DNA of 64,000 nucleotides from Candidatus Dormiibacterota bacterium (GCA_963709585.1 CAVPXI010000023.1:1-64000); one strand, 5' to 3'. Numbered from the stretch's first letter, positions 1 to 64,000 are shown. The notes: generated from the sequence alone by a model not told the origin. Program-made: numbers and translations.

Positions 1-225
1 AACGATTGTGGCGATGCAGAGCACGGGGACGAATCCGACGAGGATGGCGGCCGGTGACGCCAGTCCCACCGCCGCGACAAGGAATCCCACCGTGGCGGCG
101 AGGGTGTATGCAGGTGCGACGCTCGACGTTGCGATCACCGTGGTGTCGAACAGCGACAGCGTGTTGACCTTGAGTTCGGACTCGACAGGTTTCCCGTGAA
201 CGATCGGCTCCGCTAGCGTCGCCAT
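1..225 (-). CDS. APC-family amino acid/polyamine permease, N-terminus only (runs off window start)
   Basis: Manual translation MATLAEP...LSLFDTTVIATSSVAPAYTLAATVGFLV resembles APC TM1; GAGGAGG RBS upstream; follows aminotransferase and ALDH. Confidence 0.75.
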   Translation of the reverse strand, partial: MATLAEPIVHGKPVESELKVNTLSLFDTTVIATSSVAPAYTLAATVGFLVAAVGLASPAAILVGFVPVLCIATIV

Positions 226-267
226 GCTTTCCTCCTCACCGTGTCCTCCTGGATCGCGCCTGGATTG

Positions 268-1710
268 TCAGGCGTCGTTGTTGCTCATCACGTGCTTGAT
301 GCGCGTGTAATCCTCGAACCCGTACATCGAAAGATCCTTGCCGTATCCCGAATGCTTGAAGCCTCCATGGGGCATCTCCGACACCAGCGGGATGTGCGTG
401 TTGATCCAGACGCACCCGAAGTCCAGCGCACGGGCCATGCGCATGGCGCGTCCGTGGTCGTGAGTCCACACGCTGGCGGAGAGACCGTATTCGACGCCGT
501 TCGCCCATTCGAGGGCCTTGGCCTCGTCGTCGAAGCGCTGCACCGTGATCACCGGCCCGAAGATCTCGCGCTGAATGAGGTCGTCGTCCTGGCGGAGCCC
601 GGCGATGACTGTCGCCTCGTGGAAGTAGCCGCGGTCACCGACACGATGCCCTCCCGCAACCACCTCCGCATGCGAAGGTGCGCCTTCGACGAGCTCGCGA
701 ACCCGCTCGAGCTGCCTGGCGTTGTTGAGCGGTCCGAACGCCGCGTCGTCGTCGTCGGGGGCGCCGGTCTTGTTCACCACCGCCTGCTCGGCGAGCGCTG
801 CGACCAGCGAGTCGTGGATCGACGATCCTGCCAGCACACGCGTCGCCGCAGTGCAGTCCTGCCCGGCGTTGAAGTAGCCGGCCATCGCAACCGCCTCGGC
901 AGTGGATGCGACGTCCGAGTCGTCGAAGACGATCACCGGTGCCTTGCCACCGAGCTCGAGGTGGACGCGCTTGAGATCCCCCGCCGCCGCGCGTGCAACC
1001 TCCATCCCGGCGCGTACGCTGCCGGTGATCGACGCCATCGCTGGTATCCGGTGCGTCACCAGGGCCGCACCGGTCGTCGGATCGCCGCAGATGACGTTGA
1101 AGACGCCCGGAGGCAGATGCTCGGCCATGATCTCGGCCATGAGCAACGTGGTCACCGGCGTGGTGTCCGACGGCTTGAGCACCACTGTGTTGCCCGCGGC
1201 GATCGCCGGGGCCCACTTCCAAACCGCCATCAGCATCGGGTAGTTCCAGGGTGTGACCTGCGCGCAGACCCCGACCGGTTCGCGGCGGATCATCGAGGTG
1301 TGCCCGGCCATGTACTCGCCGGCACTCTGCCCCTCGAGAATCCTCGCGCACCCGGCGAAGAAGCGCACCGGGTCGATCAGCTGCGGGATCTCCTCGCTGC
1401 GGGTGAGCGAGATCGGCTTGCCGGTGTTCTCGACTTCGAGCGCGACGAATTCCTCGGCGCGTCGCTCGAAGGCGTCGGCGATGCGCAGGAGGGCGAGGCT
1501 CCGTTCCCTCGGTGTGGTGTCGCGCCAGCCACCAAACGCACGCTGCGCGGCGCGCAGCGCGACGTCGACGTCGACAGCGCTGGACACCGGCGCCCGGGCG
1601 AATTCCTCCCCGGTGGCGGGGTTGATCAGCGGCGTGGAAACGTCGGAGCCGGCCTCGCGATACTCACCGTCGACGAAGTTGCGCAGGGTGCGCACGGCGA
1701 CGGCGCTCAT
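268..1710 (-). CDS. Gamma-aminobutyraldehyde dehydrogenase (ALDH family)
   Basis: TPWNYP, LELGGKAP, GYFNAGQDCTA, EIFGPV, EMPHGGFKHSGYGKDLS motifs typical of PatD/YdcW. Confidence 0.9.
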   Translation of the reverse strand: MSAVAVRTLRNFVDGEYREAGSDVSTPLINPATGEEFARAPVSSAVDVDVALRAAQRAFGGWRDTTPRERSLALLRIADAFERRAEEFVALEVENTGKPISLTRSEEIPQLIDPVRFFAGCARILEGQSAGEYMAGHTSMIRREPVGVCAQVTPWNYPMLMAVWKWAPAIAAGNTVVLKPSDTTPVTTLLMAEIMAEHLPPGVFNVICGDPTTGAALVTHRIPAMASITGSVRAGMEVARAAAGDLKRVHLELGGKAPVIVFDDSDVASTAEAVAMAGYFNAGQDCTAATRVLAGSSIHDSLVAALAEQAVVNKTGAPDDDDAAFGPLNNARQLERVRELVEGAPSHAEVVAGGHRVGDRGYFHEATVIAGLRQDDDLIQREIFGPVITVQRFDDEAKALEWANGVEYGLSASVWTHDHGRAMRMARALDFGCVWINTHIPLVSEMPHGGFKHSGYGKDLSMYGFEDYTRIKHVMSNNDA

Positions 1711-3077
1711 GCCTTGAGATCCCGCGCCAGCTCGCTGAAGTTGGTGATGTAGCGCTTGACGTCCTCGGACGAGTGCTGCACCGACAGCGTCCAGTTCTCC
1801 TCGGCGCCGGGCGCCATCAGGACACCCCGATTGGTCTGATAGAGCCAGGACACGTACGCAAGCGATTTGTCCATCGCCGCGTAGTCACGGTAGTTGCGCA
1901 CCGGCTGCTCGCGGTAGGTCACGCACCCGCGCGCACCCATCGAGACCACGTGGAACGGCAGCTTGTACTCGGACATCACCTCGCGCAGGCCACCGCCCAG
2001 CTCCTCGGTGAGGGCGTCGAGGTGCGAATACGCCTGACCGGTGAGCACCTCGATGAGCGTCGCCCGCGACGCCGCCGTGGTGAGCGGATTGCCGTTGAAG
2101 GTGCCGAGCTGGGCGACCTTGCCGTCGCTGATCGTCGCCATGATGTCGGCACGACCGCCGACCGCGCCGCAGGGCAGGCCGCCGCCGATCGCCTTGGCGA
2201 GGCACACGATGTCGGGGACCACCCCGAACCGCTCGGTGGCGCCCCCGGGGGCGATGGTCACACCGGTCTTGACCTCGTCGAAGATGGCCACGGCGCCGTG
2301 CCGGTGAGCGATCTCGACGACGCCGGCAAGGTACCCGTCATCGGGAAGCACGAATCCGATGTTCATCATCGCCGGCTCGACGATCACCCCCGCGACCTCG
2401 CCGGGATGAGCGGCGAACGCGCGCTCGAGCGCGGCCAGGTCGTTGAATCCCACGACGGTGGTGAGCTCGACCGTCGATGCCGGGATGCCGCCGGTCATCG
2501 GCACGGAGTTCGGAAAATCGGCGTCGCCCATCGCGTCGACGGGGGGTTCGACCGACACGAGCAGCGCATCGTGGTGGCCGTGATAGGACGCCTCGATCTT
2601 GATGATCCGCTCGCGGTCGGTGAACCCGCGGGCGAGGCGGATGGCGTCAAGCGTCGACTCGGTGCCGCTGTTGGTGAAGCGCCACTGGGGCTGATGGAAG
2701 CGGCGCGCCAGCTCGCGCGCGACCACGATGTTGTCCGCGACCGGCTGCGCGAAGTGGGATCCCCGATGCATCTGCGATTCGACCGCCGCGACCACCGCCG
2801 GGTGCGCATGGCCGACGACCATGACCCCAAATCCGTTGTGAAAATCCACGTATTCGTTGCCGTCCACGTCCCAGACGCGGCTTCCCTTCCCGTGGTCGAT
2901 GAACACGGGTTGCGGCGGCGTGTCCTGGAACGAGCTGGGGACTCCGCGTGGGATGTACTCGAGCGCTTCCTTCCACAATTCGCGTGAACGTGTCCGCCGA
3001 GAACGGAACTCGGCTTCCTCGTGTGCGGTCAGCGTTGCGACACGATCCGTATCGACGTCACCCAAGCTCAAACCCAT
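1707..3077 (-). CDS. Class III PLP aminotransferase (GSA-aminomutase-like), probably polyamine/omega-amine transaminase
   Basis: WDVDGNEYVDF, NSGTE, YHG, FDEVKTG, AKAIGGG, GTFNGNP; overlaps ALDH start. Confidence 0.85.
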   Translation of the reverse strand: MGLSLGDVDTDRVATLTAHEEAEFRSRRTRSRELWKEALEYIPRGVPSSFQDTPPQPVFIDHGKGSRVWDVDGNEYVDFHNGFGVMVVGHAHPAVVAAVESQMHRGSHFAQPVADNIVVARELARRFHQPQWRFTNSGTESTLDAIRLARGFTDRERIIKIEASYHGHHDALLVSVEPPVDAMGDADFPNSVPMTGGIPASTVELTTVVGFNDLAALERAFAAHPGEVAGVIVEPAMMNIGFVLPDDGYLAGVVEIAHRHGAVAIFDEVKTGVTIAPGGATERFGVVPDIVCLAKAIGGGLPCGAVGGRADIMATISDGKVAQLGTFNGNPLTTAASRATLIEVLTGQAYSHLDALTEELGGGLREVMSEYKLPFHVVSMGARGCVTYREQPVRNYRDYAAMDKSLAYVSWLYQTNRGVLMAPGAEENWTLSVQHSSEDVKRYITNFSELARDLKA

Positions 3078-3114
3078 CAACCAGGTCCCTCAAGCAGCGC
3101 TGCCGATGCATGAA

Positions 3115-3137
3115 ATTCTACTGAACGCCTGTAGAAT
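3115..3137. promoter_or_regulatory. Candidate operator ATTCTAC-N9-GTAGAAT upstream of the aminotransferase operon
   Basis: Perfect 7-bp AT-rich inverted repeat in the intergenic region. Confidence 0.45.
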
Positions 3138-3180
3138 CCGGCTACGTTAGACGCAAAGCAGGGCGACCGTCAAGCAACCG

Positions 3181-3495
3181 TCAGCGCCAGTCCACCTGAC
3201 TGACTTCACCGTCCGCGATGTCGACTGTGCGTGTCGCGCACGGGCCCGACCCCCAGAGGGTCCAGGTGCCGGTGTCGAGGGAGGGGAAGAGCGCGATCGG
3301 GAGGTCGTGCCCGCCCATCGGACGTGCGTGCACCCCGGTGTGGGTGCGGGCGTCCGGCCGTTCAGCGGGGCTGACCTCGATCTCGGTGTGGAGGAGCGCT
3401 GCCGGCACGATCACCAGCAGCGCTCCGATGCCCCCGCCGATGTCGAGGACCGCCGGCCCGAATGGAGCGGAACCGGCGGACTCGATGTCGGTCAA
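3181..3495 (-). CDS. Small hypothetical protein coupled to the DUF4331 gene
   Basis: ATGA overlap with upstream gene; VLDIGGGIGALLV and HTGVH segments. Confidence 0.65.
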   Translation of the reverse strand: MTDIESAGSAPFGPAVLDIGGGIGALLVIVPAALLHTEIEVSPAERPDARTHTGVHARPMGGHDLPIALFPSLDTGTWTLWGSGPCATRTVDIADGEVSQVDWR

Positions 3496-4868
3496 GGGGT
3501 GTCGAATCCGTTGAGCGGCGTGCCCAGGTAGGGGAAGTGGTTGATGTACCGGCCGTTGCCGGGCACCGCACCGCTGCTGAACTGGGCGGCGGAGAAGTCG
3601 CTGACCGCGCCCGCGGCGCCGTCCGGCGTGTAGCTGTGGTCGACCAGCGGAATCGTGAGGCCGGCGATGGCGCGGATCTCGATGGTTGCGACGTCGTCGA
3701 AGACCCGGCGGCCGTTCGGGAACCCGGCGAGATCCCCACCCAGGATGCCGTTGATATTCGGAGACGATGCCGGTGGAATCGCCATATTCAGGCGCAGGAG
3801 GTCGGCCGGCGTCGATCCGGTCAAGTTCTGAAAGCCCGTGACGATGCCCGTCGGGATGCCCGTCAGAAGGATCGCCTCGAGGTCGACGCGCGCGGGCTTG
3901 TAGGCGGCGAGGTGCGGGAAGACGCCGGGGTAGAGCACCGGCAGCAGTCCGGCGAGCTCAGGGTGGGCATAGTTGGCCACGAACTGGGCATCGTTGCTCG
4001 GCTTGGTCGAGTTCCAGAAATCCTTCTTCCCGATCGGGATCACCACTTCGTTGATCAGCGGCATGCCCAGGCGCGAGACCTGGACCCATGGTCCGATGTC
4101 GGTGGCGACGCCGCCGCCGTCGAGCACCGTCGATTTGCGCCGGCTCGCGGTCGTATACACACCGATGACCGAGTCAGCGCTGGCCGGGTCGGTGGGCATC
4201 TCGCCGTTCCTTGTGAGGCTGGTCTTGGGAATCTGGATCGCGATGGTGTGCACGTTGAGCTGCTTCGTCGAATCGACGCCGCCGACCGGCGGAAGCGGGA
4301 TCAGATGCAGGTTCTGGAACGGCCGCAGCGCGCCCAGATCGAAGATCGATCCCAGGTCGACGTAGAAGCCCTCGCGGCGTTGACCCGCGAATACCCAGCC
4401 ACCGTCGAGCGCGTGCACCGCGGCACTGGCGAGGTTGCCGTAGTTGGGCGTCGAGCGCACGCCGACGTTCACCGGCGGGCAGGCGAGCCTGTGGGCGAGC
4501 ACCTCGGCGACGCCGTGCTTGATCCGGGTCACCGAGTAGAACTGGCGGACGTTCCAGCTCGAGCTGTTCAGGTTGGTGATCGGGCCGGTGTTGTACAGGA
4601 ACGTGTTCGGGTCGGTGTATTCGGTGGTGAACTTGAACTGATACGTGATCGCGTCGGCGACGCTCCCGCCGTTGGTGATGACGATCTCGTAGAGGACGTC
4701 GTCACCGAAGTTGTAGAAGTTCGGGCCGCCGTCGGGCCCCTCGAGTGGGATGTAGTTGGCGATCAGCGTCACCGTCTCAGGGTGATCCGGGCTGGTGAAC
4801 GCGTAAAGGTCAGTGCTGTCTGCAACCGGGTCTTTCGAAATGCCCGGCGCTTCACGATGCGAAGACAT
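3492..4868 (-). CDS. DUF4331 domain protein
   Basis: N-terminal SSHREAP, DLYAF, QVSRLGMPLINEV, GFPNGRR, FPYL motifs. Confidence 0.9.
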   Translation of the reverse strand: MSSHREAPGISKDPVADSTDLYAFTSPDHPETVTLIANYIPLEGPDGGPNFYNFGDDVLYEIVITNGGSVADAITYQFKFTTEYTDPNTFLYNTGPITNLNSSSWNVRQFYSVTRIKHGVAEVLAHRLACPPVNVGVRSTPNYGNLASAAVHALDGGWVFAGQRREGFYVDLGSIFDLGALRPFQNLHLIPLPPVGGVDSTKQLNVHTIAIQIPKTSLTRNGEMPTDPASADSVIGVYTTASRRKSTVLDGGGVATDIGPWVQVSRLGMPLINEVVIPIGKKDFWNSTKPSNDAQFVANYAHPELAGLLPVLYPGVFPHLAAYKPARVDLEAILLTGIPTGIVTGFQNLTGSTPADLLRLNMAIPPASSPNINGILGGDLAGFPNGRRVFDDVATIEIRAIAGLTIPLVDHSYTPDGAAGAVSDFSAAQFSSGAVPGNGRYINHFPYLGTPLNGFDTP

Positions 4869-4908
4869 GTGTACCCCTCGTGAGGTTGTGGATGGTATGG
4901 GCGGCGCG

Positions 4909-5178
4909 TCAGCGCGTTGCGCGCTGCAGACGCCGGATGAGCTGCGGGTCCTTGGTGACGACCTCGCGATGGCCGACCATCACCGAGATCTCGCCGGTCG
5001 CCGCATCGCGAACGTACGCGGTCATCGGTTCGCTCGACACTGGACCGTCACTCGCCTCGGCGACGTTCTGAGCCGCCTCCACGAGCGTGCTCGGCCCGGC
5101 GATCAGCCCCATAGCCGCCACTCCGCCCGCTGCCCCCACGGTCGTGGACAGAAACGTCCGCCGTGTCACCTTGGCCAT
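4909..5178 (-). CDS. Small protein with twin-arginine (Tat) signal
   Basis: MAKVTRRTFL followed by hydrophobic stretch; GAGG RBS. Confidence 0.7.
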   Translation of the reverse strand: MAKVTRRTFLSTTVGAAGGVAAMGLIAGPSTLVEAAQNVAEASDGPVSSEPMTAYVRDAATGEISVMVGHREVVTKDPQLIRRLQRATR

Positions 5179-5323
5179 CTGTACACCTCGCTGGGGCGGC
5201 CGTTGGCGATCCGGTTGGCCGTCTTGTCTCCGCCCTGTCACCGCTTGGTACGGCGTGCTCAGGGCACCGGATCAGTGCCCACGCATCGCGCCCAGCGATG
5301 GCGAGTCAGCGCAGCGGCGAGCC

Positions 5324-6001
5324 TCAGTCCCAGGCGGCGGGGACGAGCACTTCGACGCTGTCCAGGTTGACGCGCGTCTCGATGGCCGGAAGGGGATTCA
5401 GCCGGTAGTCGCCCGGGTTCGCTGCCCCGGTGAGGTTGAAGCTCATCGGATGGCAGGGGCAGAAGAGCTTTGCCTGCGCCTCCTCGGGCACGAGCGTGCA
5501 TCCCTGGTGCGTGCACACGGCGTTGAGCGCGCGGATCTCGCCGTCGAGCCTGAACACGACCCCCTGCAGGCCGCCGACGGAGAACTGCTTGATCTTCCCG
5601 GGCGTCACCTCTGTCAGTTTCGCGACCGCGACCCAGGTGCTCTTGTATGGCTGGATGGTGCCGGTGCCGCTCGCCGGCTCGGTGAGCACCTCACGAAGGC
5701 GCTCGACACCGAGGCCGGCCGCCACCGATGCCGCGACCGTGGCGAGGCCGCCCGCGAGGAAATGGCGGCGGCGGATCCCCGCCTCCGTCCATCCAGGCTC
5801 GTGATCCGATGCCTCGCGCAACTGCCGCGCGAGATTGTCGACAAATGCCGGCGACGGGGTCGAGCCGCCGGGGTGCGCTGCGCGAAGGCGCGTGGCGACC
5901 TGCATCGCCGCGGAGTCATCGCCGGCCGGGGACTGCGGCGGCCGCCGGTTGGCGATGAGCGCCCGCACGAAGCGCGCAAGACGTCGATCAGCTTTCGACA
6001 T
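5324..6001 (-). CDS. Rieske [2Fe-2S] protein with N-terminal anti-sigma-like region and Tat-like/TM segment
   Basis: CTHQGC and CPCH ligands; RRRHFL + hydrophobic helix; PSPAFVDNLARQL region; overlaps sigma gene end. Confidence 0.8.
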   Translation of the reverse strand: MSKADRRLARFVRALIANRRPPQSPAGDDSAAMQVATRLRAAHPGGSTPSPAFVDNLARQLREASDHEPGWTEAGIRRRHFLAGGLATVAASVAAGLGVERLREVLTEPASGTGTIQPYKSTWVAVAKLTEVTPGKIKQFSVGGLQGVVFRLDGEIRALNAVCTHQGCTLVPEEAQAKLFCPCHPMSFNLTGAANPGDYRLNPLPAIETRVNLDSVEVLVPAAWD

Positions 6002-6518
6002 ATGCAGCTCCTGTGGCCGCGGCGCGACGCAGCGCGCGCAGCTGCAGCACCTTGCAGTTGGCCACGCTCACGCCCATGGCTGCGGCGGTCTCACGAATCG
6101 AGTATCCGCGCAGGAACCTGAACTCGAGCACGCTCCGATAGTTGTCCGGCAGCCCGTCGAGGATCGGGCTGACGTCGACGTCGTGCTCGCGCTCGACGGG
6201 TGGGGCGGCATCGCGTTGATCATCGAACTCCATGAGAACCGTACCGTGGCGTTGGCGCCAGACATCGGCGAGCACGCTCCGGGCGGTGGTCCGCAGGTAG
6301 GCTCGAATCTCCGCGGCCGATACGTCGGCGCGAAGCCGCGGCAGGGCGCGAAGGAATGTGGTCGAGGTGACGTCCTCGGCATCCGGGGTGTTGCCGGTTC
6401 TCGAGTAGACATAGCGGTAGAGGGGAGCGACATGCTCCTGGTAGACGGACTCCCAGTCGTTGACACGATCGGGAGCGCCAACCACGCGAAGCGGGGGCGG
6501 CGATTCGGGCACGGCCAC
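5988..6518 (-). CDS. ECF RNA polymerase sigma factor
   Basis: DAEDVTSTTFLRA (region 2), LPDNYRSVLEFRFLRGYSIRETAAAMG (region 4). Confidence 0.9.
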   Translation of the reverse strand: MAVPESPPPLRVVGAPDRVNDWESVYQEHVAPLYRYVYSRTGNTPDAEDVTSTTFLRALPRLRADVSAAEIRAYLRTTARSVLADVWRQRHGTVLMEFDDQRDAAPPVEREHDVDVSPILDGLPDNYRSVLEFRFLRGYSIRETAAAMGVSVANCKVLQLRALRRAAATGAAYVES

Positions 6519-6587
6519 GTTCGATCATGTTCTACGCACCGGAGTTACGCAATCGCCGGTTAGGGGCATGATTGGGGGAGAGGGTTT

Positions 6588-7643
6588 TTGGCCATGAGTT
6601 TCGACGCTTCCCACGACCGCCTCATCGGGACCGTCTCGCTGATCCTGGATCGGATGGTGCACGTCCGCCTGACCGCGGTCGGGCTCAGCCGCCCCGAGGT
6701 GATCGACCGCACCCCGGCGGATCCAGTCGAGTTCTGGAATCGAAGCCACGTGCACGATCCAAGGTCGATCCGGGTCAACCGCGAGTGGGAATCACTCGGC
6801 GGCCCGAGATGGCGCGAGATGGAGCTCGAAGGCGACAGCGAAGGGCCCGGGGGGCACTGGGGCAGTCGCCGCCTGGTCGCGACCGCCCACGTCCGGCGGG
6901 CGCCTGGACCCGCGCCGTTCGTCCTGCTCCTGCACGGCTATGCGGTGCCCCAGACGAGCTATGACCGGTGGCTCGCCAAGCAGATGCGCCTGCGCGGGGC
7001 ACACACTGCGCGGCTCGACCTGCCCTTGCACCTCAGGCGAACGCTCCCCGGACAGCGCAGCGGTGACGGGTACTTCAGCCTCGATCCCGCGCACATCCGC
7101 GCCGTGGTCCGTCAAACGGTCGAGGATGCCGCCGCCGTGATCGCCTGGGCGCGCGCCGAGGTGAGCCCGATCGTGAGCGTGGTTGGCGTCAGCCTCGGGG
7201 GGTTGATCGCGACCCTGCTGGCTGCTGAGCTGGAGCTCGACCGGATGATTGCCGTCGCGCCGTTCTGCGACCCGGCCACGACCCTCTCGCAGCGACCGCC
7301 GACCCCGTCACTGCGCCACCTCGGCATGATCGGCGAGTACAGCGGATCCTGGGGTCCGGACCGGGTGAGCGCGGGGCGGTTTCTCCAGTCGACCCTGGCT
7401 CCGCTCGTGGCCCGGAACCTGACGCCGCGGACGCCCGGCGATCGGATCACGTTGGTCCGGGCAATGCAGGACCTGGTCGTCGGACCGGATCCGGTCACCG
7501 AGCTCGCCACCGCGTGGGAGACGGATCTCTGGACCTATCCGCATGGTCACATGACCGTGATGAGCGCCGGCGGGATCGCGCGCCGGATCGCCGAACGCGC
7601 AACCACGACGCACGACGAGCCAGGCCTGTCCGTCGCGGTATGA
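6588..7643 (+). CDS. Alpha/beta hydrolase
   Basis: LLHGY, GVSLGG nucleophile elbow, QDLVV, HGH. Confidence 0.8.
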   Translation: MAMSFDASHDRLIGTVSLILDRMVHVRLTAVGLSRPEVIDRTPADPVEFWNRSHVHDPRSIRVNREWESLGGPRWREMELEGDSEGPGGHWGSRRLVATAHVRRAPGPAPFVLLLHGYAVPQTSYDRWLAKQMRLRGAHTARLDLPLHLRRTLPGQRSGDGYFSLDPAHIRAVVRQTVEDAAAVIAWARAEVSPIVSVVGVSLGGLIATLLAAELELDRMIAVAPFCDPATTLSQRPPTPSLRHLGMIGEYSGSWGPDRVSAGRFLQSTLAPLVARNLTPRTPGDRITLVRAMQDLVVGPDPVTELATAWETDLWTYPHGHMTVMSAGGIARRIAERATTTHDEPGLSVAV

Positions 7644-8197
7644 CGACGACCCGCCCGGTGCTTCGCCGCGAGGGGCTCACCCGGAGCGGGCGTCCCTACG
7701 TCATCCGGCCGTCGGAGGACGCGGACGCACCCGGGCTCGCCGGTCTCATCAACGCTGTGGCGGCGGAGGGCGAGCTCATCGCCGCGGTGCCCGGTGAACC
7801 CGACACCATCGAGCAGAGCGCCCGGCTCGTGTCCATCGTGCTCGACGGCGGGCTCACGCTGACCCTCGAGGTCGACGGCGCTCCGGCCGGAAATGTGATG
7901 GTGCAGCGGCGCGCCGGGAGCCACTACGCGCACGTCGGGGAAATAGCCATCCTTGTCAGCAACGCGCAGCGCGGGGCCGGGCTCGGGCGCGCCCTCATGG
8001 AGATGGCGATTGCCTGGGCACGCGCGGTCGGGCTCGCCAAGCTCAGCCTGCGCGTGTTTCCGGATAACCAGCGGGCGATCGCCCTCTACCATTCGCTTGG
8101 GTTCGAGGACGAAGGCCTGGTCAGAGGTGAGGTGCGCATGCCCAGCGGTGATCGGGACATGCTGCTCATGGGCCTTGCTCTCGAGCCCCGGGGATGA
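7640..8197 (+). CDS. GNAT N-acetyltransferase
   Basis: QRGAGLG acetyl-CoA motif, NQRAIALYHSLGF. Confidence 0.85.
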   Translation: MTTTRPVLRREGLTRSGRPYVIRPSEDADAPGLAGLINAVAAEGELIAAVPGEPDTIEQSARLVSIVLDGGLTLTLEVDGAPAGNVMVQRRAGSHYAHVGEIAILVSNAQRGAGLGRALMEMAIAWARAVGLAKLSLRVFPDNQRAIALYHSLGFEDEGLVRGEVRMPSGDRDMLLMGLALEPRG

Positions 8198-8225
8198 CGC
8201 GCACCCCTGGTATCCTGCGGGACGA

Positions 8226-9083
8226 ATGAGCGACTCGCGCCCCATCGGCGTGTTCGACTCCGGTGTCGGCGGCCTGACCGTGCTCCGCGAGATACGACGT
8301 CAGCAGCCGGCGGAAGGGCTCATCTATGTCGCCGACCTCGAGCATTTCCCGTATGGCCCGCGCTCACAGGCACAGGTGCGCGACCTCGCCCTGGACATCA
8401 TCGCCATGCTGGTGGGTATGGACACCAAGCTCGTGGTCATCGCCTGCAACACTGCAACCGCGGCGGCGCTCCACGTCGCTCGCGAGCGCTTCGACATCCC
8501 CGTGGTCGGCGTGATCGCACCGGGAGCCCAGGCGGCGGCCGCGACGACGCGCAACGGCCGGGTCGCGGTGCTCAGCACTGAAGGGACCCGCGCCAGCGGC
8601 GAGTACATCCACGCCATCAAGGAGGCCAATCCGGGGATCGTCGTGCTCAGCGAGGTCGCTGCCGACCTCGTGGAGATCGTCGAGGACGGTGACGCTGACA
8701 CTCCGCGGGCAGACGCAGCGCTTCAGCCCGTGCTCGGGCGCATCTTCGACTGGCACGCCGACACGCTCGTTCTGGGCTGCACCCACTATCCGCTGCTCCG
8801 CCCCGCGTTGCGGCGTCTGATCGGGACGCGACGGCTGCGGGTCGTCGACAGCGCGGACACCACCGCCGCGCGTGTGGCCCGGATCGTCGCGGTCAACCGG
8901 ATCGGGGCCGGCGAGATGGCCGCGCCAGGCCCGCGGACCCTGGCGATGCGGACCGAGCTGCTGGTCACCGCAGCCCCGGCGCGGTTCCGAGCGAGCGCCG
9001 CTCGCCTCTTCGACGAGCCACTTCCCGAGCCACGCCTGGCACGGCCGGGAGCACACGCGATTCGACTGGCGGCGGGGTCGTGA
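8226..9083 (+). CDS. murI: Glutamate racemase
   Basis: PIGVFDSGVGGLTV, ACNTAT, LGCTHYP. Confidence 0.95.
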   Translation: MSDSRPIGVFDSGVGGLTVLREIRRQQPAEGLIYVADLEHFPYGPRSQAQVRDLALDIIAMLVGMDTKLVVIACNTATAAALHVARERFDIPVVGVIAPGAQAAAATTRNGRVAVLSTEGTRASGEYIHAIKEANPGIVVLSEVAADLVEIVEDGDADTPRADAALQPVLGRIFDWHADTLVLGCTHYPLLRPALRRLIGTRRLRVVDSADTTAARVARIVAVNRIGAGEMAAPGPRTLAMRTELLVTAAPARFRASAARLFDEPLPEPRLARPGAHAIRLAAGS

Positions 9084-10054
9084 GCATCGCCGCCGAGGAG
9101 CTCCTGGAACCGATCGCCACGGAGCTGATCGAATTCGAGCGGCGTCTCGACGCCGAGATCGCCTCCGACCTCGGGCCGATGGCGAGCGCGATGTCGCACA
9201 TCGTCAAAGCGGGCGGGAAGCGCCTCCGACCTGCGCTCGTCATCCTCGCTGCGCGCCTCGGCAACGCCAACTCCAACAACGTCTTCAACCTGGCGATGGG
9301 CATCGAGTTCATCCACACCGCGACGCTCGTCCACGACGACCTCATCGACAAGGCGCCCACCCGGCGCGGGATCCGCACCATTCACGAGGCACTCGGACCG
9401 GACCCGGCGGTGATCATCGGTGACTACTACTTCGCCAAGGGCGCCTACCTGCTCGCAGAGATCGGCATGCCGGCGATCAACTCCGCGATCAGCCACGCGG
9501 TCATGACCATCTGCATGGGGGAGTTGCTGCAGATGAGCAGCCGCAACGAGTACGACCAGTCGCTCGCCGACTACCACCGCAAGATCGGTCGCAAGACGGC
9601 GACCCTGGTGAGCACGAGCTGCTATGGGGGCGGCTTGATCGCGGGGTTGGGGGGCGACTCCGTGGAGAGCCTGCGCCGCTACGGCCACAGCCTTGGCATG
9701 GCGTTTCAGATCGCCGACGATGTGCTCGACTACGTCGCCACCACCGCCGAGGTGGGCAAGCCGGTGGGCGCCGACCTCCGTCAGGGAACCGTGACCCTTC
9801 CCCTGATGCTGGCGCTCAACGATCGCGAGGTCGGCGCCCGTCTCCGCCAAATTCTCGCCAAGAATGACCTCAACGAGGACGACTTCAATACCGTGGTCGG
9901 CCTGGTTCGCGGCTCGAACGCGATCGCGGAGGCCGAGCGCAGCGCTCAGGAATTCGCGCGTGAAGCGGCCACGGAGTTGAAGGAGTTTCCGCCGTCGAGC
10001 GCGCGCGACACCCTCGAGCGCGTCTGCGATTACGTCGTCGAGCGCAGGATCTGA
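9080..10054 (+). CDS. Polyprenyl diphosphate synthase
   Basis: GGKRLRP, LVHDDLID, FQIADDVLD. Confidence 0.92.
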   Translation: MSIAAEELLEPIATELIEFERRLDAEIASDLGPMASAMSHIVKAGGKRLRPALVILAARLGNANSNNVFNLAMGIEFIHTATLVHDDLIDKAPTRRGIRTIHEALGPDPAVIIGDYYFAKGAYLLAEIGMPAINSAISHAVMTICMGELLQMSSRNEYDQSLADYHRKIGRKTATLVSTSCYGGGLIAGLGGDSVESLRRYGHSLGMAFQIADDVLDYVATTAEVGKPVGADLRQGTVTLPLMLALNDREVGARLRQILAKNDLNEDDFNTVVGLVRGSNAIAEAERSAQEFAREAATELKEFPPSSARDTLERVCDYVVERRI

Positions 10055-10085
10055 CCTGCGCGGCATCGCTGAGCGATTGGGCGGA

Positions 10086-10670
10086 TCAGAGGGCGCCGAG
10101 CCGCCGCACCTCGGCGCCGAAGCGCTGGGCCCACGCCGCCAGCACCCCCGCGGCTGCAACGTACCCCAGCGCTTCCACCACCGTCGCCGCCATGGTCGTT
10201 GAGATCTGTGCGTCGCCGGACTGCGCTGAGATGATGCTCGCGACCGTCCGCGCCACGTCGACCGCAGCGAACAGACACACGGCGACCAGCGCGCCTCGAA
10301 CCGTTCCGTATTCGCGGCGCAGACCGCTTCGGAGCTGGGCGAGCGTCTGGTGCTCGACGGCGGTGCGCCCTGGCGGCGGTTCGGTGGCGCCGTGGTGGAG
10401 GCGCAGGATCGCGACCGCGAAGCATGCGGCGGCAACCCAGCCCGGCCAGAGCGTGCGCAGGCTTGAACCGGTCGCGATCAACGTCTGCAGCGGGTTGAGC
10501 GCCATGTGCGCGGCAAGCTGGCCCGCGAGCGTCTGGTGGAGGCGCACCAGGAGCGTGCCGGCGACGCCGCACCCTGTCGCGGCCACCGCCACCGCGATAC
10601 AGCGCAGCGCGATCGGACCGCGGTCGAGGAAGACGAGCTCGGTGAGATGTGCGTCGCGCTGTGGCTGCAC
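10086..10670 (-). CDS. Hypothetical membrane protein
   Basis: About 4 hydrophobic segments; TACAAT 6 nt upstream of GTG. Confidence 0.55.
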   Translation of the reverse strand: MQPQRDAHLTELVFLDRGPIALRCIAVAVAATGCGVAGTLLVRLHQTLAGQLAAHMALNPLQTLIATGSSLRTLWPGWVAAACFAVAILRLHHGATEPPPGRTAVEHQTLAQLRSGLRREYGTVRGALVAVCLFAAVDVARTVASIISAQSGDAQISTTMAATVVEALGYVAAAGVLAAWAQRFGAEVRRLGAL

Positions 10671-10692
10671 CGTGGCATTGTAAGTTCGGTCG

Positions 10693-11712
10693 ATGTCACG
10701 AACCAGAAAAACCACGCCACGCAGGATTCGCGTCGCCACGTACAACATCCTGCTTGGCGGCGAGCGCCGTAGCGACCTTGTCCGCGACGTGCTCCGGCGC
10801 GTCGACGCCGACGTCATCGCACTCCAGGAAGTTCACGAGGTCGATCGCGCCGGCGACCTCGCCCGCGAGCTCGACATGCAGATGTTCCTCGGCGAGCCGA
10901 GCGACCCGGCCTCGCCGATGCACACCGCGATCCTCACGCGGCTGCCGGTGCGCGCGTGGCGCAACCGCCGCCATCACGGCCGGATGTTGCGCTCCCATCT
11001 CCACTGCGACATCGAGACCGGCGGCACCGAGCTCCCGGTCATCGGCGTGCATTGCCTGCACCTGGCGGCACGCTTTGGCGATCGCAACAAGGGGGAGGCA
11101 CGGCGCATCCGCGAGATCGGCGCGGTGCTCACCGACATCGCCGACGAGCCGGCACTCCCGCACATGCTGATCGGCGACTTCAACGCCCTCTCGCCCGGCG
11201 ACGACATCCTCGCGACCTCGTTCTTCCGGCGCATGAACGATCTGCGCCGGGCCGGGCTGCTCGTCGCCGGGCCCAACGGCATCCTCGTCCCACTGGCGCC
11301 CGACGCCAACGGTAGCGACGACGGCCTCGCCGATCGGTGGCGTCGAGCCGGCGTGGACCCGCGGCTGCTTGGCGGAATCCCCGTGCTCCCTCGCGTCGTG
11401 TCGCCACTGACCATGGGGCTTCCGGTGTCACGGGCGATGGACCGGTTTCTGGGACGCCTCATCGAGCGCTGGACGGTCGAGCGGCTGCTCAAAGAGGGAT
11501 ACGTCGACTGCTACCGCCGCGTCCATCCGCGCGCCCGCGGTCTCACCTGCGCGACCTGGCAGCTCTCGGCTCGAGTCGATTACGTGTTTGCCACCGACGA
11601 TCTCGCCGCCCGTGTGAGCGGCGCGGACGTGGTCGGCGGCCGGACCTGGCCCGATCCGGACGCCGCCGTGGCCTCGGATCACTACCCGGTGGTAGCCGAG
11701 TTCAGCGTCTGA
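10693..11712 (+). CDS. Endonuclease/exonuclease/phosphatase (EEP) family protein
   Basis: ATYNI, DVIALQEV, GDFN, RVDYVF, SDHYPV. Confidence 0.9.
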   Translation: MSRTRKTTPRRIRVATYNILLGGERRSDLVRDVLRRVDADVIALQEVHEVDRAGDLARELDMQMFLGEPSDPASPMHTAILTRLPVRAWRNRRHHGRMLRSHLHCDIETGGTELPVIGVHCLHLAARFGDRNKGEARRIREIGAVLTDIADEPALPHMLIGDFNALSPGDDILATSFFRRMNDLRRAGLLVAGPNGILVPLAPDANGSDDGLADRWRRAGVDPRLLGGIPVLPRVVSPLTMGLPVSRAMDRFLGRLIERWTVERLLKEGYVDCYRRVHPRARGLTCATWQLSARVDYVFATDDLAARVSGADVVGGRTWPDPDAAVASDHYPVVAEFSV

Positions 11713-11721
11713 CGATCGGCG

Positions 11722-12012
11722 CTAGCCGCCCGCGACGTTGATGGTCGTGATCACCGTGTAGATCAGGAGCAGGACAAGTGCAGCGGTCGCGAACCCCGCG
11801 ATGCCGCACACCATCCCGATGATCGCCAGGATCTTTCGCGCTCCCGGGTCGGCGTTCGCACGGCGGATGCCGACGGCGCCGAAGATGATTGCGAGCACGC
11901 CGAGCACCAGGCTCACGTAGTCGACAAACGGTATCCACGAGAGCGCCAGGGCAACGATGCCGGAGATCGCCGACGCGACACCGGCACCGTTGCCCGAGGG
12001 CGGCCCGCCCAG
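11722..12012 (-). CDS. DUF4190-like small membrane protein (start uncertain)
   Basis: Frame extends upstream of the listed GTG as SGNGAGVASAISGIVALALSWIPFV, then LAIIFGAVG and LAIIGMVCG. Confidence 0.55.
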   Translation of the reverse strand: MGGPPSGNGAGVASAISGIVALALSWIPFVDYVSLVLGVLAIIFGAVGIRRANADPGARKILAIIGMVCGIAGFATAALVLLLIYTVITTINVAGG

Positions 12013-12014
12013 GG

Positions 12015-12614
12015 TCAGGTGCTTGGCGGAGGGGGAGGTGGCGGGCTTCCGTAGCCACCACCACCCGGAGGATTGCCGTACCCACCAGGAGGATTGCCGT
12101 ACCCACCGGTCGGTCCTGTCGCAACCAGCGGCGCGTCGCCCGGCCAGCGGCTGATGATCACGAGATACCAGACGATCCCGTAGACGATGGCATCGATGAT
12201 GAGTCCGACGATCGCTCCGCCGTAGCCCACTCCGAGGCCGGTGAACCCGCTATAGAAGGTGATGTTGCCGATCAGGGTGACGATTGAGCCGAGGAGTCCC
12301 AACGCGAGCCCGTAAATCACGAAACGCTTGCCGTCGCGGTTCACCTGATACATCTGATATGCGCCGAACGTCCCGACGCAGACGCCGATGAGCCCTATCA
12401 GTGCTCCAAGGAGCCAGAGGATCGGGAGCCCGCAGCCTCCCACCGAGACACCGGCCACCGTGCACGCCCCAAAAGTGACGGTCAGCCCCAGGATGCCGAG
12501 GATGATGCCGATGGCACCAAGGATGAGCAGCACCAATCCCAGCGTCTTGGCGGGGATGTTGAGTTTTACGGGCGGGTCTGCCGCAAACGGCGGGTCGGTC
12601 AGAATGTTGGCCAT
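12015..12614 (-). CDS. Membrane protein with Gly/Pro-rich C-terminal tail
   Basis: 4 TM segments; GGYGNPP repeats; GGAGG RBS. Confidence 0.75.
   Translation of the reverse strand: MANILTDPPFAADPPVKLNIPAKTLGLVLLILGAIGIILGILGLTVTFGACTVAGVSVGGCGLPILWLLGALIGLIGVCVGTFGAYQMYQVNRDGKRFVIYGLALGLLGSIVTLIGNITFYSGFTGLGVGYGGAIVGLIIDAIVYGIVWYLVIISRWPGDAPLVATGPTGGYGNPPGGYGNPPGGGGYGSPPPPPPPST
12067..12107. repeat. Two-copy 21-bp-period tandem repeat encoding GGYGNPP
   Basis: ggaggattgccgtacccacc present twice. Confidence 0.7.
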
Positions 12615-12704
12615 TGCTTCGGGTGGTTCCTCCCAGCGTGAATGAGCAGCTGTGGCATCGACGTGGACCCGGGGGCGCCACGTCCCCCGAGCGCGGTTGG
12701 TGGA

Positions 12705-13160
12705 TTATGGAGTAAGCAGACCCTCGTGGGAAAGGCTTTCGCGAGCCATTCGACGACGATCCGGATGCAGACGTCTGAGCACTGCGGCGGAGCACAGCCC
12801 GGCCGCCGCAATCAATGCCAGGAAGATCCCGATCCCCAGTGATCGTCCGGTGGCTCTTGCGAGGATCAGCTGAACAAGCACGCTTCCCATCGCCAGCGCA
12901 GAGGCCGTGGCATAAGCGGTGGTCTCGGGAATGTAGGGGGTGACCACGTCATCCACGAATCCGTGCCCGATCAGGAGCAACAGGATCACGGCGGCAATTG
13001 CGACGAAGAACACGTCTCCCAGCAACGAGGCGCGAAATGCATTCACGGTCACGCGAGAGGTGCCCGAAGCGTAGGCGTACCAGGGTAGGAAGGCTACGAG
13101 CAGACCAAGCGTGGCCGATACGGCACCGATCGCCTCGGCTCTGTTGATGCGGCTGAGCAT
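12705..13160 (-). CDS. Hypothetical membrane protein
   Basis: FLPWY and 4 hydrophobic segments; GAGG RBS. Confidence 0.65.
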   Translation of the reverse strand: MLSRINRAEAIGAVSATLGLLVAFLPWYAYASGTSRVTVNAFRASLLGDVFFVAIAAVILLLLIGHGFVDDVVTPYIPETTAYATASALAMGSVLVQLILARATGRSLGIGIFLALIAAAGLCSAAVLRRLHPDRRRMARESLSHEGLLTP

Positions 13161-13267
13161 CGCACTGACCTCGAGATGAACCTGTGGTGAGGACCGGATC
13201 GCGGCCGCGCGAACCCCGGATGAGTGTGGTTGGTTCGAGTGGATGGTATGCAGCGCTGGGCGTGCTG

Positions 13268-14086
13268 TCAATGGCGCCGGCGCGTTCGAGAACTTGAGTC
13301 AGCGCGTTTTGCCGGTGCGTTGGGTGGCGCGACGCCGACGTCCGCGGCCAATGCGGGCGGTTTGCCGGCTGCGAGCAGGTCACCCAGCGTGCTCCAGTTG
13401 AAGCGTTCACTCCCACGCCGAACGAGCTCGACGAAACAGGCGGCAGTCGCTTCGGCGTCCGCGAGCGCGTGGTGCGGCTTGCGGTGGACCACATCGAGCT
13501 GGCGGCACAGGCGCTCGAGTCCGATCGTGTCCTTGAGGTCGAAGAGCTTGGCGGCAAGCCTGGTGGTGTCGACGTTGTCGGCATCGAGGCTCGATCCGAT
13601 GGCGCGGCCGATGAGCCGGGTGTCGAATGCGTCGGCGCTGTGTTCCACGAGCACCGCGCCTTTCGCGAAGCGTTGAAAGCGTTCGACCACCAGCGACACC
13701 GGTGGGGCGCCGTTGAGGGTTGCGGCGTCGATGCCGTGAATCCGGCGCGCATACGGGTTGATCCGATCGTTGCTGTGCACGAGCGTCTCGAAGCTCATGA
13801 GGTGATCGCGCATCGTGAAAGCGACCGCGCCGAGCTCCACGAGGTGATGCGGCGATTGCCCGGTCGTCTCGCAATCGAGGGCGACGAAGTGGAGCGCCTC
13901 AATCGGCGTCTCCAGGGCCGGCCGCTCCGCCGTCCAGGAATCGACTGCATCGTCGAGCATGGCAAACGGCTCGGCGCCCGCCGGACCGAGTTCGCGGTAG
14001 AAATTTGTCGCCCGTGGGGACCCTCCCTCGGCGGCGACCGTATCGCCGGCGAGTTTCCATACACCCACATCGTAGAACTCCTGCAC
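13268..14086 (-). CDS. DEDDh 3'-5' exonuclease (Pol III epsilon/PolC-like); start uncertain (alternative ATG at 13960)
   Basis: FVALDCETTG, HSADAFD, HHALADAEATA. Confidence 0.85.
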   Translation of the reverse strand: MQEFYDVGVWKLAGDTVAAEGGSPRATNFYRELGPAGAEPFAMLDDAVDSWTAERPALETPIEALHFVALDCETTGQSPHHLVELGAVAFTMRDHLMSFETLVHSNDRINPYARRIHGIDAATLNGAPPVSLVVERFQRFAKGAVLVEHSADAFDTRLIGRAIGSSLDADNVDTTRLAAKLFDLKDTIGLERLCRQLDVVHRKPHHALADAEATAACFVELVRRGSERFNWSTLGDLLAAGKPPALAADVGVAPPNAPAKRADSSSRTRRRH

Positions 14087-14130
14087 GGGAGAACCGGTGG
14101 CGGCGTGCCTCCAACCTATACTCGCTCGTG

Positions 14131-15378
14131 ATGCGACTGGTAGCCGCCGGGCTGAGCTTTCGCACCGCTCCGCTGGCTGCGCGGGAGGCTGCGGCCATCC
14201 CGGCGGCGCGCGCCGCGACAACCCTTCGATACCTGGTAGGGCACGCGGGACTGCACGGCGCGGCGGTGCTTTCCACGTGCAACCGCACCGATTTCTACGT
14301 GGTGTGCCCGGACAACCTCAGCGCCGAGGTGACGCCGCGCCTGGCCCGATACCTCGACCCGGGCGGCACACACGAGGTCGAGCGCCACATGGTCACGTTC
14401 GAGGACCGCGGGGCCGCGATGCACATGTTCCGGGTGGCCAGCGGTCTCGAGAGCATGGTGATCGGCGAGGCGCAGGTGCTCGGTCAGTTCAAGGCCGCGC
14501 ATCGCGTCGCCACCGATGCTGGGACCGTCGACGCGCGCCTCGACTATGTGATGCGCCGCGCGATCTCGGCCGCCAAGCGCGTACGCACCGAGACCTCTTT
14601 GGGACGCGGTGCCGCGAGCCTGAGCGAGGTCGCGGTTGAGTGTGCTCGCGCGTCATGCGGTGACCTCGAAGGCAAAGGAGTCCTCCTCGTCGGCGCCGGG
14701 AAGATGAGCCGGCTCGCCGCGAACCGGCTGCGCGAGCAGGGGGCGCGGATCATGACGACGTCGCGCGGTGAGTCGAGCCGTCGCCTTGCCCGAGCGGTTG
14801 GCGCCGAACCGGTCGCGCTCGCCGGTCTCGAGGAGGTGGCCCGCGACGTCGACGTGATCATCGCGTCCACCGACAGTGCCACCACTGTGCTCGACGCCGC
14901 CGCGATCGATGCGCTGCAGCGCCAGCGCAAGGGACGGCCGCTCTGCATCGTCGACATGGCGGTCCCTCGCGACATCGACGCCGCGGCCGCCGAGGTGCCC
15001 GGCGTCACCCTGATCGATATCGACGAGCTCGGTCGCCGGGCCGGCGTCAGGCTCGACGAGCGCCGCGAGACCATCCCCGCGGTCGAGCAGATCATCGACA
15101 CGGAGCTGGACAAGACGGTCACCGTGATCGGCCAGCGCGACACCGCGGGTCCGACCATCGCCGCGCTGGTGGAGTGGGCTGAGGGGCTTCGCGCCCGCGA
15201 GGTGGCGCGCACCTTCGGCGCCGGCGGCGAGATCGACGACGAGACCCGCGAGCGCGTCGAGCGGCTGACCCGGAGCATGGTGCGCAAGCTCCTGCACGGA
15301 CCGGTTACGCGCCTTCGCGAAGCGGGGGATCCCGCGACCGCCCTGGCGATCCGCGAGGCGTTCCGGCTCGACCGTTGA
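14131..15378 (+). CDS. hemA: Glutamyl-tRNA reductase
   Basis: LSTCNRT, SGLESMVIGEAQVLGQ, GAGKM, DMAVPRDI. Confidence 0.95.
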   Translation: MRLVAAGLSFRTAPLAAREAAAIPAARAATTLRYLVGHAGLHGAAVLSTCNRTDFYVVCPDNLSAEVTPRLARYLDPGGTHEVERHMVTFEDRGAAMHMFRVASGLESMVIGEAQVLGQFKAAHRVATDAGTVDARLDYVMRRAISAAKRVRTETSLGRGAASLSEVAVECARASCGDLEGKGVLLVGAGKMSRLAANRLREQGARIMTTSRGESSRRLARAVGAEPVALAGLEEVARDVDVIIASTDSATTVLDAAAIDALQRQRKGRPLCIVDMAVPRDIDAAAAEVPGVTLIDIDELGRRAGVRLDERRETIPAVEQIIDTELDKTVTVIGQRDTAGPTIAALVEWAEGLRAREVARTFGAGGEIDDETRERVERLTRSMVRKLLHGPVTRLREAGDPATALAIREAFRLDR

Positions 15379-16262
15379 CTCCGGCGACGGACACGTCGAC
15401 CCTGCGCCTGGCGACGCGCGGCAGCGCCCTGGCCCTCAGACAGACGGCGCTGGCCGTGGACGCGCTGCAGGCGGCGGGCCGCGGTGATGTCGAGACGCTG
15501 GTGGTCCGGACCGAGGGTGACCGCCGGACCGATGCTCCAATCGATCAGCTCGAGGGCCAGGGGTGGTTCACCGCCGATCTCGAACGCACCCTGCTCGCCG
15601 GCCGTGCCGACGTCGCGGTGCACAGCGCCAAAGACCTTCCATCGGCGCTCGCCCCGGGACTGGGCATCGCCGCCTATCTGGCCCGCGCGGACGCGCGGGA
15701 CGGCGTCGTTTCGTCGAGCGGCCGCCCCCTCGATGAGCTGCCCAGCGGGGCAACGGTGGGAACCAGCAGCGCGAGGCGGGCAGGCCTGCTCGCTGCCCTG
15801 TACCCCGGCCTGCGCACGATCCCGATACGAGGCAACGTCGACACCCGGCTGGGCAAGCTCGACGCCGGCGACGTCGATGCGCTGGTGCTGGCGTGCGCCG
15901 GTCTCGATCGTCTTTCGCTGGGTGATCGCTTTACGCAGCGGCTCAACTCGACCGTGTTCGTCCCGTCCCCGGCGCAGGGTGCGATCGCGCTCGAGGCGGT
16001 CCCCGGATCCGGGGCCGCGCTCGCGTGCGCGCTGGTCGGCGATCCCGCAACCAGGGTCGCTGTGACGGCCGAGCGGGCGGTGCTGATCAGCCTCGGAGGT
16101 GGGTGCCTGATGCCGCTCGGGGCGTGGGCCCGTATCGAGGACGGGCGCCTGGTACTGGTCGCGGCGCTCGTGGTCGAAGGAGCCATCCGCCGGGCCGAGT
16201 TGTCAGGTCGCCTCGAGGAGCCGGAGGCGCTCGGCGAGATGGTCGCGGCGCGCCTCCGATGA
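15375..16262 (+). CDS. hemC: Hydroxymethylbilane synthase
   Basis: ATRGSALALRQ, VHSAKDLP, GTSSARR, RGNVDTRL, GGGCLMP. Confidence 0.95.
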   Translation: MTPATDTSTLRLATRGSALALRQTALAVDALQAAGRGDVETLVVRTEGDRRTDAPIDQLEGQGWFTADLERTLLAGRADVAVHSAKDLPSALAPGLGIAAYLARADARDGVVSSSGRPLDELPSGATVGTSSARRAGLLAALYPGLRTIPIRGNVDTRLGKLDAGDVDALVLACAGLDRLSLGDRFTQRLNSTVFVPSPAQGAIALEAVPGSGAALACALVGDPATRVAVTAERAVLISLGGGCLMPLGAWARIEDGRLVLVAALVVEGAIRRAELSGRLEEPEALGEMVAARLR

Positions 16263-17041
16263 CCGACCTCCCGCTGCCGCTCGCCGGGCGGCGGGTGCTC
16301 GTCACCCGGACCCGTGAGCGGGCCGAAGGCCTGGTCGACCGGCTCCATGCCGCGGGGGCGTCGGTGGCGATCGTTCCCCTGATCGCGACGCTGCCGATCG
16401 CCGATCCCGAGGCCATCGCCCGGGTTGCGGCGGCGGTCGGCGCAGCTCCGCCGCCCCGGTGGGTCGCCTTCACGAGCGCGACCTCCGTGCGCCTCGTGCT
16501 CGGCGCGGTGGGAGCGGACGCGCTCACGGGCGCGCTCGTCGCCGCGGTCGGCCCGGCGACCGCAGCGGCACTGGACGCGCAGGGTGTGGCGGCGGACCTG
16601 GTGGCGAGCGACCACGACGCGGCCGGCCTCGCGGCGGCGATGCTTGGCCGAGGAATGGCCGGAGCGACGGTGTGGTTCCCGGTCGCGGAAGGGGCGCCCG
16701 GTGGATTCGCCGAATCGCTCCGCACCGGGGGAGCATTCGTGACCGTCCAGCACATCTATCGAAGCGTCATGCCCGCGTCGGCCGCTCCGCGCCTGCGCGC
16801 CGCGTTGGCCGCGGGTGTCGATGCAATCACCCTGACGAGCGGCAGCGCTGCCCGAAACCTCGTCGATGCCATGGGCGCGGGTGGATTGCCGGCTGGCGCA
16901 CTGATCGTGTGCATTGGTGAGCAGACCGCGGCCGAGGCGCGCGCAGCCGGGCTCACCGTCCATGCCGTCGCTGAGGTCGCTTCGGTCGAGGGCCTCGTCA
17001 ACGCGCTGACCGAGCGTCTCACCCCGCAGCGGCTACGCTGA
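16259..17041 (+). CDS. hemD: Uroporphyrinogen-III synthase
   Basis: RVLVTR, FTSATSV, AVGPATA, LTSGSA, CIGEQTA. Confidence 0.9.
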   Translation: MTDLPLPLAGRRVLVTRTRERAEGLVDRLHAAGASVAIVPLIATLPIADPEAIARVAAAVGAAPPPRWVAFTSATSVRLVLGAVGADALTGALVAAVGPATAAALDAQGVAADLVASDHDAAGLAAAMLGRGMAGATVWFPVAEGAPGGFAESLRTGGAFVTVQHIYRSVMPASAAPRLRAALAAGVDAITLTSGSAARNLVDAMGAGGLPAGALIVCIGEQTAAEARAAGLTVHAVAEVASVEGLVNALTERLTPQRLR

Positions 17042-17049
17042 ACGGCGAC

Positions 17050-18040
17050 ATGGGATTCCCGCTCGAACGACCCCGCCGTCTGCGCCGCACCCCGGCGCTG
17101 CGCCGGCTCGCCCGCGAGTCGCGACTGAGTGCCGGGCAGCTGATTCACCCGGCGTTCATCCGCGAAGGCCTCGAGTTGCCCCAGCCGATCGGATCCATGC
17201 CGGGTCAGAGTTCACGAGAGCCTCGATTCCCTGTGCGCGACCGTGGAGGAGACGATCGGCCTCGGTCTCGGCGGCGTGCTCCTCTTCGGACTTCCCGCGG
17301 CCAAGGACGCGCAGGGGTCGGGCGCGTTCGCCGAGGAGGGTGTCATCCAGCAGTCGATCCGCGTGCTGCGCGAGCGCTTCGGCGACGCGTGCGTCCTCAT
17401 CGCCGATTGCTGCCTGTGTGAGTACACGGATCACGGGCACTGCGGCTTCCTGCTCGACAACGGTGACGTCGACAACGACGCGACGCTCGAGCTGTACGCG
17501 CGGACCGCGGTGAGCCAGGCGGCGGCCGGGGCCGACATCATCGCGCCGAGCGGGATGATGGATGGACAGGTTGCCGCGATCCGCGAGGCGCTCGACCTGT
17601 CGGGATTCACCGAGACCGCGATCCTCGCATACAGCGCGAAGTTCGCCACCGTTCTCTACGGGCCCTTCCGCGACGCCGCTGAAAGCACGCCCCGATCCGG
17701 GGATCGGCGCTCGTACCAGATGGACCCCGCCAACCAGCGCGAGGCAGTGCGCGAAGCGATGCTTGACGTCGAGGAAGGCGCGGACATGGTCATGGTCAAG
17801 CCCGCGCTCACATACCTCGATGTGGTCGCGCGGGTTCGCGACGCGACCGACCTGCCCCTCGCTGCGTACTGCGTCAGCGGCGAGTTCGCGATGCTCCACC
17901 ATGCAGCCGCCGCCGGCGCATTCGACGAGCGAGCTGCCGTCCTCGAAGCACTCGGCGGCATCCGCCGCGCCGGTGCCGACATGATCATCACGTACCACGC
18001 GCGTGCTGCCGCGAGCTGGCTCGCGGAGACCAAGGAGTGA
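17050..18040 (+). CDS. hemB: Porphobilinogen synthase, frameshifted near 17210 (probable sequencing indel)
   Basis: RPRRLR N-terminus in ORF 17050; CCLCEYTDHGHCG, PSGMMDG, GPFRDA, MVKP in ORF 17243. Confidence 0.92.
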
Positions 18041-18044
18041 ATCG

Positions 18045-18836
18045 ATGAGTGACCCGTCCGGCAACCGGCGCCGCCTTCCACTCGTGCTCGGATCGGGCGC
18101 CGTGGTGGTGGTCGCGATCGTGGCGATCGCGATCGGCGTGAACGGAGCCAGCTCGCCGCTGCCGCCGCTGCCGAGCCCGACACCGACCGCGCCGGTGCCG
18201 ACCCCGACCCCGACGCCGAGCGCGGCGCCCACAGCGGCCGCGACCATCCCGTTCGCGAACTGCGCGACCGCGACCTTCGGCCCGGTGCTCGCGCCCCTCA
18301 ATCCGCCGGCCAGCGTGCACACGTACAGCGCGGCGCCCGCGATGACCATCGATACCACCAAGCTCTATCAGGCGACGATCGCGACCGCCAAGGGCAGCAT
18401 CGTCCTCTGCCTGCAGCCGAATCTCGCCCCGAATACCGTCAACGTGTTCGTGACCCTGGCGCGAAACCACTACTACGACGGCATCCCGTTCCACCGGGTC
18501 GTGGCCGCGTTCGTGATCCAGGGTGGTGATCCGCAGTGCGTCGGCCACGTCCCGGCACTGCCGGCGACGCCCTCCGCGACCTGCGGTGGCGGCGGTCCCG
18601 GGTTCCAGTTCAAGGACGAACCTGTGCATCAGCAGTATGTCGAAGGTGCGCTGGCGATGGCGAACAGCGGCGCCAACACCAACGGCTCTCAGTTCTTCAT
18701 CTGCATCGCCAATGACTCGACACAGCTCGCGCCGTCGTACAACCTCTTCGGCAAGGTGGAGACGGGAATGAGCATCACCCTGAAGATCGTTCAGGGGGAT
18801 CTGATGAAGTCGATCACCGTGCGCGAGCAGACCTAG
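18045..18836 (+). CDS. Membrane-anchored cyclophilin-type peptidyl-prolyl isomerase
   Basis: FHRVV, IQGGDP, AMANSG, NGSQFFI; N-terminal TM and PT linker. Confidence 0.92.
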   Translation: MSDPSGNRRRLPLVLGSGAVVVVAIVAIAIGVNGASSPLPPLPSPTPTAPVPTPTPTPSAAPTAAATIPFANCATATFGPVLAPLNPPASVHTYSAAPAMTIDTTKLYQATIATAKGSIVLCLQPNLAPNTVNVFVTLARNHYYDGIPFHRVVAAFVIQGGDPQCVGHVPALPATPSATCGGGGPGFQFKDEPVHQQYVEGALAMANSGANTNGSQFFICIANDSTQLAPSYNLFGKVETGMSITLKIVQGDLMKSITVREQT

Positions 18837-18840
18837 GGCC

Positions 18841-20133
18841 ATGCAGGACGGCAACGCCCGGGCGCTGCGTGAGCGTGCGGAGCGGGTGCTTCCCGGCGGG
18901 GTCGACAGTCCGGTCCGCGCCTATCGAGCCGTGCCCGGGGTCCCACCCCACATCGTCCGGGGCGCGGGGGCGCACGTCGTCGACGCCGACGGCAACGACT
19001 TCATCGACTACGTGCTCGCGTACGGGCCGCACATCCTCGGCCATCAACCACCGCGGGTGGTCGCGGCCATCCGCGCGCAGCTGGAGCGAGGAATCGCGTA
19101 CGGCCATACCGTGGAGCTCGAGGTCGAGCTCGCCGAGAGGATCGTCGACGCCGTGGAGTCGGTCGAGATGATTCGCTTCGTCACCTCGGGCACCGAGGCG
19201 GCGATGTCGGCGGTACGGCTCGCTCGCGCCGCGACCGGCAGGGATCGGATCGTGAAGTTCGCCGGCGGGTACCACGGCCACGCCGACGCACTCCTCGCCG
19301 AGGCGGGATCGGGGATCGCGACCCTGGGGATTCCCGGATCACCCGGGGTCCCGGCAGCGGCGGTGGCGAGCACGATCGTGCTCCCATACAACGATCGCGA
19401 GGCGGTGGCCGCGCTCTTCGAGCGCGAGGGCGATCAGATCGCCGCAGTGATCGTTGAACCGGTCGCCGGGAACATGGGATGCGTGCCCCCCGCGCCGGGG
19501 TTTCTCGACGGACTTCGGGCAAGCACATCCAAATGGGGCGCTTTGCTCGTATTCGATGAAGTGATGACTGGATTTCGCGTGGCCTACGGGGGGGCTCAGA
19601 CGCTCTACGGGATTCGTCCCGATCTCAGCCTCTTCGGCAAGGTGATCGGCGGCGGGCTCCCCGTCGGGGCTTACGGCGGCCGGCGCGACCTCATGGAGCG
19701 GATCGCTCCGTCGGGTCCGGTGTACCAGGCGGGGACGCTCGCGGGCAGCCCCCCGGCGATGGCCGCGGGTGCGGCGGCGCTGGACGTGCTCCGCGAGGAC
19801 CCGGGGCTCTACCAGCGCCTCGAGAGGCTCGGGGATCGGCTGCAGGCCGGCTTCGAGACCGCCGCCGGGGCGGCGGGGGTTGCATGCCCAGTCGGTCGCG
19901 TCGGCAGCATGGTCACCCCGTTCATCGGGATCGACGAGGCGCGCTCCTTCGACGACGTCAAGGGAGCCGATCGCGAGCGCTTCGGGCGCCTCCACGCGGA
20001 CTGGCTCGACGCCGGAATCCTATGGCCGCCTTCGCAGTTCGAGACCGCGTTTCTTTCGACAACACACACCGACGAGGACGTGGACAGGACGGTGGAGTCA
20101 TTCGCCCGCGCTCTGTCGACGGTCGCCGTCTGA
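18841..20133 (+). CDS. hemL: Glutamate-1-semialdehyde 2,1-aminomutase
   Basis: PGGVDSPVRA, SGTEA, FDEVMTGFR, GKVIGGGLPVGAYGG, PPSQFE. Confidence 0.95.
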   Translation: MQDGNARALRERAERVLPGGVDSPVRAYRAVPGVPPHIVRGAGAHVVDADGNDFIDYVLAYGPHILGHQPPRVVAAIRAQLERGIAYGHTVELEVELAERIVDAVESVEMIRFVTSGTEAAMSAVRLARAATGRDRIVKFAGGYHGHADALLAEAGSGIATLGIPGSPGVPAAAVASTIVLPYNDREAVAALFEREGDQIAAVIVEPVAGNMGCVPPAPGFLDGLRASTSKWGALLVFDEVMTGFRVAYGGAQTLYGIRPDLSLFGKVIGGGLPVGAYGGRRDLMERIAPSGPVYQAGTLAGSPPAMAAGAAALDVLREDPGLYQRLERLGDRLQAGFETAAGAAGVACPVGRVGSMVTPFIGIDEARSFDDVKGADRERFGRLHADWLDAGILWPPSQFETAFLSTTHTDEDVDRTVESFARALSTVAV

Positions 20134-20175
20134 TCTCAGGGGTGACGAAAAAATGGTGCTAGACTGGAGGCTGAC

Positions 20176-20472
20176 ATGCCATTCGTAAGCGGACATCTGC
20201 CGGAAATCATCATCGTCCTGGTGGTGATCCTGATCATCTGGGGGCCCGGCAAGCTGCCGGATGTCGGCGCCGCCATGGGCAAGGGGATCCGCGAGTTTCG
20301 CAAGGCTTCGTCCGAAGCTCACGACGCGGTGGTGAGCACGTCGACGACCGCAACGCCGGCACAAGCGGCTCCTGTGGTTCCGACCGTCGCCGCAACGGCG
20401 CCCGCGCAGCCGGCTGGGCCCGTGACAGTGCCGGCCGACGCAACCCCACACCAGCCCTCAGTCTCTGGCTGA
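20176..20472 (+). CDS. tatA: Tat translocase subunit TatA
   Basis: EIIIVLVVILIIWGPGKLP, GKGIREFRK. Confidence 0.93.
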   Translation: MPFVSGHLPEIIIVLVVILIIWGPGKLPDVGAAMGKGIREFRKASSEAHDAVVSTSTTATPAQAAPVVPTVAATAPAQPAGPVTVPADATPHQPSVSG

Positions 20473-20510
20473 CGCGCCGCTCGGGCGCGTGCTGACTGGA
20501 GGCACGTAAG

Positions 20511-21263
20511 GTGCAAGGAGTGGCTGGCGACGACGAACGGCGGATGACGATCGTCCAGCACCTGGAAGAGCTGCGACGCGTCCTCATCTGGGTGATGGCC
20601 GCCTGGGTCGTCGGAACGGTCGTCGCGTTCATCTTCAACGGGTTCTTCATCGGGCTGCTCCTGCATCCGTTGCACACCGTGCTGCACAACTCGCACAGCA
20701 TCATCCCCGGCGACCAGGCGATCATCCTGAACCCCACCGAGGGGATCACCGTTCCTTTGAAGATTTCCGCGGTCGTCGGTCTGATCCTTGCGCTGCCGAT
20801 CATCCTCTGGCAGACGTGGAACTTCGTTTCCCCGGGATTGCGCCCCAAGGAGCGGAAGTTCGTCGGCCCCTTCATCGCCAGTGCGCTGCTGCTCTTTGGC
20901 GGCGGGGCGGTGTTCGCCTACTTCGTGATGCCCCTCGAACTCAACTTCCTCGCCAACTTCCTGAGCGGCAATGCCGTGTACTTCCCGGACCTCAACAACT
21001 ACATCGGCTTCTTCCTGATCATCATCTTCATCTTCGGGATCACCTTCGAGATGCCGGTCGTGCTCGTGCTGCTCGGTCTACTCGGCTTCGTCTCGTCGAA
21101 GAAGCTGAAGGGCTGGCGCAAGGTCGCCTACGTGGTCATCATCATCGCCGCGCTGGTGATCACGCCGGGCGCGGACCCGTTCACACCGACCTTGCTGACA
21201 ATCCCGCTGCTGCTGCTGTACGAAGCGTCGATCATCGTGCTCCAGCGGATCTTCCGGCGCTGA
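20511..21263 (+). CDS. tatC: Tat translocase subunit TatC
   Basis: [31 protein letters not shown]. Confidence 0.95.
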
Positions 21264-21292
21264 CCTTCGGGTCGACCGATACACTCGGCCGG

Positions 21293-22015
21293 ATGCGTCC
21301 AGACCAGCGCGCCGCCGATCAGCTCCGTCCGACCTCGATTGAATTGCACCCGATCCCCTACGCGGAAGGGAGCGCGCTGATCACGATGGGGGATACGCGC
21401 GTCCTTTGCGCGGCGTCGGTCGAGGAGCGCGTGCCGCCGTTCCGGAAGGGCAGCGGCCGAGGCTGGGTCACCGCCGAGTACGCGATGCTGCCGCGGAGCA
21501 CGCAGACGCGGTCGGAGCGCGACGGCCGCAAGGGGAGGGTTGACGGCCGCGTCCAGGAGATCCAGCGACTGATCGGCCGAAGCCTTCGCGCCGCGGTCGA
21601 CTTCGAGGCGCTTGGCGAGCGCAGCATCCTGATCGACTGCGACGTCATCGTCGCCGACGGAGGCACCCGGACGGCATCGATCACGGGTGGGTATGTCGCG
21701 CTGGCGCTGGCCGTGGGCCGGCTGCGCGAGGCTCGCGTGGTCCGCTCGGATCCGTTGCGCTGGCCGGTGGCGGCGGTGAGCGCGGGCATCGTCGCCGGCG
21801 AGGCGCGGCTCGACCTCTGCTACCTCGAGGACTCTGCGGCCGAGACCGACATGAACTGCGTGGGATCAAGCGACGGCAGATTCATCGAGCTGCAGGGGTC
21901 GGCTGAGCAGGAGCCGTTCTCCCGGGAAGAGCTCGATTCCCTGCTCGGACTCGCCGGCGCCGGGCTTGCGCAGCTCTTCGCCCTGCAGGCAGAGGTGTTG
22001 AGCGCGGCGAAATGA
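21293..22015 (+). CDS. rph: Ribonuclease PH
   Basis: [39 protein letters not shown]. Confidence 0.95.
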
Positions 22016-22620
22016 GCGGCCGCGTCCTGGTCCTGGCCACCCACAATTCCGGGAAGCTCAGGGAGCTGCGCGTCCTCCTCGGCCGGTGGCCGCTGCGCCT
22101 CCAATCCCTCGAGGAGGCGGGCTTCGTGGCGGCGCTCGAGGAGCCCGGTCCCGGCTATACGGAATCGGCGCTCGCCAAGGCGATGGCGGTGTGCGCGGCG
22201 ACCGGTCTCCCGGCACTGGCCGACGACAGCGGGATCGAGGTGGACGCACTCCGAGGCTGGCCCGGCCCGATGTCCGCGCGCTGGATGGGCGACCAGGCAA
22301 CCGACGACGACCGGCTCCACGGCCTCCTCGCCGAAGTGGAACGCCGCACCCCCGATGATCTCCGAGCGCGCTACGTCTGCGTGGCCGCGCTGGCCACGCC
22401 CGGCGCGGAGCCGGTCACCGCGCACGGCGAGTGCCTGGGGACGCTTGTCGAGCCGCGGGGCCGCAACGGCTTCGGCTACGACCCGGCCTTCCTGTCACTG
22501 GATCTCGGGATCACGTTTGGCGAAGCGACCGACGAGGCCAAGGCACGGGTCTCCCATCGGGCACGGGCGATCGCCAGGCTGGGCGAATCCGCAGCGTTCG
22601 AGCCCCTGCTGCTCGATTGA
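22012..22620 (+). CDS. rdgB: Non-canonical purine NTP pyrophosphatase
   Basis: [25 protein letters not shown]; follows rph. Confidence 0.93.
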
Positions 22621-22623
22621 GGG

Positions 22624-23305
22624 TCATCCGGCGGGGATCGCGGCGCCGGTCACCGGTGCTGCGGCCTCCGAGAGCAGCCACTCGATGACCGCGGCGACGG
22701 CGTCCGTGCTCACCCACGACGAGCGGTTTGCTTTGGGCATCGACTCGCGGTTGGCGGGCGTGTCCATGGTCCCGGGCAGAACGGCATTGACGGTGATCCC
22801 ATGCCCCTGCAGCTCCGCCGCCATGACCTGAACGAGCCGCAACACGGCCGCCTTGCTCACCTGGTACGCGGCCTGGCCCCGGGCCACATCGAGGGCGGCG
22901 CGCGATGCGACGATCACGATCCGGCCGCCCGCGCCGGCCGCGACCATCGACGCTGCCGCGGCGCGCGCAAGGCGCCACGGAGCGAGGAGGTTGGCTTCGA
23001 TCTGCGATTCAATCGCCGCGTCGTCGACCTCATGGGCACGTCCCGCCGCGAATCCGCCCGAGGCGCTGACCACCCCTTCCCAGGAACCCCTGGATTCAAC
23101 GGCCACGCGCAACCGGGCGACCGACTTCGAGATCGTCGAGATCGCATTCGATCTCGGTAACCCGGGGCATCGGCGCCGCGCGACCCGGGTGACGCGTGGG
23201 AATCACCACCTGGCGGCCGGCCGCGGCCAGGCGGCTCACCACCGCGGTACCGAGCGCTCCGCCGCCGCCACCCACAACGGTGACCCCGTGCCGCTGAACA
23301 ACCAC
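22624..23305 (-). CDS. Short-chain dehydrogenase/reductase, frameshifted near 23120
   Basis: GGGGALG Rossmann motif in ORF 23096..23350; YQVSK and NAVLPGTMDT in ORF 22624..23112. Confidence 0.8.
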
Positions 23306-23316
23306 AATGTTTCCTC

Positions 23317-24129
23317 GTGGACCCTGGGACCGAGCCGACGTTCCGGCCACGGGCGGTGGCTCGTGCCCTGGTGGCCATCATCGCTCTCGTGGTCGTCGGC
23401 CTGGTTGGTTTCCTCGTGGCACACGGCGTCGCGCAGATCAACCCCTCGAGCATCACCCCGGTCAACCCGCCGGCGGCGAGCGCTCCGACGCCGCCACCGC
23501 CGGTCCTGACCGACATCGGACGGGGCGATCTCGCCAGTGTGGTGACCGTCGAGGCCGAGCTGCAAAACGGTGCCGAGGAGTCACTCGGCACCGGGTGGAT
23601 CTTCGACAGCAAGGGTGACGTGGTGACCAACGCCCATGTCATCAACGGTGTCGACGCGCTTCGGGTGACCGACCGTGCCAATCACACTCACGTTGCGAGG
23701 CTGGTGCAGAGCAGCGCGTCGCTCGACCTCGCCGTGATCCGGGTGAGCGGCACCCTGGTCGGGACACCGTTGCCCGTCGACCCCCGTCAGCTCACGTCCG
23801 TACCGCTTGCCGTGATCACGCTGGCGTCGAGCCGGGCCACCGGGCAGGCCGACATGACCGTAGAGCGGCTGATCGGGCTCGACGCCAGCGTCCCGCTCGC
23901 GGCGAGCGGCATCCAGGCGGGCCAGTCCTCGCCCCAGGAGTACAACGACATGCTCCACCTCACCGGCGCCAGGATCTACGAGGGCAACAGTGGCGGCCCC
24001 GTGCTCGACGCGCAGGGGCAGGTGATCGGGATCGTCACGCTGGCGGCAAGCACGAGTGCGCCGGACGCATACGCGATCCCGATCAGCCGGGTGCTCACAT
24101 ATCTGCACGCCTGGGTCGCACTCGGATGA
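23317..24129 (+). CDS. Membrane-anchored trypsin-like (S1C) serine protease without PDZ domain
   Basis: TNAHV, DLAVI, GNSGGP catalytic triad motifs. Confidence 0.88.
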   Translation: MDPGTEPTFRPRAVARALVAIIALVVVGLVGFLVAHGVAQINPSSITPVNPPAASAPTPPPPVLTDIGRGDLASVVTVEAELQNGAEESLGTGWIFDSKGDVVTNAHVINGVDALRVTDRANHTHVARLVQSSASLDLAVIRVSGTLVGTPLPVDPRQLTSVPLAVITLASSRATGQADMTVERLIGLDASVPLAASGIQAGQSSPQEYNDMLHLTGARIYEGNSGGPVLDAQGQVIGIVTLAASTSAPDAYAIPISRVLTYLHAWVALG

Positions 24130-24197
24130 TTCCGGCACGCATTGGGTATCGTCATCACTGACGGGGACGTACAGACGTACCCCGAGGAGCAACCACC

Positions 24198-25184
24198 GTG
24201 CCCACATACGACTTCGATATCGCGATCATCGGCGGGGGCCCTGCCGGGCTGACGGCTGCGCTCTATGCGGGCCGGAACCGCGAGCGGGCCGTCCTTCTCG
24301 AGGGCAAGGCCCCGGGCGGTCAGCTGCTCAATACCGAGCTTATCGAGGATTACCCGGGCTTTCTCTCCATTCTCGGCGGCGAGCTGGCCGCCGTCATGGA
24401 GGAGCAGGCCGCGCATTTCGGCACCGAGCTGGTACGCACCGAGGTCAAGGCGATCAAGGTCCTGGCGGACGGGATGAAGCTGATCGAGACCTACAACGGT
24501 GACTACCTCGCACCGGCGGTGATCATCACCGCGGGCGGCAATCCGCGCAAGCTCGGGGTCTCAGGCGAGGAGGAGTTCGCCGGTCGCGGCGTGTCCTACT
24601 GCGCCGTCTGCGATGGTGCGTTCTTCAAGGATGTCCACCTCGCGGTCGCGGGCGGCGGTGACGCGGCTGTCGAGGAGGCGCTGTTTCTCACCCGCTACGC
24701 CAGCAAGGTCACGATCATCCACCGGCGCAAGGAGTTCCGCGCACAGCCGATCCTCCTCGACGAAGCTCGCAAGCACCCCAAGGTCGAGTTCCTCGTCGAT
24801 ACCATCATCGAAAGCGTCGACGGCGACGAGAAGGTGCGCCGGTTGTCGTTGCGAAACCTGGACACTGAACGTCGCTCCGAGCTCGAGGTGGGAGGGATCT
24901 TCATCTTCATCGGCTTCATCCCCAACACCCAGCTGGTGGATCACCACATCGATCATGACAAGGCTGGCTATTACGTGACCGATCCGATGACGATGATGAC
25001 CAACATCCCGGGCATCTTCGCTGCCGGCGACGTGCGCAGCCAGCTGACCCGGCAGATCACCACCGCCGTCGGCGACGCCACCACCGCGACGATCGCGGCG
25101 AGCAAGTGGATCGAGGACTGGCGGCGTGGCCGAGACGACACCCCTCCCGAGCTCGTCGAAGCGACCCTGCACGGCGCCGTCTGA
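24198..25184 (+). CDS. trxB: Thioredoxin reductase
   Basis: GGGPAG, GVSYCAVCDG, GGGDAAVEEA, FAAGDV. Confidence 0.95.
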   Translation: MPTYDFDIAIIGGGPAGLTAALYAGRNRERAVLLEGKAPGGQLLNTELIEDYPGFLSILGGELAAVMEEQAAHFGTELVRTEVKAIKVLADGMKLIETYNGDYLAPAVIITAGGNPRKLGVSGEEEFAGRGVSYCAVCDGAFFKDVHLAVAGGGDAAVEEALFLTRYASKVTIIHRRKEFRAQPILLDEARKHPKVEFLVDTIIESVDGDEKVRRLSLRNLDTERRSELEVGGIFIFIGFIPNTQLVDHHIDHDKAGYYVTDPMTMMTNIPGIFAAGDVRSQLTRQITTAVGDATTATIAASKWIEDWRRGRDDTPPELVEATLHGAV

Positions 25185-25195
25185 GGACGCCGCCC

Positions 25196-25777
25196 GTGAG
25201 CATCACCACCGGGCACGGCGACGGCGGAGAGACCGGCCTGCTGTACGGCGGCCGGGTCGCCAAGGACGACCTTCACACCGAGGCGTACGGCTCGCTCGAC
25301 GAGGCGATATCGGCGCTCGGTCTCGCCAGGTCGCTGACTGATTCCGCGGATCGCGCCGCCCGGATCCTCGAGCTGCAGCGCGAGCTCTTCGTGGTTGGCG
25401 CCGAGCTCGCCACCGGCCCCGGGCACCGGCCCGACCTCGAGCGCCACTTCAACGTGGTGACCCCGGCGATGTCGGACGCGCTCGAACGCGAGATCCACGA
25501 CCTGGAAGCGCGGGTGCCGCTGCCCGGGGGCTTCGTCATCCCTGGAGGAACACCCGCTGGCGCGGCCATCGACCTCGCCCGGACCCTCGTGCGGCGTGCC
25601 GAGCGCCGTACCGTCTCGCTCCAGCGCGCGGGCGGGGTCGAGAACCCCGAGGTGCTCCGCTACCTCAATCGCTGCTCGGACCTGCTCTTCATGCTCGCCC
25701 GCGAGGCCGAGCAGGGTGCCACCGTCGCATCGGGCGGTCAGCGCCGCCGCGGCGCTGACGGGAATGCCGATACCTAG
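25196..25777 (+). CDS. PduO-type cob(I)alamin adenosyltransferase
   Basis: TTGHGDGGETGL, YGSLDE, ARTLVRRAER, YLNRCSDLLF. Confidence 0.9.
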   Translation: MSITTGHGDGGETGLLYGGRVAKDDLHTEAYGSLDEAISALGLARSLTDSADRAARILELQRELFVVGAELATGPGHRPDLERHFNVVTPAMSDALEREIHDLEARVPLPGGFVIPGGTPAGAAIDLARTLVRRAERRTVSLQRAGGVENPEVLRYLNRCSDLLFMLAREAEQGATVASGGQRRRGADGNADT

Positions 25778-25780
25778 AGA

Positions 25781-26591
25781 TCAGGCGGGAACCAGTCCGC
25801 GCCAGGCGCAGCAGTCCGCGCTCCATGGGCGCGAAGATCAGGTCGTTGACTGCGATGCCGACGACAAGGATCGTGAGCATCGCGGCGAGGATCTCGGAAA
25901 TGTCGGTCAGGTCGCGCCCGTTCTGCAGGATCTGTCCGAGACCCGCGTTCGCGGTCGATCCGATGATCAGCTCAGCAGCCATCAGTGAGCGCCACGAGAA
26001 TGCCCAGCCCTGCTTCATACCGGCCACATAGCCCGGCAGCGCCGCTGAGAAGATGAAGTGCCGGTAGTACCCGGGGCCGCGAGCCCCGATCGAGTTCGCG
26101 AGACTGAAGGTGAGCGGCGGGATGTTGTCATACGAGGACATCAACCCCATGGCGATCGACGGGAAAGCACCCATGATCACGACGAAGTACACGGCATACT
26201 CGACCTGCCCGCCGATGGCGAGGAACACGGCAGCAATCGGTACCCAGACGACTGACGGAAGGCTCTGAAGGCCGGCGAGGAGCGATCCAACCCCGGCGCG
26301 GAGCACTGGGACGCGGACCACCGCCAGCCCGACCAGGGTCGCGAGGACGAGCGCGAGAACGTAGCCGATCGCGGCGCGCTCGAGCGTCTGGACGAGCGCA
26401 GGCAGGAGCACGCCAATGTGGGTCAGGTACCCGATCTCGCCGATCGCGTCGCCAGGGCCCGGAAGCCGTGCATCGCCTGGTGACCGCACGCCGGCGATGA
26501 CCAGAATCTGCCAGATCGCCAGCAGGATGCCGATGGCGAGAACCCGCGGCCACGCGGCGCTGAGGATGCGCTGGAACTTATTCCGCTCCAT
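25781..26591 (-). CDS. ABC permease, SsuC/TauC/NrtB family (true end probably 25781; indel near 25805)
   Basis: LQSLPSVVWVP, QGWAFSWRSLMAAEL; alternative frame ends RGLVPA* without overlapping the next gene. Confidence 0.85.
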
Positions 26592-27375
26592 TGCTGACCG
26601 CCCCGGCCCGAAGCCGCCCTGTGATCTCGTGCGCAAGTCCTGACACCTCAAAAGAGTTGAGCTCGCGAGGCCGGGTGATGTCGACATCCCAGATCTGCGC
26701 GACCCGTCCCGGACGGGGGGTCATGAGCACGACCCTGTCGCCAAGACGCACGGCCTCGCGAACATTGTGGGTGACGAAGATGATCGTCTTGCCGGTTTCC
26801 TGCCAGATCCGATTCAGGTCATCGTGGAGCTGATCGCGAGTGAGCGCGTCGAGAGCCGCGAAGGGCTCGTCCATGAGCAGCAGCTCCAACTCCTGCGCGA
26901 GTGCGCGTGCCAGTGCACAGCGCTGGCGCATGCCACCAGAAAGCTGATGCGGGCGGTGGTCGGCGAACTCGATGAGCCCGACCATGGACAGCAGACGGTT
27001 CGCCGTCCTGTTGCGCTCGAGGGTGTCCACCTTGTGAATGCGCATGGGCAGCTCGACGTTGCGCCGCACCGTCAACCAGGGCAGCAGTGCCGGCTCCTGG
27101 AACATCATCGCTGGACGTCCATCGGCGATGTGGATCGTGCCCGAGGTGACCTTGTCGAGGCCGGCGATCAGCGAGAGCAACGTCGATTTGCCGCACCCGG
27201 AGGCGCCGAGGATGCAGACGAACTCTCCCTTGTCCAACTCCAACGAGACGTTCTCGAGCGCGGTCGTCGAACGCTTGCCGTTGCCGAACACCTTCGTGAC
27301 CCCGTCCAGAGTCACGAAGGGTTCGTCGACCTCGAGTGTTAGAACCGCGGGGCGCGGGAAGAGCGCGATGTTCAT
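26578..27375 (-). CDS. ABC ATP-binding protein, SsuB/TauB family
   Basis: GASGCGKST, LSGGMRQR, LLMDEPFAALD. Confidence 0.93.
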   Translation of the reverse strand: MNIALFPRPAVLTLEVDEPFVTLDGVTKVFGNGKRSTTALENVSLELDKGEFVCILGASGCGKSTLLSLIAGLDKVTSGTIHIADGRPAMMFQEPALLPWLTVRRNVELPMRIHKVDTLERNRTANRLLSMVGLIEFADHRPHQLSGGMRQRCALARALAQELELLLMDEPFAALDALTRDQLHDDLNRIWQETGKTIIFVTHNVREAVRLGDRVVLMTPRPGRVAQIWDVDITRPRELNSFEVSGLAHEITGRLRAGAVSNGAE

Positions 27376-28481
27376 CAGCCGAGCCCTCCGGCGCTGACGG
27401 TCGGGTCGCCTGCGGCGCTGAGCAGGGCGTTCAGTGGGCCGAGGTTGAGGATGCCCTTGATGGCAGCCGTCTGGTTGAACCCAAGCTGCTTCGCGTTGTT
27501 CGCGTCCGTCTGCAGGTCGGCGGAGAACGGGTCGAGCACGAAGCTGAGGCGCGTCCAGGCGAGGGCAAGCACGCTTGACTTCAGGAGCTTGCCGCCGGTG
27601 GTCGCCGCGAGCGCGGCGTTGACCGCGGCGGGCGCCGCCGACTCGTTCGAGTTGATCCAGTTCACCGACTTGACGAGCCCCTTGAGCAGGTCGCTGACGA
27701 TGCCAGGGTGGTTCTTGAGCAGGTTCTCGGTCACCACCAGCACCGTGGTCGGGAACTGCCGGTTCGGCCAGAGCGACGCCTCGTCAACGGCCAACGTCCC
27801 CTTTCCTTGAAGGATGAACTCGGATTCGTACGGCTCGGGAACCCAGCCACCCGCGATCTTGCCGGCTTCGAAGTTCTGCAGGCTGACGGCGTTGCCAGAG
27901 CTCGAGTCGATGGCCACCTGGCCGCCGCCGTTGATGTTGGTGGCAAGTCCCTTGGTCGCCAGCCAGCTGCGCAGGGCGACGTCCTGGGTGTTACCGAGCT
28001 GCGGCGACGAGAGCGTCTTACCCATGAGATCCGCCGGGAAATTCCCGCCGGCGATGGACTTGCTGACCACGAGCCCTGCCCCGCCCGACGCCGTGCCTGC
28101 GACGATCACCACGTTGCCGTTGGTCTTGATGTAGGCGTTGATCGCGGGACCGGGGCCGACGAACGCAGCGTCGAGCGTGCCGCCGAGAAGCGCCTCGCTC
28201 TCCGCCGGACCAGCACTGAATGTGGTGGTTTTAACCGTCGTGCCTTTGGGCATCGCACCCTGGAAGAAGCCTTTGGACACCCCGATGAGCGCCGGGGCGT
28301 GGGTCAGGTTGACGAGGTACCCGAGGTTGACCGTCGACGGATTCGGCTGCGCGGTCGGGCCGGCGGCTGGATCCCCGCCGGACCCGCAGGCCCCGACCAC
28401 CACGGCGGTGGCAATCAGTGCGACTGACGTCGTGGCGCGACGGGTGCCGCGATGGCGCGTGTGAAGTGTTCCCCAGACCAT
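27375..28481 (-). CDS. ABC substrate-binding lipoprotein, SsuA family
   Basis: Lipobox VGAC, NLTHAPAL, PQLGNTQDVALR, WVPEP. Confidence 0.9.
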   Translation of the reverse strand: MVWGTLHTRHRGTRRATTSVALIATAVVVGACGSGGDPAAGPTAQPNPSTVNLGYLVNLTHAPALIGVSKGFFQGAMPKGTTVKTTTFSAGPAESEALLGGTLDAAFVGPGPAINAYIKTNGNVVIVAGTASGGAGLVVSKSIAGGNFPADLMGKTLSSPQLGNTQDVALRSWLATKGLATNINGGGQVAIDSSSGNAVSLQNFEAGKIAGGWVPEPYESEFILQGKGTLAVDEASLWPNRQFPTTVLVVTENLLKNHPGIVSDLLKGLVKSVNWINSNESAAPAAVNAALAATTGGKLLKSSVLALAWTRLSFVLDPFSADLQTDANNAKQLGFNQTAAIKGILNLGPLNALLSAAGDPTVSAGGLG

Positions 28482-28682
28482 GAGCGTGCTTCCCCGTTAC
28501 GAATTTCTCTTCCCAAGGCCCCCTCTCGATCGGCCTCGTGCCCGGCTCTCTCCGGCCGGTGCATGCGGATGACTCTCCGGTCAATGCCGAGCATTAAGCA
28601 ATGAGCATGCTTTGAACGGAATGATCCCTTTATGGGAACATTGGCCCCTTCTGCCCGGGAATCAGCCTGCGATTGGCTGCGG

Positions 28683-29885
28683 CTATGCCTCCAGTAGGCG
28701 CGAGCAGCGCAGCGCGAGCCAGAGCTGATGGCGTTGCTCGGGATCGTCGGCGTCTATGCCGAGCTGGCGGAGCCGTCCGACCCGATAGACGACGGTGTGG
28801 CGATGGACGCCGAGGCGTTCGGCGGCCTCGCCGATACTCCGGCTGTCGAGCAGGGCCTCGAGCGTTGCGACGAGCTCCAGCCTTCGGTTGGGCGTCCCCA
28901 CCTCCAGCGGGCCAAGTACGCGGTCGATGAAGGAGCGCATCGCGTCGTGATCGTCGGCGACCGCGGCGAAGACCCCGACCTCTGCGTCGGTGTGCACCGA
29001 CCGCTCCGGGTAGAGCTTGCGACCCACCTCGAGGGCGCGGCGCGCCTGCTGTGCCGCAGGGGCGATCGCATCGAGGGTCGCGGCCACCGGGCCGACCCCG
29101 AAGACAACCGGTCCGACCGCGGCGCACAGCTGGGCAAGGTCGAGACCGTCAGGAACGAGCGCGATCCAGAGCCCGGGCTCCTCGCCGATCAGGTGGGCGC
29201 CCTCGGCTCGCCAGGTCACCTCGAGCTGCCGTTCCTCCTCGAGGGTCGGCGCCGAACACGCCACCACCGTGTAGGGCGGGACCAGGGTGAGCTCTGCCGA
29301 CGCGGCGATGCGGCGAAGCTCGGCGGATGCGTCGCCGGCGAGCAGTCGCTGGAGGATGCGATCGCGATCCCGGTCACGCTGACGGAGCAGCCGCTCCCTG
29401 GTCTCCAGGTAGGCGCCGCCGACTGCCGCGCTGATCTCGTCGAAGTACTCGAGCACGGAGCTGGTCAGACCGATCACGGTGCTCGGCGGCACGTCGTCGA
29501 GGATCGCGGGCTGGCCGATCACCTCGTCCCAGAGCACCCGGGCCGCCAGTCGGTAGGCGCCGAACACCAACTCGAGCGGCACCTCGAGCTCGGCCTGCTG
29601 CGCACCCATGGATCCGAGGCGCTCCAGGTCGCCGGCTCGAAGTCCGCGCCCGTCGCGAAGCAGGCGGACGAAGGTGCGCAGCGCGTCGCGGCACGCCGCG
29701 GTGACGGTCCGGAAGTACCCAAGCGTCCGGAAGCGGCTGTCGGGCAGGGAGATCCCGGAGACGATGTGCCGGGTCATCCGGCGCGCGATCACGTCGACCT
29801 CCGACAGCAGCCGGACGGTCACTTCCGGCGGCAGAGTGGCCCCCACGGACAACCTGAGGTCGGGCGCCTTGGTCAATTGGGCCAT
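28683..29885 (-). CDS. PucR/CdaR family transcriptional regulator
   Basis: C-terminal HTH AAERLGVHRHTVVYRV; N-terminal RsbRD-like region. Confidence 0.88.
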   Translation of the reverse strand: MAQLTKAPDLRLSVGATLPPEVTVRLLSEVDVIARRMTRHIVSGISLPDSRFRTLGYFRTVTAACRDALRTFVRLLRDGRGLRAGDLERLGSMGAQQAELEVPLELVFGAYRLAARVLWDEVIGQPAILDDVPPSTVIGLTSSVLEYFDEISAAVGGAYLETRERLLRQRDRDRDRILQRLLAGDASAELRRIAASAELTLVPPYTVVACSAPTLEEERQLEVTWRAEGAHLIGEEPGLWIALVPDGLDLAQLCAAVGPVVFGVGPVAATLDAIAPAAQQARRALEVGRKLYPERSVHTDAEVGVFAAVADDHDAMRSFIDRVLGPLEVGTPNRRLELVATLEALLDSRSIGEAAERLGVHRHTVVYRVGRLRQLGIDADDPEQRHQLWLALRCSRLLEA

Positions 29886-29886
29886 A

Positions 29887-29956
29887 TTGTCCCTTATGTA
29901 CAAATCCTGGGCCGTACGCCGGATGACATTGCCCACCCTTTGTGCCGGCCGAAGAA
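29887..29956. promoter_or_regulatory. Candidate regulator sites TTGT-N9-ACAA (29887-29903) and TTGT-N9-AGAA (29940-29956)
   Basis: Repeated dyad in the short divergent intergenic region. Confidence 0.4.
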
Positions 29957-29971
29957 AGTATGCTGCTTTCA

Positions 29972-30787
29972 ATGCTCTACGACGACATGTTCATCCGGCT
30001 CGAGCGCGCCCGCTGGACGCTCAACACCGACATCCCCTTCGACGACATCGATCCGAGCCTGCTGAGTCCCCAGTGGATCAGCGACCTCCGCAACATCTGC
30101 CTGACGGAGCTGTCCGCGCTCTACGCAACCGAGATGTTCCTCCGTGACTTTTACACGGACATCGATTTCTGCAGCTTCATCTCGATCTGGTTCTACGAGG
30201 AGATGAAGCACCACCTCACCTTGCGCAAATACCTGGAGCGGTGCGGTGAGACCTTCGACGAGGCCAAGCTTCCCGAATTGCGACTCACGTTCGCGCCGGG
30301 ACCGGCGATCGAGACGCTCACCATGCACTTCTGCGGCGAGCAACGCCTCGCTCACTGGTACACGGCATTCAGCGAACAGGCGCCCGAGCCGGTGATCCGG
30401 AAGATCTTCAAGATCCTCGCCGGCGACGAGCTGCGCCATGCAGCGTGCTATGCGAAGTACATGCGCCGCGCGGTCACCAACAAGCCGGAGGTCCTGCCCG
30501 ACATCCTGAAGATGTCGCTCTGGATGATGCGCACCACCAACGACGCGCCCAAGCACCCGACGACGATCACCGAGCCGTCCGTGGTCAGCAAGCTCGAGGA
30601 CCCCGAGTATGTGTCGCGGATGCTGAACTGGTACCTCCCGGGCCGCGATCACGAGGCTCCCGTGCAGCGTCGCATCCTCGCGCTGCTGTCCGAGTTGAGC
30701 GGCGTGGAGATCAAAAACCTGCGCGAGATCCCGCCGTTGGTGCGCAAGTTGACGGCGGCCCAGCAGCTCTCTCCCGCGGCTGCCTGA
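29972..30787 (+). CDS. Ferritin-like di-iron protein (acyl-ACP desaturase-like fold)
   Basis: TE, EEMKH, GE, DELRH di-iron ligand pattern. Confidence 0.85.
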   Translation: MLYDDMFIRLERARWTLNTDIPFDDIDPSLLSPQWISDLRNICLTELSALYATEMFLRDFYTDIDFCSFISIWFYEEMKHHLTLRKYLERCGETFDEAKLPELRLTFAPGPAIETLTMHFCGEQRLAHWYTAFSEQAPEPVIRKIFKILAGDELRHAACYAKYMRRAVTNKPEVLPDILKMSLWMMRTTNDAPKHPTTITEPSVVSKLEDPEYVSRMLNWYLPGRDHEAPVQRRILALLSELSGVEIKNLREIPPLVRKLTAAQQLSPAAA

Positions 30788-30822
30788 GCCGGCGAACCCG
30801 CCGCACCTATAATCGGGCGGCG

Positions 30823-31107
30823 ATGGGTGAAGCGGTGGTGCGCGTCCGTGCCGTTGTCCACGGCCGGGTGCAGATGGTCGGGTTTCGCGCCTTCGTGCTT
30901 CAGCATGCCAGTGACGCCGGCCTGTCGGGGACGGTGCGAAATCAGCCTGATGGCTCCGTCGAGACCGTCTTCGAAGGGCCCGGTGCCGAAGTGGAACGGA
31001 TGCTCGACCTGGTCCGTCAAGGCCCGAGCCATGCGCGCGTGGAGCGGGTCGATGTCGAGCACCTGGCCCCGACCGGCAACCTTCCCGCGATGATGGTGGC
31101 GACATGA
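30823..31107 (+). CDS. acyP: Acylphosphatase
   Basis: VHGRVQMVGFR, GTVRNQPDGSVE, GPSHARV; TATAAT at 30808. Confidence 0.93.
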   Translation: MGEAVVRVRAVVHGRVQMVGFRAFVLQHASDAGLSGTVRNQPDGSVETVFEGPGAEVERMLDLVRQGPSHARVERVDVEHLAPTGNLPAMMVAT

Positions 31108-32288
31108 CCATACGCTTCGCCGAACGGCTTTCTCGACTCGGCACCGAGAGTGCATTCGAGGTGCTCGCCCACGCGCGCCTGCTCGAGGCCGAGGGACGAA
31201 GCATCGTCCATCTCGAGATCGGCGAGCCAGATTTTGCCACTCCTGACAATATCACCGACGCTGCCGTGCGCGCGATGCGCGAAGGGGCGACCCACTACAC
31301 GGCGGCGAGCGGCATCCGCGAGGTGCGCGAGAAGACCGCCGCGTACGTCACGCGCCACACCGGCGTGCCGACACAGTTCGAGAATATCGTGCTGACCCCC
31401 GGTTCGAAGAACCTGCTGCTGTTCGCACTGCTCTCGCTGATCGAGGAGGGCGACGAGGTCATCGTTCCCGACCCCGGATATCCGATCTACCGATCGCTGG
31501 TGGAGTTCATCGGCGCCCGGGCGATCTCGCTGCCGCTCCGCCAGGAGAACGACTTTCGCGCCGACGTCGAAGAGCTGGCGCGGCTGATCACCCCGCGGAC
31601 CCGGATGCTCGTGGTCAACTCGCCGCAGAACCCGACCGGGGGCATCCTCACCCGAGAGGACTGCGAGGCGATCGCGCGCCTCGCCATCGATCACGATCTG
31701 GTCGTGCTGAGCGACGAGATCTACAACCGCCTGAGCTACGACGGCGCCCACGTGTCGCTGTACGGGATCGACGGCATGGCCGAGCGGACCATCTACATGG
31801 ACGGCCTCTCCAAGGCATGGGCGATGTGCGGCTGGCGGCTCGGCTTCGGCGCGATGCCCGTGGCGATCGCGAAGAAGATGGACACGCTGATGATCAACAG
31901 CTCGTCGTGCGCGGCGGCCTTCACGCAATGGGCCGCGGTCGAGGCCTTCGACTCGCCGGAGTCCGACGCCGCCGTCGACCGCATGGTCGCCGAGTTCGGT
32001 CATCGTCGCAACCGCATCGTCGACCTCCTGAATGAGATCCCCGGCTTCAAGTGCCATCGTCCTGCGGGCGCCTTCTACGTCTTCCCGGACATCACCGCCA
32101 CCGGTTTCGGCGATCGCGAGCTGGCCACCTCGCTGCTCGACGAGGTGGGCGTCGCGGTGCTCCCCGGTCGATCCTTCGGGCCGGAGGGCGCCGGGCACAT
32201 CCGCCTCAGCTACGCGGCGTCGATCGCCAACCTGGAGGAGGCGGCGCGCCGCATCGCGCAGTACGTCGGTGCAGCGGTCCCCGGATGA
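31104..32288 (+). CDS. Class I/II PLP aminotransferase (aspartate/aromatic)
   Basis: GEPDF, NSPQNPTG, SDEIY, SKAWAMCGWRLG. Confidence 0.92.
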   Translation: MTIRFAERLSRLGTESAFEVLAHARLLEAEGRSIVHLEIGEPDFATPDNITDAAVRAMREGATHYTAASGIREVREKTAAYVTRHTGVPTQFENIVLTPGSKNLLLFALLSLIEEGDEVIVPDPGYPIYRSLVEFIGARAISLPLRQENDFRADVEELARLITPRTRMLVVNSPQNPTGGILTREDCEAIARLAIDHDLVVLSDEIYNRLSYDGAHVSLYGIDGMAERTIYMDGLSKAWAMCGWRLGFGAMPVAIAKKMDTLMINSSSCAAAFTQWAAVEAFDSPESDAAVDRMVAEFGHRRNRIVDLLNEIPGFKCHRPAGAFYVFPDITATGFGDRELATSLLDEVGVAVLPGRSFGPEGAGHIRLSYAASIANLEEAARRIAQYVGAAVPG

Positions 32289-32306
32289 CACCTCCATGGC
32301 GCGCTC

Positions 32307-33769
32307 GTGATGAACCAGCCGGTTCCCGGCCTCGAGGAGACACAGCGCCTTCTCGCTGACCACGACGGCGTCGCGGTCGTTCTCGAGCTTCCGATCGGCG
32401 AAGCGACCCCGGTTGCCGCCATGCGAGCGCTCGGGACTGATGCGAGCTGCTTCCTGCTCGAATCGGTCGAGGGAAGTGGGGCGGTGGCTCGCTGGTCGAT
32501 CCTCGGCCACCGTCCGTCGCGCGTGATCAGCGACGCCGGGGATGGTGAGGACCCGCTCGCCCTCCTCGAGCGCGACGTTGCGTCGATCCGGGTTGCCACC
32601 GCGCCAGGGGTTGGGGCCCCGCTGTTCGGCGGCGCAGTCGGCTTTCTCACCTACGAGGCGGCGGGGCGGTACGAGCGCCTCCCGGCGGCGACCCATAACC
32701 CGCTTGATCTGCCGCATCAGTGGTTTGCGATCTTCGACACCGTCGCGGTCTTCGACCATGCGCAGCATCGCCTGCTGCTCTCCAGCTGCGTCCGTCGCGA
32801 CGATCCCGAGGGAATTGATGCCGCCTACGAGCAGGCGCTCACCCGCATCGGCGAGTTGCGCGCGGCGGTGTGCTGGGCGGTTGCGGGCCGGCCTCTCGCT
32901 TGCCGGGCATTCCCGTCGACGTCGCCGCCCACGATCCCGAAGCCAATCTTTCAAGGGACGAGTACCAGGACCGGGTGCGGCGAGCGCTCGACTACATAGT
33001 GGCCGGAGACATCTTCCAGGTCCAGGTGTCGCGGCGATTCGCCGTGCCGCTGCAGGCGGATCCCTTCGACGTGTACGTCGCCCTGCGCGCCATCAACCCG
33101 AGCCCGTACATGATCTATATCGCCACGCCGGAGTGCACGCTGGTCGGTGCCTCGCCCGAGATGCTCGTCCAGGTCACGGAGAGCAGCGTCCGATATCACC
33201 CAATCGCCGGAACCCGGCGGCGGGGGCGCACACCCGAGGACGACGCGCGCATGGAGCGTGAGCTTCGATCCAGCGACAAGGAGGCGGCGGAGCACCTCAT
33301 GCTTATCGATCTCGGGCGCAACGATCTTGGACGGGTGTGCTCGACCGGCAGCGTGCGCGTCACCCAGCACATGGAGGTGGAGCGCTACTCGCACGTCATG
33401 CATCTGGTGAGCAGCATCGAAGGGACCCTCGACGAAGGCTACGGTTCGCTCGACGCGCTGCGCGCGTGCTTTCCCGCCGGGACGGTCACCGGGGCGCCGA
33501 AAATCCGTGCGATGGAGATCATCGCCGAGCTCGAGCCCGAGGTTCGCGGACCCTACGCCGGCGCGATCGGCTACGTCGGCTACGGCGGGGATCTCGACAC
33601 GGCGATCGCGCTGCGCACCATCGTGGTCCGGCAGGGCATCGCATACGTGCAGGCGGCGGCCGGCATCGTCGCCAACTCGTCGCCTCACGAGGAGACGGTC
33701 GAGATCGACAACAAGGTGGCCGCGCAGATCCTCGCGGTGGAGGAGGCGAACGCGTGGGCTCGACGCTGA
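32307..33769 (+). CDS. trpE: Anthranilate synthase component I, frameshifted near 32870
   Basis: FLLESVEG in ORF 32307; GDIFQV, INPSPYM, SPEML, HLMLIDLGRND, FPAGTVTGAPK in ORF 32870. Confidence 0.92.
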
Positions 33770-34365
33770 GCGGCCAGGTGCTGGTCATCGACAACTACGA
33801 CTCGTTCACGTTCAATCTGGTGCAGTACCTGCGCGAGCTCGGCGCGACGGTTGCCGTCGTGCGCAACGACGCGCTTTCCGTCGCCGACATCGCGCGCTTG
33901 GATCCCGCGGCGATCGTGATGTCGCCGGGACCGCGAATCCCCGAGGAAGCGGGGATCTGCGTCGACCTCATCCGCGAGCTTGGGCTGACTGTGCCGATGC
34001 TCGGCGTGTGCCTCGGCCACCAGGCAATCGGCGTCGCCTATGGCGCCAGGGTTGTCCGCGCGCCTGCCGTGGTCCACGGTAAGGTCGGCGCGGTCCACCA
34101 TGCTGGCGCCGGCGTGCTCCGCGGTGTCGAGGATCCGTTCATGGCCACCCGCTACCACTCCCTCGTGGTCTCGACCACTGGGCTACCCGGCGTTCTCGAG
34201 GCGACGGCATGGAGCGACGACGGCCTGATCATGGCCATGCGCCACCGAGACTTTGCCGTCGAGGGTGTGCAGTTCCACCCCGAGTCGGTGGGCACACCGG
34301 CCGGTCGTGCGCTGCTGCGCAACTTCCTCGACACGGCGGGCATCGCCGTCGGAGTGGGCTCGTGA
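33754..34365 (+). CDS. trpG: Anthranilate synthase component II
   Basis: IDNYDSFTFNL, SPGP, GVCLGHQ, QFHPES. Confidence 0.93.
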   Translation: MGSTLSGQVLVIDNYDSFTFNLVQYLRELGATVAVVRNDALSVADIARLDPAAIVMSPGPRIPEEAGICVDLIRELGLTVPMLGVCLGHQAIGVAYGARVVRAPAVVHGKVGAVHHAGAGVLRGVEDPFMATRYHSLVVSTTGLPGVLEATAWSDDGLIMAMRHRDFAVEGVQFHPESVGTPAGRALLRNFLDTAGIAVGVGS

Positions 34366-35158
34366 GTGCGGTGGAGGCGCGCTCAGCGCCATCGCGCGTC
34401 GCAAGCGCGCCGAGGTCGAGCAGCTCCGCTGCGTGGAGGCCACACTCTGGGCCAAGGCCGAATCGCTGCCTGCCGCGCGCGGCACGGCGGACGCGCTGCG
34501 CGGCGGCACGATCATCGCCGAGATCAAGCGCCGCTCACCGAGTGGCGGTGTCCTCCGTCCCGAGCTGGATCCAGCGGCGCTCGCGAGGGAATATGCCGCG
34601 TGCGGCGCTGCCGCCATCTCGGTGCTTACCGACGGACCCGACTTCGGGGGCTCGCTCGACGACCTCGCCCGGGTGCGCGCCGCGCTCGATATTCCGTTGC
34701 TGCGCAAGGATTTCACGCTCGATCCGGTGCAGATCGCCGAAGCCCGGGTGGCGGGCGCCGACTGGGTGCTCCTGATCGTCGCGCTGCTCGACACCGACAC
34801 CCTCGACCTCTGTCTCGCCGGTGTCGCTCGCAGCGGTGCGCACGCGATCGTCGAGGTGCACGACGTCGATGAGGCGCGCGTCGCCGTCGCCGCGGGAGCC
34901 GAGTGCGTCGGCATCAACAACCGCAACCTGAGCACGCTCGCCACCGACCTGGCGACCTTCGCCCGGGTACGTCACGCCATCCCGGAGGGCATCATCTGCA
35001 TCGCCGAGTCAGGGGTTCGCAGCCCGGCCGACGTCTTGCGCCTCGTCAACGAGGGAGCCGACGCGGTGCTCGTCGGCGAGGCGCTGATGCGCGCCCATTC
35101 CCCGGCGGACGCGTGCGCCGCGATGGTCGCCGCGGCGCACGACGCGATGCGCTCGTGA
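34362..35158 (+). CDS. trpC: Indole-3-glycerol phosphate synthase (likely GTG start is out of frame; indel near 34378)
   Basis: IAEIKRRSPS, ISVLTD, LRKDF, GINNRNL, AESG. Confidence 0.9.
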
Positions 35159-35796
35159 TCGTCAAGGTGTGCGGCGTGCGCACGGCCGAGATCGCCGAGG
35201 CGGCGATTGACGCGGGCGCCGACTGGATCGGCTTGATGCTGGTGCCGAGGAGCGCGCGGTGGGTTGACGACGATGCGGCCCTGGCGGTGATGCGGGCGGT
35301 CGGCGGCCGCGCGGATCTGATCGGCGTCTTCGTCGAGCCCAGCGCCGCCGAGTGCGAGGACGCGGCAACTCGATACCGGCTCGCCGGCGTCCAGGTGCAC
35401 GGCGACTTCGACCGCACGCTGGTTATGACCTGCTCCGTTCCGGTCATTCCTGTCTTCAACGTGGAGGACCGGGTCGCGGCGACCACCATCGACTGGGCAC
35501 CGGACACGCTGGTGATGCTCGACGGAATGCCCGACAGGGGAGCGCTCCCCGGCGGCACCGGGCACCACGTCCCCATGGGCTGGGCCGCGGATGTCGCCCG
35601 CCACCGCGAGATCCTGCTCGCCGGGGAACTCGGTCCGGACGACGTCGCGCAGGCGATCGCCACCGTGCGTCCCGCCGGCGTGGATGCGTCGAGCCGGCTG
35701 GAGCGGCGTCCCGGAGAGAAGGATCCCGAGCTCGTCCGACGCTACGTGATCGCTGCTCGATCAGCCTCGGCGACGCTGGAGGTGGAGCCGCGATGA
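35155..35796 (+). CDS. trpF: Phosphoribosylanthranilate isomerase
   Basis: VKVCGV, QVHG, GGTG, GVDASS, PGEKD. Confidence 0.92.
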
Positions 35797-36971
35797 GTGC
35801 GCAGACGCGCGGCCGCTTCGACGGGTATGGCGGCGCGTATGTGCCCGAGACCCTCGTGCCGGCCCTCGAGGAGCTCGACGCCGAGATGATCAGCGCCTTC
35901 GCCGACATAGCCTTCACCACCGACCTCGACCGCCGGCTCGCCGAGTTCGCCGGCCGTCCGACGCCGGTGACCCACGCCCGCCGCCTCAGCGCCGCGTCCG
36001 GGGGGGCCCAGATCTGGCTCAAGCGTGAGGACCTCCTCCACACCGGCGCGCACAAGCTGAACAATGCCCTCGGCCAGGTCCTGCTCGCCGAGCGCATGGG
36101 CAAGCGGCGGATCATCGCCGAGACGGGAGCGGGGCAGCACGGGGTTGCGACCGCGACGGCGTGCGCCGCGCTCGGCCTCGAGTGCGTTGTGTACATGGGT
36201 CGCGAGGACATGCGCCGCCAGGCGCTCAACGTCTACAAGATGGGCTTGCTCGGGGCCGAGGTCGTGCCCGTGGACAGCGGCTCGGCTACCCTCAAGGACG
36301 CCACCAACGAGGCGATCCGTGACTGGGTGGGACATGTTCGCGGCACCCATTACGTCATCGGCAGTGCCGTCGGACCGCATCCGTACCCGTCGCTGGTGCG
36401 ACGCCTGCAGCAGGTGATCGGCGACGAGGCGCGCGCGCAGATGCTCTCCCGTCTGGACCGTAAGCCTTCGGTGGTGGTGGCCTGCGTCGGCGGGGGAAGC
36501 AACGCCATCGGAATGTTCGCGGCGTTTCTCGACGACGACGTTCGCCTGATCGGTGTCGAGGCGGCGGGGCGTGGGCTCGACAGCGGCGAGCACGCGGCGC
36601 CACTCTCGCGAGGCCGTCCCGGCGTGCTCCACGGGTCGCTGAGCTACCTGATGCAGGATGACGCCGGACAGGTCCTCGCCACCCATTCGATCAGCGCCGG
36701 CCTCGACTATCCGGGGGTCGGCCCGGAGCACAGCGCGCTCCGCGACAGCGGGCGGGTCGACTATCTCACCGCCACCGACGCGGACGCCCTCGCCGCGTTC
36801 CATCAACTCTGCCTGCTCGAGGGCATCATCCCCGCCCTCGAGTCGTCGCACGCCCTGCATGTCGCCGCCAGGATCGCCGTCGATCGAGCTCCTGACGACG
36901 TGGTGCTCGTCTGCCTCAGCGGCCGCGGTGACAAGGATGTCGACACCGTGCGCGAGCACGACCCGGTATGA
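35793..36971 (+). CDS. trpB: Tryptophan synthase beta chain
   Basis: [40 protein letters not shown]. Confidence 0.97.
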
Positions 36972-37786
36972 CCGCGGCACCGGTGACGCGGTTCACCGCC
37001 GCCTTCGCCGGCCGGACGGAGGATGCGCCCCCAGGGCTCATCCCTTATTTCAGCGCCGGATATCCGCATCTCGACAGCCTCGGAGCGCTGCTGCTGTGCG
37101 CGCAGCGCAGCGGCTGCATCGCGGCCGAGGTGGGGATCCCGTTCAGCGATCCGCTGGCGGACGGACCGACGATCCAGCGCACCGGTCACGTGGCTCTGAG
37201 CAACGGGATGACCGCGGCCACAGCGCTCGCGCAGGTGCGCGCTGCGCGTACAGCCGGCGTGAGCATCCCGCTCGCGGTGATGACCTATATCAACCCGGTG
37301 CTCAGTTTCGGCATCGTCGACTTCGCGAGAGTGGCGTCGGCGGCGGGGGTCGACGGCATCATCCTTCCCGACCTCCCGCTCGACGAGGCCGCGGGCGCCA
37401 GGGAGGCGATGCACACCACCGGCGTGGCGCTGATTCCGCTGGTCGCACCCACCACCACGGCGGATCGCCTGGCGCGCATCTGCGCGACCGCCGCGGGGTT
37501 TGTCTACTGCATCGGCGTGACTGGTGTCACCGGCGCGCGGCGCACGATCGCCGGCGACGCGATCTCGCTACTCGACGCGGTGCGCGAGCTGACACCACTG
37601 CCGCGAGCACTCGGCTTCGGACTCTCGACGCACGAGCACCTGACGGCGCTGCGCGGGCACGCTGAAGCGGCCGTGGTCGGGTCCGCGCTGCTCGACGCCA
37701 TCGGCCTCGATCCCGACATCGCGGTCGCCGCCGCCGGGCGATTCCTCACCGCCATGATCGGCACTCAGATGGCGCCGGCGGGGTGA
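36968..37786 (+). CDS. trpA: Tryptophan synthase alpha chain
   Basis: [27 protein letters not shown]. Confidence 0.95.
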
Positions 37787-39087
37787 CCCATGAGCGCGTC
37801 TCTCCGGCAGCTCGGGTCGACGGCGACGTCGACGTTCCCGGTGACAAGTCAATCAGCCACCGCGCCCTGATCCTTGGTGCCCTGGCGAAGGGCCGGACGT
37901 ACATCGGCAACGCGTCGCCGGCGGCGGACGTCCTTGCGACCGCCGCCTGCCTGCGCGCCTGTGGCGCCTGGGTGCGTGACTTCCCACCGGATCGGTACGC
38001 GCTCGACGGGGCAGGCGCCGGCATCAGCCTGCGCAGCCCCGACGGCGTGCTCGACTGCGCCAACTCGGGGACCACCATGCGCCTGCTCACCGGCGCGCTC
38101 GCCGGGAGCGACTGCGACGCGACCCTCGACGGCGACGCGTCGTTGCGCCGGCGTCCGATGCTGCGCGTCGCCGAACCGCTGCGCGCCATGGGGGCGGGCA
38201 TCGACGCATCGCCGCAGGGGACCGCGCCACTCCGGGTACGGGGCAGGAGCAGGCTCGAGGGGGTGACCTGGCGGTCACCGGTGGCAAGCGCGCAGGTGAA
38301 ATCGGCCATCCTGCTCGCCGGGCTCTCGGCCGACCGGCCGACCACGGTCGTCGAACCGGTGCCGAGCCGGGACCACACCGAGCGGATGCTCGGCATGTGC
38401 GGGGTCGCGGTGGTGTCGAACGGGTCCGAGGTGACCGTCCATCCCGGACCCCTCGAACCCTTCGGGCTGCGCGTCCCGGGAGACCTCAGCTCCGCCGCGT
38501 TCTTCCTCGCGCTGGCGGCGTCCCGTCCCGGCTGGCGGATTCGCTGCCGACGGGTGGGCATCAACCCCGGTCGCACGGGCATCCTGGCGGTGCTCGAGGC
38601 GATGGGCGCGGCCATCCAGGTGGAGGAGGGGGAGCCGGCCGGCGGGGTCGAGCCGGTCGGCGACGTCGAGGTGCGCGGAGCCCACCTTCACGGGGTGACG
38701 ATCTCCGGCTCGCAGACTGTGCGGTCGATCGACGAGCTCCCGATCATCGCGGTGCTCGCGAGTCAGGCCGACGGCGACACCGTGATCCGCGACGCGGGCG
38801 AGCTTCGCAACAAGGAGACCGACCGCATCGCCGTGCTCGAGACCGGCCTCCGCCTGCTCGGTGTGCCCTGCGAGAGCAGCCCGGATGGACTCATCGTCCA
38901 CGGCCCAGTGCGGCTTCGCGGCGCCCATCTCGACGCGGCCGGTGACCACCGTTTGGCCATGGCATGGGCGATCGCGGCGGCGCTGGTGCCCGAGGGTGGC
39001 GGCGACACGGTCATCGAGGGGGCTGACGCGGCTGCAGTCTCCTACCCGAGCTTCTTCACCGACCTCGCGACGCTGTTGTCCTCCTGA
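37783..39087 (+). CDS. aroA: EPSP synthase
   Basis: PGDKSISHRA, NSGTTMRL, SAQVKSA, RDHTERML, KETDRI, DHRLAM. Confidence 0.96.
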   Translation: MTHERVSPAARVDGDVDVPGDKSISHRALILGALAKGRTYIGNASPAADVLATAACLRACGAWVRDFPPDRYALDGAGAGISLRSPDGVLDCANSGTTMRLLTGALAGSDCDATLDGDASLRRRPMLRVAEPLRAMGAGIDASPQGTAPLRVRGRSRLEGVTWRSPVASAQVKSAILLAGLSADRPTTVVEPVPSRDHTERMLGMCGVAVVSNGSEVTVHPGPLEPFGLRVPGDLSSAAFFLALAASRPGWRIRCRRVGINPGRTGILAVLEAMGAAIQVEEGEPAGGVEPVGDVEVRGAHLHGVTISGSQTVRSIDELPIIAVLASQADGDTVIRDAGELRNKETDRIAVLETGLRLLGVPCESSPDGLIVHGPVRLRGAHLDAAGDHRLAMAWAIAAALVPEGGGDTVIEGADAAAVSYPSFFTDLATLLSS

Positions 39088-39091
39088 CCCG

Positions 39092-39565
39092 TCAGGGATC
39101 GAAGCTGAGCAGCAGGTGGGCGCTGTCGCGGGCCTCGACGACCTTGAGCCAGCGGACGGCGATGGTGACGGGGAGCACCTCCTGCCCCTCGACATACGCC
39201 TGGGCACCCGCGGCATGGTCGATCAGCCGGCGGACCACGTCCATGCGCAGCCCCGGATCCTCGACGACCGATGCGATGCCTCCACCCTGGATCCACCGTG
39301 AGGCATTGCCGGGTGAGCACATGAACGCGACCCGCGGATCCGCGGCGAGCTCGCGATGCAGGCGCGACCCGCCTCTGGTCGCGATCAGGAGGCGGATGCC
39401 GGTCGCGGTGCGCTCCGGCGCGAAGAAGACGCCGGCGACATGGGGACCCGCCCGACCTGTCGTGGCCAGCGCCATGGTGTCGTAGGCGCGCAGCGCCCAG
39501 AGCGCTCGCTCGAGCGCCAGCGGCGTCACCGCCCCGTCGCCATCGCGCTCTGCTTCGGATGTCAT
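39092..39565 (-). CDS. Pyridoxamine 5'-phosphate oxidase-like split-barrel protein
   Basis: MALATTG...PHVAGVFF, SRLHRELAADPRVAF, WIQGGG. Confidence 0.7.
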   Translation of the reverse strand: MTSEAERDGDGAVTPLALERALWALRAYDTMALATTGRAGPHVAGVFFAPERTATGIRLLIATRGGSRLHRELAADPRVAFMCSPGNASRWIQGGGIASVVEDPGLRMDVVRRLIDHAAGAQAYVEGQEVLPVTIAVRWLKVVEARDSAHLLLSFDP

Positions 39566-40419
39566 CGCAGCAGGCGGCTCAGACGCCGGTCCGCGAGGAC
39601 ACGTCCTCCCGTCTGGCACCGCGGGCAGTACTGAAATGAGCGGGACGCCAGCGAGACCTCGCGGACGGTCTCACCGCAGACCGGGCAGGGCAGCCCGGTG
39701 CGGCCGTGGACCTGCATCGACTGCCGCTTCCCATCCTTGAGCGACCCCGGATCCGAGTCGACGGCGAGCGCCACCGCCGCGGTCAACACGTCTCGAATCG
39801 CGGCCGCCAGGCGATCGAGCTCCTCGTCGCTGAGCGCGTCCGCATGCCGGAAGGGCGAGAGCTGCGCGGCGTGCAGGATCTCGTCGGAGTAGGCGTTCCC
39901 GATGCCGGCGATCACCGACTGGTCGGCGAGCACGCTCTTGAGCGTTCCCCGCTGATCGCGGAGCAGGCTGCCCAGCATCGGCGGCGACAAGCCCGGGTCG
40001 AGCGCATCGATCCCGAGTCGGGCCACCCCAGGGACGTCGCCGGGATCGCTGACGATCGAGACCGCAAGGCGCTTGTCCGTCCCGTGCTCGGTGATCTCGA
40101 GGCTGCCGCCGTCCTCGAGGGTCACGATCACCGCAAGCGGGCCCCGAAGCGATGGCCGCGCGTTGGTGGGTTTGTCACGAAGCCGGATCCATCCCCCACG
40201 GGCGAGATGCACGACCAGGTGCAGGGGTGGAACCGCGAAATCGAGGAACTTGCCCCGACGGACGCAGCCGCCGAAGACCAGGCCCTCGAGCGCGGTCGCC
40301 GGCGGGTCGAACGTCTTGAGCACCGCGACCGAGCGCACGGCGACACGCGACACCACACGTCCACGGAGCCGGGTGTCGAACGACCGGCACAGCGCTTCGA
40401 CCTCGGGCAATTCAGGCAT
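39562..40419 (-). CDS. Fpg/Nei family DNA glycosylase
   Basis: MPELPEVE, RRGKFL, GIGNAYSDEIL, CPVC...CPRCQ zinc finger. Confidence 0.93.
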   Translation of the reverse strand: MPELPEVEALCRSFDTRLRGRVVSRVAVRSVAVLKTFDPPATALEGLVFGGCVRRGKFLDFAVPPLHLVVHLARGGWIRLRDKPTNARPSLRGPLAVIVTLEDGGSLEITEHGTDKRLAVSIVSDPGDVPGVARLGIDALDPGLSPPMLGSLLRDQRGTLKSVLADQSVIAGIGNAYSDEILHAAQLSPFRHADALSDEELDRLAAAIRDVLTAAVALAVDSDPGSLKDGKRQSMQVHGRTGLPCPVCGETVREVSLASRSFQYCPRCQTGGRVLADRRLSRLLR

Positions 40420-40432
40420 CGCGGATGAAAGA

Positions 40433-41143
40433 ATGCGCTCGGTGCTGAGAAGCGTGGCTGGACCGCGTGCCGTCGGGCCGCGGCGGAGCCGTGCGCACGG
40501 GGCGGAGGACGTCCTCTGCGTGCCCCGGTCGACCATCTTTCCGGACGGCGCCTGGCACGGCTTGATCGCGCGCGGACTGGAGCGCGTGCTGCGGACGGTC
40601 CACGCGACATCGGAATACAGGCCTCGCGCGGAGATCGAGGACGATCCTGAGCTGCAGCAGATCATCCCGTACTGCGTGGTGCACCACGCTCACAACGACA
40701 CCTATCTGCTCACCCGCCGCCTTCGACGCTCGAGTGAAAAACGCCTTCACCATCTTTACTCGCTGGGGATCGGCGGACACGTGAACCCTGGCGACGGGGA
40801 GGCCGAGGACCCGGTGGTCGGCGGCCTGCGCCGGGAATGGGCCGAGGAGATCCGCTGCGAGGCGCCGGCGCGGGCCAGCCTCGTGGCTCTCCTCAACGAC
40901 GATTCGAGCCCGGTTTCGCGCGTCCACCTCGGCCTCGTGTTCCTCGTGGAACCCGCCGACGGCGTCGTCGAGGTGCGCGAGGTCGAGAAGCTGGAAGGGG
41001 AGTCGCTGTCGCTCGAGGCGATGCGGCGCCACTACCTGAGCATGGAGTCCTGGTCTCAGCTCGTCTTCGACGACCTCGTTGCCGGCGCGCGGACGCGAGT
41101 GGAGAAGAGCCCGCTGATCGTCGACCTCGACCCCGAGCCATGA
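40433..41143 (+). CDS. NUDIX-family phosphoesterase (YmaB-like)
   Basis: QQIIPY, EKRLH, SLGIGGHVN, GLRREWAEE, VHLG, ESWS. Confidence 0.8.
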   Translation: MRSVLRSVAGPRAVGPRRSRAHGAEDVLCVPRSTIFPDGAWHGLIARGLERVLRTVHATSEYRPRAEIEDDPELQQIIPYCVVHHAHNDTYLLTRRLRRSSEKRLHHLYSLGIGGHVNPGDGEAEDPVVGGLRREWAEEIRCEAPARASLVALLNDDSSPVSRVHLGLVFLVEPADGVVEVREVEKLEGESLSLEAMRRHYLSMESWSQLVFDDLVAGARTRVEKSPLIVDLDPEP

Positions 41144-41505
41144 CCCGCGCGGTCCCCTCGCACCCGGAGTTCTTTCTCGCGCCCCAGGATCTCGCGGCCT
41201 GGTTCGAGGCGAATCCAGCAGCAGCGGAGTTGTGGGTGGGATTCTGGAAGAAGGGCTTTGAGCGCCCGGGCATCTCCTACGCGGATGCCGTCGACGAGGC
41301 GTTGTGCAACGGCTGGATCGACAGCGTCATCCGGCGCGTCGACGAGGCGAGTTACATGCTCCGCTTCACCCCGAGACGCCCGAGGAGCAACTGGACGGAT
41401 GCCAACCTCCGCCGTGTCGAGGAGCTGCGCGCGGCGGGCCGTCTGCACGCCGGCGGGGAGCGCGCGGTCGCGGCACATGCAGCTGCGGGGCGCGCCAAGC
41501 GGTGA
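41140..41505 (+). CDS. YdeI/OmpD-associated family protein
   Basis: LWVGFWKK, AVDEALCNGWIDS, FTPRRPRSNW. Confidence 0.85.
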   Translation: MTRAVPSHPEFFLAPQDLAAWFEANPAAAELWVGFWKKGFERPGISYADAVDEALCNGWIDSVIRRVDEASYMLRFTPRRPRSNWTDANLRRVEELRAAGRLHAGGERAVAAHAAAGRAKR

Positions 41506-41527
41506 CCCTCCGTATACTCGGCCCTCA

Positions 41528-41815
41528 ATGACAACCACGGTTCGCGTTCCTGGACCGCTGCGCCGGCTTACCGGCGGCAACGCCGAGGTGATTGTCGAGG
41601 GCGACACCGTCGGTGCGGTGCTCACCAACCTCGAAGCCACCTATCCTGGCTTCCACGATCGTCTCTACGACGACTCCGGAAGCCTGCGGCAGTTCATCAA
41701 CATCTATGTCAATGACTCCGATATCCGCTTCGCCCAGGGCCTCGAAACCGCCATCGCCGAACGCGACGAGGTATCGATCGTCCCCGCCGTTGCCGGAGGT
41801 GGCGGTCGCCGCTGA
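41528..41815 (+). CDS. MoaD/ThiS/CysO-like ubiquitin-fold sulfur carrier
   Basis: VRVPGPLR, FINIYVNDSDIRF, IVPAVAGG followed by GGRR. Confidence 0.9.
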   Translation: MTTTVRVPGPLRRLTGGNAEVIVEGDTVGAVLTNLEATYPGFHDRLYDDSGSLRQFINIYVNDSDIRFAQGLETAIAERDEVSIVPAVAGGGGRR

Positions 41816-42923
41816 CCGTCCGCTGGATCTCCTGCCGCGATCAGCGGTGATCGCCGTGGCAATGTCGGGCGGAGTGGACTCCAGCGTCGCTGCCGCTCGC
41901 GTTGCGGCCACGGGTCTGCGCGCGTTCGGCATCACCCTGGCGATGTGGCGGGGAGGGCAGGAGATCGTCCGCGATCGCGGATGCTGCTCGATCGACGCGG
42001 TGGATGACGCCAGGCGGGTCGCGACCGCGCTGGCGCTGCCTCACTACGTCTGGAACCTCGAGCAGGATTTCGAGGGAGAAGTTGTGCGTGACTTCGAAGC
42101 CGGATACGAGCGCGGCATCACCCCGAATCCATGCGTCCGGTGCAACCAGCGCATCAAATTCGGCGTCCTGCTCGAGCGCGCTCGAGCGGCGGGGGCGACG
42201 CACCTGGCGACCGGCCACTATGCACGCACCGGCCGGAGGGGCTCGCTGGCGACACTGCATCGAGCCCGTGATGCCCGCCGCGACCAGGCATACGTGCTTC
42301 ACCGCCTCGATCAGCGCCAGCTGCAGAGCGCCGTCTTCGCGCTCGGCGCCGACGCATCCAAGGCGGGCGTCCGCGCCGAGGCGGCAGCCCTCGGTCTGGG
42401 AACGGCCGCCAAGCCCGAGTCACAGGACCTGTGCTTCATCGACTCGAACATCAGGTCCGAGTTGCGGCTGCGGCTCGCCGGTCGGTTCGCGCCCGGCGCG
42501 ATCATCGAGTCCGACGGCACGGTACTCGGGCAGCACGAGGGCCTCCCGTTCTATACGGTGGGTCAGCGCGCCGGCCTGGGGATTCAACCTTCGCGTCCCG
42601 ACGCGGCGCCGCGCTATGTCATCGAGCTCCTGCACGATGCGAACGCCGTGGTCGTCGGCCCGCGCGAAGCGTTGCGTCGAAGCACCGTCGAGGCATCCTC
42701 GTTCACGTGGGTCGCGGGCTCGGCGCCGCCGTCGGATACCGAGTGCGAGGCGCAGCTTCGGGCCCACGGCGACCCACACAGGGCACGGATCGAGGCAGGC
42801 GACCAGGACGTCGTGCGCGTCCGGTTCGAGACCCCGGTCGACCAGGCGGCGCCGGGCCAATCGCTGGTGCTCTACCGCGGTGATGAGGTCCTCGGAGGCG
42901 GATTGATCCGCCGGGCCGCCTGA
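41799..42923 (+). CDS. mnmA: tRNA 2-thiouridine(34) synthase
   Basis: AMSGGVDSS, GCCS, PNPCVRCN, ATGHYA, ESQDLCF, YTVGQRAG, APGQ. Confidence 0.95.
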   Translation: MAVAADRPLDLLPRSAVIAVAMSGGVDSSVAAARVAATGLRAFGITLAMWRGGQEIVRDRGCCSIDAVDDARRVATALALPHYVWNLEQDFEGEVVRDFEAGYERGITPNPCVRCNQRIKFGVLLERARAAGATHLATGHYARTGRRGSLATLHRARDARRDQAYVLHRLDQRQLQSAVFALGADASKAGVRAEAAALGLGTAAKPESQDLCFIDSNIRSELRLRLAGRFAPGAIIESDGTVLGQHEGLPFYTVGQRAGLGIQPSRPDAAPRYVIELLHDANAVVVGPREALRRSTVEASSFTWVAGSAPPSDTECEAQLRAHGDPHRARIEAGDQDVVRVRFETPVDQAAPGQSLVLYRGDEVLGGGLIRRAA

Positions 42924-42935
42924 GGCCCGCCGGCG

Positions 42936-43349
42936 GTGCCCCCGACCCCGGAGCAGATCGTCATCGGCATCATCGCGGTGCTCGCCGGCTGTCTGGCGGT
43001 GACCAGCTCGGCGTACGCCGGGCGGCGAACCGGGAACTGGCTGTACTACGTCTGCACGGTCGGGAGTCTCGCGTTCGTCGCGGGTGTCGTCGGCCAGCGG
43101 GTGTTCCCGAGCCCTGCCGCGATCACCCGCCTTGGGCCGGTCGCGGCCACGGGCTCCTCGCCGGGGCCATGGGATGCGGGGGTGTCATTGCCGCTGATCG
43201 GCATCAGGGTGACGCCGGTCGCGATCGTCGGGCTCCTGATCGCGGCCATCGGCCTGAGCCTCGTGCTCCTCTTCGAGCGCATCCCCAGCACGGCCCGTGC
43301 AACCGTGCCGGGGCGGACATCGCGGCTTGACGACGACGATTCGGTCTGA
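42936..43349 (+). CDS. Hypothetical 3-TM membrane protein
   Basis: Three hydrophobic segments and acidic tail. Confidence 0.65.
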   Translation: MPPTPEQIVIGIIAVLAGCLAVTSSAYAGRRTGNWLYYVCTVGSLAFVAGVVGQRVFPSPAAITRLGPVAATGSSPGPWDAGVSLPLIGIRVTPVAIVGLLIAAIGLSLVLLFERIPSTARATVPGRTSRLDDDDSV

Positions 43350-43382
43350 GCCTGCGCTGACTACAATGCCGCCCGCGCCCTC

Positions 43383-43997
43383 ATGACCCCCAACGCAATC
43401 GCGTTCTACGCCGTCGCCGTGCTCATCGTGCTTGCCGCCGGGGCCGCAGTTGGGCTTCCTTCACTGCGCCATGCCGGGTACGCGGGCGCCGCTGTGATCG
43501 TGCTCCTGGCCGTGCTCGAGCTCATTTCCGGCGCCTACGCGCTGGCTGTGGTGCAACTCGTGGTGCCCGCCGTGGCGACTGCGATTGTCACCCTGGTGCT
43601 CCGGCGTGACGCCTACCGCGGTCTGGTCGTCGTACCCCATGCGCCTGAACGTCTCTGGATCGCCGGGCCGATCGCCATCGGCGTTGCGGTGGTGCTCATT
43701 GTCACCGTGGCGGTCGTCGGATCCGGTTGGTATCCCGGGTTCCAGGGGTATGCGAAGCTCGCCCCCACCGCCGCGCTGATCACCGTGCTCCATTACCGCG
43801 CGCCGTACGCGCTCGCCATCAGCGTTGTCCTGGTGATCGTCACCGCAGCCGCCGGACTTGTCATCGGCAGGCGCAGCGCGGACGAGCAGACGCTCGACCA
43901 GCGCATCCAGCAGCGCCGCGAGCGCGAAGAGCTGGCGCGCAGGCGCCGCGCGGACCGAGAGCAGGGGCGACGGCGTCCGGCGGAGAACGACTCGTGA
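43383..43997 (+). CDS. NuoJ-like membrane protein (divergent)
   Basis: IAFYAVAVLIV start, LAVVQLVV, 5 TM layout, position before K/L/M/N-like genes. Confidence 0.7.
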   Translation: MTPNAIAFYAVAVLIVLAAGAAVGLPSLRHAGYAGAAVIVLLAVLELISGAYALAVVQLVVPAVATAIVTLVLRRDAYRGLVVVPHAPERLWIAGPIAIGVAVVLIVTVAVVGSGWYPGFQGYAKLAPTAALITVLHYRAPYALAISVVLVIVTAAAGLVIGRRSADEQTLDQRIQQRREREELARRRRADREQGRRRPAENDS

Positions 43998-44308
43998 CCG
44001 TCGGTCCGGGAGCGTTCGTGGCGCTGAGCGCCGCCGTTTTCGCAATTGGGATCTACGGGGTGCTCGCGCGCCGCCATCCGCTAGGGGTTGCGATGGCGAT
44101 CGGACTCCTGTTCGCGGCACCGGTCATCGCCCTGGTCGGGTTCACCCACGCGATCAACGTCGGACCGCCTGCCTACGGCGACGCCTTGGCCGCCCTCGCC
44201 ATCGTTGTGGCGAGCTGCATCTGCAGCCTTGGCTTTGCTTTGATCGTGCTGCTCTGGCGCCGCACCGGGCGCGCGGACATCGACGCGCTCGGCGATCGCG
44301 AGGCATAG
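43994..44308 (+). CDS. NuoK-like 3-TM protein (divergent)
   Basis: LSAAVFAIGIYGVLARR; size and position. Confidence 0.75.
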   Translation: MTVGPGAFVALSAAVFAIGIYGVLARRHPLGVAMAIGLLFAAPVIALVGFTHAINVGPPAYGDALAALAIVVASCICSLGFALIVLLWRRTGRADIDALGDREA

Positions 44309-44313
44309 CGGCG

Positions 44314-46345
44314 TTGACCATCTACTACGCGGCGTGGGCGATCCCCTTCCTGCCGTTGCTCGGCGCGCTCGCCTCGCTTGGGGCGGAAAGCCAGCGGCGG
44401 GCCGCGCAGCTGTGCGTCGCGTTCAGCGGTCTGTCGTTCGTCGTCGCGGCGATCGTGCTCGGCGTCCGCCTGACTCACGCGCCGGCCGCGCCATTCGAAC
44501 TCGCTGTTGACATTCTTCGCGATGAACCCACCGGAGGGCGCGGTCTTCGCAACCCAGTTCCAGGCACAGGTCGGGATCCACGTCGACGCGCTCTCGGCAA
44601 GCTTCGCGGCGGCCATCGCGTTCGCGACGCTGGTCATCCAGACATATGCCGTCAACGCGATGCGCGGCGCGCAAGGGTTCCGGCGGTTCTTCTGCGCGTC
44701 GTCGGTGCTCGGCTTCTGCACCACCGGCTTCGTGCTCAGCCCCAATCTCTTCGACTCGCTGATCCTGTGGGTGGGGGCGTCGGCGAGCCTCTACGTCCTG
44801 CTCTCATTGTCGTGGCAATATGCGGACGCGGCGCGTCGCGCGATGCGCGCGATGGTGATCCTCACCGCGAGCGACATCGCGCTCACCCTCGGCGTGGTCT
44901 TCACGTGGATCAAGTTCGGTGTCTTTTCGTCGCTGCTGCCCGCGCCTCCCGGACAGACGATCGCGGATCCCTTTTCGTTCAACGTCATCTCGCAGGGAGT
45001 GATCGCGACCCTGCATCACGGCGTGGCGAGCACCGGCCCGCGCGCGATCCTGGTCATGGGTATCGTGTTCCTGGTCGCCGCCGCCGTCCGCAGCGTGCAG
45101 TTTCCGTTCACCGTCTGGCTCACCGACGCCGCATCGTCCGCAATCCCGGTGCTCGCGCTCGCCGCGGCCACGGTCGCGCCGCTCGGGCTTTACCTCGTGG
45201 CGCGGATCTACCCGGTGGTCGCCCACGCTCCGCGAGCGCTTCCCGTCCTGGCGTTGGTCGGCGGCGTGAGCGCGGCGATCAGCGCCGCGACCGGGATCGC
45301 GCAGCGGAGCATCGCGAGAATCGCCGTGTGCGCCGTCGCCTCGGAGCTGGGGCTCGGACTCGTCGCCCTGGGGATGGGCGGATACAGCCCCGGCGTGTTC
45401 ATCGCGTTCACCTCCGTGTTCACCTCGACGCTCCTGCTCCTTGCAGTTGGCAACCTGGTGCGCGCCTATCGCACAGACGACATCAGCGAGATGGGCGGCG
45501 CGTGGGCGAAGTTGCGCACCACCAGCATCGCGCTCGTCGTTTGGGCGCTGCTCGCGGGCGGAATCGGCCTGAGCGCCTATTACGCGCTGTCGTCCGCGCT
45601 CAACGGCATCGACCCTGCCGGGGGAGTCTTCAGTGGGAGCGAGCGCGCGGTCGTGACCATCGTCACCGTCATCGCCGCGGCGCTCGTGGCGTTGCTCGCC
45701 GGTCGTCTCCTGCTCACCGTGACCTCCGGAGCGGTGACACGCCGGCGAGGATTCCAGCACGATCGGATTGCCGAGGTCGAGAACGCGTTACGCCGTCCCC
45801 TCTGGATCGCGATCGTCGCCGCAGTGGTCGCGGTGCTCATCGGGTTGCCGGGACTGCAGCCCTTCCACCTCGGCGGCGCGCGGGTCGCCGGCCTGACCTT
45901 CATGCGATTCGTGTACTACGGAAGTCATCCACAGGCGATCGGGCCTGATGGGTTGGCAGCACTCATCGCGCTGCTCAGCCTGGCGGGCGGTTTCGGCGCG
46001 GCGTATGTCGGGTTCGGTCCGGCGCGAAGAGCTGCGGCGCTTGCGGCCGGCGCTGCGCGACCCCTGCGCGTGGCCGAGCAGGGCTACTACATCGAGCGTC
46101 TCACCGAACTGGCCGCGGAGCCGCTGCTCGCGATCGCCGGGAGCGTGTCGAGCTTCGATGCGCAGGTGATCGCCCCGATCGCAGCCTCGGTGGGGGAGAG
46201 TGTCGATGACGACGCCACGCTGCTTGGAGCGTTCCGCAACGCTCGATTCGCGCGCTACCTCGCCGGCAGCCTGGTGGTCGTCACGATTCTCGCGGTGCTG
46301 TCGGTGCTCGCCGCGACCGGACATCTCTGGGTCCACCTGACATGA
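44314..46345 (+). CDS. NuoL/MrpA-like antiporter-fold protein (divergent), frameshift near 44497
   Basis: IPFLPLLG, VDALS, RRFF, SVQFPFTVWLTDA, YLVAR, DISEMGG. Confidence 0.8.
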
Positions 46346-47832
46346 GCGTCATCCTCTCGACGATCGTCTGGTCGCCGCTGTTCTTCGCGCTCATCGCTCT
46401 CTTCCTTCCCGAGCGCGATGACGACGAGCGCGCCCGGGTGCGGACGGTCGCGCTCGCGGGCGCGGGAGTGAGCTTCTTCGTGACCACATTCTTCGCCATC
46501 CTGGGGCAGATCACACTGGGCACCGGGGGCGGTCTCGCGTCGGCCTACCAGGAGAACCACACGTGGTTCGGGAACTTCCTCTTCCAGGCGCACTACGACC
46601 TCGTCGCGGACGGCATCACCCTTCCGCTGCTCGTGGTGGTGACCACCGTCTTCGCCTGCGCGATGTTCCACTCATGGAAGATCCACGAACGCGTCCGACT
46701 GTACGTGATCCTCGTGCTGCTGCTCGAGACCGCCGTCAACGGGGTGCTGTGTTCCTCGGACTTCGTTTTGTTCGTGTTCTTCTGGGGCCTGCTGCTGGTC
46801 CCGATGTACCTGCTCATCCGTATCTGGGGCGGCGACGGTGCGCGCCGGGCCGCCGCATGGTTCGCGGGATTTCACGCGGTGTCACTCGGGTTGATCATCG
46901 CAACCGTCGCGATCATCGTCGTGGAGGCGGGTGCTGGGTCCTCGGATATGAGCGCCGCCCAGACGAGCTTCCCGGTTACCGCTGAGACGGTCGGATTCTG
47001 GTTGAGCTTCGCCGGCTTCGCGATCGCGATGGCCATCTTCCCCGTGCACACCTGGATGCTCGAGGCGCAAAGCAAGGCGAGCGCCGGTGTCGCGACGATT
47101 CTTTCCGGGACGACGTTGCTGCTCGGCGCCTACGGGATGATGCGCATCAGCCTCGTCGTCTTCCCGACCGCGGCGCACTATTACTCATTCGCGATCACCG
47201 GGCTCGCTGTCGTGGGCGCGTTCTGGGGCTGCATCGGCGCCCTCCGCCAGGACGAGTTGCGCCGGTTCATCGGGTACATGAACGTTGCGCAGATGTCGCT
47301 CGTCCTGCTCGCCATCGGCGCGCAGACCTCGGTCGCGCTCGTCGGGGCAGTTCTGCTGCTCGCCGGGCAGGCATTCGCATCAGCGATGCTCACCCTGGTC
47401 AGCGGCGCGATCGAGGAGCGCACCCGGACCACGAGCATTCGCGCCATGGGCGGGCTCGTCACGCAGGCACCGCGACTCGCGGGTTTCTGGCTCGTCGCAG
47501 CGGCGAGCGTGATCGGGGTGCCGTTGCTCGCCGGATTCACCGGCGACTTCATGGTGTTCGCGGGCTCATTCCCCGGGCATCGGATTGCCACGGTGCTGGT
47601 GATGGCGAGCGTGATCGTGACCACCGGCGGTCTCCTGTGGGTCGCCAATCGCGTCTTCTTCGGACCCGTCCGCGACCAGTTCGCACGGGTGCGTGACGTC
47701 ACCCTCCTGGATCTGACCGTGCTCATCCCCCTGGTTGCCGCCGTGTTGCTGTTCGGCGTGCGGGCGGGGGCGGTCGTCCCGGTGATCGCCAACGGAGTGC
47801 TCGAGATCACCACGCGGATCGCCGGAGGCTAG
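46342..47832 (+). CDS. NuoM-like antiporter-fold protein (divergent)
   Basis: DGITLPL, LVPMYLLIRIWGG, FPVHTW, LGAYG, ERTRT, MGGL, RVFFGP. Confidence 0.85.
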   Translation: MSVILSTIVWSPLFFALIALFLPERDDDERARVRTVALAGAGVSFFVTTFFAILGQITLGTGGGLASAYQENHTWFGNFLFQAHYDLVADGITLPLLVVVTTVFACAMFHSWKIHERVRLYVILVLLLETAVNGVLCSSDFVLFVFFWGLLLVPMYLLIRIWGGDGARRAAAWFAGFHAVSLGLIIATVAIIVVEAGAGSSDMSAAQTSFPVTAETVGFWLSFAGFAIAMAIFPVHTWMLEAQSKASAGVATILSGTTLLLGAYGMMRISLVVFPTAAHYYSFAITGLAVVGAFWGCIGALRQDELRRFIGYMNVAQMSLVLLAIGAQTSVALVGAVLLLAGQAFASAMLTLVSGAIEERTRTTSIRAMGGLVTQAPRLAGFWLVAAASVIGVPLLAGFTGDFMVFAGSFPGHRIATVLVMASVIVTTGGLLWVANRVFFGPVRDQFARVRDVTLLDLTVLIPLVAAVLLFGVRAGAVVPVIANGVLEITTRIAGG

Positions 47833-47835
47833 GCG

Positions 47836-49323
47836 ATGACCGTGAATTTCGCGCACGCGATGACGCTGGCGCTGCTCCCCGAGGCGATGCTCGTCGGCAC
47901 GGCACTGCTCTCCGTGCTGGTTGCGGTGGTGCGGCCCGGACTCCGCCCCGATATCCATCGCTGGATGGCGTGCATCGGCCTCGCCGGGTCGCTCGCGGCG
48001 TGCGGGTTGGTGCTGCTCGGCCTCCGCAACATGCGCTCCGGGATCGCGATCACGGTCTGGAACGGCGGCTTCGTCGTCGACAGCTTTGCGCTCTTCATCG
48101 CGATCCTCGCGTGCGTGACCGCGCTCTGCACCTGCCTCATCAGCGATGCGGCCGTGCGCACTATCCCGACACGGACGAGCGCCTACTACGCGCTCATTCT
48201 CGTCTCGACAGCTGGAGCAGAGGCGATCGCCGCAGAACGTGAGATGACCACGTTCTTCGTCGCCCTCGCCGTCGTGCTTGTCTGCCTGGTCGCCCTCGGT
48301 GCGCTCGTCAAGACCAACCCGCGTGGAGCCGTCTCCTCGTTCGAGCACCTCATCGAAGGAGGCGTCGGCATCGCCACCGTGCTGTACGGGCTCGTGCTCC
48401 TCTACGGAACCACCCGGAGCACCAACCTCGCCGCGGTCGCCGCCGCCGCTCGCGCGGCTCCCGGGGCGGTCGCGCTCGGCGTGGCGCTGGTAATGCTCGG
48501 TCTCTGCGCCACGTTCGGCGTCTTCCCCCTGCGGCAGTGGGTGGGGCGCGTTGCCTTCAGCGTTCCCGCGGGCACGGCCGGGTTCATCCTGGCGATGAGC
48601 ATGATCGCTGGTGCGGGCGCGCTGGCACGCGTGACCGTCTCGGGCTTGGGTCCGGGTGTCGGGGTCTGGCGATGGCTTGTCCCCATCGTCGCGGCGGTCG
48701 CGCTCGGCGTCGCCTCACTGAGCTCACTGCGCGAGACCACGATCTCGCGCCTGATCGGCCAGCTGGTCAGTGCCCAGGCGGCGATGCTGCTGCTCGGGCT
48801 GCTCGCGTTCACGACCGGGTCGCGAGGTCTGCCCGCGTACGGGATGACCGCATTCCTCGGCGGTCTCGGTATCGCCGCGATCGCAACCGTGGCCGCGTTC
48901 GGGGTGCTCGCGATGCTCCAGGTGGCCGGGATCGGCGATGCCATCGGCGACCTTCGCGGGCTGGCCCACCGTTCCGCGCCGGCGGCGCTGCTCCTCACCG
49001 TCGCGCTGACAACCCTCGCCGGGGTACCGCCGCTCGCGGGCTTTCTCTCGCGCGTGCTGCTCATCTCGAGCGCGGCCGACACCCACTACGGCTGGCTGGC
49101 GATCGTCGCCGTCGGCGCGACCCTGCTGACGATGATCGCCGCGCTGCGGGTTGTGGCCACGCTGTACGCGGATGCCGGCGACGAGGTCCCGTTCACGCTC
49201 GGAGCCACGCCGGTGGTGTCTCGGGTCGTCGCCGGCGCGGCCTGTCTCGCCGGTGTCGGCCTGGTGGTGCTGATCCAGCCGCTGCTCGCGGTGGCGACGG
49301 CGGGAGCCGGAACACTGCGCTGA
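47836..49323 (+). CDS. NuoN-like antiporter-fold protein (divergent)
   Basis: LLPE, YGLVLLYGTT, LRGL, LAGVPPLAGF. Confidence 0.8.
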   Translation: MTVNFAHAMTLALLPEAMLVGTALLSVLVAVVRPGLRPDIHRWMACIGLAGSLAACGLVLLGLRNMRSGIAITVWNGGFVVDSFALFIAILACVTALCTCLISDAAVRTIPTRTSAYYALILVSTAGAEAIAAEREMTTFFVALAVVLVCLVALGALVKTNPRGAVSSFEHLIEGGVGIATVLYGLVLLYGTTRSTNLAAVAAAARAAPGAVALGVALVMLGLCATFGVFPLRQWVGRVAFSVPAGTAGFILAMSMIAGAGALARVTVSGLGPGVGVWRWLVPIVAAVALGVASLSSLRETTISRLIGQLVSAQAAMLLLGLLAFTTGSRGLPAYGMTAFLGGLGIAAIATVAAFGVLAMLQVAGIGDAIGDLRGLAHRSAPAALLLTVALTTLAGVPPLAGFLSRVLLISSAADTHYGWLAIVAVGATLLTMIAALRVVATLYADAGDEVPFTLGATPVVSRVVAGAACLAGVGLVVLIQPLLAVATAGAGTLR

Positions 49324-49358
49324 TCGCCCTGGAGCGCCCGTCGGGAGCGAGGCGCGAT

Positions 49359-50186
49359 ATGCCCGCCGTTGCGCTGGGCGTGATCACCACGGTCGTGCGC
49401 GTGCTCGGCCCCGCTCGCGGCATCGCCGCGGCTGCGGTGGGATCGACCTGGTACGCGCGCCTCAGCCGCGACGAGCGCGTCCGCGCCGCGGCGAATCACC
49501 ACCGCCTTCAGCCGCACCTCGACCACGCGGCGGCCGCGACACTGGCGCGGCGTTCGTACCAGGAGTACGTGCGCATGATCGTCGACTCGATGTGGGCAGA
49601 GCCGCTGGAGTTGGCCAAGGTGCTGAAGTTGTTTCGCGTGATCGGCGCCGAGCACCTCAACGTCGGCGAGCGCGGATCCATGGTCGTGCTCCCGCACTTC
49701 GGCAACTGGGACATGGCCGCGAGCGCCTCGCTCGGTCTCGGCCTGCACCTGAGCACGGTGATGGCACCGGTGGTGTCGCCGGGGATCACCGAGATGGTCG
49801 CGCTCTCGCGGCAGCGCAAGGGGCTCGAGATCTTCACGGTGCGGCAGTCCGCCCGGGGGCTGTTCCGCGCGTTGCGTCGGGGCAGGACGGTCGCGCTGAT
49901 GCTCGACGTTCCGGAGGCGGGTCCCACCGTCGTGGTGCCGTTCTGCGGCGGACCGGTGGCCTGCAGCGCTGTCCCGGCGCGTCTGGCTGCGGCCACCGGT
50001 GCGCCGATCCTCCCGGTCACGTGCCGGCGCGAAGGCCGGGGATGGGTGCTCGAGATCCACCCGCCGGTCGAGACGTCAGGGGACGATGCGGCGGTGATCG
50101 GAAGGATCGCGGCGCGCGTCGAGCCTGCCATTCGTGCCCATCCCGAGCAGTGGTATCCCTTTCACCACGTGTATGCGGATCGCTGA
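49359..50186 (+). CDS. LpxL/PatA-type (lauroyl/PIM) acyltransferase
   Basis: HFGNWD, ALRRG, PARLA, HPEQWY. Confidence 0.88.
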   Translation: MPAVALGVITTVVRVLGPARGIAAAAVGSTWYARLSRDERVRAAANHHRLQPHLDHAAAATLARRSYQEYVRMIVDSMWAEPLELAKVLKLFRVIGAEHLNVGERGSMVVLPHFGNWDMAASASLGLGLHLSTVMAPVVSPGITEMVALSRQRKGLEIFTVRQSARGLFRALRRGRTVALMLDVPEAGPTVVVPFCGGPVACSAVPARLAAATGAPILPVTCRREGRGWVLEIHPPVETSGDDAAVIGRIAARVEPAIRAHPEQWYPFHHVYADR

Positions 50187-51315
50187 GCGCGACGAGCTGA
50201 CCGTGGCGGCGCGGGCGCTGCAGGTGGCCGCGGGCGCCGGGTCTGTGATGGCGACTGCCTGGGCTCCGGGGCGCTGCACGCTCGCCGGCGAGCACGTTGA
50301 CTATGCGGGCGGCCTGGTGCTCTGCCTGGCGGTCGATCTGGGGATTGCGGCGGCGGTCCGCCCGAGCGCGACGACGCGGTACCTGGCGACCAGCGGCGGC
50401 CTGACCGTCACGCGTTCCGAGGCCGAACCCGTGGGAGACATCGGAGATCGGGTGCTTGCCCCGGTGGTCGTGCTGCGCAGGCGGGGGCTCTCCGTTCCGG
50501 CGGTCGAAGTCGGTATCGCGGCGACCCTTCCGGCCGGAGCGGGCCTCGCCTCGTCTGCCGCGCTCATCGTCGCCACCACCACCGCGCTGCTGCGGATGAC
50601 GGCGATGACGATGACGGCGCGGGATCTCGCCGCGGTTGCGCTGTCCGCCGAGCGCGATGTCCTTGACATTCCCTGCGGCCCGCTCGACCAGCGAGCGATC
50701 GTCGACGCACCCGACGGCGGTGCGTTGCTCCTCGACTGCGCCACCGGCGCCGAGACGTCCGTGCAATGGCCCTGGGCCGACGCAGTCCTCGTGGGCTGCG
50801 ACACCGGGACGCATCACGACGTGGGCGGCGCAGAGTACCGGCGCCGCCGCGAGGAGACCGAGTCAGGGCTCGCGGCGCTGCATGTCGCGAGCTGTCAGGA
50901 GTTGAGCGCACCGGCCCTCGAGACGTCGGACCTCGACCCTGTGGTCAAACGGCGCCTCCGGCACGTGATGGAGGAGAGCGTGCGCGCCGCCCAGGCGGCC
51001 GCGGCACTGCGACGGGCCGATCTCGAGGCGCTTGGACACCTGATGTCGGCAAGCCATCGATCGCTCCGTGACCTGCACGAGGTGAGCACGCCCGCGCTCG
51101 ATGCGGTGGTCGCCGCGGCTGAGGCCGTGCCCGGCTGCGCCGGGGCCCGCCTGGTCGGCGCCGGCTTCGGCGGTGCCGTGGTGGCGCTGGTCACGAGACA
51201 CGCGGCCGGCGCCTGCCGAGAGGCGATGGCTGACGCGTGCGGCGGAGGGTCGACGTTCGAGCTCCGGCCTTCACCCGGGGTCGCGATTCTCGCCCCCGAC
51301 GTGGTGCAGGGCTAG
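50173..51315 (+). CDS. galK: Galactokinase-family GHMP kinase
   Basis: APGR..GEHVDY, PAGAGLASSAA, LDQ, GARLVGAGFGG. Confidence 0.8.
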   Translation: MRIAERDELTVAARALQVAAGAGSVMATAWAPGRCTLAGEHVDYAGGLVLCLAVDLGIAAAVRPSATTRYLATSGGLTVTRSEAEPVGDIGDRVLAPVVVLRRRGLSVPAVEVGIAATLPAGAGLASSAALIVATTTALLRMTAMTMTARDLAAVALSAERDVLDIPCGPLDQRAIVDAPDGGALLLDCATGAETSVQWPWADAVLVGCDTGTHHDVGGAEYRRRREETESGLAALHVASCQELSAPALETSDLDPVVKRRLRHVMEESVRAAQAAAALRRADLEALGHLMSASHRSLRDLHEVSTPALDAVVAAAEAVPGCAGARLVGAGFGGAVVALVTRHAAGACREAMADACGGGSTFELRPSPGVAILAPDVVQG

Positions 51316-51327
51316 ACTCGACGCCGC

Positions 51328-51954
51328 ATGGCTGGCAACGCGGCGACCGCGGCAGGCTGCGCCGCCGGGTATCTGATCGGGTCGGTGCCGTTCGGCCTGA
51401 TCGTCGGAAGGGCTGCGGGCGGCCTCGACGTTCGTGATTTCGGCAGCGGCAACATGGGAACGGCCAACGTGCTGCGCACCGTCGGCGCCAGAGCGGGGGC
51501 GGTCACCTTCGCGCTTGACGTCGCCAAGGGCGCGGCCGCGGTCGGGCTGGCGCGACGCCTTGGCGCCGACCCCGCCGCGCAGGCCGCGGCCGGGCTTGCC
51601 TCGTGTGTCGGGCATTCATGGCCGGTCTTCGCTCGGTTTCGCGGCGGCAAGGCGGTTGCGACGGCGTTCGGCGGGTTGCTCATGGTGTCGCCCGAGGCGG
51701 CGGCCTGGGCCACCTTTGGCGGAATCGGTGCGCTCGCCCTGAGCCGCACCATGTCGGTCGGGTCGCTGACCGCCGCGGGGACGGCAACGCTGGGGGCCGG
51801 CCTCGACAGCCGCCGCCGCCGCGACGCGGTGCCGTTCGTCTTCACTGCGCTGGCGTCGACGCTCGTGATCGTCCGTCACGCGCCGAACATCCGGCGGATC
51901 GCTCGTGGCGAGGAACCGCAGTTGTCGGCCCGTCTGTGGGGCGGTCGTCACTGA
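51328..51954 (+). CDS. plsY: Glycerol-3-phosphate 1-O-acyltransferase
   Basis: YLIGSVPFG, GSGNMGTANVLR, DVAKG, GHSWP, FRGGKAVAT, HAPNIRR. Confidence 0.95.
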   Translation: MAGNAATAAGCAAGYLIGSVPFGLIVGRAAGGLDVRDFGSGNMGTANVLRTVGARAGAVTFALDVAKGAAAVGLARRLGADPAAQAAAGLASCVGHSWPVFARFRGGKAVATAFGGLLMVSPEAAAWATFGGIGALALSRTMSVGSLTAAGTATLGAGLDSRRRRDAVPFVFTALASTLVIVRHAPNIRRIARGEEPQLSARLWGGRH

Positions 51955-51996
51955 TTCATCAGCGAAGCTCGGAGAACCCCTTCGTATGCTCGAATC

Positions 51997-53253
51997 ATGA
52001 AAGGCGCTCACGTTCCGAACGCCCGCATTCCCGCTGAAAGCGCGGTGGATCGAGTCGGCGCCGTGGCGCGCGCCCTGACCAGCACGGCAGGCGGCGTGCG
52101 AGAGCTGCAGCGCCAGGTCGTCCGCACTGCGGCGTCGATCGCCGGCGACCGGGCGGCCGCGGCGATGGCTCTGCGCGAGGGCGAGCACCTGAGCGTCAGG
52201 GTCGTCGACTCGGACCGCCCCGGGCTCGACGCATTCGCGGGGTGGGAGGCTGACCCGGAGGTGATCGCCGGGCACAGCGTCAGACGGGTGGTGCGCGGTC
52301 GGGGATCGTTGCTGGTACTGCCGATGTCGTACGAGGATGAGCTGGTGGGAGCGCTCGCGGTCATGTCCCCGTCCGGCCAACCCAGCCTGGATGGTGACGT
52401 CGAGGCTGTTCTGGCCATCCTTGCCAGCAACGCGGCGATCGCGATGGAGAATGCGCGCCTCTTCGAGTTGGAGAAGGAGACGGTTCGCCGTCTCCGTGAG
52501 CTCGACACCATGAAGACGGATTTTCTCTCGACCGTTCAGCACGAGTTGCGCACCCCGCTGACCGCGATCATGGGATTGAGCGACCTCATGGAGATGTGCT
52601 GGGAGGTCTGGGAGGACTTACCGAAGCTCGATGCGCTGCGCGACATCCAGGTCGCCGCCAACAACCTCGACGGCATCGTCGAGACCATCATCGATTTCTC
52701 GGTGGGCGAAGGCGAGGCCGTGGTCCTGGGACTGACCGACGTTCCCCTGGGGGATGCGGTTCGATCCGCGATCGGCGTGGTGAGTGATCGGCACAAGGGC
52801 GGACTTCCTGTACCGGCCGAGGTCGAGGTGGACCCCGGCATCACCGTGCTCGCAGATCCCGATCGCCTCGGGCAGGTGTTGCGCGCGCTCATCGACAACG
52901 CCGTGAAGTTCAGCGACGGCCACGGGGGCGTGGTGGTGCGCGGCACGCGCGTTGATCCGGATGGCGTTCTCGTCGAGGTCATCGATGAAGGAATCGGCAT
53001 TCCCGCCGACGACGTTCCCCGTATCTTCGAGCGGTTCTTCCAGGTGAACAACACCGCCACCCGCCGCTTCGGGGGCACCGGCATGGGGCTCGCCCTGGTC
53101 AAGCGGGTGGCGGAGGCGCACGGCGCCACGATCGATGTCGAGACCGGCGTGGGATCCGGGACCCGGATCTCGCTGCGCTGGCCGGAACGCGGCGCGGCGT
53201 CCGCGGAGCTGCGCGACCATGAGCCGACGGCGTCCCCCCTGCCCGTACAATGA
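51997..53253 (+). CDS. GAF-domain sensor histidine kinase, no adjacent response regulator
   Basis: HELRTPLT, LIDNAVKF, DEGIGIP, FERF, GGTGMGL. Confidence 0.92.
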   Translation: MKGAHVPNARIPAESAVDRVGAVARALTSTAGGVRELQRQVVRTAASIAGDRAAAAMALREGEHLSVRVVDSDRPGLDAFAGWEADPEVIAGHSVRRVVRGRGSLLVLPMSYEDELVGALAVMSPSGQPSLDGDVEAVLAILASNAAIAMENARLFELEKETVRRLRELDTMKTDFLSTVQHELRTPLTAIMGLSDLMEMCWEVWEDLPKLDALRDIQVAANNLDGIVETIIDFSVGEGEAVVLGLTDVPLGDAVRSAIGVVSDRHKGGLPVPAEVEVDPGITVLADPDRLGQVLRALIDNAVKFSDGHGGVVVRGTRVDPDGVLVEVIDEGIGIPADDVPRIFERFFQVNNTATRRFGGTGMGLALVKRVAEAHGATIDVETGVGSGTRISLRWPERGAASAELRDHEPTASPLPVQ

Positions 53254-53255
53254 GC

Positions 53256-53529
53256 GTGGTCGCGCTAGGCGGGGCGTTAGCGGTGCCCTGTACCCGCAAT
53301 CCGCTATAGCGGGGCTGAATTCCCCACCGAGGGGGCGCGTCATTGGGTCTGCTCCGGACGCGCCGGCGTTGACGACTGGGTCCCGCGCAGCTCGGGCCCG
53401 TGAACCCCGTCAGGTCCGGAAGGAAGCAGCGGTAAGCGGTTCCCCGGGGGTGCCGTGGGGAAACCTGGTCTGAGCCGGTCGTACGGGTGAGCGCTGGTGG
53501 CGTGCCGACGACGTGGGGTGCGCGACTAC
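53256..53529 (+). ncRNA. ffs: Signal recognition particle RNA, large (Alu-domain) type
   Basis: GTCAGGTCCGGAAGGAAGCAGC domain IV; 5' GCGGTGCCCTGTACCCGCAATCCGC Alu domain like Bacillus scRNA; terminal helix gtggtcgcgc/gcgcgactac; TACAAT at 53246; precedes dnaX. Confidence 0.93.
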
Positions 53530-53662
53530 CCTCGTTTTCCGGGCGACCCGCCGTTACGGGCGGTTCGCCGTCATTGCGACAATGCCGCCTGCTTCGGGTG
53601 ACCATCGTGGAGGACTCGCGCGCCTTGGATCGCTTGACCGGCCGGTGGTGGGGTGCCCCATC

Positions 53663-55402
53663 GTGAGCCTCGCCCTCTATCGCCGCTATCGCCCGCAGCG
53701 CTTCGCCGACCTGGTGGGCCAGGAGGTGGTCGCGCGCACGCTGGTCAACGAGGTGCGGTCGGAGGAGCTCGCCCACGGCTATCTGTTCACGGGCGTGAGA
53801 GGGACCGGCAAGACGTCGACTGCTCGGATCCTTGCACGGGCCGTCAACTGCGAGGCGCCCGTTGACGGGGAGCCCGACAACGTATGTTCGGCGTGTCTCG
53901 AAATTCTCAGCGGAGCGGCCGTGGATGTGCTCGAGATCGACGCCGCGAGCAACCGCAGCATCGACGACATGCGGGAGCTTCGCGAGCGAGTCGGGTACCT
54001 TCCCGCCCTCTTGCGTCGCAAGGTCTACATCATCGACGAGGCACACATGCTGACCACAGATGCGTGGAACGCGTTCCTCAAGACGCTCGAGGAGCCTCCA
54101 CCGCACGTCCTCTTCGTCCTCGCCACCACCGAGCCCCACAAGGTCCCGGAGACGATCCGGTCGCGGGTGCAGCGATTCGACTTCCGGCGCGTCCCGATAC
54201 CGGCGATCGAGCAGCTGCTGGCCGATGTCGCGCGCCAGGAGGACGAGCAGGTTGACGCTGATGCACTGGCGTTGCTTGCGACCGCGGCCCAGGGGAGCCT
54301 CCGGGATGCGCTCGTCCTGCTCGAGCAGGCGCTCGGCGCCGGCGAGCGCCCGGTCACGGTGGCGGTCGCCCGGCGATCGCTCGGGCTCACCGACCCGTCG
54401 ACCCTGCACGCGCTGGTCACGTCGCTGGCCGGCGCGGACGCGGCGGGCACGCTGCGAGCGGCAGCGGCAGCGTTCGACGCGGGCGCCGATCCCCGCCAGC
54501 TGTTCCGCGATGTCGCCCGCCTGGCGCGCGCCGCCGAGCTTGTCGCGCTCGGCTACCCCGAAGGTGCGTCGGTTGGTCCGGACGAGGTCGCGCTGGTCGC
54601 GGACCTCGCGGCGATCGCGCCATCAGGGCTGTGGTTGCGGCTCCTCGAACTGGTGGCGGAGGCGGAGATGAACCTGCGCCAATCGGTCGACGCACGCCTG
54701 CTCGTCGAGGTGTGTCTGCTCCGGGCGCTGCGTCCACCCGCCGCCGACGGCGAGGCTGCCGGGATGGCCGCGCTGACCCTCCGTGTGACCGCGCTCGAGG
54801 GTGGTATACCCGCGCCGGCGCCGCGCCCAGTTGTCGAAACTCCTGGGCCGCCGGCAGCACCCGCGGCGGCACTACCCACCGTCTTCCGTGGCCCTGAGCC
54901 GGACGCAGTCGCGGAGACCCCTGGCCAGGCGGGGGAGGAGGCAGCGACTCCCGTGGAACCGGCGGCTGCGGCCGACGTGATCGTCGAGGCGATCGGCCGG
55001 CGCGATCTGAGCACCGTCGATGGCTGGATCGCCGAGTGGCCGGTTGCGATCGAAGCCGTGGCGCGCGCGAACAAGGGGCTCGCCGGGGTCCTGCGGGACT
55101 GCAAGCCCGTCGAGGCGGACGCGACCAGCGTGACCATCGGGACCAACGGTCGCTTCCATCACGAGCAGATCAGCGATCCCGAGAAACGCCGCGTCATCGC
55201 CGAGGCGCTGTCCGCGATCGGCGGGCGCCCGGTCGAGGTACGGACGCTGTTCACCGGCGAGGAGCGTCCACGGGGGGCATCGGGATCGGTCAGCGAGGTC
55301 ACCCAGGCGGTGCTCGACACGTTTGCCGGCAGCCGGGTGACGGCGACGCGCCTCCACGACGAAACCCGGCTCGGTACGCCGCGATCTGCCAACGGTGCGT
55401 AG
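53663..55402 (+). CDS. dnaX: DNA polymerase III subunit gamma/tau
   Basis: LYRRYRP, GVRGTGKTS, EIDAASN, IIDEAHML, LKTLEEPP. Confidence 0.96.
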   Translation: MSLALYRRYRPQRFADLVGQEVVARTLVNEVRSEELAHGYLFTGVRGTGKTSTARILARAVNCEAPVDGEPDNVCSACLEILSGAAVDVLEIDAASNRSIDDMRELRERVGYLPALLRRKVYIIDEAHMLTTDAWNAFLKTLEEPPPHVLFVLATTEPHKVPETIRSRVQRFDFRRVPIPAIEQLLADVARQEDEQVDADALALLATAAQGSLRDALVLLEQALGAGERPVTVAVARRSLGLTDPSTLHALVTSLAGADAAGTLRAAAAAFDAGADPRQLFRDVARLARAAELVALGYPEGASVGPDEVALVADLAAIAPSGLWLRLLELVAEAEMNLRQSVDARLLVEVCLLRALRPPAADGEAAGMAALTLRVTALEGGIPAPAPRPVVETPGPPAAPAAALPTVFRGPEPDAVAETPGQAGEEAATPVEPAAAADVIVEAIGRRDLSTVDGWIAEWPVAIEAVARANKGLAGVLRDCKPVEADATSVTIGTNGRFHHEQISDPEKRRVIAEALSAIGGRPVEVRTLFTGEERPRGASGSVSEVTQAVLDTFAGSRVTATRLHDETRLGTPRSANGA

Positions 55403-55419
55403 ACTCGTCTGGATCCGAG

Positions 55420-55731
55420 ATGAAGAACCAGCAGCAGATGATGAAGCAGCTCCAGCAGGTGCAGGCCCGCATGGCCAAGATGCAGGAGGAGCTCAACGAC
55501 GTGACCGTCACCGGCACCGCGGGCGGCGGCGTGGTGTCGATCACCGCGGACGGGCATCAGAAGGTGCTGTCGGTCACGATCGAGCCCGAGGCGCTCGAGG
55601 AGGGCGCCGAGTTGCTCGCCGACCTGATCCTCGCAGCCTGCAACGACGCTCTCGACAAATCCCGTGCTGCCGCGGCGGCGAACATGTCGCAGCTGACCGC
55701 CGGCTTGGGGCTTCCTCCCGGCCTGCTCTGA
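55420..55731 (+). CDS. ybaB: YbaB/EbfC nucleoid-associated protein
   Basis: GTAGGGVV, LADLILAACNDA; dnaX-ybaB-recR synteny. Confidence 0.93.
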   Translation: MKNQQQMMKQLQQVQARMAKMQEELNDVTVTGTAGGGVVSITADGHQKVLSVTIEPEALEEGAELLADLILAACNDALDKSRAAAAANMSQLTAGLGLPPGLL

Positions 55732-55764
55732 CCGGGAGCCGGCGCACGATGACGGAGGCGGGAC

Positions 55765-56364
55765 GTGCCACTCGTTCCTGAGGCGGTCGAACGGCTGGCC
55801 GCGGAATTCGGCCGGCTGCCGGGCGTCGGCCCGAAGACGGCGCAGCGGCTGACGTTCTACTGCCTGCGCGCGCCGGCGGACATGTCGCAGCGGCTCGCCG
55901 GGGCGCTCAACGACCTGCACACGCGCGTCCGTCCCTGCTCGCGCTGCTTCTTCATCGCCGACGGTCCGCTGTGCGCGATATGCATGGATGCCAAGCGGGA
56001 TGGATCGTTGTTATGTGTTGTTGAGGAAGCCCTCGACGTGCTCGCTGTGGAGCGGAGCGGCGAGTTTCACGGCCTGTACCACGTGCTCGGCGGCGCCTTG
56101 TCACCCATGGACGGGGTGGGACCTGATGAGCTTCGCATTCGCGAGCTCGAGGCGCGCGTGGCCGAGGGGGAGATACGCGAGGTGGTCATCGCCACCGATC
56201 CCGACGTCGAAGGTGAGGCGACGGCGTACTACGTCGCCGAGCGGCTCGCGAAGCTCGAGGTCACGGTGTCGCGACCGGCGCACGGCTTGCCCGCGGGCTC
56301 CGACCTCGAGTACGCCGACGAGCTCACCATGGCCCGGGCGTTCGCTGGTCGTCGGGCGCTCTGA
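55765..56364 (+). CDS. recR: Recombination mediator RecR
   Basis: LPGVGPKTAQRL, C4 zinc finger, YHVLGG, EGEATA, LEYADE. Confidence 0.96.
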   Translation: MPLVPEAVERLAAEFGRLPGVGPKTAQRLTFYCLRAPADMSQRLAGALNDLHTRVRPCSRCFFIADGPLCAICMDAKRDGSLLCVVEEALDVLAVERSGEFHGLYHVLGGALSPMDGVGPDELRIRELEARVAEGEIREVVIATDPDVEGEATAYYVAERLAKLEVTVSRPAHGLPAGSDLEYADELTMARAFAGRRAL

Positions 56365-56381
56365 CAGTCCCCCACCCGGGG

Positions 56382-56558
56382 CTAGCGGGATTTCGAAAGC
56401 CGTTGACGGGCGACGATCTTCGCGAAGATGCGTTCCCCGCACCCCGAGCACTTGGCCATTGGTCGCACGACCACTACTGCGGGGCCGGCTTCGCGCTGGT
56501 ATACCGAAAAGGTCAGCGGGATCAGGCGGTCGGCGCCGCACGCCGGGCAGACAAGCAC
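56382..56558 (-). CDS. Small zinc-ribbon hypothetical protein
   Basis: CPAC...CSGC; start uncertain. Confidence 0.5.
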   Translation of the reverse strand: MLVCPACGADRLIPLTFSVYQREAGPAVVVVRPMAKCSGCGERIFAKIVARQRLSKSR

Positions 56559-57050
56559 GATGGCCGTGACCGTGCCACGTCGACGAACCTTTCGTCTGTC
56601 CGCAAGAGTGCGGTCGCGGGCTGCTGAGCGCCGTCGAGTCGTTGGTGGGCTTACAGCGGCCGTTGTTCCTTCTTGGTCACCGGCCTTGCAAATCCCCACT
56701 GCATCTTTTATACCGGTAGTGGAGTAAGCGTGATGAAACCTCATCGGGAAGCATGGTTGACCCGGCTGTCAGGATCCCAGCCGTTCTTCTCGGTTGCGGA
56801 CGAGCGCCAGAGCCGGCCGTGCTGGTCGCTGGGAGGCCTTGCCGCCGGCGCCATCCCTGCCGCTGTCCGGTCGAGCCACGGGTACAAGGCGCAGCTCCCA
56901 TCCGATGCCCGCGAGGAGCCGCAAGCTGCCCGCCCCGGGGACTTCTTTCGCAATTAGATTTCTAGTACCCCTGCGATGACCGGTGACGTGCGCGATCACC
57001 TGTGGAAGATCGAGGTGGTGGTCGCGCCGCTCGCGTAGGATCGTCGTGAA

Positions 57051-57308
57051 GTGAGCGACAATCTCCCTGGCGGGGATACCCAAGTACCTGTGTGGGCCGC
57101 GTCGATGCGACCCCTCCAACTCGGGCCGCTCAGGCGTCTCATTCGAGCGCTCCTCAGCCTCAGCCTTCGACGCCCCCGGTCGTTTGTTCCGGGTGATGAC
57201 GAGGGGCAACCTCCTCCCGAGGGGGCAGGCGTCCCGGCGCGACCAAAGGGTCCCGCCCCAACCTTGCTTGCGGCTGCCGAGGTCGAACTGCCCCGAGATT
57301 CAGACTGA
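57051..57308 (+). CDS. Small hypothetical protein
   Basis: Pro-rich C-terminus GAGVPARPKGPAPTLLAAAEVELP. Confidence 0.4.
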   Translation: MSDNLPGGDTQVPVWAASMRPLQLGPLRRLIRALLSLSLRRPRSFVPGDDEGQPPPEGAGVPARPKGPAPTLLAAAEVELPRDSD

Positions 57309-57358
57309 GCACTCCCGGGGGTCGTCGGTCAGGATGGCTCACGCGGCCAGATAGCGGC

Positions 57359-57547
57359 TCAGTGTGGGCCGGGACGGCGAGGCGCCCAGTGCCCGGCTGC
57401 GAGGGCCACGAGCGCAAAGAAGAGAAAAAACAACAACGGCTCCACCGGGATCCACCTGAGGAAAGTCCAGGATTGCACGAGACCGAGAAGCAAGAGCGCG
57501 AAGGCGCCTGCGAGAAGCCACCATCGACGGCTAACCAGCCAGCGCAC
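57359..57547 (-). CDS. Possible small 2-TM membrane protein
   Basis: Two strongly hydrophobic segments in 62 aa. Confidence 0.35.
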   Translation of the reverse strand: MRWLVSRRWWLLAGAFALLLLGLVQSWTFLRWIPVEPLLFFLFFALVALAAGHWAPRRPGPH

Positions 57548-58493
57548 GCCCCGATTCTGTCATGGATCGCGCGGGTACCCAAGTTGCGTGCCCTTGGGCG
57601 CTCCGGCATAGATCACCAGGAGCACAGCCTGGAAGATCAAGGAGATCGGCGCCCTTCTCGACGCGTAGCGCTAGGCTTGCCGAGTGAGGCGCAAGATCGC
57701 CATCGCCCTGGTGGCGGTGGCCATCGCTGTGGGTTATGCGCTCTCCTTGGCGCGGGTACGGCAACCTTAGTCGCCCTGATAGCTCTGGCCATCGATCGCT
57801 GGCCTGAGACGACCTACTCAACCTGAGGCACCACGCCACCGGCGAGCTGCGTGAGCACATGAACTCGGGGTTGCTCTGAAAGTCTCAAGGTGATGCTGTC
57901 CTCCATGTGGACAGAATCCCTGGACTTGTAGCCCGGTCAGATTCCCTGACCTACTTCAGGCCAGCCAGGCCAACTTGACCTGGGACCTCGGGACCAGTAG
58001 ACTTCGTGGGTTGCCCGCTCGGGGGTGCTCCCGACGGCCGCGTTGCCAGGGATCCATCGTGGACTTGGCGCGCCATGAACCTTGACACTTGAAGAGTGGA
58101 GACGACTTTCCGCGACGGCCTTGGGTCTCGTGCGATCGAGCACGGACCGGCGTAGGCCTCGTCAAAGCATGTCTACGACCCGGGTTTACCGGGACACAGA
58201 CGTATTCATGGAGAGTTTGATCCTGGCTCAGGATTAACGCTGGCGGCGTGCATGAAACATGCAAGTCGAGCGCGGTGTGATGAGGGGTAACCCAATTCAC
58301 ATCTAGCGGCGAACGGGTGAGTAACACGTGAGCAACCTACCTTCGAGTTGGGGATAGCCCTGGGAAACCAGGATTAATACCCGATGTGGTCACAACAGGA
58401 CATCCTGATGTGAGTAAAGGCGTAAGCCGCTCGATGACGGGCTCGCGGCCTATTAGCTTGTTGGTGGGGTAACGGCCTACCAAGGCGATGATG

Positions 58494-58567
<74 letters not shown>

Positions 58568-58689
58568 TAGGAATTTTCCGCAATGGGCGAAAGCCTGACG
58601 GAGCAACGCCGCGTGAGTGATGAAGACCTTCGGGTTGTAAAGCTCTGTCGGAGGGGAAGAACACAATGACGGTACCCTCCAAGAAAGCC

Positions 58690-58728
<39 letters not shown>

Positions 58729-58885
58729 GGGCGAGCGTTATCCGGATTTACTGGGCGTAAAGCGCGTTAAGGCGGCCGACAAAGTTGGTGGTGAAATTTC
58801 AGGGCTCAACTCTGAAACTGCCTCCAATACTAGTCGGCTTGAGTGCGAGAGAGGAAGGTGGAATTCCCGGTGTAGTAGTGAAATG

Positions 58886-58922
<37 letters not shown>

Positions 58923-58959
58923 CTTCTGGCTCGCAACTGACGCTGTAGCGCGAAAGCGT

Positions 58960-58993
<34 letters not shown>

Positions 58994-59092
58994 ACGCCCT
59001 AAACGATGTGCACTAGGTGTTGGGCGTATTGACGCGCTCAGTGCCGCAGCTAACGCATTAAGTGCACCGCCTGGGGAGTACGGTCGCAAGAT

Positions 59093-59136
<44 letters not shown>

Positions 59137-59236
59137 ATGTGGTTTAATTCGAGGCAACGCGAAGAACCTTACCCAGGTTTGACATGCATTCGAAAACCGT
59201 GGAAACACGGTCCCCGAAAGGTGGATGCACAGGTGG

Positions 59237-59303
<67 letters not shown>

Positions 59304-59548
59304 GGTTAGTTGTATTTTCTAGCCAGACTGCTGGGAGAAACCCAGAGGAAGGTGGGGATGACGTCAAGTCATCATGCCCTTTATACCTGGGGCTACACAC
59401 ATGCTACAATGCCCAGTACAACGGGCTGCGACACCGCGAGGTGAAGCCAATCCCTTAAAGCTGGGCCCAGTTCGGATTGCAGGCTGCAACTCGCCTGCAT
59501 GAAGTCGGAGTTGCTAGTAACCGTGGGTCAGCACACCGCGGTGAATAT

Positions 59549-59583
<35 letters not shown>

Positions 59584-59671
59584 CCCGAGTTCTGGTGCAC
59601 CCGAAGTCGCTGGCCGAACCCGCAAGGGACGGAGGTGCCGAAGGTGTGCCCGGTGAGGGGGGTGAAGTCGT

Positions 59672-60453
59672 AAATGTTGCGACCCACGCCGGTAACGGCG
59701 TTGGTAAAATTTGGCTGTATGCTGGGAACCCCGCCGTATCCCACACTACTCGCAAATGTGCAGTGAAAATGTGTTGGGTGATGCGGACAATCAGCAGGGA
59801 AGTCGCTCGGTCGTGGAGACCGGGTTGACCCCTCAGAGACTACACGCCGAACTCCTCGCAGCAAACATTTCAGTCTCCCGTGCGTACCTCTTGGGCGCAT
59901 TACATGACGCGACGATTAGCAAGCTTCATGGGACGGTCCGCTTCGGACAGTCCGACGTAGGTTGGCTGAGCGGCATCGCAACGCTGTGTCGCGCAATCGG
60001 CCAGCGGTCATGGATGTACCGAGAGGGCAAAACGCGCAACCTGTGGATCCTCGAGACGTCGGCCAGGTGGCTGACGCCCGAGATATCTCTCACCTCGACT
60101 GAGGAGCGCCTGGCGTATGCACGCGGGTACTTCGATACAGAGGGTGGGGTACCTCACAATCCGGCAGCGAGGTTCTACATTCAGCTGGTTCAAAAGAACG
60201 CAGTTGATATCGGTAAGCTCAAGGCGATCCTCGAAGAGCTCGGGATCGCCTGCGGCAAGCTGCATAATCCAAGCGCCGGCATCGATAACGAGCTCTGGCG
60301 GTTCTAGTATCCGCCAGATCGCATCGAGCATTCGTCGAGCGCGTGAGCTCGTGGCACCCGCAGAAGCGGAGGAGACTGGAACTCTGGCTCGAAAGCCAGG
60401 ATGCGAGGATGAAGATATAGTCCACGCCCCGTGGCGACACGGGGGCCTTCGTG
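59672..60453 (+). mobile_element. Group I intron in 16S rRNA after U1498 (E. coli numbering), 782 nt
   Basis: Interrupts AAGTCGT^AACAAGG; P1 GTCGT/GCGAC with U-G; P10 TGTT/AACA; core ATGCTGGGAA, AATCAGCAGG, TCAGAGACTAC, AAGATATAGTCC; terminal G. Confidence 0.95.
59756..60420 (+). CDS. Double-motif LAGLIDADG homing endonuclease in the 16S intron, frameshifted at ~60306
   Basis: AYLLGALHDA and AYARGYFDTEGG; stops at 60307 but continues VSARSHRAF...WHPQK...RMKI* in the -1 frame. Confidence 0.85.
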
Positions 60454-60497
<44 letters not shown>

Positions 60498-60810
60498 TAG
60501 GGAGTGGCCCGAGTGCGTACGCGCAGCAATGCGCGTCACGGCACGGACCAGTCAACTCAAGTCGTGCAGTAACGCGTCATGAAGAACCGCGAAGAGTAGC
60601 GAGCAATCGCGAAGAGTACCGGGATGTAATGTGGCGCGGTCCATCAAGCGCAAGCGTGATGGGAAGGCCGGCCAGCAGGCAGTGGGAATCTGCAGAAAAT
60701 AAATGCGCGTCAGGAGCGCGGTGCTCCAGGCGCCCGAGGCTACCACGTCGCCTCGCGGATGTCGCTCCACGCTTCAGCGGTCAAGGGGACCGGCTGCGCC
60801 GGGCCCACAC

Positions 60811-60884
60811 GGGCCTTTAGCTCAGTTGGTGAGAGCGCACGGCTGATAACCGTGAGGTCTGTGGTTCGAATCCACAAAGGCCCA
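60811..60884 (+). tRNA. tRNA-Ile(GAT)
   Basis: GGGCCTTTAGCTCAG...CTGATAA...GGTTCGAATCC...AGGCCCA; CCA not encoded. Confidence 0.96.
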
Positions 60885-60899
60885 CGCTCGTATCCGTTC

Positions 60900-60972
60900 G
60901 GGGATGTAGCTCAGCTGGAAGAGCACCTGCTTTGCAAGCAGGGGGTCGCCGGTTCGAGCCCGGCCATCTCCA
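60900..60972 (+). tRNA. tRNA-Ala(TGC)
   Basis: GGGGATGTAGCTCAG...TTTGCAA...GGTTCGAGCCC...CATCTCCA. Confidence 0.96.
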
Positions 60973-61705
60973 CGGGCAACGACCCCTCCGCTCGACAGCC
61001 GGCCTCAAGGTCGGTCGTTTGTACGTTGACACGAGAATAGCGAGTTTGCGAGAACACTGGACGGTTTCCGTCGTCCAGCGTTCAAGTGAGAATCCTCAAT
61101 AACAAACAACAAGCCAGGCGAAACACGTGTCGTGGTGACGCAGCGTCGTCACCAGGCCTCCTGCAGTCATTGAACAGTGACGATAGGAAAGGTCAAGCTA
61201 CCAAGGGCACACGGTGGATGCCTTGGCACCAAGAGCCGATGAAGGACGTAGCGTTGTTGCGATAAGCCTCGGGTAGCTGCTAGCAAGCACTCGATCCGGG
61301 GATTTCCGAATGGGGCAACCCACCTGGAGGAATGTCCAGGTACTCCCGGTTGAATATATAGACCGGGTAGAGGGCACGCGGAGAACTGAAACATCTAAGT
61401 ATCCGCAGGAAAAGATGTCATCCCCTGAGTAGTGGCGAGCGAAAAGGGGTGAGGCTAAACCGAGACGGCGTGATAGCCGGCAGGCGTTTCCGTCTCGGGG
61501 TCGCGGGACCTCAGCGTTCCCTCTGCCGAGGGGACAAGGAGTTACAAAGTCGTTGTCTAGCCGAACGGCATTGGAAAAGCCGGCCGCAGAGGGTGACAGC
61601 CCCGTACGCGAAAGGCACACGACCTCCTTTGAGAGCTCCCAAGTACCACGGAACACGTGGAATTCTGTGGGAATCTGGGCGGACCATCGTCCAAGCCTGA
61701 ATACT

Positions 61706-61751
<46 letters not shown>

Positions 61752-63217
61752 CACCCCAGACGGGGAGTTAAAAGTACCTGAAACCGTGTGCTTACAAGCC
61801 GTGAGAGGGCTATGCCCCTAGTGGGAATGCCTGATTGCGTGCCTTTTGTAGAATGAGCCGGCGAGTTACTTCCATGTGGCGAGGTTAAGGGGTTGACACC
61901 CGGAGCCGTAGCGAAAGCGAGTTTGAATAGGGCGTGACCACCGTAATGGTGGTGGTAGTCGCATGGAGTAGACCCGAAACCGAGTGACCTATCCATGGTC
62001 AGGGTGAAGCGCGGGTAAGACCGCGTGGAAGCCCGAACCGACCCCAGTTGAAAATGCGGCGGATGAACTGTGGATAGCGGTGAAATGCCAATCGAACTCG
62101 GATATAGCTGGTTCTCCTCGAAATGCATTTAGGTGCAGCGTCGTCGATGGGTTTGTGGCCGGTAGAGCACTGAATGGGCTAGGGGCGATCACCTCGTTAC
62201 CAAACCCAACCAAACTCCGAATGGCAACAAACTTTCCGGCGGCAGTGAGACGGTGGGGGCTAAGCTTCATCGTCGAAAGGGAAACAGCCCAGACCACCGG
62301 CTAAGGTCCCAAATCGCAAGCTAAGTGGAAAAGGATGTCACGGTGTCCAGACAACCAGGATGTGGGCTTAGAGGCAGCCACCATTTAAAGAGTGCGTAAC
62401 AGCTCACTGGTCGAATGTCGTGGCGCCGACAATGATCGGGGCTCAAGCTTGCAACCGAAGCCGTGGATGGCCTTCCTTCACAGGAAGGTCGTGGTAGAGG
62501 AGCGTTCTGTTTGCTGCGAAGCCTGACCGTAAGGACGGGTGGAGCGGACAGAAGTGAGAATGCCGGCACAAGTAGCGAGAAACGCGTGAGAAACGTGTTC
62601 GCCGTAAACCTAAGGTTTCCTGGGCTACGTTAATCGACCCAGGGTCAGTCGGGACCTAAGCCGAGGCCGAAAGGCGTAGGCGATGGACAGTTGGTCAACA
62701 TTCCAACACCGCCGCTGGTTCGTTATCAGCAATGGGGGAACGGGGAAGGATAGGCCTGACGGGGCGACGGTTGTCCCCGACGGAGCCTTGTAGGAGGTCA
62801 AGTAGGCAAATCCGCTTGACGCTAACTCCGAGAAGGATCCCAAGACACTTTGTGTCGATGGGGCCGGTTCCATGCCTCCAAGAAAAGCCTCTAGCGAGAA
62901 CCACGGCGCCCGTACCGCAGACCGACACAGGTAGGTGGGAAGAGGATTCCAAGGCGATCGAGGGAAACGTGGCTAAGGAACTCGGCAAAATGTCCCCGTA
63001 ACTTCGGGAGAAGGGGAGCCCTTGGCGGTGATCCGATTTACTCGGTGAGCTGACGAGGGCCGCAGAGAAAAGGCCCATCCGACTGTTTACTAAAAACACA
63101 GGTCTCTGCTAAAGCGTAAGCTGACGTATAGGGGCTGACGCCTGCCCGGTGCCGGAAGGTTAAGTGGAGGAGTGCAAGCTCTGAAATGAAGCCCCGGTAA
63201 ACGGCGGCCGTAACTAT

Positions 63218-63938
63218 CAACAATGACCGTGGTAGTTATAAAATTCGGCTATATGCTGGAATACCCGTCCTTGAAAAGGTGAAGTATCCCGTGCTAGACG
63301 CCGCACTGGTCCTCATGGATTCAGTCGGCTCTGACAATGCAACGGGTGCGGGCAATCAGCAGGAAAGGCTCTCCATCGCAACCATCGCATCAGATCTAGG
63401 CAACTTCCTTGCGGGCTTCGCCCTCGGGGAGGGGAGCTTCATGATTGTCTGTCGGCGGCGCGCCGACTATCGATGTGGATGGAAGGTTTCCGCAGCATTC
63501 AATGTCTCTCAGAATGACATCGCCCCGCTCGAGCTCTTTCGTAGGACGCTTGGGTGCGGAACGATTCGCATGGCTGGGAACGGTGGCTGGTACTTCGAGG
63601 TGAACAACCACAGAGACATCCAGGCCGCGGTGGTTCCGTTCTTCCGCCAGTATCCACTGGTGGGGAAGAAGCAAACCGACTTTGAGCTGTTCGCGGATGC
63701 GGTTTCGATACTGGCGCAGGCGCCACTCACCGACACCGCGTGTCGGGAGATTCTCGAGATTCGAGAGTCGCTCAACGGTGGTGGCAAACGCCGATACACC
63801 ATGGAGAGAATCCTCAGAGACTATACGCCGAACCCTTCGCGTTGAAGGGATGAGATAGTCCGATCTCATGGGCGACCATGAGAGCCGGTAACCACCCCGG
63901 CCACTCCAGGTCTGATGCCTGGAGGAGCAACAACGATG
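63218..63938 (+). mobile_element. Group I intron in 23S rRNA after U1917, 721 nt
   Basis: Interrupts GTAACTAT^AACGGTCC; P1 TAACTAT/GTAGTTA with U-G; P10 GACCGT/ACGGTC; P/Q/R/S at ~63253, 63354, 63814, 63850; terminal G. Confidence 0.95.
63315..63845 (+). CDS. Single-motif LAGLIDADG homing endonuclease in the L1917 intron
   Basis: FLAGFALGEGSF, FNVSQ, LGCGTI, VPFF...YPL..KKQTDF; frame intact. Confidence 0.92.
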   Translation: MDSVGSDNATGAGNQQERLSIATIASDLGNFLAGFALGEGSFMIVCRRRADYRCGWKVSAAFNVSQNDIAPLELFRRTLGCGTIRMAGNGGWYFEVNNHRDIQAAVVPFFRQYPLVGKKQTDFELFADAVSILAQAPLTDTACREILEIRESLNGGGKRRYTMERILRDYTPNPSR

Positions 63939-63952
63939 AACGGTCCTAAGGT

Positions 63953-64000
63953 AGGAAAGTAGCTGCCTTAGTAAAATCTGGCTATATGCTGGAAAACCCG
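63953..64000 (+). mobile_element. 5' end of a group I intron in 23S rRNA after U1931 (truncated by window end)
   Basis: Expected AGCGAAATT is absent after CCTAAGGT; P1 CTAAGGT/GCCTTAG with U-G; core element GGCTATATGCTGGAAA follows. Confidence 0.88.

What the first reader, a model, noticed from the sequence alone, without database searches (positions are those of the whole stretch)
43383..49323. Stand-alone NuoJKLMN-like membrane module stripped of proton-translocating charged residues
Seen: five contiguous genes with the order, size and motifs of the complex I membrane arm, with no nuoA/B/C/D/H/I, hydrogenase or other Mrp subunit recognisable nearby. Aligning by eye to E. coli motifs from memory, the central-axis residues look replaced. 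K-like: both Glu (E36/E72 equivalents) become G and I (MAIGLLF, ASCICSLG). L-like: WEGVG to WVGAS, KSAQ to RSVQ, HAFFKA to SVFTST, SKD lost. M-like: FWE to FWG, VKMP to IAMA, LLK to LLL, SHMG to AQMS, HG to QA, GEF to GDF. N-like: TM5 Glu to A, FKLS to ATFG, SK to SM, GK to SR. Established: these Glu/Lys/His residues are needed for pumping in complex I and Mrp. Gly/Pro structural motifs remain and frames are open apart from one indel, which argues against random decay. Inference: a repurposed pseudo-antiporter complex, such as a non-pumping alternative arm, an assembly scaffold or a transporter of uncharged/lipid substrate. I do not know of a description of this.
Basis: partly seen in the sequence, partly recalled or inferred. 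Interest (0 to 1): 0.85.

Follow-up and report, generated by a model that had tools for sequence, protein, structure and literature searches.

The report
Charge-stripped leftover complex I membrane arm
Five genes in this soil bacterium are the leftover membrane half of a second respiratory complex I that lost its electron-handling genes and almost every proton-carrying residue, yet natural selection still keeps the proteins intact, so they probably do some job other than pumping.

Summary
Window 43383-49323 encodes true homologues of NuoJ, K, L, M and N. The genome has no second NuoA, D or H. A full canonical nuoA-N operon lies on another contig. Only 1 of 24 proton-axis residues (E. coli numbering) is kept.

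The one indel, an extra base at about 44498, is an assembly error. It is missing from contigs of 4 of 4 sequencing runs and from all 7 species of the genus.

Origin: in related Dormibacteria the same mnmA-to-plsY locus holds an 11-gene nuoABCDHIJKLMN operon that keeps 24 of 24 axis residues. Here nuoA-I were deleted. Intermediate lineages keep 11-13 of 24. Stripping happened at least twice. J-N-only clusters were seen in four of the five families sampled.

This is not decay. dN/dS is 0.04-0.25, similar to neighbouring housekeeping genes and to the intact 11-gene arm. The fold is kept: the M-like AlphaFold2 model has pLDDT 87 and TM-score 0.92 to NuoM. Structural Pro/Trp motifs are conserved, and two Lys became conserved Arg.

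Best reading: an assembled, proton-inert membrane arm kept for an unknown, non-pumping role. I found no published description. Unchecked earlier notes of this scan report similar relics in other phyla.

The parts
43383..43997 (+). NuoJ-like subunit (204 aa). The TM3 'YAGAI' motif is lost. It carries a conserved Arg/Glu-rich C-terminal tail.
   Evidence: hhalign against NuoJ of related 11-gene operons: probability 99.7%, E 1.2e-26. No Pfam hit. NCBIfam NuoJ 20.4 bits against a cut-off of 192. The tail is the best conserved segment.
43994..44308 (+). NuoK-like subunit (104 aa). Both membrane Glu are replaced (E36 to G37, E72 to I76).
   Evidence: PF00420 48.4 bits. phmmer to 6hum_E 5.2e-10 and 4he8_K 3.3e-09, with alignments. 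Residue table.
44314..46345 (+). NuoL-like subunit, about 675 aa once the spurious extra base at about 44498 is ignored. 1 of 10 axis residues is kept (D178 equivalent, D187). K229 became R259. The TM12 Lys/Asp stretch is deleted.
   Evidence: PF00662 plus PF00361. Start codon aligned with GTG/ATG in other species of the genus, and the single-base insertion. The base is absent from contigs of 4 of 4 runs. The L-like gene reads in one frame in the 21 loci where both parts were detected. AlphaFold2 model of the G194 orthologue: pTM 0.82.
46342..47832 (+). NuoM-like subunit (496 aa), the best conserved of the five. 0 of 6 axis residues are identical (E407 to D is conservative).
   Evidence: PF00361 140.6 bits. 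Passes NCBIfam TIGR01972, 306.7 against 263.8. phmmer to 8qby_M 9.7e-52 with alignment. AlphaFold2 pLDDT 87.2, pTM 0.90. Foldseek to 8qby_M: TM 0.92, rmsd 2.1.
47836..49323 (+). NuoN-like subunit (495 aa). 0 of 6 axis residues are identical. K395 became R406, which is conserved in the stripped clade.
   Evidence: PF00361 68.4 bits. phmmer to 6hum_B 6.6e-24 with alignment. Residue table.
42936..43349 (+). Conserved small membrane protein of about three predicted helices ('up137'), directly upstream. Whether it belongs to the complex is not shown.
   Evidence: Found upstream of J in the stripped clusters and upstream of nuoA in the full operon of G153. It is not a NuoA homologue: hhalign probability 0.3%. 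No Pfam or NCBIfam hit.
41592..42923 (+). mnmA, the upstream synteny anchor of the locus.
   Evidence: PF03054, PF20258 and PF20259. It flanks the cluster in related genomes.
49359..51954 (+). Downstream synteny anchors: lipid A-type acyltransferase (49359-50186), galactokinase-like gene (50134-51315) and plsY (51328-51954).
   Evidence: PF03279 119 bits. GHMP kinase and galactokinase domains. plsY is labelled from my reading of its translation, with no family search. These genes flank both the full and the stripped versions of the locus.

Best explanation
The five genes are what is left of the membrane arm (P-module, NuoJ-K-L-M-N) of a second, 11-subunit complex I-type enzyme (nuoABCDHIJKLMN, without NuoE/F/G). 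That enzyme's operon ancestrally sat between mnmA and plsY in Dormibacteria. A deletion removed the contiguous 5' half of the operon, nuoA-B-C-D-H-I. With it went the quinone/redox module and the NuoH/NuoA coupling site.

After that, the proton-relay residues were no longer held by selection. These are the TM5 Glu, the TM7/TM8/TM12 Lys/His/Glu and the two NuoK Glu. They were replaced step by step by small or hydrophobic residues. Two buried Lys became Arg, which keeps a charge but cannot shuttle protons.

The proteins themselves stayed under purifying selection as strong as that on the intact arm. They keep the antiporter-like fold, the Pro/Trp motifs of the broken helices, the full-length L subunit and the tight translational coupling.

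The most likely product is therefore an assembled J-K-N-M-L membrane complex that is inert for protons and serves a structural or other non-pumping role.

Shown: homology, origin, loss of residues, selection and predicted fold. Inferred: that the subunits still assemble, that the complex does not translocate ions, and that it has a new role.
For: Origin. In G110 and G083 the mnmA-to-plsY locus holds nuoA-B-C-D-H-I-J-K-L-M-N, confirmed by Pfam. G041 and G153 show the same map. All full versions keep 24 of 24 axis residues. In the window and its relatives the genes next to mnmA/up137 are J and K, with no A-I hits.

Graded loss. Family f2 keeps 11-13 of 24. The early-branching f1 genomes G163 and G158 keep 12 of 24. 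G165 keeps 6 of 22. Other f1 genera keep 3-5 of 24. The window's genus keeps 1-2 of 24.

At least two independent strippings. In the M tree the stripped f1 clade (99*) is nested after the full operons of G083 and G153, and f2 is separate. The L+N tree gives the same result. An AU test rejects one clade of all stripped rows, p = 0.0014.

Spread across the class. J-N-only clusters beside mnmA also occur in f3 and f46, keeping 0-1 axis residue per subunit. 98 of 101 class genomes have 5 or more PF00361 matches. Only 8 of 101 have a second strong NuoH of the 11-gene type: G083 and 7 of 7 f4 genomes.

Selection (NG86 dN/dS). Window against G194: J 0.15, K 0.16, L 0.17, M 0.07, N 0.14. For comparison mnmA is 0.24, galK 0.20, plsY 0.05 and canonical NuoM 0.10. 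Closest pair G179-G198: K 0.15, L 0.11, M 0.035, N 0.055. Intact 11-gene pair G041-G053: K 0.09, L 0.13, M 0.15, N 0.17.

Fold. The M-like model has pLDDT 87.2 and TM 0.92 to NuoM of 8qby.

Site pattern. 14 of 21 scorable former axis columns now lie at or above the 66th percentile of column entropy. L D178 is invariant, L K229 to R occurs in 17 of 20 and N K395 to R in 18 of 20. The Pro/Trp of the broken helices are conserved.

The L gene is intact in the population.
Against: No experiment or proteome shows that the proteins are made or that they assemble. The only RNA-library signal is contigs at 90-95% identity, in which DNA carry-over is not excluded.

Pairwise NG86 dS is about 0.7-0.9 for most pairs. 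That may be near saturation in this high-GC genome, so most ratios are rough. Only the G179-G198 pair has lower dS (0.26-0.47 for L, M, N and plsY).

The absence of ion transport is inferred from residue loss alone. Conserved Asp, Arg and His remain (L D187, L R259, N R406, M H236) and could in principle serve another path.

Some lineages have changed further. In G029 L lies about 300 bases from mnmA, with no J or K detected. In G092 the ORF at the K position is not recognisably NuoK. The five-subunit form is therefore not obligatory.

The AU test group was named after the tree had been seen.
Confidence: 0.7

Rival explanations
1. Alternative arm. The stripped J-K-L-M-N replaces the canonical arm on the cell's one remaining NuoA/H plus Q/N-module. 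This would give a non-pumping or low-gear NADH:quinone oxidoreductase when a high proton-motive force would stall the normal enzyme.
For: Every genome examined that has the stripped arm also has a canonical operon with one NuoH. The J and K subunits, which normally contact NuoH/A, are retained in most clusters. A paper on Streptomyces speculates about hybrid machinery between nuo and a partial nuo2 cluster (PMC9239103, passage read).
Against: The stripped J is only about 30% identical to the NuoJ of the related full 11-gene operons. The 11-gene lineage is itself separate from the canonical one. The E-channel residues at the H/A side are gone: both K Glu and the J TM3 motif. J or K are no longer recognisable in some lineages. 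No binding test against the canonical NuoH/A was run.
Confidence: 0.1
2. The complex is still a transporter or channel. It uses other residues or carries another substrate, for example a cation through a remodelled path, or an uncharged or lipid-like molecule.
For: A few polar residues are strictly conserved inside the stripped clade: L D187, L R259, N R406, M H236 and M Q317. The antiporter-like fold with its broken helices is kept. The downstream neighbours are lipid-synthesis genes: an acyltransferase and plsY, labelled from my reading of its translation.
Against: Most former axis positions are now among the most variable columns and hold Gly, Ala, Val, Leu, Ser or Thr. That is the opposite of a newly fixed pathway. 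Lys to Arg cannot shuttle protons (established chemistry, recalled). The lipid-gene neighbours also flank the intact 11-gene operon, so they are not specific to the stripped form.
Confidence: 0.12
3. A functionless relic. The frames stay open only because the genes sit inside a long co-directional gene string, or because broken membrane proteins are harmful.
For: The cluster lies in an unbroken same-strand run from mnmA to plsY. No promoter-like site was found, and the count of terminator-like sites (2) was below the shuffle mean of 3.7. The sequence evolved fast after the deletion. Summing the branches printed, the path from the f1 node is about 1.2 substitutions per site to the window against 0.09 to G083. 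Some lineages have lost recognisable J or K.
Against: Polarity would protect open frames but not amino-acid sequence. dN/dS of 0.035-0.25 equals that of housekeeping neighbours and of the intact arm. The cluster persists in four families and arose at least twice. A simple deletion would remove any burden.
Confidence: 0.08

Closest known systems
Membrane arm (P-module) of respiratory complex I: NuoJ, K, L, M, N (ND6, ND4L, ND5, ND4, ND2); solved in 3rko/7nyr (E. coli), 8qby (Paracoccus) and 4hea (Thermus)
   Same: The same five subunit families in the same gene order. The same antiporter-like fold: TM 0.92 to 8qby_M. The Pro/Trp motifs of the broken helices are kept. The L subunit is full length, with a predicted long C-terminal helix and terminal transmembrane helix (low confidence).
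   Different: No NuoA, B, C, D, H or I partner of its own. 23 of 24 proton-axis residues are replaced, including both NuoK Glu. NCBIfam cut-offs are failed by J, K, L and N.
11-subunit complex I-type enzymes (nuoABCDHIJKLMN without NuoE/F/G), as in other Chloroflexota and in Dormibacteria family f4. A paper on such an enzyme in Desulfitobacterium (PMC11238625) was seen only as a search listing and abstract.
   Same: This is the direct ancestor by synteny and phylogeny. It occupies the same mnmA-to-plsY locus, and the window's M groups with these M subunits rather than with the canonical 14-gene M.
   Different: The window lacks the six 5' genes and the axis residues. The full versions keep 24 of 24.
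Mrp (CPA3) multisubunit cation/proton antiporter
   Same: A stand-alone membrane complex built from NuoL/M/N-like and NuoK-like subunits without a redox module. Mrp chains are among the structural and sequence matches.
   Different: No MrpE or MrpG family hit in the genome. By phylogeny and synteny the subunits are Nuo-type, not Mrp-type. The ion-path residues that Mrp shares with complex I are absent.
Partial second nuo cluster of Streptomyces (nuo2, SCO4599-4608)
   Same: A second, incomplete nuo cluster of unclear function beside a canonical operon (PMC9239103, passage read).
   Different: According to that passage, nuo2 lacks NuoC, D, E, F, G and L but keeps A, B, H and I-type genes. The passage says nothing about loss of charged residues. 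It is a different subset of genes.

Membership tests
Respiratory complex I membrane arm (NuoJKLMN) | Sequence homology of all five subunits to NuoJ, K, L, M and N | tested here: met
   Pfam hits for K, L, M and N. hhalign for J: probability 99.7%. phmmer hits to solved Nuo chains.
Respiratory complex I membrane arm (NuoJKLMN) | Encoded with, and attached to, NuoH/NuoA and the NuoB/C/D/I quinone module | tested here: not met
   No A-I genes at the locus. The own genome has only one NuoH, NuoD and NuoA, all in the canonical operon. G194, a single-contig genome of the same genus, also has one NuoH. Physical attachment could not be tested.
Respiratory complex I membrane arm (NuoJKLMN) | Conserved proton-relay residues in L, M and N: TM5 Glu, TM7 Lys, TM8 Lys/His, TM12 Lys/Glu. 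The positions were recalled, then checked on the E. coli sequence. | tested here: not met
   1 of 22 is identical in L, M and N. Pairwise alignments agree.
Respiratory complex I membrane arm (NuoJKLMN) | The two membrane Glu of NuoK (E36 and E72 in E. coli) | tested here: not met
   G37 and I76.
Respiratory complex I membrane arm (NuoJKLMN) | Antiporter-like fold with discontinuous helices TM7 and TM12 | tested here: met
   The M-like AlphaFold2 model has pLDDT 87.2 with helix breaks at 230-236 and 392-396. TM 0.91-0.93 to NuoM chains.
Respiratory complex I membrane arm (NuoJKLMN) | Long lateral helix and terminal anchor helix of NuoL | tested here: inconclusive
   The model of the G194 orthologue predicts helices at 593-634 and 641-667, but with pLDDT about 40-55.
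Respiratory complex I membrane arm (NuoJKLMN) | Redox-driven proton translocation | not testable with these tools
   This needs biochemistry. Residue loss argues against it.
Mrp (CPA3) antiporter | MrpE, MrpF and MrpG subunits beside the MrpA/C/D-like ones | tested here: not met
   No PF01899 or PF03334 hit in the own genome, which is 88.8% complete. MrpF was not searched.
Mrp (CPA3) antiporter | Subunits group with MrpA/MrpD rather than NuoL/M/N | tested here: not met
   The best sequence and structure matches are NuoM/N/K chains, and Mrp chains rank lower. By synteny and tree the cluster descends from a nuo operon.
Pseudogene cluster | Disrupted frames and neutral evolution (dN/dS near 1) | tested here: not met
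   The only frame break is an assembly error. dN/dS is 0.035-0.25.

The most novel reading that the evidence does not exclude
Charge-stripped complex I arms are a real, recurrent kind of membrane complex with its own selected function, for example as a membrane scaffold or organiser, or as a docking platform through the conserved Arg/Glu-rich tail of J. They arise whenever a complex I-type operon loses its redox half. Dormibacteria would then be the best natural series for working out that function. Four of the five families sampled carry a stripped arm, one family keeps the intact ancestor at the same locus, and intermediates keeping 12 of 24 axis residues survive.
Probability: 0.45. Interest if true: 0.85.

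Novelty: new variant of a known kind. Interest (0 to 1): 0.7.

Why it matters
The antiporter-like subunits of complex I and Mrp are known only as ion-translocating machines. Their buried Glu/Lys/His chain is treated as the reason the fold exists.

Here the fold, the subunit set and the operon survive for a very long time with that chain erased. Selection on them is as strong as on the working enzyme. This implies that the membrane arm has a second, non-pumping use, or can easily acquire one.

One bacterial class offers a full ancestor at the same locus, several intermediates and an extreme end point. That gives a natural mutational series for two questions: which residues the fold needs and which the pump needs, and what an isolated arm does in a membrane.

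It also matters for annotation. The M-like protein passes the NCBIfam NuoM model, and source databases name it NADH-quinone oxidoreductase subunit M. Metabolic reconstructions of Dormibacteria could therefore count it as part of a second complex I, although the cluster has no redox module and almost none of the proton-relay residues.

Tried and rejected
1. Pseudogene reading. I rejected it. The frame break at about 44498 is absent from related species and from contigs of 4 of 4 runs, and dN/dS is well below 1.

2. up137 as a diverged NuoA. I rejected it. hhalign probability is 0.3%, and up137 sits next to a true nuoA in G153. An ESM Atlas search gave no lead; the best score was 0.85 to unnamed clusters.

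The verdict was 'no answer', score 0.00. This is evidence neither for nor against binding. Ten earlier hand-ins were not accepted because the queue was full (and 113).

4. Expression. An RNA-labelled run (X20) and a run labelled RNA-Seq but probably DNA (X18) hold contigs at 90-95% identity over parts of the cluster. DNA carry-over is not excluded, so I draw no conclusion about transcription.

5. My first reference for the acyltransferase (49358-50186) was one base out of frame. Its Pfam blank and its dN/dS above 1 are artefacts and should be ignored. The correct frame, 49359-50186, is PF03279.

6. An early reading that genus g4 and G159 lack the cluster was wrong. Very diverged L-like and M-like genes, plus an N-like gene in G092, sit at the same locus.

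7. The promoter and terminator scan gave nothing above shuffles.

8. Biopython YN00 and some NG86 runs returned errors or 'nan'. Those rows were not used.

9. The literature searches found no description of such clusters. The library lacks most subscription-journal papers. I looked at no supplements.

Full report
WHAT IS THERE. The window is high-GC DNA, 0.65-0.73 over most of its length. The closest protein relatives are named Candidatus Dormibacteraeota, Dormibacteria or Dormibacter by their sources. Between 43383 and 49323 five + strand genes follow one another with 4-base overlaps or gaps of 3-5 bases:
- J-like, 43383-43997
- K-like, 43994-44308
- L-like, 44314-46345
- M-like, 46342-47832
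- N-like, 47836-49323

Pfam recognises K (PF00420), L (PF00662 plus PF00361), M and N (both PF00361), with E-values from 8e-13 to 8e-41. J has no Pfam hit. A profile of J-like proteins nevertheless matches the NuoJ of related operons with probability 99.7%, E 1.2e-26. Codon position 3 has GC 0.82-0.88 in all five genes, as in the neighbouring genes.

The M-like protein passes the NCBIfam NuoM model (306.7 bits against 263.8). J, K, L and N fail their cut-offs. In one search the Pfam scores of the three large subunits are 63-143 bits, against 227-244 bits for the canonical copies of the same genome.

NO PARTNERS OF ITS OWN, BUT A CANONICAL OPERON ELSEWHERE. The assembly (24 contigs, 88.8% complete) has a full nuoA-N operon on contig C14. 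It has exactly one NuoH, one NuoD and one NuoA, all in that operon. It has two NuoK and six PF00361 genes, and no MrpE or MrpG hit. G194, a single-contig genome of the same genus, shows the same picture: one NuoH and six PF00361 genes.

THE CHARGED AXIS IS GONE. I took E. coli K-12 NuoJ-N from NC_000913. I confirmed that the positions I recalled carry the expected letters. I then aligned them with the window proteins, the canonical copies and orthologues. Of 24 positions, the window keeps one, L D178. The 24 are K E36 and E72; L E144, D178, K229, H254, D303, H334, H338, K342, K399 and D400; M E144, K234, K265, H322, H348 and E407; N E133, K158, K217, K247, K295 and K395.

The canonical copies of the same genome keep 22 of 24.

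THE INDEL IS AN ASSEMBLY ERROR. The L-like gene changes frame because of one extra A at about 44498. That base is absent from four aligned species of the genus. The L-like gene reads in one frame in the 21 related loci where both parts were detected. When contigs of four public runs were laid on the region, the base was 'left out' in 4 of 4 runs. One of these was a 2,996-base contig with only six other differences.

The same assembly also splits trpE into two frames. It breaks the canonical nuoL relative to three species of the genus. Indel errors therefore seem common in this assembly.

ORIGIN. Synteny is the key. In relatives the string mnmA, (up137), cluster, (acyltransferase, galK), plsY is conserved. 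In G110 and G083 the cluster at this place is an 11-gene nuoA-B-C-D-H-I-J-K-L-M-N, confirmed by Pfam, with D directly followed by H. It therefore has no NuoE/F/G. G041 and G153 show the same map. All these full versions keep 24 of 24 axis residues.

In the window, its 7 sampled sister species and most other genera of family f1, mnmA/up137 is followed directly by J and K. The simplest history is one deletion of the contiguous 5' half, nuoA-I. up137 is not a NuoA remnant. It sits next to nuoA in G153, and hhalign gives probability 0.3%.

HOW OFTEN AND HOW FAR.
- An M tree places the stripped f1 sequences as one clade (SH-aLRT 99), nested after the full operons of G083 and G153. The stripped f2 sequences sit elsewhere.
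- An L+N tree agrees.
- Forcing all stripped rows into one clade costs 39 log-likelihood units, AU p = 0.0014. The group was named after the tree had been seen.
- Very diverged versions occupy the same locus in genus g4 and in G159.
- J-N-only clusters next to mnmA occur in families f3 and f46, keeping 0-1 axis residue per subunit.
- In a sample of 101 class genomes at least 85% complete, 98 have five or more PF00361 matches. Only 8 have a second strong NuoH of the 11-gene type: G083 and 7 of 7 f4 genomes.

Matches are not copy numbers. These tallies include genomes flagged unpublished (G152, G172, G239, G252, G259, G260, G264, and G145 and G199).

The loss of residues is graded:
- Full operons keep 24 of 24.
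- f2 keeps 11-13 of 24, and G163 and G158 keep 12 of 24.
- G165 keeps 6 of 22.
- Other f1 genera keep 3-5 of 24.
- The window's genus keeps 1-2 of 24.
- f3 and f46 genomes keep 0-3 of 24 where K, L, M and N could all be scored (G212 3, G257 0).

NOT DECAY. Pairwise NG86 dN/dS for the window against G194 is J 0.15, K 0.16, L 0.17, M 0.07 and N 0.14, at dS 0.69-0.82. The neighbours give mnmA 0.24, galK 0.20 and plsY 0.05. The canonical NuoH gives 0.04 and the canonical NuoM 0.10. Values against G188 and G179 are similar.

The least diverged pair, G179-G198, has dS 0.26-0.47 for L, M and N. It gives K 0.15, L 0.11, M 0.035 and N 0.055. The intact 11-gene arms of G041 and G053, at similar protein identity, give 0.09-0.17.

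The stripped arm is therefore as constrained today as the working one. Yet it travelled much further since the split. Summing the branches printed, the path from the f1 node is about 1.2 substitutions per site to the window against 0.09 to G083. That pattern is a burst of change followed by a new stable regime.

WHAT IS KEPT AND WHAT IS FREE. In the stripped f1 clade, 14 of 21 scorable former axis columns lie at or above the 66th percentile of column entropy. They hold Gly, Ala, Ser, Thr, Val, Leu, Ile or Met. Selection on those sites is relaxed rather than redirected.

The exceptions are L D178 (20 of 20), L K229 to R (17 of 20), N K395 to R (18 of 20) and M H322 to Q (16 of 20). Arg keeps a buried charge but is not a proton carrier (established chemistry, recalled).

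The Pro and Trp of the discontinuous helices and many loop Arg are conserved. The M-like protein folds with pLDDT 87.2 and pTM 0.90. It superposes on NuoM of Paracoccus, Mycobacterium and E. coli complex I at TM 0.88-0.93. The L-like protein of G194 is predicted with pTM 0.82 and a long C-terminal helix plus a terminal transmembrane helix, the latter two at low confidence. The most conserved part of the stripped J is an Arg/Glu-rich C-terminal tail. The full f1 NuoJ has it too, but f4 NuoJ does not.

MECHANISM. Shown: descent from an 11-gene complex I-type operon, deletion of the redox and coupling half, stepwise erasure of the proton relay, continued purifying selection, and a retained fold.

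Inferred: the five proteins still assemble as an arm, they no longer move protons, and they serve another role. I put 0.7 on this overall reading.

Three rivals remain:
- A swap-in arm for the canonical enzyme (0.10).
- A transporter using other residues or another substrate (0.12).
- A functionless relic (0.08).

KNOWN OR NEW. Six full-text searches found no description of such clusters.
- A preprint that mines nuo clusters mentions 'Nuo-Partial' and 'incomplete' categories without analysing them (10.1101/2025.03.13.643058, passages read).
- The Streptomyces nuo2 cluster is a different subset of genes (PMC9239103, passage read).
- All other papers were seen only as listings and abstracts. No supplements were read, and most subscription journals are not in the library.

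Earlier unchecked AI notes of this scan describe similar charge-stripped arms in other phyla. I did not test them. They suggest the phenomenon is recurrent.

What this case adds is the ancestor at the same locus, graded intermediates and at least two independent origins within one class.

Noticed in passing
G000 contig C14 (locus L007:8586-10289, minus strand) and L073 (G194): The canonical 14-gene NuoL of this genome and of G194 (same genus) has Ala at the TM5 Glu position (GWALVAL where E. coli has GWEGVGL) and Glu at D400. The other eight L axis residues are kept. A canonical NuoL without the TM5 Glu is unusual.
   Followed up: partly
window 32307-33769; L007 about 8800: The assembly seems to carry single-base indel errors. 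trpE is split into two overlapping frames: PF04715 in 32307-32999 and PF00425 in 32870-33769. The canonical nuoL matches E. coli NuoL only to residue 403 in one frame, whereas three species of the genus match to residues 562-606.
   Followed up: partly
window 43880-43997 (J-like residues about 165-204): The Arg/Glu-rich C-terminal tail of the J-like protein is the best conserved part of that protein in the stripped clade (mean column identity 0.76 for residues 181-200). The NuoJ of the full f1 operons has it too, but f4 NuoJ does not. It may be a cytoplasmic interaction helix.
   Followed up: partly
window 42936-43349: A conserved small membrane protein of about three predicted helices, with no known family. 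It sits directly upstream of the cluster across family f1, and upstream of nuoA where the operon is complete (G153). Conserved motifs are NWL, GxVGQR, WDA and GLSLxLxFE.
   Followed up: partly
window 56001-64000: GC drops to 0.56-0.59 at 58-64 kb, with positive GC and AT skew. This stretch is masked (reads N) in the laid genome copy. I did not examine it.
   Followed up: no
G179 contig C1, about 364-371 kb: One species of the genus has an extra weak NuoH-like gene (99.5 bits) next to two PF00361 genes (about 170 bits). It looks like a separate hydrogenase-type or FHL-type membrane module and is absent from the window's genome.
   Followed up: no
L079 (G029) 9282-12480; L076 (G092) 6685-7577: The stripped cluster keeps changing. 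In G029 the L-like gene lies about 300 bases from mnmA, with no J or K detected. In G092 the ORF at the K position is no longer recognisable as NuoK.
   Followed up: partly
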